From Catajapyx aquilonaris (Eukaryota), in NCBI GenBank assembly GCA_000934665.2, contig JYFJ02000277.1:62001-126000 (forward strand): a DNA stretch of 64,000 nt. Reading direction: 5' to 3'. Made by a program: the position numbers and the translations under genes. Each line of letters begins with the position of its first letter. The first letter of the stretch is position 1. Of the stretch, positions 1-64,000 are shown piece by piece. The notes under the pieces are model-generated. The model saw only the letters and a list, made by a program, of their open reading frames with translations. It was not told where the DNA came from and made no database searches.

Positions 1-3000
1 TGTACGCTCAATTCATCAGTGTTTCTAACCAGCTGCAAAAGGAAAAAGAAGCAAATATAAGGCTTCATAACAACCTGAATGCCCTCATTAATGTGAGTTC
101 ATAGCCTATATTTTCATGACGTTTTAAAGAGGACATTGAAATTCAAGTTTACATAAGTTATGGGAAAAATTTTATACATCCTTTTTGCATTTTAGAGGGA
201 AGTGTATGCTTATGCAGTGTAAATTTTTCATGTGTGGAATATGGAATAAAATAAATTAATGCTTAAATAAGTACTGAGTGGCATGGTATTGCCAATTTGC
301 AAAAATTTCAACAGCATAAGGAGAGAATATTTTATTGCGTGGGTGATAAAAAGGTAATATGCAGTGATCGTAATCCTGCACAATTTTAATAGGAAAGATT
401 GTGAAAGTGGGGCTGGAGGATGTGGTAAGCAATAAGTAGCCAATCTACCCAGTAGTTCATCGAACAAAATTTTGCTGTTCATTGCCATTGCCCTCCGAAC
501 ATTCAATGAACTCTCTTCGGTTGCAATTTTTTACATTTAAAAACTTGTTTGTTGAATTTTGATTGCTCGATTTTAAAACATATCCATGGACTGAAGAGAA
601 TAGAAACACATTGGCCAAAAATCATTATTATTATTATTTTATTTCTTTTAGGCCCTCCATAATGTACTCCGTGCATAATCACTAATGTCACATTATATGT
701 CATAACTTGAACTATTTTTGATGTCTGTGCTATGAAAGGTCAAACACAAACTTTTTTTCTTTTTACTCATATGCATTTATTCCTTTTTTAAAATTTTATT
801 CCCCTTGTGGCACACTTCAACTGATCATTTTAAGCATGTTATTTTTACTTTTACATAATTTTTAGGCTTAGCACTATTGCATATTTAATGTATGATCATG
901 TGAACATATATTTTAAGGCTTTTTTATATGCACTAGCAAATGAAGAAAGCCTGTGATTTACTTTATGGATGAGGTCTGAAATTGAACCTGTCATATTAGT
1001 AAGGTGTAACTGTAACAACTCGTCATAACAATACTAACTTGGTTCTTTTTTTGTATTCATGAACAGGAAATAGAAAAAAGTGCTCCTGCTTTAAAGGAAC
1101 AGCATGCAGCCTACTACGAGTCGCAGGAGAAGATAGCTGAGATTACTTCATTGCTGGAAAAAGCAAATAAAGAAAATAGCATACTGCTTGCAGAGAAACA
1201 GAAACATGAGGCTGAAAAAGCAACACTGGAGCAAAGCAATCAGGATCTTTCTTCACAGGTGCAAACACTCCTTCAGGAAGTAGAAAATTTGAACAAAAAG
1301 GTCGTCTGTGAGCAGCTGTATCCTCCTGAATTCAGCATATCTTTTTATACGCCTTCTCAGGTACATACTTTTATTTCTCAGCATATTTTGTGTAGTACAG
1401 TATGCATGTGGTGCAGTGGCATTTGTAGTGGCTTGAAGTTTAGGCCAGGGAAAAGGGAATGGTGCAGTTGAGAGAAGGAGGAAAAAGCGAGCTTTTTTCC
1501 CCATAAGAAAACATGTGCTCCATTGTAAGAGCCATCTGCAGTGGCCAGAATGCTGAACTGTTTCCTTCTTTTCAAACGATGTGTTATACTGTATTGTGTG
1601 TCGTAACTATAACACTAGTTTTTCTATACCCCTGCAGAAAAAAGCGTCAGGCTGGGTGGGAAGCCAGTGGGGGATGGCCTAGCTCTTTCACGTCCTCGAT
1701 GTCACTGAAGTTCTGACCTGCCATGTCCAAAGAGATGTTAGACAGAGTAAAACCATCTCTTTGGTCCAAAAAAGAAGCACCTGGCAGGTCATAAGTGACA
1801 TCGAGGAAGTGAAAGAGCTAGGCCATATCCCCCACTGGCTTCTCACCCAGCCTGACACTTTTTTCTGCAGGGGCATGGAAAAACTAGTGTCATGCTGGGA
1901 CAGATGCACCTATAAGTGTATGGTGACTATGTCTAAAATTAGAGAAAGAGTTGCCCTTTCATATGTATATCTCAGTTTCAGTTTCTCTAGTGAAACTTAT
2001 GAATTTAAAAAAGTTTTCAATTACTTTCTCATTCACCCTTGTATGTATATCCCCTGAATTATATGTGGGTTGAGATAAGCTCCTGAGACATCTTGAATTT
2101 CTTTTCAGGAAGTTATAACTAAGACATTGATCACTTTCAAGAATATCAAAGAGATGCAGCAACAAAACAAGAAACTTGTGCAAGCCATTCGTGCACTGGC
2201 TAACGAGAAAGATGCCAAAGACATGGTGAGGATACATGAGACTTCAACACTCAAGGAGGAGCTGAAGCAGACCATGAGACAGCTGGAAGAGTTAAGAAAA
2301 TCATGCGTAAATTTGAAAAAAGAGGTTCTCATCGGGGCCCAGAAGGACTCATCAGCTGCAGAAACTAGCGTGAGCATTTAATTGTCTTTTTCAAAAATAT
2401 TAATTTCTTAGGTTCTCATTCTCATTCACTAGAATTTCTGGATATCTAATTTATATTCATCCTGAGTATAACAAGTAGTATACTGATGTGTTAATGGAAA
2501 ACAATTTAAGAGCTGATTTCCAATTGTCCATATAATTTCAATTTTTGTTACATTCAAAGTGCAAGGCATTGCTCATTGCTGACTCTATGTGCAGGAGCAC
2601 ATGTTACCTTAAAATGGAAATAAATTTCTCAGAATCATACACTTGCAATAATCCAAAAGGCCACAAATCTAGTAATGTTTTGCTTTCCAAATGGCTGTCA
2701 ATCCATTTGAACCAATCATAGAGCCAATTTTACGCCATGATTGTGACACTCTGTCTGCAGACAAAATAAAAAACGGGGGTGGAATGATCGTTGTACTACT
2801 AGTTACTTCTAACTTTACCAGTGTATTGCAATGGTACTGCTAAGTTGGCACTTGGCAGTAAATAGTAATATGACGAAAATTCCACCACTCTGTAGGTAAT
2901 GTAATTTATTATGTGTACTAAGTGCATGGAATTTTTTTCGCCTTTGAGAGACTATTCCTAAATGCCCTTTGTCATTAGTTGTGTAGAGCAGCAAACATAG

Positions 3001-6000
3001 TGATGACTGGTACTGCAATGACTGAAAAAGAATGACAAAAAAAACTGCAAACACATAAATTACTACAGTAAAGGTATGCTGTTTATGGTACTGGGTACAT
3101 AACAGCTGTTCCTGCAAATGTACCAAGGGGCACAATATTATTTATTTATTTACATTACCCCGTGATAGGGCCATGTAGGGGGGTGGAATACCACCATTTT
3201 CCCTGCAATTTTCTGATTTTTCTTCTAACTCCGGTGCAAGGATGAAAGGACATGGGGTAAGGATAGGGATTTTTGGGGAGGGGACACAGGTGGAAGTGCA
3301 ATGTCGGAAATGGGTCGTGTGCAGTCCCCCAGAAGGCTAGATTGCCAAGACGCCTTCTTAGACGCGGGCAGAGACCCACTGATGCAGGCGGAAGGGAAAT
3401 CCCGGGCGGGGATCGAACCAGGGACCTTTCGCTCAGCAAGCCGAGACGTTACCATCTCGGCCACCGCGCCTTCCCCCAATATTTACCTTTTTAAATTGCA
3501 AGTATGTTACTGGAACTGTGATTATGTATTTTTATTCAACCAGACTAACAACACTGTACCACTGGCTGCCCTAAATCAACTGAAAGAGAATTTTGAGGCA
3601 CACAAGAAAGATATGCAGAATGTGGTCAAAAAACTGCAAGAAAAACTTGGGGAGATGAATCAAGAAGCGTGCAACTACAAGTAAGTCAGTCTTCCATTCC
3701 AAATGTAAAGAGCAGATGTGGCAAATTCACTTTTGCTCCTAGTGAATAGGAGTGGTCATACGGTCACATGGTAATATGCACATTATATCCTGGAGAACCA
3801 TATTTAACAGGCATGCCTTGAGCAATCACTATTATTGCTGTTACCTCAAGAAGTTCAGGCCTGATGATTGGTAGTTCCAGAGTTACTGTGTAGCTACTGT
3901 AGGTTGGAAACATTCTTTAAAAATCGTATTGTCGTCGGCAATGCAAAACCTTGTAACTCGCAATTTGGCCGAAATAGAGTTACTCATGCAGTTGTGAAAA
4001 ATTGTCCCCATCGACCTGCAAAACTTCGTATTCTCTGGAGTCTGGACTAATAAAACTGGGTGTTTCGGTCCCGTTGCAAAACCACTCCTCCGATAGCCCA
4101 CCGAGATCAGAGGCAAGACCTCGTATTTCGTTCACCAGCCACAATGGCTGCCGTTCCTGTTGGTGATCACATAGGCTTAAGTAAGGCAGTTACCACACCT
4201 ACACTTATGCCCATGAGGTACTGCACCTCTTCATGACGACAGGATTAAGTTTTGTCTAACAATAATGATGCAATCAACCCACAAAGAAAAGTTAATATAT
4301 AGGAGGTTTTGCAAGACACTCGTCTACCGGGTAAGCAGAAATTTCGCGAGGTTTTGCACGAACATGTTTTCCTTGCCCTGTAAAATGACATTATTGTGAG
4401 ACACGAGGGTTTGCATCGCCGACGACGCTATGTGGCCCAAGCTGGCTACTGTCAGGAAGTTCATGGTTGTAAACAATCAACTCATTGTTGCACTTTTTGT
4501 CTAGTCTGGATAATCATCAAATATTGTTACTTTCCAATGGTGTTTGGAGAATCATAATGAAGCTTTTCCTAATAGCTCAGCTGAACTAAACACATGTTAG
4601 TACCATCATAATAATTATAATGACTTTTCCTACTTTATTTCAGGTTGACTGCCTCCAAGGCTTCATGCGAATTGGATAATTTGACCCTTAGGTACAAGAC
4701 CATGCAAGAAGAATTTATAACAAACAAGAGTAAGCTGCTGAATGAGAGGAAGAGGCTAAAAACGACCATTCATGGAAAAGAACAAACCGTGCTGACCATG
4801 AAAGGTGAAGTGCTGGAAATCACTTGCCAGCTGTCCAGTGCTCAAAGAGAGTTACGGCAGATGCACGAGGAAAATGTGCGCTGGAGGGAGGCCGTGGAAT
4901 CCCAAATGAAAGAGATATCATATCTTGAGAAACAGAAGAAACACTCAGAAGGCAGACTGATAGCTGAGGTGGATAGCATGCAGAAGCAAATTGCCAATGC
5001 CCACATGCAAGAGATGAGGGTAAGCAATCTGGAGAACCAACTGCAAGAGGAGAAAGTCAAATTCCTAGAAATGGAAGCATCAAAAGATGATGCAATACAC
5101 AAACTGAATGGGAGTCTTGAGCAGGAGATAAAAAAGAGTGAGAATATTCGTGGAGAATTGGAAAATTTGCACCAGCGCAGTGAATATCTACAAAAGGAGA
5201 AGGATGGACTTCATGCTGAAGTAAACAGAATGACGGCACTGGAGATGGAACTGCAGGGGAAATACTCTTCAGTAGAGGTTCAAAATGTGCAATTGGAAGC
5301 TAGGTATATAAAGTCATGGCAATTTTATTCTGTAGTGCATTAGCAATTCAAAGTACTACTCACCAGTCAAATTTCTTTCTTCATCCTTCATGATTCCAGC
5401 TTGATCAATACTGGTTTGCCCCCTGCGTTGAAATTGTAATCATTGAATCGGTAATATACATTTTTAAAATTCTTAAAACCACTTTGTTGATGTAGTGGTA
5501 CTGACAGCCCTTTTATAATCGGTACCATAGTTGGATCATGCATGAATTAGTGATGATACACTTGTATTTGCTGATTGATATAAGGTGTCATAAAATTTAA
5601 AAAGTCGTTACATGCCAGATTTAATGAGTTTGTAGTCACATAATGATGAACCTCTTTCAGGTTGGCAGAAGTAGAACAGTCACATGCGACACTAATGCAA
5701 GAGGGGGAAAAGCTTAAAGCCCAAAAGGCACAGCTACGTGCAACCCTGAGCAAACTTCTGAAGAGAGAGACAGCAGCTAAGTCTCATTTCATGAAGAATA
5801 TGGAGAAGTTGAAGTCATTACAAACTGAGATGGATGTTTCGCAAATCCAGTACAAATGTGCTGTTGAGAGAGCAGACCATATGGAAAAGGTAGTCTACAT
5901 ATATTGACAATGATGCATGGAATGCTAACACCTGACAGATTATGACCTGGTTACACCATTTGTGGTATGCTTTATTCTTGTTAGGGGCCTGCAAATTGTT

Positions 6001-9000
6001 TAATTATCATCCACAATTCTCACCCCGCCAATTATTAATAGCAAGAATAAACGCACTAGCTGTACAACTGAGGCTGAATTACAGCGAAACCTGTCTGTAA
6101 TGTACGGAAAACGAGAGAATGATCTGACGTCACTGTTTCTTCCATTGTTGCTTTTTGTTGACACTCTTTACTCATATTGTTATGTGAGAATATTTCCATG
6201 GAAACCTTTATGAGGTCAGATCGTTCTCTTATTTTCCGTTCATTAGCAGAGTCACGTGTTGTGCAAAGTCATTATACTGTACTGAACTGGCGTCCATTAC
6301 AAAATTATATATATGACCAAGAATCATTGAAATTCTATTATATGACAAAACAATAGTTTCGTAGGTTAATGGACACACCCCACTGAATGTAGGGATCATT
6401 TTATATACTGTAGGTATCATTAGACAGGAGACAGGGAAAAGTATTACATGATTCCAAAGCTGAATTAATTTATATTTTATTTTATTTTCATGAATTCTGA
6501 ATTAGTGTATACTCTAACATGGCGAAACAATCTTTTTAAACATAACAGCTTGCTCACGAAACCAACAAGGAGAAACTGAAGCAAGAGCGCATTGCGGAGG
6601 AAGCGAATGCGGCATACAAGAGAGAGGTAGACTCCCATGCTGCCGTCATGAATAACTTGAAAAGCATGCAACAGGAACAGGACAGATTGACAGAGAAGTT
6701 GGGCCAAGTGAACAAGGAGAAACATTTGCTGTACAAGAAACTGACAAAGCTGGCCGCTACAATTGCTTCCCCACAAACACCTGCATCACAAAGTGAGGGG
6801 CTGAACACATCAGATACTCTGGAATCCTGCATCTCCCAGGAGATCAGGGGTGACGATCTGTCTACAGAAGCTCCAAAAGCAGAAAACATAGGAAATTCCC
6901 AGAAACTGATCGAAGCAGGTGACTCTCAACGTGAAGATACACCCAAGGTAGTAATGGTACGTGGAAATGAATTTCCTGTCATTTAAAAATTACCACATAG
7001 GTGTCACGTACTCCATGCTCAATATGAGTCCTAATACGAGGTGTTCCAAATTATCTAGGTGTTTACTGATTATTTGCAGCCCATTTATTGTATTTAGGTG
7101 TGATATAATGTGAATATTGTCTTAAAGCAAGGATAGGAGCTTAGTAGGGTTCAAAGTCGATTGGATTGCCTATACATTCCATGGATGAATTATTGCTAAT
7201 TACTGAAATGTGCTGAAAGTACTGCAGCAATGTGAATGAGCAATATATCGTTTTTGGCCATATGTGACATGACATACATTATGTATTAGGGTTATTCAAG
7301 TGAGAATGAATGGAGGGGCATATTCGAAAGATATTGCATCATATCTTAAAAATAATCTCTGCTACCACTAATTATAAGGCACTGTGACACCAGACGTTCG
7401 ACACCTCTTCCTGAGAATAATGTGGGTTTTTCTGGAGGAACCATTCCCGAAGAGCATACTTCACCGCTGTGTCTGAGTGAAATCTGTGACCCTGCAGACG
7501 CGTCTGCACAGCTGCCCAAAAATGTTGAAATTACATATATACAAAATATGGACTTAATGTCAGATGCTGCAGTGCGTGTTTACCATCTGAATCTGAAAAA
7601 GCAGTACTTGATGATTTCAGGAATGGTTCTATCAACATCTTAGCTATGAAAGGGGAATGCCTGGTGTCACAGTGGAATAAGTACTTTAATAGCTACAGTT
7701 ATTATTTTTAAGTTACATTGCAATATCTCCTTAATATGCCTTTTGCTTATTTTCATTTGAAAGACCCTTATACGTGTGATCCATGTCAACTGCCATAGGT
7801 TTCTGTGAAGTATACTAGTTGCTTAGTGTGAATACACCATATGTTCTGTTCATGTTAGAGTGAATATAGTATAGCTTTGTACTGGTATATACTTATTGTA
7901 TAAGCTTCAGGAGCTTTTCTTGTTACAGGATGAACTCGAAGATGGGTGTATGTTACGCACCCTGAGGACCCTCCATGAAGTAGCACTGCGTCTGAAGCTT
8001 CAAAACTACAACCTAAGGACCCAAAAATGCAAACTCAGTCAGGAATTGAAGGATGCAAAAGCGCAGCTGGCAGCAAGACGGGAGCAGCAAGAACTGATGA
8101 CTGTCCAGATGAAGGCTTATTCGGAAGATCAGGAAATGACAACCCAACTAAAGAGTGAGCTTGAACTGATGAGGACTCGAGAGATCCAACTAGCCCAGGA
8201 ATTGAAAACTGCAACAGAACTGGCCACCAGCAGGGAGAATGAACTGGCTGCTGCCCAGAAGGCCATGGTAGATGAGAAATTGGCAACACAGGCGGCTCAT
8301 AGAAATCTTGAGCTAGTGAAGAGCCGAGAGGCCCAACTGACCCAGGAATTAAAGAAGACAATAGCGCTGGCAGCGGCAAGGAAGCAAGAACTGATGAAGC
8401 TTCGAAAGTACATGCAGGCTCAAGCCCAGATGTTACAGGCAGCCCGGAAGAAAGTAGATCTAGCAACTGCACAAATGGCCTTACTCGAGCAGGAATTGCA
8501 GGATGAGAGAGCACTTGCAGCCACCAAGGCACAAGAACTGACAGCTACACAGACCATTCAGGTTCAGGGTTTGATGCCACAGTCAGCTGACAGGGAGCCC
8601 GAACTTATGAAAGGCCAAGAAGTGGATTTGTCCCAAGAATTGGAAAATGCAAAAGCACTGGCAGCCAGCAGGGAGGAAGAGCTGACGAAAGCCCAGGAGA
8701 AAAATAAGGTTCAAACACGAATGACACAGGCAGCCATGAAGAAGATAGAGCAAATAACTGCACAAGAGGCCAAACTGGCACAGGAGTTGAAGAATACCAA
8801 AGTACTTGCATCTAACTTGGAGCAAGACTTGAAGACTGCCCAGAAGGCATTGCAGGAGCAGGAATTGACATCACAAGCAGCTGGCAGGGAACAAGAGCAT
8901 ATGAAAACCCAAGAGAACTTGCTCACTCAGGAATTGCATAAGTTTAAAGCACTTGCAGCCGAAATGAACCAAGAACTGACAAAAGCCCAGGAGACCATAA

Positions 9001-11292
9001 AGGTTGAAGCGCAAATGGCGCAGGCAGCCAGGATGAAGGTAGAGCAAACGTGTGAACGAGAGACCTCACTGCTTGAGGAATTGATGAGTGCTAGAGCACT
9101 GGCCACCACAAAGGACCAAGAAAATAAAGTACTAGCATACAAAGTATGTGAGCTGAAGAAGGTTGGACGCAAATACAGGATGCGGTATACGGAGCTGCTT
9201 AAGTTGGAACAGGGGCAGAAATGTGAAGAAAATCTGAACAACACAAGTGCTGCAGAAGATCAACTCAAATTGGAGGAACAAAATGCTGACGAACTCAAAA
9301 ATCAGGTGGGATATGTGAATCGAATGTACGGTGTGGTAGCACGGTGCCTGAGTTTGTGGTTCAAAGTGTAGTAATGGTGGAATAAGTTGATGAATTATAA
9401 TAATGTAAGCCAACTTAGCAGCCATCTACTGTATTAGAGTGCATTTGCACATTATTCCATTGTTGCAGAATCTTTGTTTCAAGTTTAAGATGAAAACTGT
9501 CAATTTCACTCATTCACACAGACAAAATATCATATTAAAATTGGTAGGAATGCTATTCAAGAAAACTTTCACAACAGTTAGATGCATGCAAACTGCCGAG
9601 TTTGTCCTAGGATCACGCTGCTACTTTTGGCAGACAAAATTGTGCGATGTGGTACAAAAAAATGTTGGAATTCTAGTTCAACTGGACGTAATTGAAGCAA
9701 TGACTGGTGATAAATGTGGCCTTATTATGCTGCTCCTATAATTGCTGGTTACTAGGATAACAATTCATAAATTCTTCCTCTGCATGTCTCTCGAGAGTCT
9801 TTAACTGGGAACTATAGGCATCACACTACCCTTGCTGTGTATTGTGGAAGCATTACAGCATTGACTTATTGCGATCATGCTGTTTTCATTTATTTTTACA
9901 GCAGGGGGCACGTCAAGTGTTACTTGAGAGCGAGCAGCCGAAGCAAAAGATTACGTCACTCTCAGCACTGAATTTGACTAAATTCACAGAAGATAAGGCA
10001 AGAGATAAGGGCACACAAATCGAGGTGGAAATCTTAAATCCCCTGGTCACACAGAGAGGAAAGGAGAATGTTGCGTTCACTGGTCCCGAAGAGAATCAGG
10101 TGATTGTGAAGAGTGAGCCAAGTGAGGAGCAGCAGGCGGAGGTGGAGTGTATTTACGGCAGTGTTGGTACAAGTACCTCATTTGTGGATTTGAAGAGGAA
10201 AAGGGAACACGACACAGCCTGTCAGGAAGAAGAGAGTGCAAACAAGAGGAAGGGTGGTGCTGCATGGAAGGAGAGCTCCAGTGCTGTTGGTGTCACTAAA
10301 GATATTCCACTAATTATACTGTCGAGTGATTCCTCTGCAAGCAGTGACGAGGAATTATCGGTAAGTCCTTTCAACTTTCAAGCCTTAATGTACACTGTGC
10401 AAGAAACTATTTCCTTTGTAAAAATATATTCATGATGATAATGGAATGGACAGGTAAATAACACATACTATATAGGATGATTCCTGAGCTGTGCGACATT
10501 TTCTTTGAGAAATAACTTGAATGTTTAGATGCAGAATCCCACATCATCTGATATCTAGCAAGTGTGTGAATCATTTGAAGTCACGTCTGTGTGACTATTT
10601 CCAGAAAGATGGGGTAACCAAAGCACACAATAATTTTCACATGTTGGAAAAGAGCATGCTGCATGAAATCTAAACTGTCATTGAAAACCTTATGTTTTTT
10701 ATGGAACTGACTAGACCTCTCCAGACTATATTATGAAGGAGTGGTATTATTATCTTGTAAGCGGGTAGTTTCATTTGTGTGTATTTTTCATTCTTTCATT
10801 CAGGAGCCACCACCACGCGATGGCAGGAAAAGTCATGTACCTGATGATAAGGAAGAGGCAGATGGTGATTCAGGGAGTGATTCAGAGAGTCGTAGTAGTG
10901 AAAGTGGTGAATGTACAGATGAGGAAGACGAGAGAGAAGAAGGAGAGTGGGAAGAGGAAGAGGAGGAGGAGGATTTTGAAGAAGGTGAGTGCAAAACAGA
11001 GGAGAAGGAAGATATGAAAGAAGCAGAGGATGAGGTAGAGCTGGTGGAGGAGGAAGAGGAAGAAGACGACGAAGATGTTGACGAAGAGGAGGAGGAGGTT
11101 GATGAGGAAGAGGAGGAGGTGGAGGAAGAGGAAGACGAGGAAGAGGGAGAGGATGAGAAGGATAATGGTTTCAAGAAAGTCGAGTACAAAACAAGGGAGC
11201 AAGAGAAAGAGAAGGAGGCAGCAGAGAGTGACAGCGAGCAAGAACAGGACGAAGGAGGTGATGAGAAAGGCAATAAGGAGTTTAATGGATAA
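1..11292 (+). CDS. TPR: Nucleoprotein TPR/Megator-like coiled-coil protein, multi-exon, 5' end outside the window, strongly diverged
   Basis: Inferred GT-AG exons: ~1-92, 1067-1300, 2109-2369, 3544-3680, 4644-5302, 5661-5889, 6549-6947, 7929-9305, 9902/9905-10360, 10804-11292 (stop). TPR-like segments: EIEKSAPALKEQ (cf. EVEAKAPILKRQ), EVITKTLITFKNIKEMQQQNKKLVQAIRAL (cf. [30 protein letters not shown]), ANAAYKREVDSHAA (cf. AQNKYERELMLHAA), ELKKVGRKYRMRYTEL (cf. QVKKIGRRYKTQYEEL), followed by an Asp/Glu-rich tail. Confidence 0.85.
1612..2043 (+). mobile_element. Mariner-type transposon 3' remnant with an internal inverted duplication, in a TPR intron
   Basis: Translates to WLLTQPDTFFCRGMEKLVSCWDRC..GDYV, matching the mariner transposase C-terminal pattern (GI.KLV.RW.KC...GDYVE). 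TIR-like end TTACTTTCTCATTCACCCTTGTA at ~2021-2043. Bases 1612-1723 are approximately the reverse complement of 1782-1890. Confidence 0.75.
3140..3477 (-). mobile_element. tRNA-headed SINE
   Basis: Minus strand begins GGCGCGGTGGCCGAGATGG (A box), has GGTTCGATCCC (B box), ends CCCTATCACGGGGTAA plus an (AAAT)n tail. Possible short TSD CAATATT. Confidence 0.8.
3927..4430. mobile_element. Non-autonomous DNA element (MITE-like) with ~35-bp imperfect terminal inverted repeats
   Basis: Left GTCGTCGGCAATGCAAAACCTTGTAACTCGCAAT versus reverse complement of the right end GTCGTCGGCGATGCAAACCCTCGTGTCTCACAAT. No clear TSD. Confidence 0.6.
8034..9121 (+). repeat. Coding tandem repeat of ~49 aa (about 8 units) within the TPR-like exon
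   Basis: Recurring LxQELK/E..xALAAxREQEL...QAA units in ORF 7896-9371. The spacing between LAQEL and LTQEL starts is 49 aa. Confidence 0.85.
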
Positions 11293-11447
11293 TAATATAA
11301 TAATGGAGCAATATGTGCAAGGAAGCGTGAGCAGCGCTGCTCACGCTTCCTTGCACATATTGCTCCATTATTATATTATTATTCATTAAACACTCGCTGT
11401 CATTATTAGATATGCACATAATTATCTAATAATGACAGCGAGTGTTT
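11280..11447. repeat. Loop-less palindrome (56-bp arms, one mismatch) followed by a second 25-bp perfect hairpin
   Basis: Centre at GCAGC|GCTGC (11335/11336). Arms 11280-11335 and 11336-11391, perfect over 47 bp. Second hairpin has arms 11388-11412 and 11423-11447 with a 10-nt loop. Confidence 0.95.
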
Positions 11448-12865
11448 TAAGAATTTAGTAAATGCATGTTGGTATCCAAGCTGACAAATTTGGACATAGA
11501 CGCAAGAGTGATAAATCCGTGATAAATAATCCATAATATTTCCATTAAATAATGGGTGTTTGCAACTTGGATGCTTTATTATGAACACAAAATATCACTT
11601 TAGTGACATGCATTTTTTACCTGTCAGGTATCAATATGGGCATGCTGGTGATAAAATAATATCGTTGTGCCTAAACTCACATCAGATAAATGGAATATTT
11701 ACATCCTGTCATAAACCTCAACTAATCCATGCCAAGCGCATTATTCGGGGCACTGAACCAATATTTTGGAGAAGTTATATTTTTTCTGGAGTAAGATATT
11801 TTCTGCACCTATTGCATGGCCTATTCTCGTGTCCATTTCCAGCCTATGACGAGCTTATACTTGCTATCAGGAGAGCTTGTCGAACGTGTAGTTGTTGTGC
11901 CTGGCAACAGTCATATGGTTCCCTATCACAGTACTTCTTGAGATTCACTAAATTAAATCATTGCATTATTGGCACTACTTGGCAGAAAAACCAGTGGTGC
12001 CTGTCAGCAGGGAGCATTGCACATATTTGCTGTTCACTGCAAACGTTGTTATTGAACAGTAGTATACCTTCAGGAATTAAAATATTCTTGGACATGATAT
12101 ATTATGTGGGTTGCTGTGGATGACCGAGTTTTATATACATGCAGCTAAATATTATAGATGCTCTTTCCTCGAACATGCACTGACTCCACCGTATTATTAA
12201 TCTTGCATTGCAGTGAAGTTATTTCATGAGCAACGATAATTTTGATCCCCGTGAAGCAGAGACCTTTGTGAGACACATTATATTGTTCCAAATTAGAGCT
12301 TTACGTGTGTTTTTCGCATAAGTGCAACTTATTGTCACTTTCCTTTCAGATGAAGATGTTCCGATGGAGTAGCCGGAAGATACAAGTATGTTATTCACTG
12401 TCGGCACAACAGACCACTTCGCATCAGGTTTAAGGTTGGCTTAAAATCTTAAATAGTAGTAATTCATTGCAATATATAGTGACATTTGCAAGGAATAAAA
12501 TGGACCAATTGATTCCAGGTGCAAGATGACGCGGACAGCAACAAATTCTGCTGACCTCTGCCATCAGGTGCTGTTTGCACATTAACCTCAGCATCTATTC
12601 ATTCTGTTGTTGTATGTATAGTTGGATGAAAGTGGCATTGTTCCAGTGAAATATACGGGTATTTTTGCCAGAGGCAAAGAGAATGTGCAGTTATTATTTC
12701 CCACCGGAATGTGACTGAATTGTACTGAACTCTATCAGTTTGGTATGTTTCTTCCAGAATTCAGCAGACATTTGGGGCGTCCAAGATGGTGAGTTCAGCT
12801 GAAGGAAACGGTTGACATGCACGTGCATTTATTAATCACCATTTTAAATTCACCCTATAGAAATT

Positions 12866-13591
12866 ATGGCCTCTGCGGTGAAGGTGGAACGGGAGAATTA
12901 CGAGAGTGCGAATAAGGACAAGGAACGGAACATGGACATCAAAATAGAAAAGAACTGGATATGCAGACAGATGTGATGCCAGAGCTACATGGTACCAGTC
13001 TTCAAGAACAGTGTAGCAGCAATGCGCAGTCATATCCAGTGAAATCAGATGACCCTTTAGGTTTAGGCCGAGATTCAAGCTCAACCAACTCGTTCGCATG
13101 CAGCGTGTGTCTTGAGAATTTTACCTCCCAGCAAGATAAGAACTGGCACATGGCTTCTCACGTGATATACAGTCAGTTTTCCATGCCGGTTCTGCAAAGA
13201 AGTGTCTAAGACAAAGAAAGAATGGGTGGACCACAAGAAGCAGCATCCAGTCAGGGTGGTAAATATGTGCCGCTATTGCAAGAAGACGTTTACCAGGAAG
13301 GACCATTTGGTTAAACATGAAGACGCTCACCAAGCCCACAATTATTATGTCCACCGGTGCGCGCACTGCCTTAAAAAGTGTCGGACCTCTTCCGAATTGT
13401 CACGCCATTTGCAGTGTCACGTAGGCGAGGATAATTCTTGTCCGATTTGTCACATGTCATTTGCAAGCGCTGAGTATTTGGAGAAGCACATGAAGCTTAG
13501 CCACTGGCGAGTACCGTTCACTTGCAAGGTTTGCCAGAAAGTGTTTTGCACTCCCAAGCAATTGAATCGCCATCCATGCACTAACATTTAG
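12866..13591 (+). pseudogene. C2H2 zinc-finger gene (about 6 fingers) interrupted by two frameshifts; pseudogene or sequencing error
   Basis: ATG at 12866 after acceptor TATAG. MASAVKVE...DIKIE(K) continues into ELDMQTD only if one A is added at 12948-12951. ..HVIYSQF continues into PCRFCKE only if one T is removed at 13177-13180. Fingers: CSVC, CRFC, CRYC, CAHC, CPIC, CKVC. Confidence 0.75.
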
Positions 13592-14513
13592 GAGGTAACG
13601 TAACTGATGAGTACGCCGTTAGCAGTTTGTAAGCAAAACATTCTCATTGCACACCGCTGCTTAGAAATTTTTAGGATTTAATTTTTGAGGCCTGTTGACA
13701 TAAGTGTCAATTTTGTCAGCACTTATGGTGTATGTACTGTATATATTTTTAGGTGGAAAATAGTATTTTAAAATACACAATATTGAGGAAAAGGATGAAA
13801 AAATTAAATTAAACATTACAAAAAGACTGCTGTCGTGTATTTCTCCTGTAGAACCATGACATTATTATTTTAATTTGGCCAGTGTATTGACAAATGTTAA
13901 ATTTTTTAATGTGTCAATTATTTATTTTATCATTCAACTGGAAAGTAGCACTGGCATCACATATTTGAAACAATGCAACTCGCCATTAACGTATATTGTG
14001 ACACCACAACTATTATCTGGTTATAATCAATAACTTTATGAAATATCATAATTTAGTCTACTGACTGTTCCTGAGCCCTGTATAAGCAGGCACCGGAACG
14101 TACCCAAACATGGCTCCCATTTTTGCTTCATGACATGTTCATGACCATGTTTTTCTTGGTCTTATTTTAATTTTTGCGCATTATCACCAATCACGAGATA
14201 TGGAAAAGGCGTCTGCTTGTAGAGAAGAAGAAGGTAATGGACAATCAGCCACTTCCATCTACAATAATTCTGTCGTTTCACCTTAACTACATAGCAATAT
14301 TGATCTGTTATTATTGATTGGTGACGTAGTAGTTGCATGTGGATCATATTTTGTAGCACAATCACTTCATGTTCTAACTTGAAAATGTAACGGTACGTCA
14401 CCACGAGAATAGGCCTAATGAGAGTATCGTTTATGGGATTGCAATTATTAGAGTAGTGCGTCCTGTACTCTTGGATACTCTTCATTAACACACCGCCACT
14501 TTCAGCTTCCGCC

Positions 14514-15083
14514 ATGAAAATTAATATGGCTGTAGGTGACGATGAAGGGCAGAGTGAGACGTGTTCGCTTGAAGGCAATGTGCGGATGGTGTGGACCAGA
14601 AGGGAAATCCTAGAGGACTTGAGAGAGGGTGAAATTATTTTGGACTCCTGCAGCCCTCTTAGGACAGTTGTGCAAGGGAGATGGGATGAACTGGGTCAGG
14701 AATCAGATGGGTGGAAAAGTTTTACGCTTCCCACTGGAAAAGCTAATTCAGATGAGTTGCCATTTAAAACGCAATGCAAAGGACATGGCGATAGCAAGAT
14801 AAATGCCTTGTATGTCTGTGATTATTGTGGAATGAAATTTACATTCGAACTGGATAAATTCATACATTTGAGTATTCATACGGCTGAGAAGTTATATGCC
14901 TGCGCAGGGTGCTCCAGAATATTTATTTCAAAAAGCAGCTTGTTAGTACATAGCCAGAAACACTTAGGCTACAAGAGATTTCCTTGCGGACATTGCTCCA
15001 AGTTGTTTGCTAATTTGGTGGCAAAAGAGGCACATGGAAGGGTTCATATCAGGCGAAAAAGCGTAAATGAAACATCTTCCTAA
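14514..15083 (+). CDS. Small C2H2 zinc-finger protein (3 fingers)
   Basis: Intact ORF after acceptor TTTCAG with GCCATG context. Fingers YVCDYC..HLSIH, YACAGC..HSQKH and FPCGHC..HGRVH, with a TAEKLY linker. Confidence 0.8.
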   Translation: MKINMAVGDDEGQSETCSLEGNVRMVWTRREILEDLREGEIILDSCSPLRTVVQGRWDELGQESDGWKSFTLPTGKANSDELPFKTQCKGHGDSKINALYVCDYCGMKFTFELDKFIHLSIHTAEKLYACAGCSRIFISKSSLLVHSQKHLGYKRFPCGHCSKLFANLVAKEAHGRVHIRRKSVNETSS

Positions 15084-15121
15084 TACGTGGTACCTTACTC
15101 AAATGTCCACAACTAGAGGTA

Positions 15122-16221
15122 CCGTCAAATGGGGTGACGTTGGCCGGCTGGGTGAACTTGGCCACAATTCCAAAAATGTCATTAATGAATATTTAAGGTA
15201 GCATGTGTCATAAAAACGAGGCCAGCGCCGACATAGGTGAGCAAGGAAATAATTATTTTTTTCATCAATTATTATTTAGCTTTACCCCATTGAGGGAACA
15301 ACCCCTTTTAGGGGAGTGGATTACCACCATTTTTCTTACGGAATTTTTTCGCATTCATTTTCTCTCCGGTGCAGGGGTCAGGATAGGGATTTGCGAGAGG
15401 GGGATATGGGTGCAAGTGCGATGTCTCAAATTGGGGGTCGTATGCAGTCCCCCAGGGGGCCAAGCTACAAGACAGCTCCCTAGGTGTGGGTCAGAAATCC
15501 CCCACCGACACCGCACCTCCTCATGGACGGGACAAGGATAGTAAAGAAAGGAATTGGCTGTGGCCTATTATTTATAGGAAGCAACCCTGTAATTCTCCTG
15601 GGTGGACCATGGGAAACCACAGAAAACCAAGGTTAGGATTGCCGGCCCCGGGACTCGAACCCAGGACCTCCTGATTAGCAGTCGGACACCTTATCCACTC
15701 CACCAAACTGCTTCGGTTGAGCAAGGAAATAAAATGGTAAAAGCCACCCCATGAAACCACCCAAATTTCATAGTGTGCAAACTTTATTTTGCAAATTAAG
15801 AAATTGCGAAGCAAGTGTCTTGTCCATTTTTAGGAGATGAAGGTGGACCTTTCCATTGGTGGTCGTATTTATTACAGCTTACGCATGCCGTTCCTTAAGA
15901 GGAGTGGCCAAGTTGTCCCATGTGGATGGCAATGGCCAGGTTCACCCATTCCAATATTTTCTGCCCCAGAGCAGTAGATTTGTAATTGGAAAATTAGATG
16001 GCCAAGCCCACCCCGACCATTGCAGTGGGGTAAACTTGGCCATATGACGGCATAATTTTTCATACATAATATTGTGCATGCAAAAAAAATAAATTCTACT
16101 TGCCCTATTGGCTAGCATTGTGCAACGCCTAATTAAAATATTGCACATTTGTGGGTTAATAACTTCATACTTATATCTTCGTAAAACTGAAATTTTGGAC
16201 CATGTTCACCCCGTATGACGG
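15122..16221. mobile_element. Non-autonomous Tc1/pogo-like DNA element (TA target sites) hosting a nested SINE
   Basis: TA|CCGTCAAATGGGGTGA at the left end and TCACCCCGTATGACGG|TA at the right end are imperfect inverted repeats. Confidence 0.7.
15253..15717 (-). mobile_element. tRNA-headed SINE with 15-bp TSD
   Basis: TSD TGAGCAAGGAAATAA at 15238-15252 and 15718-15732. Minus-strand head TGGTGGAGTGG..GGTTCGAGTCCC. Body GGTTTTCTGTGGTTTCCC..CCACAGCCAATTCC resembles conserved invertebrate SINE central domains. The 3' part is shared with the 3140-3477 element. Confidence 0.9.
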
Positions 16222-17461
16222 TAGTACTTGTGCACTTGCAAGACATTAAATCATTTTTGTCTCACCTGATATTACTCATTTCCAAAAAATGTGATATTAC
16301 AAGTTTTGCTGATTGGGATAGAAAAATATTGCCCGTCAGGTTACCACACCACTTAACAAAACACAGGTGAAATTTTACGTCTTTATTTATTGTGTCACTC
16401 TTGAGAATATGCCACCATCTACTAGTACAAAAGTTTATTATTGTTATGACTACTTGTAATACTTTTCAAACCTCTACAACATAGTGCAATTATGTCATAA
16501 AAATACATACAATTATTAATGTTATTGTTATCTCCTTCAATCAACCTCCACATCGTGACACATTGTATTTCAGTATTGGTTATTATTAGTCATGATGTTG
16601 ATGTTATTCTCCCAAGTATATCCCACGTTCTCTCCTGAACTTGCTCATTACGCCATGATAATAATTCGACTTACTCTCTGCTAATGAGGTCACATTATAA
16701 CTAGTCAAGCATTAATAATGCACTGCACTAGGTGACTTGCATGTGTCGCTATCCATTTTCTTAAAAACAGACTTCTGCCGTAACCTTCAAGTAGACAGCC
16801 TGTCCAAAGAGCCCATTAATTTCATGTCATATTCAAGGTGTCATATTTCTAAAGGAGTTGTTACATGTGAAAACTCGATTGTCATCCGTGAGTTGGACCA
16901 TAGTAAAAGAGGATTCCCAAGTTTACCAGACTTATCTACGTAATTTACTGAGGCACAGTGCCACAAATGCTGTAAAAACTGTCGTTAGTGGGAGACTAAA
17001 GGTGTGATAAATACTGGAATATTTGAATGAAAATCATCTGCCATGCTGCCAGCAATTGTGTTGATGTTTTCTTTCATTGAACCCTGTGTTATTAGTCAGC
17101 AATTAAGAATCCCCAAGCTAAGCCGGATGTGTGAAGAAGTTTGAACCAGAGATGTCATTAATGGAAGATGACACTTATTGGCAAGCCTTCCTGCCGAGAA
17201 ATGGAGAACAATGGGTGTGGGAGTTTGACCGCATTGTGTGAAGTTTGTTGACTAGTAGGAGACTAAACCAATAATGGAATTCCTCACGTAACATTGCACA
17301 GTGTTCTTTTGTGTGTCCTTTACATTGTTCAACTGGTTATAAGAATGTGTTATTATGTTATGGCCGTAAATAAAATTGGGCATTGAGAACTACTGGCCTT
17401 GGAGTGTTGGCCTCTTATTTGCCAAACCCACCCAGATCTTATTGCAAAACAATGTTATAAC

Positions 17462-17511
17462 ATCCGCAGTCGTACCGGTATCTTAGCTGAGATACCGGTA
17501 CAACTGCGGAT
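17462..17511. repeat. Short loop-less palindrome (25-bp arms, 2 mismatches)
   Basis: ATCCGCAGTCGTACCGGTATCTTAG|CTGAGATACCGGTACAACTGCGGAT. Confidence 0.9.
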
Positions 17512-17829
17512 ATGATGCGGATAGAATCAGGTATTACTTTTATTATAAATTAAGTAATCCCTGGGTACAGCAGGCTATTTACTAGGCTTCAATAATGTAA
17601 ATGTGATTTTCCAGTTGTTTTGCTTTTCATGAAGTTTTTGGAACACTTTTCTGCAAATGGCGACTCTTCAGGCATATCAGGTTAATTAAATGCAAGCCAT
17701 TGCACATAAAGATGGCATCAATGTGTGAATACTTATTTCGTAATTGAAATTGTTAAATATTTTAATTTTAATTTTCGGCGTGGTAATGACGCTCACTATC
17801 AGATGCCACTTGACACACTTGCAATCATT

Positions 17830-17900
17830 TCTGATTGGTGCATGAAAATCGAGAGCCAATCACAAGGCGACGTGTGGTGCTGGTAGCCAATCAGAGACGA
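17830..17900 (+). promoter_or_regulatory. Putative INTS1 proximal promoter with CCAAT boxes
   Basis: TGATTGG, AGCCAATCAC and AGCCAATCAG cluster 130-200 nt upstream of the inferred INTS1 ATG, in a CpG-richer patch. Confidence 0.4.
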
Positions 17901-18027
17901 GCGAGGTTGACACATCCGAACATGTAAAATAAAGTGTTCCATCGAACATCAGTCTGATCCTGACGGTTGGGGAGGACGCAGCTAGTGTGTGGCGGTCCGC
18001 TCCTGGAGGGGTAGGCAAAAAGGGGCT

Positions 18028-21000
18028 ATGTTCGGCGGCTCGTGGCGAGGAAGGGGCGGAGCAGCAGGAGGCAGCAGGGGAGGAAGAGGGAACGGGAAGA
18101 AGAAGAATGTTCCACCGGGTGACCTGATCGCCCTGGGTCAGAACGCATCGAGGCCTGCCCACGACGAGAGGGGGAATAAAGGAACGAGTGAGACTCATCG
18201 GCATGGGATAAGCCAGCAAGTCGAGAAGATGGATGAAGCAATGCAAGGCCAGCACAGCCAGAATGGTCAGTTTGATTTGGGGCATGATTTATGGAACACT
18301 CAGGCGATGCAGTCAATTTTGTTCGAATCGGTAGATGAGAGCAATATAGAACGCAACCGAGTATGCACCACACTTCGCGCAGCATTCACGGTTGGCATTA
18401 TCAATAAAAGCTGGTAAGCGCGATCTGTCCTGCACTGCACTTATTTCCAACGCTACGGTGACTTTTGCGATGTTGCCAAAGCTCTGGAACGAACCTCAGA
18501 CTACCAGTGTGAATTTGACCCCTGGGAAAGTAATTCTGGCAACGTTTTGTTGTCAGAATAATGGAGCTGGGTGAGTGTGGCTGCGCACTAGGTCGCGCTC
18601 GTAAACATCACCTCTCGAGAAATTTTGTCCATTTTTTTTCAAATGTAATTTTTAGGTAAATTCTGAACCTGTCCAGCATTTTCATGGCTGGTTTTAGTGT
18701 GATTTTTTTGGTCCTAAGCTGAATGTTACCTCGTCATTGCAGTGCGTAAGAGGGAGGTGGCATCGTCAAGTGGTTCCAGTGCTAATGTTCAACAGGAGCT
18801 AACGAAGAAGCTGAAGATGTCATCTGACACTTCAGAATCTGATACAAGCAGAGGGGAGGAGGAGTGGGAGTCAGTGGCCGTGAAGGTTTTGCCAAGGGAC
18901 TTCCTCCATGCGCTGAACCTCAGCAAGGACAGGAAATGCATTGAGGCCATGATATGCGGTGCCATCAAAAAATTGAAAGAACAGCCAGGGAAACCAGATA
19001 ATCCCTTATGTACGGCCTTGTCGTCAGCTGCCGAGACCAATCCGCACTACTTCCGCACTGACTTTGTCACGGCTGCCTTATGCAGCCTATTAGGCCAACT
19101 GCAAGTTAACAAAGACATCAAACTCAAGGCAAATGCTACTCTGGCTTCAATGACAGTCGGTGTTATTATGACAGCTTTTGCAATGCGAGAGAAATGGCCA
19201 CTGCAGTTTGTTGAAGAATATGCCAAAGATGCTGCTGGAGCCAGAAACTGGGTTGATCAAGAAGACTGCAAGCCCTTTGTAGACAACATCTGCACTTCTT
19301 TTAAGACCTTGCCATTAGCCAAAGAGTCTGGGTCACAGATGACAGCAGATGTTGACGTTATTGACCTCACTGTCAGTAGCAAGGATACTGAGAGGAGCCA
19401 GCAGGAAAAGATTTGCACCACAAAGATGAGGTTAGTAGTTTTACAACATGGCAACAGACATTGCAAGTTCTTGGCCTACGTGTATTCAAATCAATAATTG
19501 TCGGATGGATAAGAGAGGTTCTTTTCTTTCACTACTTCAGCCAAGAAAATACTAATTAAAGATACTAATGGAGCACTGATATTTGAAAACACTTGCTTAT
19601 GTAAGGGTTTGATGGTTGACATCCTGAATGTTAATGTTTAAGCATGAAACTGCGCTCTTGTGTAGTTGAATTTGTAGGGAGAGCTAGGTCAGAGGTATCG
19701 GTATTTACTCATCTAAGTGCAAATCCTCTTGACTCACAAAGTGTATTCTTACGTCATAAGCGCACTTATAGCATGTTTTGTGTATTGGGTGCATACCCAC
19801 AGTAACAATGACTCTTCACACCAATCTCAGTACATCCCATTGACCCATATCCTAAATGCCTCTTCTGTGTACTGTAGTGTTCTCAGACCTTATGCTGTAA
19901 CTATATATCTTGTTAAATACTTATTGCTCCTGTAAAACTATGGATAATTGTTGGTTTCAGGTATGCTGGTAGGCAGGAGGAGGTTCAGAAGATAGTGCTG
20001 GATATAGTCAAATCCAGGATGCCCACAAGACAACAATCCATCGAAGGCACAAGCAAGAATATATTGTGCTTACTCATATCTGCATGTGAACTTCCAGAGG
20101 TAGGGATGAATCATTACTGCCTGAGTGCAAGATTATAATTAATTTCTAGAAGTAGTAATTGCTCTGCATCCATTTTATAGTGACTTGTTTTTTTTAGCTG
20201 CTGTGTAATGGGTCTTAGATAATTTTATTTTTATCTGTGGAATTTATTATGCTGTTTGTTTCTGAAAGTAGTTCACATTGGTATCAGTGGAAATTTTGCA
20301 CTTGTGAACCCACTTTCACATTTAGCAAAGAAGCATACAGTAGTACCGTATACCATTAGTGTGCTCTGTAACGGAACTCACTGCCACTTAGGCAACATGA
20401 GTGCATTGAAATCAGCATCAGCAAGAATTTTACTAATATTAATGTCAACTCAATTCTGAAAGACTCATTACTTGTAAGGCACAATCCACACAAAGTAAGA
20501 TTGCTTACAGAGGCAACATCTCACTGACACGTCTATAATACGAAATTAGATAAGGAAAATCAATTTGTTATAGTAAAACAGGAAGCACAGTGGTATAGCA
20601 CTTTTGCAGTGAATGTGCCCACATTTCACACTTGTTCATATTTGTAAATTAATGGTAACTATGTCTTGTATTTTTAGGTTCGCTTGTTCAGTATGCAGAA
20701 TATGGAGGTGTGGCTGCAGACCCAAAGATTGGCCCATTCGGCTCGGGACCTCCTGAGGGCAATATGTGTGAATATTGACATCTCCCGATACAATCAGTCA
20801 GATGGAGAGGTCATTGGCCTTCTCTCCAAGATTAAGCTGATGAAGGCCAGGCCTCTATTTCAGTTTTATCTGGAATGTGTGAAGGAGGCAGTCAGCAAAA
20901 ATTTATCCAACAACATGGATGCTTTCATCAAGCACATCATCTGCAATGAGCTCTCTGATCCCAAAAATCCATGCAACATGACTATCCTTGGGGCCATCTT

Positions 21001-24000
21001 TAATAGCAGGCCTGATTTAGCTAGCTCAAGACTAGGGGATGTGTTTTTGGTAAGGACCAAATCTAAGAGTCATTAAAATCTAATGCATGCATGGCCAACC
21101 TGATGTTGCTCCGGCACTCAAAAGCAACAGTAGATTGAATTCAACTTTTCTTTATCTGTTATATTAATGCTCTGCAAGGTTAACTACAAAATAACCCTTC
21201 CTTTTTTGTGGTAGGAGTTCCTAATGCAAAAGGAAGACCAGGTGACTGCCCTTCGCATCCTCCTGCGAGCCATAGTTCGATCTTTGAAGTCTGCGATCAA
21301 CTTGTGTAATTTCTGTTCTAACCTGATGAGCACGGAAAAAACCACCAGTCCCCAGTTCCAGTCTTTTGAACAGAAGCAGAGGGTGTTCTTGGCCATTGGG
21401 AACCTCATTGTTTCAGCTCTCTTCCTCTTGGTTTCATCCAAAGTCAAGCAGGCTGCAACATTTGCTGTCAAAGGAGATGAGCAAGAGCTTGAAATTTTGC
21501 ATGTAAGTGCAACCCACCAGGTTGGTAGAATAGTGGCATTCTGTATGATGTAAGAACTGACGTGAGAATTGGATGATCAGTTCACCTGCCGGTTTCAGAA
21601 ACATCACCATACTTCAGCCTGTACCATTATTTTTTACAAATTAAAAAAGATGCATGTCTGGTTGTATAATTTTAATTATTAGAGAGACACCCACTTGCTG
21701 ATGATCTACTGACAGCAGCATATTCAGACCTTGCAATTTATTTATTTCCTTTTTCTGGTTGGAATATGCCAACAAATTGATGTGATTGGTCTTTACTTGC
21801 AAGAGTCATTACATTCTCATATTGATATATTACGTTAAGTGGCTAGTCATTGTGTGGGTGTATGAATGCAAATTGTACACCTGGAAAATAGAATCTTTCA
21901 AAAGGAAAGATTATTTTATGACAATATATTCTGTTATAGTCTGATGTTATGTCATATGAGTGCTTCACACATGAAAATGACATCAATGTTCATTTAAATA
22001 AAGTATTGGGAGGCAAAATATCCAGGTGCCTTCTTCTCTGGATATGGGTGGACATCAGGGCATTTGCATTCAGGAGAGATATCACCGCAGATTTGACAAA
22101 ATGACAAGACAACCTCTAATCACATTATAATACTGCTTCTGTCAGTCTTTCCAGATGCAGGTTTCTAATATTCAGCTTGAAGCAGTGACCTGGTTGCATC
22201 AGAATGCCCTTGCTTACCACCCTGACGTGCAGGAATTCAACCATAACCTCAGCAAGGTAAATGTGGTACTAACTATGCTTGATTAGGAATGGAATGTGGC
22301 TTTTATAGTGAGGCTAGTTTTCCATGACAATTTTATGTGTTATATTGTTTTATGCTAATATGGATCGTGGAATATTAGGTAGAGCATTTCTCTCTCCTTT
22401 TTTGCAAACTGACCTCGACTGAAGAAGTGACAGTTAGCGTGTTAAATCCTGTGGAATAGTACCTGTACTGTACAAATTGTTTGGGATTAAAACTGTTTCA
22501 AACTGCTTCAAGACTACATGGCAACAGGATGACACACCTGCTATTGCACACAAACACCAGGCCAATTGAAATATTATTTATACTGTTGTACCAGATTTTG
22601 TAAGCATATGAGAGCAATGCCAAATGTATTCCTTCATCTCTTGATCACACCTAGGTCATTTGGTGATTAGTCTAACTCTAGATCACAATCTGAAATGATG
22701 CTGTTCAAATATGCCCCACTTGCATTGACATCAATTATTGATGAATGACAAGAAATCTTTACACTGTCATTACGAAAAATCCTGAGTTCTAGAGGGGCAT
22801 TTTTGAGCATTTAGAGTTCTAGACTGATCCAGACATTGGACTGAATTATCTGCTCAAGTTTTGCTATTTAAAAATGCTTTGGCAGGCAAGGACGCAGGGA
22901 ATGCCCAAAACATGAAAGAATATGCTTATCAGTAAGAGTGTTTGATATAGGCTCATGAAATCTTGTACTAAAGGGATGTGATTTGTCCTTTATGAAAATG
23001 AGAGTTTCACTGGGTGGGCATTTGCCATTACTTACAGTGCTACAGAATGCATGCATGTTAACAACAGCCAAATACCCATTGGGCAGCTATCCAAATGGTA
23101 TATTTAAATCCCTTTGGCAAACTGCTAAAGTGAATATTAATCAAATTATTACATCTGTAATAGTAATAAAGAGTCCTCCAATGTTCTCGTTATACAGCTG
23201 CTGCTTTTGGAACCACCAGAAATGTATGGGAGTAAGAAGGATCCATGGCCATCTGAGAGTGAGAAGTTGTTCTTATTGAAACTCATCTCAGAGGCACCAG
23301 TGCTGCAGGACACGCTTGTAGCGCTATTCAAGATGGGCCTCTCCAAGGCATGTTGGGATGACAGTGGAAATTACTTTTTACATTATGAACATATTTTGTT
23401 TCCACATTTAGGATCACCTGTTGACTGCTGGACAAGCAATGGAATTTGGCTTCCAGCTTGTCATAAGAGCTGCTGCAATAAACCGTGAGGGTTTGGAAGT
23501 CCTTCCTGTCAAAGACACTGAGATCATTGATATGATTTTTAATTTGTCTTGCTATCACCATCCAGAGACAGTGGATCTTCCTGAAGAGTAAGTTATTTAT
23601 TGCTTTATTATCTACTAGCTGTGGCATCCACTCTGTACAGGAATTTACTAAGTAGATATTTTTTCCTAGGACATGCATTTTTTAGAGTCTATCTTATTAT
23701 ATGTTACATTATACCCTCGAGGCGATTTAAACTATTTTGCTGCACTCATAAATGATTGATGGTTTACCCTGTGAGGTGCAGGCAACCATCAGAAACCACA
23801 CACATTACTTAATTGTGACCTACTCTGAATTTGATTGGACTGGGCTGATGTACGAGGACATGCTGATAATTTTTGCCTCCATGTATGCAAAATGTGTAAT
23901 ACACATCACAGTATGATGCAGGTAACATTAAATTGAAAGCCTGGAATGTCTTCGATTCAAAACCATATCTTTCCTTTTTCACATAATCACCGCCGACAGC

Positions 24001-27000
24001 AATACACTTGTCCCAACAATGTACCCGTTGTTTCTTCCTATTGGTGTAGAACTCAGGGCTGTGGGAGCAGCACCAAGTGCAAACAGCAGACTCAACTTCT
24101 GCATTTCAGATGTACCAATAGCCCTTCATGTGTGTCTTCATTTTTGGGAAAAGACAGAAGTCACAGGGTGCAATATCTAGGCTGTACGGTGAATGAGGAA
24201 GTACAGGGAATTTGAGTCTGTCTTGTATGTCAAGTTTCTGGCCGATCGCAAAACTGTGAATTCTGAGGTGCATGTGGACACTGTGGAGGTTTCAGCCATG
24301 AATGAACTGGGTGTGCTCAGGAAAGGATGTCATTCTTCACCACAATAATGCTCGACCACACACACGCCATCACACTGCAGATACCCTCCAGAGACTCAAC
24401 TTGTACTTCCTCATCCAGTGTACAGTCCAGATCTTGCACCTGTGACTTCTGTCTTTTTCCAAAAATTAAGAGGTGGCACTTATGTAGAAAAGTAAATGTA
24501 CGGTATGGTTTTGAAGAGGACATTACATGCTTTCATTTGATGTTACCAGCATTATCCTGTGATATGTATTGCACATTCTATGTACATTGAGGCAAAGGTT
24601 TGCAGCGTTCCCTCATAGCATCTGCACATAAGCAGGCAATTTCTTTCACATCTGAGGTCCTGAGTTCGATCTCCAGGTCCGACAGAGGATTCTTATGTGG
24701 AAAGGGTTTGGTTGGGTTCTCTCCATGTTCCCGTGGGTTTTCTTGGGGCTCTCCTGTTTCCTCCCACTATCAAAAACCCATCGGAGTACAGGCAAGTGAT
24801 TAAAGTCGGTGATAGAAAAGATGATCCCCTAAAAGGCCCAAGGAGGCCTATCATGGGGTATCCATTATTATCATCATTGATATCAATGACGAGGTGGACA
24901 GGTGTAACCTGGACTCCACTGGCTATACCCCTGTATGGGAACATGGTTTCTATAAGGGACATCGTGAAGGTGTCTTTGCATGAGGAAATGCTTGTGCAGC
25001 TGATGTGCACCTATTCACAAATCATCTCCTCTACATTGTTGTTGATGTAGATCAGTGTCATCACCATTAGCATGTCAAGGAGTTCTCATTCATGAGCCTT
25101 TATTTAGTTGGCAACTACACTCTGCCCTACACGCCTTTGCGAACAAAGGACAATCATTGTAGATGGGGGGATTTTATTATCAATTGTATTTCAGTTACGA
25201 TGTACCTGTGCTGGGCATCCAAAACTTGTATTGGAAATCGTGGATTATGCTTCTGATCTTGGCAGCACACAATCCCACTCCTATTGGATGGGAAGCATGG
25301 AACCATTACCCAATGCTGAGGACCTTCATAGAGATGATTGTCACGGAGTAAGTCTGTACTTTCACATTGACCTATTAATGGTTTCTTCCATGCATCAGTA
25401 GTTGAAAACCTTAAGTTGTTTTGCAGCAACTTCACATATCCATGCTCAACGTTATGGAGCAGGGAGATTGCAGAAAATATGAAGAGCAAAGAGAGGCAGC
25501 TGGTTGAGCTGGAGAAGAGTCAGATCTTGATCTTTGAGGGGTATCTGGCATCTACCTCCAGCGACATTGTAATCACAGAGTCTACGTCCCATTTGGTTTC
25601 TCTGGTGAGTTCAGCGTTCTGTAATGTACATTAGAAAATTACTTTTTTGTGTGTATTACCCTGTGATAGGGCTGTGAGCCCTCTTAGGGGGGGGGGTGGT
25701 GAGGGGAGGTTCCTGAAGGAGGGCGCTCTTCAGTAGTTTCTAGTCATTTCAGACCCTCTTAAATACCAGACCTTTTCTCTAGGCCCTGAGCAGAGAAGGG
25801 AGTGCAATTCCGGTGAAAAGCGGAAAAAGATCTGCCACGTACCGTTACAGGATGGGGATGGGATTTGAACCCAGGACCTCCCACTTGGTTGGCCAGTAGC
25901 ATATAGCCACTAGACAACCCTGTCCCCATCTAGAAAATTACTTAAATTATGTCTAATTAGCTTTTATTTACTTTTTGTGCAAACCAAGTGCCTCAGGAAC
26001 AATGAAAAGTCAGATATAATTATGTGTGGATGGGATTCTTGCTTGGACAATCATCATACTGTATGATTTTTCTTCTCTGGTGCGAATGGATTTGTTTTGG
26101 GTGTCTCCTTGTTCTGGCCGTATTTTTCCTGTCCGCCGAAACTTGTTTTTATGAGACCCTGGATACCGAGAAAACTCGTCCAAGACAGCATTATTTTGCC
26201 ACTGACAGATGTTTTGCAATGTAGGCCTATTCATGTGGCATATACGTATAACACAAATCTGTTCAGCATGGAAAATTTTAGAGGAATGGAGCAATTCCAC
26301 TACAGATAGGTTTCAAATGTACATATTTTCACTTGGCTCAGAAATTTAATTTTGTAAGGGTGTACCTCGTTTCCTCCCACATAATTATGCAGCAAAGAGC
26401 AATGTGATCAATGTGTTGCTTTGCATACACTTAAAATGATCTCTCAGAGAACAAACTGAATTAATGATAACCTTTTTTTCCACCTTCCAACACATCAGTT
26501 GATGACTTACAATCCACAAGGCCCACCCCGCATTCCACCTTCCAATGTCCTGGACCAACTGAAGAGTCTGTCCAAAAGCTTGAGACTCCGGGCACTCCTG
26601 AGCACCGTCCAAGACCCAGGCTATGTTTCCGAGATCATATATGACTTGAAGACGTATGGACTGCTGACAGGATGGGTAAAGGATCTGGTCCATGCCCACG
26701 TGGGACCAATTAGTAATTTACCTGTTATGTGCCTCTGTGAATACATCACAAATGTGGAGGTGCAGCAGATTGCAGAGTCAAGATATGAGAATGTAGAGGG
26801 TTTTAGTAATCCAGATGGAAGAGGAAATGTGATTGCAGAAAAGGTAAAATCTGAGCTGAAGAAGCAGGCGAAGCTTCAGGAGATCAGAGCACACTTGCAG
26901 GCAAGTCATACCATGACCCAATGTATGTTTCAAAATTCAACAGTGAATCATTGAAATGTTAGAAGTCTTTGCATGCCACATGTGATTTCCTCATTGATAT

Positions 27001-30000
27001 TACGCACCTACTCAGCATTGCCTGAAATGTTTTTTCACATCACTTTTTCAAAAAATGTGCGCAGTCTTAACTCCTTGTAATCCAGTCATGCTATTCACCA
27101 AATTTTTACAGATGATGCTTGGAATCCGATTTTAAACATTTTAAACCAACTAGTACAATAATAATTTTCACTATTAGTGTGTGTCCATTGCATATAAGAT
27201 AGAATATTCTGGATATTTGGAGATCTGGTATGATGATGTAATACTCTCTTGCAGGGTATCTTGGACTCGAAGTCCTCTCATTCCTCAGGAGTCGTGCTTG
27301 ATTGCTTTCTTGAGAGCCTGGCCTCAGTGAGCAGGTCAACCAGGATTAGGGCTGTGAATGGCCTGCAGTGGCTCCTGACATCTCATGGCTGTGCTGAAAA
27401 GGATGACCAGGACGTTACTCTGGATGCAGAGAACATAACTATCTATGACGTTGAAGGATTTGGACACAAGCCTCATCAACACATTAATCAGCAGGAGAAT
27501 CCATATGCATGGCTGCTCACTGACATTCCACTCTTGGTTTCTTTCAATGACATCTCTGGGCGGGTTAGTGTCTTGCTCAAGGCAAGAAGGGTGCAATCTT
27601 GTAATTGAGGGGGTCTGAGATAAAAAAAATGACCAAGTTCACTTTTGGGGGATGTAACACAAATACGTGCAGCAATTTTATTATGTATATTAATGTCATT
27701 GGGTATTAATTGCACATTTCTGTATGTTGCTGAACAGCATATGGACGTAAAAAGTTTCAAGATTGTACCAGTGAAAGTTAGTAGTCATCAGTTTTTGTTC
27801 ATTTTATGACTAGTTTTTACAAGTGGACATGGCCGTTATTGAAATCTCAGACCCTTCCATTTTTAGACATAGTGATGAATCAAGTAATAATATGGAGAGG
27901 GACGTCTTAAAATTCTGCTCGATTTGATGAAACTTCTTTCTGTGGATTGATTTCTGACAGTAGGAGGAAATGGGAGACCCTGGACATAAAAACCCACAGC
28001 GGTGATTTGCCCTGATGAGAGCACCTATTGAAATGTAGCTTTATATGAGAAAGTACTTTGTCGTATCCATATTGAATCCATCCATGAGATCATCCACAGA
28101 GAAGCATCAGATACAAAAGAGGATTTCAAAAGATTTACTACCTACTTAAAGTTTTCATTTTTCAAAAGTAGTATTAGTAGAATTAGTCAGTTCCACTTAA
28201 GGGGTTCTGAGGAACTCTCACTATACATGTTCAGGTGTTTGAATTTTAAAAATGTGTGCCATGATTTCTGTTCCAAGTTACATATTTAGATTCATAGAAG
28301 AAATTGTTTTAAACTTGATAAAAATCAGAGCATCCTTAAAATATGAAATATTTCTTATAGGCTATACCGGTACTACTGGTTAGTATAGTCCACTGTTTCT
28401 TTCACCACAACTGCTGAAGGTAATATTGAAATGATTTTTTTTAAACAGGTGACTGCAGGCCTTCAAAATGCGTGCCTGGTGAGCTGTGAGCCTGATTTTG
28501 TGTCTGCGTGCATCCTATTTTTTGCACGCTATTCGATACACATCTCGAACCAGTACCTCTTTGGTGTGACCTTGGATCTCGCCTGGATGATGATGGGCCA
28601 TCCGATTGTGACTAGAGCCATACTGCCACAGAAAGGCTGCATAGAACCTGAGACTGTGGACACATTCCATGCTCTACTTGAAATATTCACTCACTACAGC
28701 CGCAAGGTGAAGTTTTAAAAAGGGTTATAATTTTTATGATAGTGAGAGGAATTCACTGTGAGGATCTCAGAATATGACTTATGTCCAGAGAGAGGATGTG
28801 ACGTATTGAACTTTTCTTCAGAAATTAACTATACAGTATTTGCTATGTTTCATTTTTATTATGAAAAAATTGCCTGCCGAGTAGAATTATTGTCCAGTGT
28901 TCCTTGAGCTTTCCAGTGCAATGTTATTCCATGCATTGTCACAGGATGTTGATTTTGGTGTCAGTGACCTTTTAAAATATGCAATGTAAAAGCAGTAGAT
29001 CATGTCCTTAATTTCCATGGATATAAAGTACATTAAACCAAAGAATGATCTGACGTCACATTCAGCCCCGCCTCCACCTGGCTCTTCCCTCCTATCTCAT
29101 GTCCCCGAATCACTCTGCAACCGTACTACACTGCACATGCTCAGAAAACATGGGTGGTGTGATGTCCTATTGTTCTTCCTCTTATGTTGCCTGCTTCTTT
29201 CCTGGCATGATGCGCATTTACAATTTTAAGGTTAAGCCATGTTATCCTTCCTAAGCATAATTATACTTCTTTAAGGTGAGGGACACTGTCGTGACTCACT
29301 CTCAGAAAGCCAACATTGTCTGTATTGAGTGGGAAAATGGAGTGGAGCTAACCACAGACATCACTGTTGTGTGGACCATCGCCTTACTTCTCTCATATGG
29401 CCCCATCGGAGGTGAGGGTAGCTACGGCTACTGTGGAAGAGTGTTTCATGATTTAAACTAATGTGCAATATATTGTAAAGATACTAACTGAATTTCTAAC
29501 AGACCTTAATGTGTTTTATGCTGCAAGATATCTCGTATAATTATGACTTTTATTACTGTTTCTCATTTATTGTTGGAAAAGGCAGCCAATATTGAAGCAC
29601 TGCTATATGCAAATTTAGAGTACCGGTAGCGCTTTTGGGTTTTACACAGGAGTGCAAAACTAATTCAAGTCTTGTCCTTAACCCAGATCCAAGATACTTC
29701 ACCAGTCTATTGGAGATGTGGTTTCCACCTGGTCAAGAGGGACCTAAGGGTTATGCTTTGGGAACAAATAATGAAGTTATATTGTTTTCTGAAGACATCA
29801 AGCTGAAGATGATGTGCTCAAATGTAAAGAACCTTGTGGACGCCTCCATGACGGGCCTGACTCTGGAGGACCTTGTCAAGCTTGTACAAAAGTTTGGAAT
29901 ATCATGCTTGGCCGTGACGTAAGATTGTCATTCTGTAATGGATTCTTAGCTGTATCTGGAAACTAATGTGGACTTATTGTTGCTCTTCAGGCAATTACTG

Positions 30001-33000
30001 CAAATGCTAGATGAAGCATCTCAAGCCAATCCTGCCTTAGTAATTGAGAAAGTGGCAGGCAAAGGTGCAGGAATCATTCGCATGGTGGAAGCACATCGTG
30101 GGAGAGGGGCCACTGGAGGAGAGAAGTTCCTGGGACTTCTGCAGCCAAGAGATGTGCTGGCATGTTCTCCAGAGAAGATGATGCCTGCCTACACTGAGGT
30201 GCAGGGTGTAACAATCAACACACCAACAGAAAAAGTGGATCCATCTCCATGTCAAGTGAAGGCAATGATGGAGATTGTGTTCTGGTCCGATTCCAACAGT
30301 GCCAGGACCAAGGCTTTTCGGGACCTTCAGACAAAGCTGCGCATGGAAGCAGCTTCCATTGCAACCAGGAGGGAACATGAAAAGAAAGAAAGGCTCATCC
30401 TCTGTGCCTCGTTGAAGGCACTTGAGGATGCCATGAATAAGGAAGGATTTGCATTGAGAGCAGCGAGCATGCCTGCTTTTACTGGGGCTCTCATCCGCCT
30501 CTTAGTTACCTTATGCGTAAGTAGTAATATGCCCAAGCATTGATCCTAAGAAAAGAGTTGGTTTTGCAAACATTTGCTTCAAAATCGTTAAATTCATACA
30601 CTGTTTAATATTATAATGAGTGTCTTTTTGCTTGTGTCACTTAATATCTGGAGTGGTTTGTGTTCTGTATCCTTATAGGGCAAAGTTGCATATTCATTTG
30701 CTTGTGACTTGACTTTTTTTTCCCCCCCTTTAAGAAAAGTGAGAAGGAATGATTTTTATTATCACTTTCACAGAATGATCCAACATTGGAGAACTCGGGG
30801 GAGAGGACCCACTTACAAGAGTTAGGAAGGAGATTGCTACTTCTTCCGGAGATGAACTTATGTCCCTCTAAGTCCAGCCTGCTTAAATTTTGTGGTCTAC
30901 CAAAGAAAAAGTCATCAGCTCCTCTCAAGATTGAAACATCATCAAATATGATTGAAGGTGATTTCCCTTACAAATATGTACTTTTCCTCCTCTTGAAACA
31001 CAATTATTGGATAGTAGTAGCATGTTTCAGATCATTCATACTGTAGGAAACAATAAGTTGCGTACATGTGCCAAAAAAAAAATGCAGAACGAGAAAACTA
31101 ATTAAGCAGTGGCCCACTTAACAGTTAAGGAATGCACGATGGGCATAATGTATGGTTACAATGGGCGCATAACTGACATGCATGACTTATCGCCTCTCTG
31201 CAAAGAGATACGCTGTGCCACGTATTGAAATTATCATCTTACACAGATTTTTCTGAATTTCCATTGGTGTAATCCCATTTGAAACACTCTTAAATTAGGT
31301 TGAGGCGATTAAAGTCATTTTCTTTAAATTGTTTAGACTCGATGTAATGACTGGTGGTGGACCACTTTTACCACATTACTAACGCCTCATTACACTTTTA
31401 CTCATTTGGCCTCCCTCTCTATTCACTGCCTGCTTGTTCCTGATCCTATTGATAACCCTGCAGTGACTTCATATGTTTGTGAACACAATGTAACACACAT
31501 GCATCAGATATATAAAGTTGCACAATTCACACTACGGGCCGTTTTCTCGAACAGTGCAGTGGTTCAAATGTAAACCCGGTTCAAAGCCGTTTTAAACCCT
31601 TGACAACAGCCTAACAACAATCAAATCAGGGATTAAACTGGCTTTGAACCCGGTTTACATTTGAACCCCTGTTCGAGAAAACGGCCCTACATGTGCAAAT
31701 TAACAATGAACAATTAATTGTACGTTTTACATTAGCTCTCCGGAACAGTCCACCCGACAAGCTGGAGAAGGTCATAAGGAAACTGGTCAAGGAGATGGTA
31801 ACAAGCAGCCAGAGGCGCCAGCTAGTGGAAGTCTTATGGGCTCAAGTGGAGGACATCAACTCTCACTTATCCCCAGAGATGTTTCTCGATTGGCTTCTGA
31901 TCCTGGACCCAGAGATGAACAATGGCAACTCAGCCCTCTATATGAATGTGCTGTTCTCCAGAAGAGACATTTCCATCAGGCCTGCTCTTATTAGCCATCT
32001 CTTATATGGGACTCAGTGGAAGACCCTCAACTCATACATTATCCGGTTGTTGCAGGAATATGATGCGCAGTAAGTGTATCATTGACTTAAAAACGCATTT
32101 GCAGGGGTATCTTATGTGGAATATCAATATTCAAAGCAGATGGCCTAAATAATGCGGCAAATTATCAACTAATTTCACATCAGAACTGCATCAGTATGTT
32201 AATCGCCTCTCCTACAATTGCCATTCCTGCTGTATCAAAGATAAAATGGGACGTATGTGTTTCTGATTGAAATCTTGCTTTCTGGCAGATATAATCCAAC
32301 TCCTCTTCTGGACATCCTGAGCACACTGACCACCAGCCACTCTTACCTGTGGCAAGGGAGGGATCTTCGTTACAACCCCAGAAGCCAAGCACAAGAGGAT
32401 GATACCCTAAGGTTGGATGCAACCCAGCTCATCTCACTCACTGAGTACATAGTAGAGGAGACCTCCCAAGCTCTCGCTGGTGCAAATGATGATACCCCCT
32501 TGCGGATGTTGGAAGCTCGCACCAACTTAGTGATCCAGAGTTGTAGGCACAGGATGGAGCTTCTAGAGGGAGGCATTCTCTCCAAGCTACAGGCCTTGGT
32601 GCATGGTGGATCAGAAGCTGCTATGTACCTCATGACGCGCCTGTACCTCCATGTGCCACGCATCAACAACCTGATAGCCTCTGTTGACGCAGCGGTTTTA
32701 GGGACCTGCGATGTTTCAACCTCTTGCACCTTTGATGCTATGCTGCGAACCCTCATAAGCTATCTTGGCTGCCCCAGACAGGGAATGAAGTGGGTGACAG
32801 ATTCAACTGATGCGGAAATGTTAGTGAGGAAGGCTGCAGCACATCACCCTGTACTGTTCCTGAGGTTCCTGCCATTGCTCGCTCGATTCCTTCATGGAAG
32901 GTCCTGGCTGAACTATTGGCATTTTAGGTAAGTGTCCACATGGAGAAAATATTTAGTTGGAGCAAGTGCCAGGCAGTGGGTATTTTCAGTTGCCTCACAG

Positions 33001-34486
33001 TCAGTTTAGTGTATACCAGGGAGCATAAATATTTTTTAAATTTAAAATCAAAGCGATTAAGGCAAGTTTGGGCTGCATATCCTAAATTAGTGTCCTTGGA
33101 ATTTCCTCTTTGAATCAAATGTAAACCTTGGACCGCCTTGGACAATGTGCGTTTGTGATCCTGGTGAGGATTGTTTCATGCTAAGCAGCAACAGTAATCG
33201 GCCATCATCACGTATCGGCTTCCTTGACATCCCACAATCTGCCATGCCCAGAATATCAGATGACTTACACCAGATACCCAGAAGTTCCAGCATTTGTTGA
33301 ATAAAGTAGTAAGTTACTGTATTAGCAGGCCAATTTTGTTAACCAAATCTCTCTTGCTGCAGGTCCCAAAACAACCAGGTCCTGTTCTCTCGCACCATTG
33401 GAATTCTTGAACTCCTGCAGCCGCAGTTGTTTTGGGCCCAACATGCAGGTGCTTTGGAAGATATTTTGTCCACCTACATGAAAGTGTACCGACAACATAC
33501 CTGCATGACAGATCTTGGACCCATACTTGGCCGAGTTGTGGCTTTGATGAGAAAATACATTCAATATTCTCCAAGTAGGGGGCTTGCTTTTGCACAGAAG
33601 CATGCCTGTCTGTTGAGTGAGCTGTCAAAAGTGTATTTTCACATGGGCAGCCTTCACGTGCTGACTTCGGCTGCAGAAAGGTCGAATCAGAACCCCGAAA
33701 TACTTGCAACCAGCACTACTTTGGCATTGTTATACAATGATACGACAGAGTGTGTGCGTGAAAATCTTTGGCCGCTTTACCAGCAGTTGGCCCAAAAGAA
33801 AGATCCTATTGACATATTAATGATTCTTCAGGAGCTTGAAAGGCACTCATCAGTAGATTTTAATAGTGCACTGGGCCCTGCTGCCAACAGCCTAAAGGAA
33901 CTTATAAGTCACAGTGCTGAGGAGGTGAGAAGTTTGGCCTTCATTCTACTGGTGCGATACATGAAGAGCTGCCCAAGGGAGGCTGCACAATTTATGGGTG
34001 AATACATGGGTTGCCTGGACTCCAATAATATGGGCGTGGTTGTAACAGCCATGCAACACCTGTCTCCGTTTGTCATCTTAGTTCAAGGTACAAAGACTCA
34101 GATATTATGCCATTCTCATTTTTTAAATGTTCCAGTGTGTCCCCTTAGTGCTTGAATCACCTGAATACACCTTTAAAATAATTTAAAAAACCATAGTATA
34201 CAGTACCTATGCTCAATTTTGTCAATTATTTACACCTCTTGTTTCATACTACTACAGTACCTTTTTATAGCCTGGGCATGTACTAGTGATCATAAAACCT
34301 TTTTTTTAAAATTCTTGCCTTTCAGAGCATGCTGAAGTGCTTCTGAAGAAGGTATTTGAGTTGGCAATTGCAGGAAAATTCGACTCCAGGCTTGCCGTCA
34401 AGGCCATTGCTGAATCTCTTAACCGCCTGAGCATACAAAATTACTTTGGTGACGCAGAGAAGGACACCACATCAACAGTCACCTAG
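18028..34486 (+). CDS. INTS1: Integrator complex subunit 1, multi-exon, apparently complete
   Basis: N-terminal PPGDLIALG (cf. PPGDFIALG). Further matches: WPLQFVEEYAKDAAGARNWVDQEDCKPFVDNICTSFKT; VRLFSMQNMEVWLQ; LYWKSWIMLLILAAHNPTPIGWEAWNHYPMLRTFIEM; NPQGPPRIPP; LPVMCLCEY; LDWLLILDPEM; AAHHPVLFLRFLPLL; LELLQPQLF. The exons checked join in phase from ATG 18028 (first donor probably 18266) to TAG 34484-34486. Two introns need GC donors. Confidence 0.93.
23850..24570 (+). mobile_element. Degenerate mariner transposon in an INTS1 intron
   Basis: TIR-like start TACGAGGACATGCTGATAA. Fragments TVNSE, ILHHNNARPHT (cf. HDNARPH) and LPHPVYSPDLAPCDFCLFPKIK (the mariner YSPDLAPxD motif) lie in different frames. 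Confidence 0.85.
24630..24875 (+). mobile_element. SINE with a V/Meta-type central domain
   Basis: B box GAGTTCGATCTCC; body CGTGGGTTTTCTTGGGGCTCTCCTGTTTCCTCCCAC; tail CCCCTAAAAGG..CCTATCATGGGGTA then (ATT/ATC)n. 5' boundary uncertain. Confidence 0.7.
25645..25930 (-). mobile_element. tRNA-headed SINE with 13-bp TSD
   Basis: TSD TAGAAAATTACTT at 25632-25644 and 25931-25943. Minus-strand head GGTTGTCTAGTGG..GGTTCAAATCCC; tail CCCTATCACAGGGTAA. Confidence 0.88.
31536..31687. mobile_element. Fold-back MITE, PIF/Harbinger-like
   Basis: TIR GGGCCGTTTTCTCGAACAG / CTGTTCGAGAAAACGGCCC, long internal inverted arms, 3-bp TSD TAC on both sides. Confidence 0.85.
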
Positions 34487-35160
34487 GCCACGGTTTTATA
34501 TTCCTATGACCAAAAGAGTGAAGTCAAAGAAGAACAATAAGTTAGTGTAACAGTATATACCAAATCGGTCACCCTTAACCACACTCCATACCCACAAAGT
34601 TGTGCCTAATTTTGTTCTCCAACAAGCATTTCTAATCATCCATATCATCTGTCATTTTGTTTACAAGGCACTTATTGCTTGCCTCCTAGGTCATTAATAT
34701 AATGATACTGTTGTGGTCTTTACGTTGCAGCTCAATCTCCCAGCAAACATCCCAGTGACTCATCTTTAGAATCTCCTTTTTTAGTGTAATTGTTAAACGA
34801 GACCTTTAAATGTTCATATGTTCAAGACATATAAGGTAGATCTCCATTATTATAGCATACCTGCCTTGTTTCACAACAGGGCTTAAGTTACATGTGTGTG
34901 TTACATACGTTGTTTATGTGGTTTATCCTTGGTACCTTTTTTTTTTTTACCATTGTGGGTGTATTGCATATGGTACCTGATGAAGTTCAACTAGTCCTTA
35001 GAGGGGCTTTATACCTAAGATTTGAATGTAACCAGTGGACTCTCTTTTTCTCATGTTCTGACTTCCTACACTTATAGCCTTTTTTTATACATCCCATCTT
35101 GCTAATTATCTCCTAATTTGCAATTAAGTGTGAACACTTTCACACGAGCTGCAAATTGTA

Positions 35161-35282
35161 CTATCAGTCCAACAAGAATAATTGTCGCAGTGGCAGCGCA
35201 CGAACTACAATCTACGAGCACAGGGACACGAGAGACTGTAGTTCGTGCACTGCCGCTGCGACAATTCTTGTTGGACAGCAGG
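35161..35282. mobile_element. Short fold-back MITE-like inverted repeat flanked by TA
   Basis: GTCCAACAAGAATAATTGTCGCAGTGGCAGCGCACGAACTACAATCT is approximately the reverse complement of AGACTGTAGTTCGTGCACTGCCGCTGCGACAATTCTTGTTGGAC. Confidence 0.75.
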
Positions 35283-35540
35283 TACCACAAATAGGCCTAA
35301 GTACTCCTAAATGGTATCCAAAGCAGCAAGCATTTTAAAGTGTTAGACTATACTTTTCATCTGATCAATACTCGTTTGTGCATTTCCTCTTTTTTTGGTA
35401 CAATAAACTACTGATTTTCTTCTGTATTGTTAAAAATTATTTACCAGTGAGAGTGCGTAATAATGTGAAGGTGTCATAATAATGTGAATTTCAAATGAGT
35501 GCAGCCCAACTTCCAGCCATGATCACTTGCTCTCTTTGGA

Positions 35541-35720
35541 TGTACAGGGTGGTTGACACCTCCAATGATGGCTGGCAGGAGAAAAGGTGATGGATGACTT
35601 GCACTCCAGATGTGCAGGTGCATTCTGCAGATATCCTAATGTGTACACAGTATTTATGGAGTGGTGTATGAGGGGAGCCCCATTCATCCATAAACATTAT
35701 GCTCGGTTTCATTGGAGGTG
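35541..35720 (-). mobile_element. Possible Tc1/mariner-superfamily remnant
   Basis: TACAGGGTG TIR-like end at ~35543. Minus-strand MFMDE/GAPxH resembles the FMQDGAPPH catalytic-Asp motif if one frameshift is allowed. Confidence 0.35.
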
Positions 35721-37031
35721 TCGACTGCCATCCTGTATATGTGTGAGACGCACAAAACACATGTATACATGTTCCTGTTGAAGCTACATCAGCGAGCTCA
35801 TTCCTAATGGTTGTTTTCAAATTGCTGTCAAAACAGTACTGTAAACATGAGTTTGACATTTTCCTGTAGGTTGTAAAACATAAAACTTCTTGCCCGTCAG
35901 GATGCATTGTACATGTCAATAAAGTGCTCTTGGTATTACATAAGTGCAACAAATTTGTGAGAAAATCAAAGAAAAATATGATAAATATGCACACACAGTG
36001 TCAAGTACAGTACCTAGTATTACGCCCTTGTATGGATTGTTGTTTATCTTTATAAACTGACTGCTGGCCTAAAGTACAGTACTGAGTGGGTAACTGGTAA
36101 GGGCACCACCGTGTGAATTCCGTGTGACCTTACTATTTCCATTTCATTACCCTACTTTTCCCTACAACTTGCATGTTGAAATGCTACTGTAAAGCCCAAC
36201 ACATTCATAATAATATGCAGTCATATCAACAACATCTCTACACAGAGTTCCCACGCGGTCGGGAAAATCTTGAAAATGTAAATTTCGTATTTAACTTAGG
36301 GGTAAACCATACAGTAATGAGCCACTTATAGTAATCTCATTCATATTAATGTGTAAACTGTCCCAAAGGCGGCCCCATGTGAAAAGTGACCCATACATAA
36401 CTGTACTTTTGTGACTTTTTTGGAACTTTTCATTACCAAAAGTGACGGTACAGGAGAGTTTCAAAATTACAGTTGCTCCTTGAAAGAGTACATTCTGAAG
36501 ATTCAGAAAAAAAAATGTCATTAAACTGCAGATGTAATTACTGTGGGTCATGTGACGATGTGAACTTATAAAATTTCTTAAAATAATGGTCCATAACTGT
36601 ATAGTTTACCCCTACTTATTTCCGCCCTTGAAAAAGTCGGGATTTAATGATAAGTAACAAAATGTCGGGAAAGTGCACAAATATTCGGAAAAACCAAGAA
36701 AGGATGGAAAGTACGTATAGGTATCTACAGAGTTCCTGGATTTTTCCTGTCTATATACCCAAAAGCCCCGATCACCACCCGAAATTCCTCGCAAAGTACG
36801 ACGATTTCAGCAAATTCTTCTAGCATGGTTCTCAATGTTGTTATTCCGCATATTTTCACGCATTTTATAAATCCGCCTAACTCCTGCCGGCAGTACTCGG
36901 ATTCCCAGTTTTTATAGCCCTTTTATTTTTGGAAATTAATTTTTGGGACTTCTATAGACGAGTAAAATTGTTCCAGCCACATTCATCGTGTTTTCCCAGA
37001 TCGGGTAAGTATATAGCTGTTATTTGTAATA

Positions 37032-37227
37032 CTGGGTGGACCAACTTCAAGTGTCGTTTTATAACGGCTATTAATAGAAGCGCTTTAGATTGACGTAGCA
37101 GCGACGTGTAAAAAGGCCTACTTCGATGGCGCCGAAGTGGGACATTTTACACGTCGCTGCTACGTCATCGCAAAATCACTGCTATTAATCGCCGTTATAA
37201 AACGACACTTGAAGTTGGTCCACCCTG
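37032..37227. mobile_element. Fold-back MITE, Tc1/mariner-like (TA target sites)
   Basis: TA|CTGGGTGGACCAACTTCAAGTGTCGTTTTATAACGGC ... GCCGTTATAAAACGACACTTGAAGTTGGTCCACCCTG|TA, with inner arms TGACGTAGCAGCGACGTGTAAAA. Confidence 0.88.
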
Positions 37228-38277
37228 TATATCTTCGTCCGTATCTTTGGAGAGTACGCGTAAGCCGAAATCTGTGTGGTTCGGGCCTATATCTGGTATA
37301 GCGAAGTGGTTAACAGATCAAAATTAACATCCTTCAGACTACTTTATTCGTTGTTACTTTTTCTTCTCCCACATAATATTGATCCTTATCTCGGGCGATC
37401 TCTCTTCATGATTATGTTGCCACCAAACAAAACAAAAAAAAAGGCGGACGCCAAGATTGCCCCCAACAAATAAAAAAGCATAATTATTATAACCCAGACC
37501 TAGTTTACAACCAGTTGCATTCCCACGTCCATCCACAATTGAACAGATAATTTGCTTAAGATTTCGACTTGATCAGCAAAGGTGGCACAAAGTGGTGTTA
37601 TCAATATATTATTTTAAGGCGACGACTTCAATTCCGCACGACTTTATTAAGTTAATTAACTTGTAATATTTTTTTTTTTGTCGAAAAGTTTAGGCAACGA
37701 TATGTTCCTGCTGTAATGTAACGAGCTTAGGTTTTTCCTTGCCTTAAAAAAATCGTCAACATGAGCGCGTGCCAAAGAGTAGGTAAGAAGAAGAATTGCA
37801 AGAGAGCGCAATTGCGCAATGATGGGGGCGGCGCAATGCATGCAAGCAAAAGCAAAAGCAAGCAATCCAAGAAGTAGAAATCCTGAGAGACAAAAACGGG
37901 CGTTTCCCGTGAGAATCCTTTATATATTTACCGAGTTTCGGCTCTTGTCTTGCATATATACACACACATTCTGCTGGAAGCCTCGACACATATATTTAGG
38001 GATCAAATGTCTCCCTATATATAGGCGCGTACATACTTCTCTGCAAATATTTTAAGTGTATTTATTAATCTCTGAATCACTTTTTTTGGAGGGGGATAAG
38101 TACTGAGGGAATAATAACTACCCGCAATTATGTTCGCGCTTGTGTCTAGTAGGATTTCGACCGTTCAAACGGGCACATCGTACAAGACTGTGTAAGTACA
38201 TTTTTTTTCTCTCTCTCTCTCTGATATATAGCATAACGACGATAATAATAATAATAATTCATATTTCCTTCTTTCAG

Positions 38278-41200
38278 GAAGGACACTAGTTCCATCAAGA
38301 GGATCAAAGCTGAGCTGGAGAGTGAGGCCAAGCTCGAGATCGTCTGGAAAAATGTGGTTATGCTGACCATCCTTCATGCTGCAGCCATTTACGGAGGGTA
38401 CATCTGGATCACTGGAGGAAACGTCCTTTGGTTCTTCTTCTGGGGTGAGCAATCGTAGTTTAAATTATTATGAGATAATCATCATCAATTCGTATTAACA
38501 ATATGCTGGCCTCCACCATCGCAAACCGCAGGCCTAGAAAAAAAACCGAGCGAGAGAAGTCATAGTTTAATTATCATGAGATAATCATTAGTAAAGAGCT
38601 TATAAGAGTGGCCAGTAATTCTCACATGAAGGGCGAAATCAATCAATCAATAAGTGAGTAACTGATGAGTAAATAAATAAATTGCATCGGTATAGCATCG
38701 CGCTGCGGTGATTTTAATTTTGATGATTTTCCCATGAGAATTGTGTGGGAGAGACAGACGCACTCGAGACGCGACTATACTAAGATTACAGTTGCATGTA
38801 CAGTTACAGTAATGAGCATATTTGACTGACAGTTTATCCTGGTGGTTTTCTGTGCAACTTTCCCGTTTTCAATGACGCAGAGGAAACAAGAGGTATGAAA
38901 ATTCACAAGAAAGTTGCTGAAAAATCCCAGCGCAATTTCTTGCGTGAAAAATAATATACTATATACGTTAATCCCCGTGAGATTCATCAAGCTTTGGCTT
39001 TAAAATAATCTCCATTATTACCATCCCCATGTTCATGAGGATAATTGAAGAAATGGCAACAAGAGTGTGGGGTTAACCCTGCAAATGTTCTCACGTGTAT
39101 TATTCTGTGTGTTATATTATAGGTTACGTGCATTCAACACTGAGCGGAATTGGTGTGACTGGTGGTGCTCACAGACTGTGGGCCCATCGTGCATACAAGG
39201 CCAGCTACAAGCTTCAGGTTCTGCTCGTCTTCCTTCAGGCTGCAGCTGCTCAGGTACAGAAAATATCCAGTACTCTGTACAATTGCACTGGAAAAAGCAA
39301 TCGCCTTCATGACTGCCAGCTGCATGTACGTAGATGGCAATTTAAAATCGCACGTCAAGTACATTTATTTAACATGAAAATGTCAATTATAGTGGTGAGC
39401 ATGTCTGCCAACCTCAAAGTTACATGAGTCATTGTAACTCTCGAGTAAAAATAACTCATTATTGCGCTAAGAGGACATTTTCACATATTACTGCAACTTT
39501 AAAATCCTGTCCTTTTTTTTTGGAGGGGGGGGGGGGGGTCCTGGAATAATATCACGCGACGGAAGCCGGAAGCTGTCCTTCGTGCACAAGACTTTGATGT
39601 GAGAAGGAGTAATTTAGCATATATATTTATTTCTCAACCGGATTTGCGCATTATTTGGAAATGAGCATTGGGACAGTCATGTCATGAAGCCATCAGAGAA
39701 TGTGAAATAATTTTTTAAAAAAAATCCCTGCACAAATTTAAAAAAGGAAACTGGGATAAGGTGCGAATATTTTGCCCTATATATATAATATTGAAACTAA
39801 AATTGCAATGAAAGGATTCAAAAGCTCAGACTATATAAGAAAACTACTTTCTGCTGTTGGATCTTCAGCACATATGTTCGTGTCGCAATTTTAAACAATC
39901 AATTTAATGGTTGAGAGACCACCCGAAACACTGGTAGAGATGATCACTGTCATTTTCTGCACTTTATGAATTCACGGTTGCTACGAGTAAAAAAAGGAGG
40001 CGTTTGTCGAAAATGATTGTCCTGTCAGATAACAACAAGCGAAAGTGATTACCGTGGTAGTTGAACGTTTGCATCACTCGACACCCTGCAAAAACCATGT
40101 TTAAACTACTGTATCTGCAGCCGTGAATAAAATATTGTGCAATCATAATAATCACTGAGCTGACATATTTCCATCATCTCACTCCATTTCCTTTACCTGG
40201 GTATACCAGTTGTTCCCTGTTGTTTACCACCCACACAATTACGCCACCAAGGAAAAAACAAAGCCTCACATTCCTTTGTATTTATATTCACACTATCCTT
40301 TTATTCCCTGCACAGTAGTTCATGCAATGCCGTAAGACCTTACCAGCAGCTATTATTGATAATGCCAACCCTGCAAGCTGCGCGAACTGTGGTGCGCACT
40401 CGGTTGCGCTAGTATAAAAATTCATCTATAGATGCATATTATGAAACTGCCCAATTTTAACTATTCATCCGTACTTGACTTTCTTTGTCCAGAATTCCAT
40501 ATACGTGTGGGTGAGGGACCACCGTCTGCACCACAAGTTCACAGAGACCAATGCTGACCCTCACAATGTGAAGAGAGGCCTCTTCTTCGCCCACATCGGA
40601 TGGGTGTTGTGCAGGAAGCATCCGGCGGTCAAGGACAAGGGCAGGACAGTGGACATGAGTGACCTGCTCAACGACCCTCTCATCATGTTCCAGCACAAGT
40701 ACTCATCATGCATGATTCTGAATATATTATCTTCTGCATAATTGCAATGCCCTCAATGGTACAACAATGGTCATAACAATGGTTGCACTATAAGGTTGAT
40801 GCAAATAATGTGGGAGAATTACACTTCTACTAGCCTAAAAATATTTCTCTTATTTTTCCAGAGGCTTTAACTCATGCGTATGCGACCTTCCTGTCGCATG
40901 CATGAAAGCAAGTAGCTAAAAAAAACACACACACGAAACTCACAGTGCGTGACTAAACCATGTGAATAAAAAAAATTTAATGAAAAAAGCAACACTTGTC
41001 CCCCAAAAAATTCTGGCATATGTCATCATGTCTGTGGCGTGTTTACTACCAGCACTGTACGTCATAATGTACGGTATTAGCAAAGTTATGTATACATGAC
41101 GCAGAGGAAATGTGCTGAAATACGATGATTCAATTATAGAAAGTACCAAAATATATTCAGACAGGACATATTGCAATTCAACCCAATTTTCATGCACACA

Positions 41201-41944
41201 TGTCGTGTTAAACGTCTTATTTCGACATATTCTAATTTTGACATGATCGTAATGTTTTTTTCTTGCTGAGCAAATAGTATAAGTCCTTGTGATATTCAGA
41301 TTAGTATGATTGACAATGTATATTTTCTCTCATCAGATATTACACTCCAATGGCACTGTTTCTGTGCTTCGGCATACCCACGCTGTTTTACCGATATGTT
41401 TTGGGCACCACTTGGGCTTACGGCTTCTTCGCCCCTGGAATGTTCAGATACGCCCTGTCCCTCCACTTCACCTGGTTGGTCAACAGTGTAGCACACTCTG
41501 TAGGTCAAAGGCCATACGACAAGTGAGTACACCACAGAGAACCTCCATACAATCATTAGAGGTCATTTTCACAACAATTGTAGGACGTACGTACATCAGT
41601 ATGTTGTAAACATGAGATGATTTGTTGGACTTAGGTCAATCTACGCTTCAGAGAACAAGCTGGTGTCCGTCCTGGCCTATGGAGAGGGCTGGCACAACTA
41701 CCACCACGTGTTCCCTTGGGACTACAAGACCTCGGAGCTGGGCTTCTACAGGTTCAACTTCACCACTGCCTTCATCGACTTCTTCGCATGGCTCGGATGG
41801 GCCTACGACCTGAAGACGGCCACTCCGGAGATGGTCAAGAGGAGGGTGGAGAAGGCTGGAGACGGAAGCCACGAGGGGGTCTGGGGATGGGACGACAAGG
41901 ACATGCTCCAAGACGACATCAAGAACGCACTCATCATCAGCTAA
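38278..41944 (+). CDS. Acyl-CoA desaturase (Delta-9/'first desaturase' family); N-terminal exon(s) not resolved
   Basis: Exons 38278-38444, 39123-39253, 40493-40698, 41337-41522 and 41635-41944 join in phase. His boxes HRLWAH, DHRLHH and GEGWHNYHHVFPWDY, plus EIVWKN, DPHN, FFAHIGW and TWLVNSVAH. Confidence 0.95.
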
Positions 41945-42450
41945 TTAATATCTATTAGAGACAGGCATAAACTCGGATTTTCATCAGATCCAAAAAATTC
42001 ATATTTATTAATAACAGTATGATTACAAACTTGCTTAACGATTAAATCAATGGTAATGACATTTTTGTACTAACTGTATGAGGGGAAAAAACTTTGTGGT
42101 TTACGAAAATTACTTCGATTCAAACCAGCGAAGCGGACTTAATTATGTATTGAACTCCTTTACATCATATTGGAACTTCTCGCCGTAATTTTTTATTCGC
42201 AAAACGGATGCCAAGGGCCACTTGTGTCCTTAATTAATTTGATGAGCAGTAACGGTAGTTCAAAAGTAAATCTTGCTCCTAGGGCACACAGTATTTATCA
42301 CAACAAAAAATTAGCCCCATGAAATTTTGCAAGTTGAATTATTTCTCATATTTATTTGTGGGAAATTTTTATTGCATCGTCAAAGGTGACGATATACAAT
42401 CTGAGAGTACGCAGGATTATATATTATTGTCTACGTGGAAGAGGGGACCT

Positions 42451-44557
42451 TTAGCAAATGTTGAGTGCGGGCAGAACCTTCCCCTCGCATGTCCCGAAGC
42501 CAACCCTGAACCCGTCTCCCTGGCAATATCCTGAAAGATCACACCGCAGTCAGTGCTAACATTGCAGTAAATATAACTGCGATCTGTAGAACCGTACCTG
42601 AAAGTACGACTTCATCTCCATCATGAAGGAACCTTCTCACACCCCCATCCTCCAAACCCACCTCCTTTGTACCCATCCAGGAAAGCTCCACCATCGAGCC
42701 AAAAGTGTCAGGCGTCTCCATGAAATAAAAATCACTTATTGGTAATCAATGCGTATCCCAAAATATGAAAACAAAAAAACCCTCTCACCGGTCCACTGAT
42801 GGTTCCAACTCCCAGAAGATCACCAGGATTCATGTTGCACCCTGTGATTGCATGGTGGGCCAACTGCTGCTTCATGGTCCAGTACATGTGGCGGAAATTG
42901 GTGCGACACACAGTGCTCGACACGCCAGAGTTTTCAGCTGGTAATAATCAAATATGACATGTTGCCCCCATAGTGTTTACTATAGAAATTGTCTAGAATA
43001 ATTACGCTTAATAGCGGCCTCCAATCTGATGTCAAAGTTGTACGGATCTTCATGCTTGAGGTACATGAATGGCTCCGGATCCTGTGGGAAGTTTGGCACC
43101 ACAAATGGCTCCAGGGCATCCATGGTGACAACCCATGGAGATATGGTGCTGGCGTGGTTCTTGGAAGAGAACGAGCCTAGAGGTGCGCACTCCCAGAGCT
43201 GGAGGTCACGAGCTGCGGAGGTCATAGGAGGATTCAATTGGCCGGAAAGCAAGGAACAAACTTACCGCTCCAATCATTCAAGAGGACCATTCCGAAGATA
43301 TGGTCGGCTGCTTTCTCTATCTGGATGGGCTCTCCCAGTTTGGATGCGGGCCCAACAAAGAAGCCCATCTCCAACTCAAAGTCAAACATTTGGGACGGGC
43401 CGAAGACAGGAGATGAGTTGGTGTCCGTCCTGGACTGCCCGTTAGGCCTCCGGACAGGAGTACCGGACACCACGATGGAAGAAGCACGCCCGTGGTAACC
43501 AACAGGGATGTATTTCCTATAATAATTGTACACAAAATCACATACAGAAAGGAAACAATTTGCTAAATAGATTAATTGGTGGTTATATATTTCCAAACAT
43601 GAACGACACAAGCAACTCCCGTGTGAACCCAGCTTACCAGTTGGGCATGAGAGCCTTGTCTTTCCCGCTGAACATGGTGCCAGTGTTGGTGGCATGATAC
43701 AACGAAGAGAGGAAGTCAGTGTATCCGCCTATCTCAGCCGGAAGGTGCATAGTCGCATCAGACTGCTTCACAAGAGCACTGCGGGATATCGCAATTAGCA
43801 GCATGATTCCAATCAATGCAATCAGATCTTAATTTACGTTTTTCTTAGCTGCTCGTTATCCCTGAGAGCGCCTTCGTTGGCTGAGAGAATCCTTTGGAGA
43901 GTTGATCGAGCCTCGCTCCATGCAGCCTTGCCCAACGCCATAAACCCATTTAAACTCGTCTTAAATCACAAAATGCCTCGTTAGAATAAATATTTAAACT
44001 AACGTAACAGTGAGTCAACATTTACCTGGTTAAACACATGCAGGAATTTTGAAAGGATTGGTCCAGAGAGTAAGGGCTTGATAGCGCTCAGATCTAATAT
44101 GTAATCGCCTATTGCCACTCCGATGCGACGGTTCAGCTGGAAATCACAAAATTAATGCTACAGAGGATTTCATGCAATTAAAGAATAATTCATGCAACGA
44201 CAATATCGAACTGCATTTATCAGCTTAGATGCCAGACTGATTGGCTGCTAACTTAATGAATCAGTTGCCCTTGAACCTCAGACAAAGTTGGATGAAGGCC
44301 AAACGGAGTCACTGGACCTTCAAGCAAACCAGATTATGTCTCACGGAAAAGTATCCTGCTGAGCTACACAACACGCCTTCTAAAGTCTCAAGCTCGGTCT
44401 AAAGTCTAAGCCGATATAAGAGGGGAAAAATAATTCACACATAATTGACACACAGTACAGATTGCTCGTAACTTACGTTGCTTTCGGTGGAAAATACTCC
44501 AAATGGCAAATTCTCTATGGGAAAGTCGCAATAAACGGGATAGTGTATAAAGCTCAT
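42451..44557 (-). CDS. FAH: Fumarylacetoacetase paralog with an altered substrate pocket
   Basis: Complete multi-exon gene from [24 protein letters not shown] (44557-44477) through [83 protein letters not shown] and [12 protein letters not shown] to [24 protein letters not shown] (42451-42453). Confidence 0.95.
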
Positions 44558-45459
44558 TGTTTCCTTCTTGCACTGTCAGAACCAGTATGCATCGGAAACC
44601 CAACCCTGAAGGCCTTCTGGTCAAACTGCTTTCGACCCAATGTACGTCTTTGTTTATATTCACACTGAGTGTTATCTGGGAATTCTTGATGGGCAGGCGC
44701 TAACTATCGGACAAATTCATATGTCAACAACAGCAAGTGGTGCTAACAACTCATTCTGGAACAATCACGTGTCATGCAGTATCTTGCTTATCAACCAACT
44801 AGTAAATTCCATACACACTAATATATTATTGGAAATTATCTCAACAACAAATATGACCTTGTGGAGTAGTTTTGTGCAATCGCTTCAGTTTATCTCAATC
44901 ACAATATAATCACATACAAAATTATAATGACAATTAATTTTCTTGGGCATCCTGGTGATAATCTCATAACGACTTTATAATGCACTAGCACGATTTACAT
45001 TTTTTAGACAACATAAAATCATATCAAACACTCCCTTTGTTGATTTGAATTCACAACAAATATTATTTTGTACATCAATGAACATACAGTACATCTTAAA
45101 ACTTTTCATGTACAACAAACATAAATTACTTTTCAGTTTGTACACATGAGATGTTTCGATAACATTTTAGGCCCAGATTCATGATGATGTAAGGCAACTG
45201 ATTAGTATGTGTTCCCTTTTAGCTATTTTAGTCATCACCACAACATTCAGTGGCTGGATCTAATCAACTTGTACTTCAAACAGTAGCTATTGCAAGCAAT
45301 AAAAGAAAAGAAAAAAATGACACAAGAATAGAACCAATCAATTTGAAATTACACCTGAAAACTTCCCTTTTAGCAGCTCATTTCACACTATATTAAATGA
45401 AATTAAACGTCACTGTCCAGCTCTTGTGTATTATCCATTCCCAATCCCACATCATCTAA

Positions 45460-45640
45460 AGGCCCATTCACACAGGCCGTCGACGGTTTTGGTTTTAGTT
45501 CTCGCCGACGCCGCGGACCAATCAGAGCGGGCCCTCACGTAAACAACGCGTCATGGTTACCGTGAGGGCCCGCTCTGATCGGTCCGCGGCGTCGACGAGA
45601 ACTAAAACCAAAACTGTCGACGGCCTGTGTGAATGCGCCT
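45460..45640. mobile_element. Fold-back MITE, PIF/Harbinger-like
   Basis: AGGCCCATTCACACAGGCCGTCGAC... / ...GTCGACGGCCTGTGTGAATGCGCCT, ~80-bp arms, flanked by TAA and TTA. Confidence 0.85.
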
Positions 45641-47111
45641 TTATAATTGCTTTCTGCAATAATAGAGATACAAACACAGGCCATCATCATCGCCATTAAT
45701 TAGTAGGAGATCCTTGAAAACTAATATTGTTTCTAAAACATACTAGGAAAATGCAAATAACATAGCCATTAATTTTAGAGACTAATCATTTATCTCTGTC
45801 GCCATAAGGAAACTGACATTCGGAGAAGAAAAAAAATCTTTTGAATTCTTGGATCGCTAATAATCGCCAGAACTGGCGAGATACAAAGTTTCCAAAAAAA
45901 TTATACATGGCATGGTTAATCTTAAGGACATTTGCATACAAATTTTTACGCAAAAAAACACTACATACGCTGAACGGATATACTCATTTACAAAGCACCT
46001 ATTACAAGACGCATTTCTAGTGCCAGAAACTTAATAGCACCTTGTAAATAATAATTAATAAACCTCAGAGGATCTCAAAACCATAATGATATCTAAAAGC
46101 TGTTTTATGATACACATCACAGGCTGTAACTGGAGATTACATATAGTGAAAGGTGAAATAACGGTCCTTCAAATCTATTTATTTCACCTTCCTTTCGTGC
46201 ATTTACATTTCTACATAATTATCAGCGAGTTCTCTTTGATGACTAATAATTGTCTTTCACGGCAAAAATTTCTTACGGATCAAGTTTAGGACGCATCTGG
46301 GTATTATACGTAGGTCACATGTATATACTTTTAACAACAATACTTAAGACTTGTGACGTCTACATCAGGTACCATCAAGTTTGCCATAAATGGGATTAAT
46401 AAAATTATTCCTTGAAAGTCCAAATCTACCGCATGCTTTTTCATCAACAGAGTTGTGAACGTTGTGCATGACCAGTTTGGTTCAAGAGTTACACAGAATG
46501 TTAACTAGTATCGTGAAGACTAACTAGCACTACTATAAATCTTGTTATGGCAATTGAACAATGAATTATTATTACGAGTCTTCCAGTGGGAACACCGCCT
46601 CATAAATATGTCTTTTGACGAAAGCAACCACCTTTTTTTCATGGTTTAGCTGTGGAAGCCAGGCGATAAGAGAGTGAAAATACGTCCATGTGAGCAACAT
46701 GATTGGAAGTATAGAAAAGAAAAAAAAAATCATTCTCACGAGGTCAGGAAAGTACTCCCACTGATAAGACTCGTTCCACTTTTAAATACTTAGAATAATA
46801 AATCTCTTAACAAATTCCAACAAACTGCACATTTGTAATTTTGTTAATTTCATGGTGCGATGTGTGTAACAAACTATTCGAGACGAGTTCAGGATGGGTG
46901 ATCGATATTTAATCCAAAATGATTTGCTCCGATTATTGTAGTCAACAATCATTAGGAGCAGCCGCTTGTTTTGAACTTATTTACTTGGATTGCGTCCAAC
47001 CCATCTTTACTGAATACCCATCGGCAATATTGGATATGTAACAAATTTACCTACATGTCCACTCGAACATTGGAGATACGGCTACATTGCAATCAGGCGA
47101 TACTTCAAAAA

Positions 47112-49420
47112 TCACTTCTCCTCCTCCGCATCCGCTCCTAACAGAGAGAAAACAATGGCCATGGCTCGCGACCCATCCCTAATCTGAACCACGGCTGTGG
47201 GTCCGTCTAAAGCCAGCGTAATGCTTGCCACTTCAGTGCAAAACGGCACCTTCTGTCTGATCCCGGTGTCAAACACCTTCAACAATTGGCCGGAGGAGGA
47301 GTCAAACAGGCGCAGATCCACAATGTGGAGTCCCCCAGATCCGCTTGACAGATTTTCCCGGACTGACACAATGCCCATGAGGTCGAGATCATCCTCGTAA
47401 TCGTACGTAAGGTCGTACGTTGTGTCGTCAAGCGAGGACATGAGGCACATGGACTTGGACTTGGAGCGGCGTTCGTGTCGTGGGCGGCGGGAAGAGGTGG
47501 TGGCACGGGAGGGGGCAGGGCTGTGGTTGCGGGGATCACTCTCTGCCGCACTGAAGTTGAACTGGAGGTCCAGGGAAGATAACCGACCCGAAGGCACTAT
47601 GTTGTATATTCTAAGGCAACAACGGAAAGAGGGATGAATATGAATGTACGACCAAAACAACAAAATTGTTTGCATTGTATCACACCATGTGCTGTTTCTA
47701 GAGGTACAGTTTGGATAAGTTGGAGGGTACTCGGATGTTGTGAAACACTCACCTAAGCTGGCTGCTGTTCATGTGCACCACTCGCGAAGAGTCGTCCGGA
47801 TGGAAGAGAACTAGATCTGTGTGGGAATCGGACTCGGGGTACACCAAGTGTCCATTTTTCAACACTCTCTGGGTCGCCAGGTCACACACCTGGTCACGAG
47901 AAGGAACACACGCATTTTACACCTGAGAATCACGTTGTTGTCAGCAAGTCACAGGTCAATTTGCTGTAAAATGACACTTCCAGTGCCTTTACAGAGTGCT
48001 TATAATTTATTTATTTTTGTCAAGTGTGGCAATATACCTCATACACCCCTTTTCCGAGGTGAACGACATAGTTCCAGGAGGGTCTTCCCCCGACCTGCAT
48101 GTGGTGGTTGACACTTCGGAGGTTGAAGAGGGTCCGAGGGGGAGTTGTGTGCAGCCTCACGTTTACGGGTAGGCCGTACGGTGAACGACCAACCACTTCT
48201 GGTGAGTGAGATGACGAGTGGGAGTACGATCTGCCTTCACTACCTGACAGGCACTGACCCAACTTGAAATCCTCTTCTTTGTACTGCACCAAGAAAATGC
48301 ACGGTTGTAATGTCGACACCAACGGTACGCTTGCTAGGCACTCACCATATCAAGTATGTACTCCATGTCATAGGCGTGCATCCCTCCATTGTTGTGCAGA
48401 ACCAAGAGGCAGCCCTGGTAATACGAGGCGTCGATGGCGCTCTTCCCAAAGACGGACTTCTTGATCTGGAAGCAACCCCTGAACACAAGGTGCGGATAGG
48501 AGAAGGCGGCCATGACCAGGACTAGATCCGCGTTGTAGGCTCCCCTGGTAGACTTTGCCACCATCAAATGGTTCTCCTCGTCTACAGTCAGTTCTACGAA
48601 CTTGTAGGTTGGAGACAGGAACACACTCTCCAGCTGCTTACCGGTCGTCAGGTCAAAACGACGCAAGACATTGTCCACAGTCAGCATGAACAGGGATGAA
48701 CGGCAGCCTAGAATAAATAAAATTGCAAACTCAAAATGTGAATTTAGCAAATACTCTAACAGAATGCTTCACTTAAAATGTGAATTTTGCAGTACTCGAA
48801 TGGCATACAAAAGCGAGCTCAATTTATTTGCATCGCATGCATGTGATTGTGATTCGCTGTACCTTTGTGCATTATTGGCGGATGATGGACTACTCCTTCC
48901 CATATTTCCTGGTCCCTGAGATGAAGGCAAGGGATGCTGTAGAGTGGAACCATCTTCCCTTTGCTTCCGTGGATAGCGAGGCAGTCAACTAAAGACGTAA
49001 TTTTAAAATTCAGCAAAACGCTAAGTACAAACGAAAGCGCACTGTTAAAAATGTATATACACAATTCTTCGCTACTTTCACTCGTATTATCACAAGTTGA
49101 ATATAGTTTCACATCCAATTTTTTCCACACGCCGCAACGAACTCACGTGACTTCCTGGTCGCATTCCGCACGAAGATCCTCCCAGCGTGGGAGATGAACG
49201 GGCCCTTCGAGGACCTCAACTTGACCAGCGTCCGCGCTCCCGAGCGGTACGACCAGCAGATGAGCGTCCGCAGCATCATCTGGTCTCTCCTCCTTCCATC
49301 CGCCCTCTTTCCAGGCGTCCCCATCTCCCGACCAACCATCCATCGCACCGCCGAGTACTTCTTCCTGAACATCAGACAGAACCTGCTGCGGGAAGAAGAT
49401 TGACTGATTAATGGCGCCAT
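47112..49420 (-). CDS. DCAF17: DDB1- and CUL4-associated factor 17, multi-exon
   Basis: Matches to recalled human DCAF17: MLRTLIC (ILRALVC), AGRIF (RGRIY), SSLFMLTVDNVLRRFDLTTGKQLESVFLSP (SSLIALTAHNWLLRISATTGKILEKIYLAP), QIKKSVFG (EINKKIFG), VGRSPYGLPVNV (VGEAPFGIPCNI), QVGGRPSWNYVV (QIGGHPWHYIV), FHPDDSSRVVH (FHPDASGRIIH), DYEDDLDLM (DYEDELDLL). Confidence 0.9.
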
Positions 49421-49442
49421 ACTACGCCAATACTACGCATGC

Positions 49443-49536
49443 TATTACAATAATTGCTGTTACTATGACAATAATTGCTGTTACTGTGACAATAATTGCT
49501 GTTAATATGTCAATAATTGCTGTTAATATGACAATT
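49443..49536. repeat. 21-bp tandem repeat, about 4.5 copies, just upstream of the DCAF17 start codon
   Basis: Unit approximately ACAATAATTGCTGTTACTATG. Confidence 0.9.
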
Positions 49537-50493
49537 ACAGAGCAGTGCGCACGACGCAAGGCTTCGTACTGATGAGTACGCTTTGTTCATACCAGCCTTT
49601 TCAATTGAAGCGTACTCACCTGACAGTCTCCAGTCAATCTGATTATGCCTGATTTTTCCAGCTGGTTCTTTTTCCAGGAATTCCAGACACGAAAGAGAAC
49701 TTGCCAACTTCTGTTGTAAACAAAAACGTTCGATTACGTCATCGAAAACAGCTGTTTCCTTCGCATAACTTGTTTGTTTTTTTTTACAACAGGCCCGTGT
49801 ACCACGTAGCTGCTAACAATGAATGATTGTTGCTCTAGCCCAATTGTTGCCGGTCGTGCCAGGGAGAGATGGACAGTCGAATGTCGTCGACATTGTCGCA
49901 AAAAAGATGGCTGCAATTGCAATAATTATAAACGCTGGTTGCGAGTGTCTAAAACTGCAATGTTGATCAAAATAGCTGTTATGTAGCTAAAATCGCTGCT
50001 TGTTTTTTAAATAACTAACATGCATTTATATGCATAATTTTATAATTCCGATTGTACTTAAAACTATAATTACATAATTATGTGCCCAATAATGTAACAA
50101 GTGCGCGTAATAAGCTGTATGTATATCCAGATTGTTTTAGAATAGGTTGCAGTGCTGCCACTCGAAGGCACCCCAAGCGCCTTGCAGAGGACACTCTGGT
50201 CATTGTCAATGTTTTTTTTTTTGGCGAATCTGGACGAAAGTGGGCCATAGAAACAGCGGTAATTAATTTGGCTACATACAGGCTACAACCAGGCACAGGT
50301 GGATGCATGGCACACTTGCCAAAAAAAGCTACAGAGTAACAGAAAAAAGGATAAGACACACCCAAACTGCTTGAGAGGTATCATTCTCCCAATGGGGTAA
50401 AATGAATTTTAAAAAAATTATAATTGTCTATCTAATATGTCATGGTTTAATATTAAAGCTTTATAATGTGCAAAATCCTAGCATGTTGCATGC

Positions 50494-50513
50494 AACAACA
50501 ACAACAGCAGCAG

Positions 50514-50544
<31 letters not shown>

Positions 50545-50589
50545 AATAACAATAATAATAATAAATTCCCCAGCCCTAACTTGTAGTCG

Positions 50590-50645
<56 letters not shown>

Positions 50646-50790
50646 TTTCCCAGCCCTACGTACACTTGTAGTCGATAATAGTAATAATAATAATAATAAT
50701 ACATTTCCCAGCCCTACGTACACTTGTAGTCGATAATAGTAATAATAATAATAATACATTTCCCAGCCCTACGTACACTTGTAAGCGATA

Positions 50791-50841
<51 letters not shown>

Positions 50842-50872
50842 TTCCCAGCCCTACGTACACTTGTAAGCGATA

Positions 50873-50910
<38 letters not shown>

Positions 50911-50947
50911 TTTCCCAGCCCTACGTACACTTGTAGAGTTGTAGTCG

Positions 50948-51002
<55 letters not shown>

Positions 51003-51040
51003 ATTTCCCAGCCCTATGTACGCTTGTAGTCGATTAATAA
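50494..51040. repeat. Compound satellite: ~31-bp unit alternating with (AAT)n tracts, 7 copies
   Basis: TTTCCCAGCCCTACGTACACTTGTAGTCGAT near 50566 (degenerate), 50645, 50704, 50759, 50841, 50911 and 51004, preceded by (AAC)n. Confidence 0.95.
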
Positions 51041-51117
51041 TGCGGTTTTATTAATTTTTTGATATGTCCGTTCTGTTTGTTACTTTGCATAAATTTCTTT
51101 ACAACCATTGCAGGAGC

Positions 51118-52887
51118 ATGTCGAAAGTGAAGGTGAAGTGTGAGGCGGGTGAAGATGAGAGTGTCACTATCGAAGAAGACTGGAAGCTTAACATAATGAA
51201 GGAATCCCCATCGTTGCTGATGGTCAAGCAAGAAGCGGAGATGAATTCGACAGAGCCGGTAGACGACGAGGAAATGGTGCTGCTGCCTAACTTGTCTGGA
51301 GAAACCCCTGGCGCATCGGCAGATGAGGTCAGCAGGCCAGTCGATCCTGTTGAGAATCAGGTTAGTATCATTTTCTCGCTTGTTTTTTTTTTGTTTTTTT
51401 GCAATTGCGTTGGCACAAGCAAGAGGTAGGAACAGGCTAACAAAACGCCTCTCACAGTAATAGGGAAGATAACTTCAATGAAGCGTCACAGTGCTTACAA
51501 CCTTGTATGATGATATTTCATACTGTATAATGACTTACTTTCCAGCTCCTCTCTTAGGTCGTATATAAAAATAAATATGTACATTACAATAAGGGTGTGT
51601 GTGCGTAGTGCCATGCTGGATGAATCTAACAGATGTCATCAGATCAATTTCGAAACAGGTGTAACATTTTGGTTGTGAAAGGTATATGCAAGTCTAAATT
51701 CAGCAGATACACAGAAACAAGGGATTATCTGCAGGCTCAGCTCCATATGCGTGAGGTCCATCATTCACCTTCCTCGCTGGTCACCGTCACGACACCCTCC
51801 CAACCAAGCAAGAGGTTCCGATCTGGCAACTGGGGAGAAGAGGAGAGGGAGGCCCTCCTCAGCTTAATCAAGGAGTGCATCAACCTAGTGGAAAACAAAG
51901 GATATGATGGAACTGCGATGAAGAGAAAGGCAAAAGCATGGCAAACTATTCATGAAAAGTTTTGCGCCCAGAACGGCACTTCCCGCACCCTTCCAATGCT
52001 CAAGCAACAATGGAAGAGAATGAAAATGTCCGCAAAAACATCAGTTGCATCGTTCCGAGGGAGCCAGAAGAACGCAGATGGGGGGAAGGCCGCAAAGGAG
52101 CCCTCCGCAATGGACTGGGCCATCTCACAGCTTCTGCCCCATGATTTTGAAAAGGATGGGCCGGAGTTAGATAACGATGTGGATGGCGAAGTGGACCATA
52201 CTCCAACCACCCCTGTTGAATCTGACAACAATGCCGATGTGTCAAGGTAAAATTACGAGTGCAATGGTTTGTATGGCCTGCGATAACTAAGTTTATTATA
52301 CTTGTTACAGTGCAAGGTGTTCTGTAGTGCTGGACAATCTTGACTCCAGCACTTCTGAAGGCCTTGAAAGCAACCAGACAGATCCACCAAGTCCAGAGTC
52401 ACCCAGCAATCACCTTGGAGAGTCAGCTGAATGTCTCTCTAGGCATAGTTTTAGTGAGCACAGTTGCGAGTGAGTTTGTCATTACTTATGTTCCCTTAGG
52501 CAATACGGATGGTATTTTGTGACTACCTGATGTTTAATTGCAATTCGCAGGCGAGCAAATTCAACTAAAGTGCAAACGGACAAGCCTTCAAGAAGCGGGA
52601 AAAAGAAGTGGCCAGCATCTTTTCCCCGATATGACCAAGAAGCTCTGGAACTATTGAAGATGAAGATGAACCTGGAGATGGAGGCCTTGAAAAAGGAGCA
52701 TTCCATACGGGTAGCTGTCGAAGAGGCCAGATTCGCCACGGAAAAAGCACGACGAGCTGCCGAGGAAGAAAAGTTTGAAGCGGAGAAGCAGCGGAGAGCT
52801 TATTACGCCATGAAAATTCGACTGTTGGAGCAAGAAGTGCGAGGAAAGAATAATGACTATCGAAGGGTTCAGGGAAATTCTTTTTAA
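51118..52887 (+). CDS. Myb/SANT-like DNA-binding domain protein (Harbinger-associated type) with a C-terminal coiled coil
   Basis: Exons 51118-51360, 51735-52246, 52311-~52420 and 52551-52887 join in phase. Domain RSGNWGEEEREALLSLIKE..VENKGYD..KRKAKAWQTIHEKF..RTLPMLKQQWKRMK. Confidence 0.88.
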
Positions 52888-54896
52888 TGTTGTACCTGAT
52901 CAGCTAAAGTTTTAAGCATAATTTTTTGCATTTGTTCCCTGCATCGCTATGAACATTGGTGCACTTCACTATGCATGATGCAGGAAGACTTCGGGAAACA
53001 TATGAGATTGTGACAATGGCCAATTTTTTCGCACTGGCCTGCATAAGTATTGAGAGATATGTAGACTTTAAATATTGTCTGTGATTAGACGATAATTTTT
53101 GTACTCTCAATTCGTGTCCTGACCAAATAACTACGTATTTATATTTTAAATTTGTACATTTTTATAGCTCCTTCTGTCTGACTCAGTCATTGTGATAAGA
53201 TGAAGCAGAGGAGCCACTGCCGTCGACCACTTTATACTCATGTGTTCCCATTTGTTGTGCAGCTCCTCAGCTTCAATTTTCTGTGACGTGTGATATTAGT
53301 GAAGCCATTGCATATGGAATACTTAGAATTGGTCGATATAATGATGGATACTTATTAGTCCCTCTTCCAGATGTAACTTATCGTGGATCGTTGATGTATC
53401 TGAAACATGTATTTTTCTGTGTATGCATGTTCATGGAAGACGAAATAGAGTGTTTTGTAGTATAATTTCACATTATTCTCTTGAAGTGATGCGGTTGTTT
53501 TTCATACTTTTCCTGCACACTTGTTAGTGCTTATTGACAGCATACCTTATTCTCTTTGCTATTGTTACTCACAATTAAACTATTGTGAATAACAAGAAAC
53601 ACAAGGAGAATTTGCATTTTTAAAACATATTGAGAGCAGTGAACCCAAGTTGCTACGAGCAACTGACAAAAAAATAGTCTCATGGCCTAATTTACGCTTC
53701 TTAAAAACTCACAAATATTTTTAGAGAAGCTCATGTCATCATACAAGGTTTTTTTTTAAAGGCACTGTGATATGAATATTTTTCAACTCCTTTCAGTAAA
53801 AGTGGGGCATCTTGAGTTTTTCCCATTATAAATAGCGCAATTAACACACCATTTTAATTAGGTCGCGCAACAAGAAACTCATCCGACACAGATCAATCGC
53901 AGATCCGCCATAGACCAAGTTGCTCGTCCCATTCAACGACGACGGTGCACTGTCCTGAAGTACAAGTCTCCCAGAAGGCGACGCTTGCTGTTGTTGGCTG
54001 CCGCTGCCTCACTCGCTGCCACAAACGTTATACTGGCAGAAAACAGCAGCAGTGACAATGACTTTTAATTAACTTTCTATCTGTTCAAATGCCTAATAAA
54101 GTGATGTTTTGCAGATCTGCGATACCTTTGTTTACACGTGAGCGATTAGATCGCGCCATATGTCATAACAACGCTGAGTAACCCATGTAACCAGTATAAT
54201 TGTTGGAGGCAAAAATGGATTGTTACTTTCACCTCAGACAATATTGGCTGCTTCGCTCGTCAAATCGCTCGCATGTAAGCCCACCTTAATTATTCTGGCA
54301 TCCCCATGCTCCGTTCATTTATACTTTTATGGAATGAATTTATTCTTTAATAGCGCAGGTGCTCAAAAATAATTGATAACTAGTTTGATGCCTTCCCGGT
54401 ATTGAACTTTAAAAAAAAATTAAATTCAACTTCATTACGTTACTTACCCTAACACTGATTACCACTAGGATAATTGCCCAGTTAATTTATTATTATTTTT
54501 TCCTGCCGTGTTTGAATGGGGGGTCATAAAGTACGCGACATTTTGAAATTTGAATTTTGCCATTGGCACCACTGCTGGTCACATGATTCAAATGGTCCAA
54601 TGAGAATCCGAATTTACTTGACAATTATTTTTTTGAAGTACAGAGCAGCAAACCTTGTTCCTGAATAATAATGACCAAGTAATTTTTAAAGTGGGCCGCC
54701 TTCAACTATGCCCAGCAATTCCTAAATATAATTGCAGCCAAGTTAAGCCTAGCTGCTACGAAATTTTAAAAGTTAAAGTACGTTATGTCAGTTATAACAG
54801 CTACTGTTATTACCTGCACACGCCAGACGCATTGTTGTGGTCCAACACTACTTATTCGTACAAAATAATCCGCGACGGACGTACAAATCATTCGAA

Positions 54897-56169
54897 ATGG
54901 CTCCACAGCAAAAGAAGTAAGTCATTTCCTCATGCAAATACGATGAAAGAATCCACAAGTAATTATCGAAAAACAATGCTTTCCAAAAAAGGTGTAATTA
55001 CAATTATATGATTAGGGTTACTTGAGTCTTTCCCATATGTGTCGTGATCGAAGAACAAACAAACAAACAAACAAACAATAGTACTGATGATGATGACAAT
55101 CACACGTTGATAAATTAGCCATCGTATTCTCATGAGTGCCATTTATTCAAAGACAAAAAGTACTGATGATCATAAAATACTTGTAATAAGGTATTAAAGT
55201 AGTATTAAAATACTGTACCGGTATATGCTCATCATATTTTGGTACAGTGTACTTTCCAAAAATAATGTACTTGACAAAAAGAGTACAATAAATTATAATT
55301 TTGGAGGCTGCATAAAATTAGTTGAAATGTCATGTTTTTATGTTCCGTGCTGGGCCACCTTTTTGGGGAATAAATTCTTAGTGAAAAAGCATATCATCAG
55401 CGTGGCACTGTAATAAAGCAGTTTGATCCATCATCTGTCGGCTATAATCAATGTCTAATATGAACTTTCTGTTGAAAATAGGAAGTGTACTGCCCGCTGG
55501 GTCGACCTGTGTAGGTTGCACTCCGCAAAGAGCAGGAACAAGACGGCAGGACGAGGCAAGTTGAAAATGGTCGTGAAAGAAAAATCTTCAGCTCGCAGCT
55601 CAACTGAGGTAGATATGCAGACTGATGATGACATCAACGAAGCTCGAGAAAGCAGCTCAACTGAGGTAGATGTGCAGACTGATGATGACATCAATGAATC
55701 TCGAGAAAGCTGCTCAACTGATGAGGTAGATGTGCAGACTGCTGATGACTTCAATGAAGCTCGAGAAAGCAGCTCAACTGAGGTAGATATGCCGACGACT
55801 GATGACAACAATGAAGCTCGAGAAAGCAGCTCAACTGACGAGGAATCAGCAGATACTTTGCCGGAAGACCCATACTTTTACTGCCCATCATGTGGCAAAA
55901 AATATGTCCACATAAAATGGCTGGATTTACACGTGAAGAAATGCAAGGTGGACGACAATGTTCCAAAGCATATATGTGGACACTGCGGAAAGGTGTACCG
56001 CAGGCTGCGATTCATAGAGCAACATGTCATGAGGATGCATGGTCCTTCCAGGGTACTTGAGTCGCATCGCATGAAGGTTGCAGCACAAGCGAATGGGCCA
56101 AGTAAGGCTGCTGATCATTTTGAACATGATCACGATTATTCTCGTAACTCAGGTGATGGAACATTTTAG
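54897..56169 (+). CDS. Two-finger C2H2 protein with an acidic 19-aa tandem repeat
   Basis: Exon 1 is 54897-54916 (MAPQQK, donor GTAAGT), spliced in phase to 55481-56169. Fingers FYCPSCGKKY..HVKKC and HICGHCGKVY..HVMRMH. 57-bp repeat at 55597-55838. Confidence 0.8.
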
Positions 56170-57567
56170 TGCCTTATCAAAGGCATATTGTCGATCATGC
56201 TAGTCTAACGCAATATGATGCTAAATCATGTATAATATTATGCAGAGCACTCTGAGGTTTGTCAGAGCATAATATTGTGATTATTTTTTAGATTATACGG
56301 CTATCATGGTGCTTCCACGCAAGTGATTCAAAACCAATGAAATCATGGTGCTAATTACCCCTGATTATCTATGCAGACATTAGCTTATAAGTGCAATTTT
56401 CCAGTCACGTGTAATTGGATTTGTGAGAAGTAGAATGTTAAGGTTGATGATACTTACCTGATTCATGCTACATTCTAGTCGCTTTCTTGAACTGATATTT
56501 ATACAGGAGAATTATTCCTGAAAGTACAATACCTTGCTATTTTAAAACTGCATGTAACAGTAATATCTCTGGAAACGTTTGATGCCTATGCAGGATTTCC
56601 TTGGTTCAATAATTTCCGTTGCGTACGTGTACTGGAAACGTATAGCTGGTCACTAGGAAAAATTGTTTTGTGAATCAGTCACTCATCATCAAGCTACACT
56701 GATCATGTTTGTACCTGAAAGATATTGAGTATTATTGAACTGCAGTTATGACTAACTTTGTGCAGTTTATAGTAGGCCTATCATTAAATATATTAATCAT
56801 GACTCTCGGTGATTCTTATATAGGGTTGTGTAATTAAGCTCAAAATAACGAGAAATAAGTTGTAATGATTTATCTCAAACCAAATTTTCAATCGTTATAA
56901 AATCATGTGATTTTAACAAACCTGATTGTACAACCGATACGCATTGTTGTAATCATGCAGCATGTGTGTTAAATTTTTTATTGCTCACAATAAATTGAAA
57001 TTGTTTACACAGTCTTACTATTTCCACGTCCTGAAATCATACTGCGTACCATAAGTTAAGTACCAGTAATGCAACGGTTTCAATCATCTGCGGTTTGAAA
57101 ATATTAAATGAATAGTACTGAGAATCGTAAGATCAAAAAAATACAGCATATATTTTTATTGCATTGTTATTGTGGTTATTGTTAATTGGGTGGATGGCTT
57201 AATTGAATATTATACAGTACCTTGTACAGTACATTAAGCTTATCATGTATGTATATGTTTCAAATAGTATATTACATAGTTCGGAACCAGTGCACACTGT
57301 ATCCACCATTTATTAACTAATTTAAGTAATTATTTATTTATCAAATGTACATTCAGAACAGTTTCGGAACAGCGACCCGAACGCTCCTTCCAAGATGGCC
57401 TCCTCTTGATTGTTATCAAGATTCTTTTCAATTGTTGTTCTGGAAGTTATTATTGTCTCTTTCTGCTGGAGCGTGCTGGAGTTTCAGGTGCCCAGCATCA
57501 AGTACCACCAGGCCAAACTGAGGCTCTGTGGGAATACACACGAGGTACGCAGGGCTCCAGCAGGAGG

Positions 57568-59372
57568 ATGGAGTGCGGCTGCGGAGAGATGCTGGCCAAG
57601 GTGCTGGAGGTGGTGCTGGAGAGCAGGAGGATGGCGCACAGGAGCCTCCAGCAGGGAGACAGGATTGAGAAGAGGCTGGCAGACATCGAGGAGTGGATCA
57701 GGGGGACTGCGGGAAGTAGAGGTGGCGCAGGAGGTAATTGGTCTTATTCATTTATTCAGGGCTGCCTGTCCCTCGTAAAATGCACCGGTTATCAATAATA
57801 ATAATCCAATTGGATGTGTATAATTTTATTGCAGATTTTGCTGAAGGGTGTGCCAGCGAAGTTGCGGCAGAAGGATTTGGTAGTGAGGACCTGCAGTCAT
57901 ATCCGAATCAGTTATTACATGCGGTGAAGGAGGAGGCGCCTGATGAATTGTACTCAGAAGATGGGGAAGACGTGGATGCCTCTCCTACAGAGTCGCAATG
58001 GGAAGCTCAGCCTGAACCGCAAGCTAATGGCACTCGTATGGACCATGTCAATGGCACCGAGGTGAAGGTTCTTTCCTGTCTGTTACTTTTAAGAAGAACC
58101 TTGGACGATAATAATTCCTATAAAATTGCTACATAGAAAATGAATCTGTGACTTTCCCATTACCAATACTGATGCATGCCATAAAAAAATTATTGTGCAA
58201 ATATGACATGTTGGTTAATAATGCCTGTGCAATATATTTGGCTAAACAACATTTCTTGCTGCATCATGCTCATCGTGTTAAATTCAGTGTTACTACTCTA
58301 CTTCAGACTAGTTGGAGGCTAAAAGGAGAAGTGGCTTTTCCGCATGCAGAAGAAAATGTCTCTTCTAACCAGAGTACTGGCACGATATCAAACATGAATC
58401 AACCTGTACATGAGCAGCAGCACTTTGAATGCAGCAATTCAAGGCCGGTGAGTAAATAACAGAACTTACCCGCAGAATATTAATAATTCAATGATTAAAA
58501 TATTGTTACTTTAGACTTTAGTCCCATTACTTCGTAGTCACGATTAGCTTTACCGTCATCCAATGGTTGAAGTATTTTTCCCGTTGTTGTGAAATATTTT
58601 TGTCGTAATACTTCCTTTTTATTTATTTAAAGGAATACCCAGTGAGCAGTGAAGGAATAGTTGAGAATTTGGAAACCTTCCACTCACCAGAACAATTGTT
58701 TACCTTAGTTCGTGCAGGTACTACTTGCGAAAGACTCGAAGTTTGTGACGAGGCTGCAACAAATCTGGTAATAGTTTCCTTAGTTATTCTAATGTGCAAT
58801 TAGGAAAAAAGTTCAATGGTAATTTATTTTTATTTCAGGAACTTCAAAGGCATTTTTCGGCATCATCGCTTGTGCAAAGTTGCAGTGGTACTGCGGGAAA
58901 TTTGAGTGATTTTATGGCTAGTTCGCATCCAAGGATTGTTAAATACAAGTGCAAGTTCTGCCCCGCCACGTACAGCCAGAAGTCATCGTGGACTTTGCAC
59001 ATGAACACTCACACGCAAGAAATTCCGTACTCTTGTGACATGTGCAATAAAAAATTCTCACTCAAGCGAGACCTGCTGTCCCACCAGAGAAGTCGTCATT
59101 CTGGGCAACAGTTATATTGTTGTGAGGTTTGTAATAAGAATTTTTGTACGAAGAACACTTTGGAAACACACATGACGTTGCATACCGGACAGAAGCCATA
59201 TACGTGCCATGTCTGCCAGCGGAAGTTTCGCATAAAGTCAAATCTAAATGTACATATGCGTCTCCACACGGGAGAGAAACCTTACGCATGTTCCATGTGC
59301 CACTCAAAGTTCGTTCAGTGCAGCCATTTGAAGAGCCATATGGTACGATGCCATCAAGGACTTGTAAGGTGA
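57568..59372 (+). CDS. C2H2 zinc-finger protein, tandem paralog A (5 fingers)
   Basis: Exons ~57568-57733, 57835-58060, 58307-58446, 58633-58767, 58839-59372. TGQKPY and TGEKPY linkers. The start codon is inferred from conservation with paralog B. Confidence 0.85.
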
Positions 59373-59893
59373 ACTGATTATGTCATACGTAGAGTTGCTT
59401 TGATTACGTACATTCAAGATGTGTGAATAATCAAACTTATCATTAAATTGAATTACTATTATGGCAAAAACCGTGGTTGTGAATGTGAATTTATTGGTAT
59501 AAATCATGTATTATGAAAAAATGCTATTTTCATAGCATGACGTCTGCATTTAAATATGTAAATCAAAGTTAAATAAATGTCAGGAGATTTTTAATTATGT
59601 GACATTTATGTTTGGGCTTGGGAATGACTGTTACATTTCAATGCAATTAAAGTGAAATAATAATTAACATTTTCAGCACATTGCCAATGTATGTTAAATA
59701 CAGTACTTTCGAGTCAGATACGGTACTGAACTGTTTTCAGAAGCCATCGACACGAACAGGCCCTTTTCGAAATCCAACATGGCTTCCTCCTCTTTCTTTT
59801 AATAGTTTAATCCTCAACAACAAACTTGCTGATGTCTGTCACACACTAAATAATCCCTTCTCAGATCTGGACCTGAAGAAGCAGGGGACTGAG

Positions 59894-60061
59894 ATGGAGT
59901 GCGGCTGCGGAGAGATGCTGGCCAAGATGCTGGAGGTGGTGCTGGAGAGCCGGAGGATGGCGCACAGGAGCCTCCAGCAGGGAGACAGGATTGAGAAGAG
60001 GCTTGCAGACATTGAGGAGTGGATCAGGGGGACTGCGGCAAGCAGGAGCCCAGGAGGTCTG

Positions 60062-60104
<43 letters not shown>

Positions 60105-61774
60105 TTGCGTATCAGTTATTTTTTCCCGCAGTGGTTACCGTCCCACAAAATTTTTCACATGGCAATTATTACCCCCATTTCAGATTTTTCAGAGGAATGT
60201 GCCAGTCCACCGTCGCGTAGATTTCAAGGTTCAGAAGAGCGTCATTCGCAAGCTCCAGTATTGTGCGTGGTGAAGGAGGAGGTGCTGGATAATTCCTACT
60301 CGGAAGATGGAGCGGACGCGGCAAATGAGCTGGAAACTAATCAGGCGGAGTCCTCGTCGTGGCAGTTCCAAACCGAACCGCCGGGTAGTGTTCGGGAGAT
60401 GGAAAGGAACACTGAGGCTGCTAACAGTATGGTAGGAGTGATCGTGTAGTCTTCATAATATTGGGAAATCGGATTTATATTAATCAAAGGAGTGTGACGC
60501 ATAATTTCTACTAAAATTACTGGCTTTAATTTTCTAATAATGTTTCACAGTATTGATTCGGTACGAAAAAAAAAAATTGCTAAATGATGTGTGTAAGAAA
60601 TTTCTCAGCACATGAATGCTCACTTTGAAACATGCAACGCGACCAGCCCAATATTAATACTTGTGCACGTATTTTCTTGATGCAGAAAAATTGGAGGTTA
60701 AAATTTGAAGACGTGCCACCTGAAGCCAGCATGATTGCTGCTAGTATGGACCAGAACTTTATGTCAGCGAATGGGATGAATCAACCCTTTTCAACCATGC
60801 AACATTTCCAGCATAATGGATCAAGCCATGTAATATAATTGATATTATGACTTATTATATTTCTTGTGCAAGTACTTTTGTAGAACTTGAAAATAATAGG
60901 CGATCAATAATTTATTTCGAAACTTTTGGCATAGGGCTTGCCGATGAGGAGTAACGAAGGAGGGCCTGCGGATTTCATGGAAACCTTCCCATCACAAGAG
61001 GACTTTCAGACTTTGGTGGACACAAGTGTTGCAAGTAGAGAACCGTCAGTGTGTGACCAAACTGTTGAAGGCATGGTAAGAAATTGGTGACAATGTCCTG
61101 CCATAGAAATCAAGCCGCATATTAGTAATTTAACAATTTAACGATGTACATAAGAATGGGCAATTTGTGCCATTTGAATTAAATGGCACATGTGTAGCCT
61201 ATTCAACGTGACAAAATATATGTATTGCCTACTGTTTTTTCAGGGGACTCAAAGACAATGTAACATTCCGACAATTGTGGGAAACAGCAGTGGAAATGCG
61301 AACAGTATGAGCCACTTACCCATCCAGAAGTCGAAGCCGAAGAATGTCAGGTTCAAATGCAAATATTGCCTTTGCACTTATCACCAAAAAGCATCGTGGG
61401 TCCTACATATGAGGAGTCACAGTCAAGAAAAATCGTACGCTTGTGACATCTGCAACAGGACATTTACGACAAGGAGTGAAATGTGCTCTCATCAGAAGAC
61501 CCATTTCGAAGAGCAACCAAACTCTTGTAAAATTTGCAGGAAAAGTTTCAGTTCAAGAGCCGTTTTGGATATTCACATGAGGATTCACACTGGACAGAAG
61601 CCATTTACATGCTACGTGTGCCAACGTCACTTTCGTGTCAAGTCAAACCTGAATGTGCATTTAAGGATTCACACCGGGGAAAAACCTTACGTTTGTTCCA
61701 TATGCAATGCGAATTTTAATCAGAGTAGTCATCTAAAGAGGCATTTTAAGCTACATGCAACTGGTAATAGATAA
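59894..61774 (+). CDS. C2H2 zinc-finger protein, tandem paralog B (5 fingers)
   Basis: Same five-exon layout: ~59894-60057, 60184-60431, 60686-60829, 60935-61075, 61245-61774. TGQKPF and TGEKPY linkers. Confidence 0.85.
60064..60103. repeat. (AAT)n microsatellite in an intron
   Basis: Uninterrupted AAT run. Confidence 0.95.
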
Positions 61775-62384
61775 GTGTTTGTTATTTATTATAATGTACA
61801 ATATGTGTACCTATTGTCAACGTGAAGAAAACTTGTTCACTGTGAGGCGTAAATGTAATAAACAGCATTTATTGCATGAATGTGCATCATTTTGTAGGAG
61901 GGATGTTCTATCTAATTTTTTTCACGTCTTGTGGAAGCCGTTCCCAAGGCACATTCCTCTGCTATCCATTTAATTTATAATTACGTATGACGTTATTGAT
62001 CGTATCCCATTATATCACTTCAGTTTGTAATTTCACTGCAATTTATTTTGTTGTGTTGTATATGCCATCAAAAAACATGTACCATTATGCTCCAAACCAC
62101 CAAAGTTCATTTGTGAGCCTATATTAATTACTAATTATTATCACCCATGTATAAGTACAGCCGAGAATCAGCGCCTCAGTTGGAAAGGGGCAAGACTACC
62201 CGTTTCTTTTTCTCATCTAGAGATGGCATCGGAGGAGCGCCTATAATGTAAGTGGATTACAAAAGGTCGTGACACTTCGTCACTTTGGCTGAGGAAGGAC
62301 TCTCGTCCCTTTCCCCATCAAGACACTGGAGTAGCAGCATCTCAAGTCGTCCATCTCCGCCTAAAAATCCACCCCCCGAAAAAA

Positions 62385-64000
62385 ATGAGTTTCATATCGT
62401 ACCCCAGCGATTCACACTTCCCCATCGAAAATCTGCCTTACGGAATATTTTCCACCAGGAATGACGTGAGTGACCCACTTTTTTTTCTGTACTGCATAAT
62501 GTACCGCTACAGATCAACACTTGAATGAACAGGAAGAAGGATTTACAGCCTGTGAATATATCAGAAAGAGATAACCTTTGGGCGCCTCTTATCAAAGGCC
62601 ATTAGTCAGATAAAATATGGGGAAGCAAAAATGTGATTACTTTTCGTTAACAATATTGACATGCATTCACAACCAATAGTTTTAAAACTGAAGCTATTTT
62701 ACTGTACAGCTACAGTGTAATATTGCTTCCTTAATTAATTATCCGAATTCAGAGAGGTTGCTTAACGTAAACGCGCCCGATTAAATCCTTTAGTCAGCCT
62801 CGATTAGCAAATTTAATCAACCATGCTAATACAAAGACGGCGATTAGCGCTAAACGCCCCCTAATCGCACTTGCTAGCACTTTTAAATTTGCTAATCGAG
62901 GATGACTAAAGGATTTAATCGGGCGCGTTTACGTTAAACAACCTCTCTGAATTCGGCCCTAATTAATTAATTAACAAGTGAAAAATATTGGTAGAATATT
63001 TGCAACCAAAATGAGCCACTTTTTTTCCTTACTGATCTAAAAGTACTGTAAGCACCAATAATATTAATATGAGAGCCTAATACTAATAGTCATTATCATA
63101 ATCATAATTATTTCAGCCTAAACATCGCATAGGAGTAGCCATAGGCGATTACATATTGGATCTGAAAGAAGCCAAGTCCTACTTCACCGGCCCAGTTCTC
63201 TCAAAGTATCAACATGTTTTTGAACAGGTACAAGCATGAGTTATGCCTTAATCAACTGTTGGACTAATCAAAATTAATCCGACATAGTCAACTTTGAACG
63301 ACTTTATGTCATTGGGAAGAGCAGCATGGAAAGAGGCCCGATCTACCCTCCAAAAGATCCTGTCCGCCAACGAGAGCGTCTTGAGAGATAATGAGCAAAT
63401 GAGAAGCAGGTGAATTCACATATAAGTTTTTTTTAAATCAAATAATTTAAAAAAAAAATTATTTGAAACTACAGGGTGTTTGTGAAGCAGTCGGACGCTA
63501 CCATGCACCTTCCTGCAAATATTGGCGACTACACCGATTTCTACTCGTCTTTGGATCATGCCACCAACGTTGGAACCATGTTTCGAGGGAAGGACAATGC
63601 TCTCATGCCTAACTGGTACGCTTCAATTTGATGGATATTACGGTATTTTTTATCGTACGACATGACCAACTGATATCTAAATTTAGCTGTTCCTAAACTT
63701 CAGTAAGTAGGTCAAACGGTAACGGTTTTAGAGAGAACTGTTACTGATAGCTTCGATAAAATGCAGTCTACTGATTTACAACGTTTTGTCGGTATTGTAA
63801 GACCACAATGTGATTGAACCCAACACATTCCTCTTTAGGAAGTACCTCCCTGTGGGTTACCACGGTCGTTCGTCATCCGTCGTTGTGTCCGAGACTCCAG
63901 TCCGTCGTCCCAATGGACAGACCAGACCCTTCGAAGACGGACCTCCTTCTTTCGGACCATGCCGTCTCTTCGACTTTGAGTTGGAGATGGCCTTCTTCAT
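62385..64000 (+). CDS. FAH: Fumarylacetoacetase, canonical copy, 3' end outside the window
   Basis: [24 protein letters not shown] (62385-62465), [92 protein letters not shown]. Intron positions match the minus-strand copy. Confidence 0.96.
62743..62959. mobile_element. Fold-back MITE, PIF/Harbinger-like, in FAH intron 1
   Basis: CCGAATTCAGAGAGGTTG..CGTAAACGCGCCCGATTAAATCCTTTAGTCA is approximately the reverse complement of TGACTAAAGGATTTAATCGGGCGCGTTTACG..CAACCTCTCTGAATTCGGCCC|TAA. Left tip eroded. Confidence 0.85.

Follow-up and report, generated by a model that had tools for sequence, protein, structure and literature searches.

A fumarylacetoacetase paralog of Catajapyx aquilonaris keeps its catalytic residues and has lost three substrate-binding residues: a candidate new C-C hydrolase

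A 64,000-nucleotide stretch of contig JYFJ02000277.1 of Catajapyx aquilonaris, hereafter the window, carries two genes of the fumarylacetoacetase (FAH) family: FAH-A, the canonical paralog, and FAH-B, in which the catalytic residues are in place and several substrate-binding residues are replaced. Is FAH-B a decaying copy, an altered enzyme of tyrosine catabolism, a protein with a non-hydrolytic role, or a hydrolase turned to another substrate? The last possibility had been proposed by a sequence-only reading of this DNA, which saw in FAH-B a neofunctionalised enzyme cleaving a beta-diketone or dioxo acid whose tail is uncharged or hydrophobic. The canonical enzyme completes tyrosine breakdown by splitting fumarylacetoacetate into fumarate and acetoacetate. 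We found no report of FAH paralogs or duplications in the open-access literature, most subscription papers lying outside this coverage.

FAH-B occupies positions 44557-42451 of the minus strand. Its nine exons (Table 1) join to 1260 nt, i.e. 419 codons, with zero internal stops and one terminal stop. All eight donors are GT and all eight acceptors AG, as the sequence-only reading had announced for the frame and the splice sites, and the two minus-strand motifs and the plus-strand motif that it quoted are all present; the acceptor of exon 8 is GAG, a rarer type. The TATA-like box and the initiator-like element upstream of FAH-B are a consensus match only, and such a pair at this spacing occurs 3 times in the 64-kb window. 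The WGATAR sites are likewise consensus matches only: five stand upstream of FAH-B versus one upstream of FAH-A, the window mean is 0.9 per 450 nt, and five or more are reached in 10 of 1271 overlapping sliding windows. If functional, the TATA-like box and the GATA-type cluster would predict activity in gut or fat body.

FAH-A extends beyond the window to about window-equivalent position 65808, in the adjoining genome stretch, and encodes 418 amino acids with every canonical residue present. The two genes are arranged head to head with their starts 17.8 kb apart, and their exon lengths and phases are the same for all nine exons. In searches of the own genome they were the only FAH-proper genes; two shorter genes of the FAH superfamily (PF01557) lie elsewhere, at C135 and C1259. 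The two copies are identical at 304 of about 419 residues (73%) and at 910 of 1260 nucleotides (72%). This nucleotide identity, the location on the same contig and the DNA matches covering the coding stretches rule out an assembly or allele artefact as the source of FAH-B.

Table 1. Features of the two FAH genes and of the region upstream of FAH-B (positions in the window; residue numbers of mouse FAH)
Feature	Position	Strand	Remarks
FAH-B exon 1	44477..44557	-	81 nt; ATG at 44557
FAH-B exon 2	44026..44136	-	111 nt
FAH-B exon 3	43838..43959	-	122 nt
FAH-B exon 4	43638..43778	-	141 nt; D126, H133 retained; D123G, Y128L, V137T, R142S, N146K
FAH-B exon 4 codons	Y128L 43711-43709; V137T 43684-43682; R142S 43669-43667	-	
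FAH-B exon 5	43266..43516	-	251 nt; Y159, E199, E201, D233 retained
FAH-B exon 5 changes T180S, P182T, P187S, C193S, L195M		-	in or near dimer-interface stretch
FAH-B exon 6	43006..43212	-	207 nt; R237, Q240, K253, P246, L247 retained; K241L, Y244C, V245A, P249S
FAH-B exon 6 codons	K241L 43198-43196; Y244C 43189-43187; P249S 43174-43172	-	
FAH-B exon 7	42789..42937	-	149 nt; G349, T350 retained; S348V (42809-42807)
FAH-B exon 8	42598..42715	-	118 nt, GAG acceptor; E364 retained; L363V (42691-42689), K368M (42676-42674)
FAH-B exon 9	42451..42530	-	80 nt; TAA at 42453-42451
AATAAA poly(A)-signal-like hexamer	42368..42373	-	about 80 nt past the FAH-B stop
TATA-like box TATAAA	44653..44658	-	31 nt upstream of the A of the initiator-like GCAGTT at 44627
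Cluster of five WGATAR (GATA-type) sites	44672..44961	.	within 450 nt upstream of the FAH-B ATG
FAH-A (canonical paralog)	62385..64000	+	exons 1-4 and most of exon 5 inside the window

The remainder of the window contains an Integrator subunit 1 gene (18718-34155, plus strand; Pfam INTS1 R3/R4 matches in its last part), a DCAF17 gene (47112-49432, minus strand), a compound microsatellite of AAT and AAC units in which a spacer of about 30 nt recurs (50488-51059) and a Myb/SANT-like gene (51630-52250). Between the FAH copies, two tandem C2H2 zinc-finger genes (57280-61774, plus strand) have in common a 153-nt segment that is 96% identical (57567 and 59893); judged by this identity, the segment pair is a recent local duplication or conversion. 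Short palindromic MITE-like elements with arms of 58-88 nt are found at 45457-45643, about 900 nt upstream of FAH-B, at 62743-62956 in FAH-A intron 1 and at 37029-37230, upstream of a gene that we take to be acyl-CoA desaturase-like (38279-41944, plus strand). The latter carries the His boxes HRLWAH, DHRLHH and HNYHH, its exons gave no match in Pfam scans, and it is oriented tail to tail with FAH-B, its end being about 500 nt away from the stop of the latter. A link between FAH-B and this gene was considered and set aside, the adjacency being tail to tail only.

We then compared the residues of FAH-B with those of its homologs, in the numbering of mouse FAH (1qqj); the human PDB chain 9sqs shows Y128, V137, R142, Y244 and P249, and S348 is taken from mouse chains. 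FAH-B retains D126, H133, E199, E201, D233, R237, Q240, K253, T350 and E364. All nine metal, dyad and oxyanion residues, the roles of which, with that of T350, are described in PMC3631164, are thus kept, as had been claimed. Among 333 homologs, 81 columns are near-invariant (at least 99% conserved); FAH-A differs at none of them and FAH-B at six, namely Y128L (Y in 327/328), R142S (327/328), Y244C (332/333), P249S (333/333), S348V (328/330, one of the two exceptions being a misaligned truncated end) and L363V (328/329). The residue that FAH-B itself has at 128, 137, 142, 244, 249, 348 or 363 is absent from all 333 first-tier homologs, which for 128, 142, 244, 249 and 348 speaks against the possibility that the substitutions are common in FAH orthologs. 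In a second set of 92 full-length, mostly animal homologs, all of which retain Y128, V137, R142, Y244 and P249, FAH-B also departs from five positions conserved in 92/92, V137, K241 (K241L), D123 (D123G), N146 (N146K) and F50 (F50L), and from position 368, which is K or R in 92/92 and M in FAH-B (K368M). The list of substitutions drawn up earlier stands for Y128L, R142S, Y244C, V137T, P249S and S348V; G252S has to be withdrawn as ordinary variation, since position 252 is A in 58, G in 33 and S in 1 of the 92 homologs (A in FAH-A). L363V, K241L, D123G, N146K, F50L and K368M are additions to it.

We take Y128 and Y244 of FAH to contact fumarate, and our assignments for the FAH-B pocket draw on papers and on general background. 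In the structure 1QCO, R142 hydrogen-bonds fumarate (PMC5108417). According to this source, the human R142G variant of silent tyrosinemia type I is normally expressed and shows zero fumarylacetoacetate cleavage, even at threefold dose. The same arginine is lost in FAH-B, but R142G is a single pathogenic change in a sole copy, whereas FAH-B is a spare copy in which several changes are fixed together. By analogy with this null variant, the canonical activity on fumarylacetoacetate has very probably been lost in FAH-B. FAH is described as active only as a dimer, with Tyr-128 among the interface or binding-pocket residues and human P249T grouped with mutations pushing the enzyme toward an inactive monomer (PMC6721957). 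The interface stretch is given as 149-190 (PMC3631164), and the loop starting at Y244 is reported to place P246 and L247 in the site of the partner subunit (PMC7916972). In the 244-249 loop of FAH-B, P246 and L247 are retained and Y244C, V245A and P249S are changed. P249S and S348V may be damaging, because both positions are almost totally conserved in microbial variants (see below) and P249T shifts FAH toward the monomer.

Could FAH-B then be a redundant duplicate that is under weakened constraint and turning into a pseudogene? No stop, frameshift or broken splice site was found in it, nor was a dN/dS near 1. By the Nei-Gojobori method the pair gives a dN of 0.18 and a dS of 1.56, with a pairwise dN/dS of 0.12 (bootstrap ranges 0.07-0.17 for dN/dS and 1.2-2.5 for dS, which is near saturation), far from the value that would have pointed to a decaying copy. 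In a 58-row tree, FAH-A and FAH-B are sisters within FAH proper (100/99; stem 0.2), the pair groups with no named lineage, and the end branch of FAH-B is about threefold longer than that of FAH-A (0.40 vs 0.14). Relative-rate tests with six outgroups agree that the FAH-B protein evolves faster (P from 1e-5 to 0.011), and this rate, together with the weaker exon 8 acceptor, would fit decay. However, at a dS above 1 the gene has accumulated zero stops, frameshifts or length changes, its pairwise dN/dS is low, and its GC content at fourfold sites (0.52, vs 0.38 in introns) has not decayed to the intron level; promoter-like consensus elements are also present. These observations support the view that FAH-B is an old, intact gene under purifying selection on average, as judged by pairwise dN/dS.

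Neutral substitution was also simulated, with a simple model in which changes were added to the FAH-A coding sequence until six of the invariant columns were hit. Under these conditions, 8-9% of the runs kept frame, start and splice sites when indels were ignored, which leaves some room for a decaying copy, and in fewer runs with indels. The catalytic residues were spared in 41% of the runs (P=0.41), so catalytic retention alone is not significant. Y128L, S348V, V137T and K241L need at least two nucleotide changes each, and two or more such two-step changes among the six were seen in 0.2% of the runs. The joint condition, i.e. at least two two-step changes with catalytic residues spared and frame, start and splice sites intact, was reached in 0 of 20,000 runs. 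Moreover, five of the six near-invariant changes are no more than five residues away from a catalytic one (background 25/71, P=0.018), and several two-step changes are concentrated at the active site. Recent decay fits FAH-B poorly, and we regard a copy becoming a pseudogene as a very improbable explanation.

Sequence and catalytic residues assign FAH-B to the FAH protein family (TIGR01266; PF09298 plus PF01557). PF09298 matches both copies, and the 419 residues of FAH-B are colinear with mouse FAH. FAH-B exons 4-7 match only TIGR01266 (E from 4e-17 to 8e-40; single exons cannot reach the whole-protein cut-off), and FAH-B is the sister of FAH-A inside FAH proper, which places it outside the short FAHD/FPH subfamilies. 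With fumarylacetoacetase itself (EC 3.7.1.2; mouse 1QQJ, 1QCO, 1HYO and 2HZY, human 9SQS) it has in common the two-domain length and numbering, the nine metal, dyad and oxyanion residues, T350, Y159, P246 and L247; unlike the canonical enzyme, it carries Y128L, V137T, R142S, Y244C, P249S, S348V, L363V, K241L and K368M. The fumarate-binding feature of EC 3.7.1.2, R142 with Y128 and Y244, is replaced by S142, L128 and C244. Neither an exon-6 search nor a profile search (best 120 of 8000, with a ranking that favours canonical proteins) brought up an ortholog of FAH-B; the best matches were 72% for exon 6 and 66% over the full length, and a library of representatives at 50% identity would hide animal variants more than 50% identical to canonical FAH.

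Are the same positions rebuilt elsewhere? A profile search of such 50%-identity representatives, with a profile that included FAH-B exons and one variant, yielded 150 FAH-like proteins; 126 have all nine catalytic residues and 125 of these could be scored. Y244 is missing in 23 of the 125. When the 178 other conserved columns were ranked by enrichment of change in these 23 proteins, 128, 142 and 137 came out on top, followed by 301, 351 and 146. FAH-B is changed at all of the top three covarying columns (P=0.0017) and at five of the top six (P=1e-4). In a FastTree phylogeny of 119 rows, from which rows with fewer than 330 aligned columns were dropped, the 23 tips lacking Y244 required 19 or more changes and the 10 lacking R142 required 9 or more, with many weak nodes and a registration that can slip at 141/142. 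Positions 128, 137, 142 and 244 behave in these alignments like a specificity module that is altered with catalysis preserved, and FAH-B fits this pattern.

The named variants are fungal (Gonapodya, Testicularia and Caulochytrium) and most of the variants are metagenome proteins. Like FAH-B, these fungal and bacterial proteins have the catalytic set intact and the same pocket positions rebuilt; at 128/137/142/244, Gonapodya KXS09514.1 reads S/M/G/S, Testicularia PWY97379.1 C/M/N/M and P0084 Y/A/G/M. The cyclase-linked Y244M proteins of Variovorax (L007) and Aminobacter (L008) have V363 in common with FAH-B, and Aminobacter L008 and P0084 have A245. Unlike FAH-B, the microbial variants are of independent origins and nearly always keep P249 (123 of the 125 catalytically complete representatives) and S/T348. 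All five that were tested score above the TIGR01266 cut-off and, where named, they are called plain fumarylacetoacetase. P0084 proved to be a singleton and opened no way to a bacterial subfamily; among 119 relatives listed none lacks R142 or Y244.

Prokaryote genomes were scanned by motif for proteins with a residue other than tyrosine at 244. At least 108 stretches were returned, and the following counts refer to the 80 that were analysed. All nine catalytic residues are present in 77/80 loci; P249 and S/T348 are each kept in 80/80, and the P249S and S348V of FAH-B consequently have little precedent. Of the 60 loci with R142, 15 have a homogentisate dioxygenase in the retrieved flank, versus 0 of the 18 without R142 (P=0.017; P=0.10-0.19 at stricter counting, the loci being related and not independent). 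Among plasmids, 252 matches were obtained and eight were examined; the dioxygenase was near only two of six loci with a canonical pocket. Loss of Y244 alone is compatible, in bacteria, with tyrosine-catabolism gene clusters. A cyclase-family gene adjoins 16/80 loci, mostly with M244 and with I or V at 363. ABC transporters, the cyclase family, TetR, enoyl-CoA hydratase, CoA ligase and CoA transferase recur as neighbours, and these families gave no substrate clue for the analysed loci. We also noted a recurrent cluster made of a Y244M FAH-like protein, a cyclase-family gene, an NMT1/sulfonate-type ABC transporter and TetR (L019, L024, L034, L037, L042, L054, L072, L077, L082 and L089 among loci L014-L093, plus L007 and L008). 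This cluster is probably an undescribed catabolic operon; a literature search on the linkage of FAH-like proteins with cyclases returned nothing relevant.

The dioxygenase-linked loci bear on the idea that FAH-B is a sub-functionalised FAH still working in tyrosine catabolism, on succinylacetoacetate, succinylacetone or, slowly, fumarylacetoacetate. The 15 bacterial loci lacking Y244 that adjoin homogentisate dioxygenase would suit such a role, as would the hypothesis, put forward as such by the authors of PMC5108417, that R142G retains residual activity on succinylacetoacetate. The genome is also in line with it: HGD and GSTZ each gave a strong match at a single locus, HPD is present once and is joined by an HPD-like gene, and our searches for HGD, GSTZ and HPD showed no duplicated upstream pathway that could feed a parallel route. 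However, R142 is kept in all 15 dioxygenase-linked loci, whereas FAH-B lacks Y128, R142 and Y244 together, as well as K241 and K368, and the reported failure of R142G to turn over fumarylacetoacetate even at threefold dose argues in the same direction. We consider a remaining place in this pathway unlikely. The HPD-like gene, at G000:C595:54987-55565 (L136, L138), stands besides the canonical HPD at C1200 and is presumably HPDL.

A further alternative keeps selection and gives up hydrolysis: FAH-B could be a pseudoenzyme, a ligand binder, a heterodimer partner modulating FAH-A, or an enzyme with another chemistry of the FAH fold, such as a decarboxylase or a tautomerase. P249S and S348V, rare or absent in other variants, would be explained in this way, and the interface-region changes T180S, P182T, P187S, C193S and L195M come on top of these two. 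The FAH fold is reported to host several unrelated chemistries (PMC3196145), and a catalysis-independent nuclear role of human FAH has been described (PMC13626039). Retention of the nine catalytic residues and T350 across a branch of 0.40 substitutions per site argues against such a protein, and the changes of FAH-B sit on covarying positions of microbial variants that are catalytically complete. A non-hydrolytic role or another chemistry thus appears to us a minority possibility, to be ranked above the two preceding alternatives.

We therefore favour, with some confidence, a neofunctionalised C-C hydrolase acting on a 2,4- or 3,5-dioxo acid with an alkyl or aryl, non-carboxylate tail. This claim of the sequence-only reading is supported in part, by the intact, old and constrained gene, the unusual substitutions, the very probable loss of canonical activity and the covarying positions; G252S has no bearing on it. 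FAH-B would have arisen as an inverted local duplicate of FAH, released from tyrosine catabolism by FAH-A, and its acyl-side pocket would have been rebuilt after this release. By extension from FAH, the metal at D126/E199/E201/D233 would chelate the dioxo-acid end, H133/E364 would activate the water and R237/Q240/K253 would stabilise the tetrahedral intermediate, cleavage of the C-C bond yielding a carboxylic acid and acetoacetate or pyruvate. The groups that hold the far carboxylate of fumarate would now be small or apolar (L128, T137, S142 and C244), and K241L and K368M remove two conserved basic residues. Loss of the carboxylate-binding groups and of bulk in the far pocket, together with that of these two basic residues, would favour an alkyl- or aryl-tailed dioxo acid. 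Expression, folding, catalysis and substrate class of FAH-B are deduced, the uncharged or hydrophobic tail from the side-chain changes only.

Known enzymes make this chemistry plausible. FAH acts broadly on 2,4- and 3,5-diketo acids, as the sequence-only reading had pointed out and as is stated in PMC3196145. FAHD1, NagK and a fungal caffeylpyruvate hydrolase use the same catalytic chemistry to cleave 2,4-dioxo acids with alkyl or aryl tails (PMC3196145 and PMC13669639), caffeylpyruvate being cleaved by a fungal FAH-superfamily enzyme of another subfamily (PMC13669639). These three belong to other subfamilies, whereas FAH-B descends from FAH proper; by analogy, FAH-B may work like acylpyruvate hydrolases without being one by sequence.

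More tentatively, FAH-B may be an animal alkyl- or aroyl-dioxo-acid hydrolase with a microbe-like rewiring of the pocket, in a catabolic route undescribed for animals, for example of aroylpyruvates or of triacetate- or polyketide-derived 3,5-dioxo acids. Aroylpyruvates are, we assume, keto forms of kynurenine-like compounds. Two tandem kynureninase genes are present at G000:C27:119664-124370 (L132-L134), one with WCTYK and the other with WCSNK, presumably the motif beside the kynureninase PLP lysine. Judged by these residues, the genome holds a remodelled paralog of kynureninase too, which makes two C-C hydrolases with such a copy. A shared aroyl-acid pathway of FAH-B and the remodelled kynureninase is possible; a role of FAH-B in bypassing kynureninase is weakened by the two kynureninase copies of the genome. 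Downstream of the kynureninase pair, on the minus strand at the far end of L134, lies a voltage-gated cation channel-like exon, which to our eyes resembles CatSper subunits.

FAH looks uniform in animals, and a selected duplicate with a rebuilt far pocket suggests that animal metabolism includes a C-C-cleaving step so far unrecognised. Our comparison marks 128/137/142/244 as a specificity switch of the FAH family, which distant clusters have used about 19 times or more; therefore many of the microbial proteins that bear the annotation fumarylacetoacetase probably have other substrates. With 73% identity, FAH-A and FAH-B form a ready test system for this switch, and the pair also suits the idea, raised for silent tyrosinemia, of an FAH lacking R142 that is active on other substrates. 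If FAH-B does act on alkyl- or aroyl-dioxo acids, its substrate would annotate a large microbial set now labelled plain fumarylacetoacetase.
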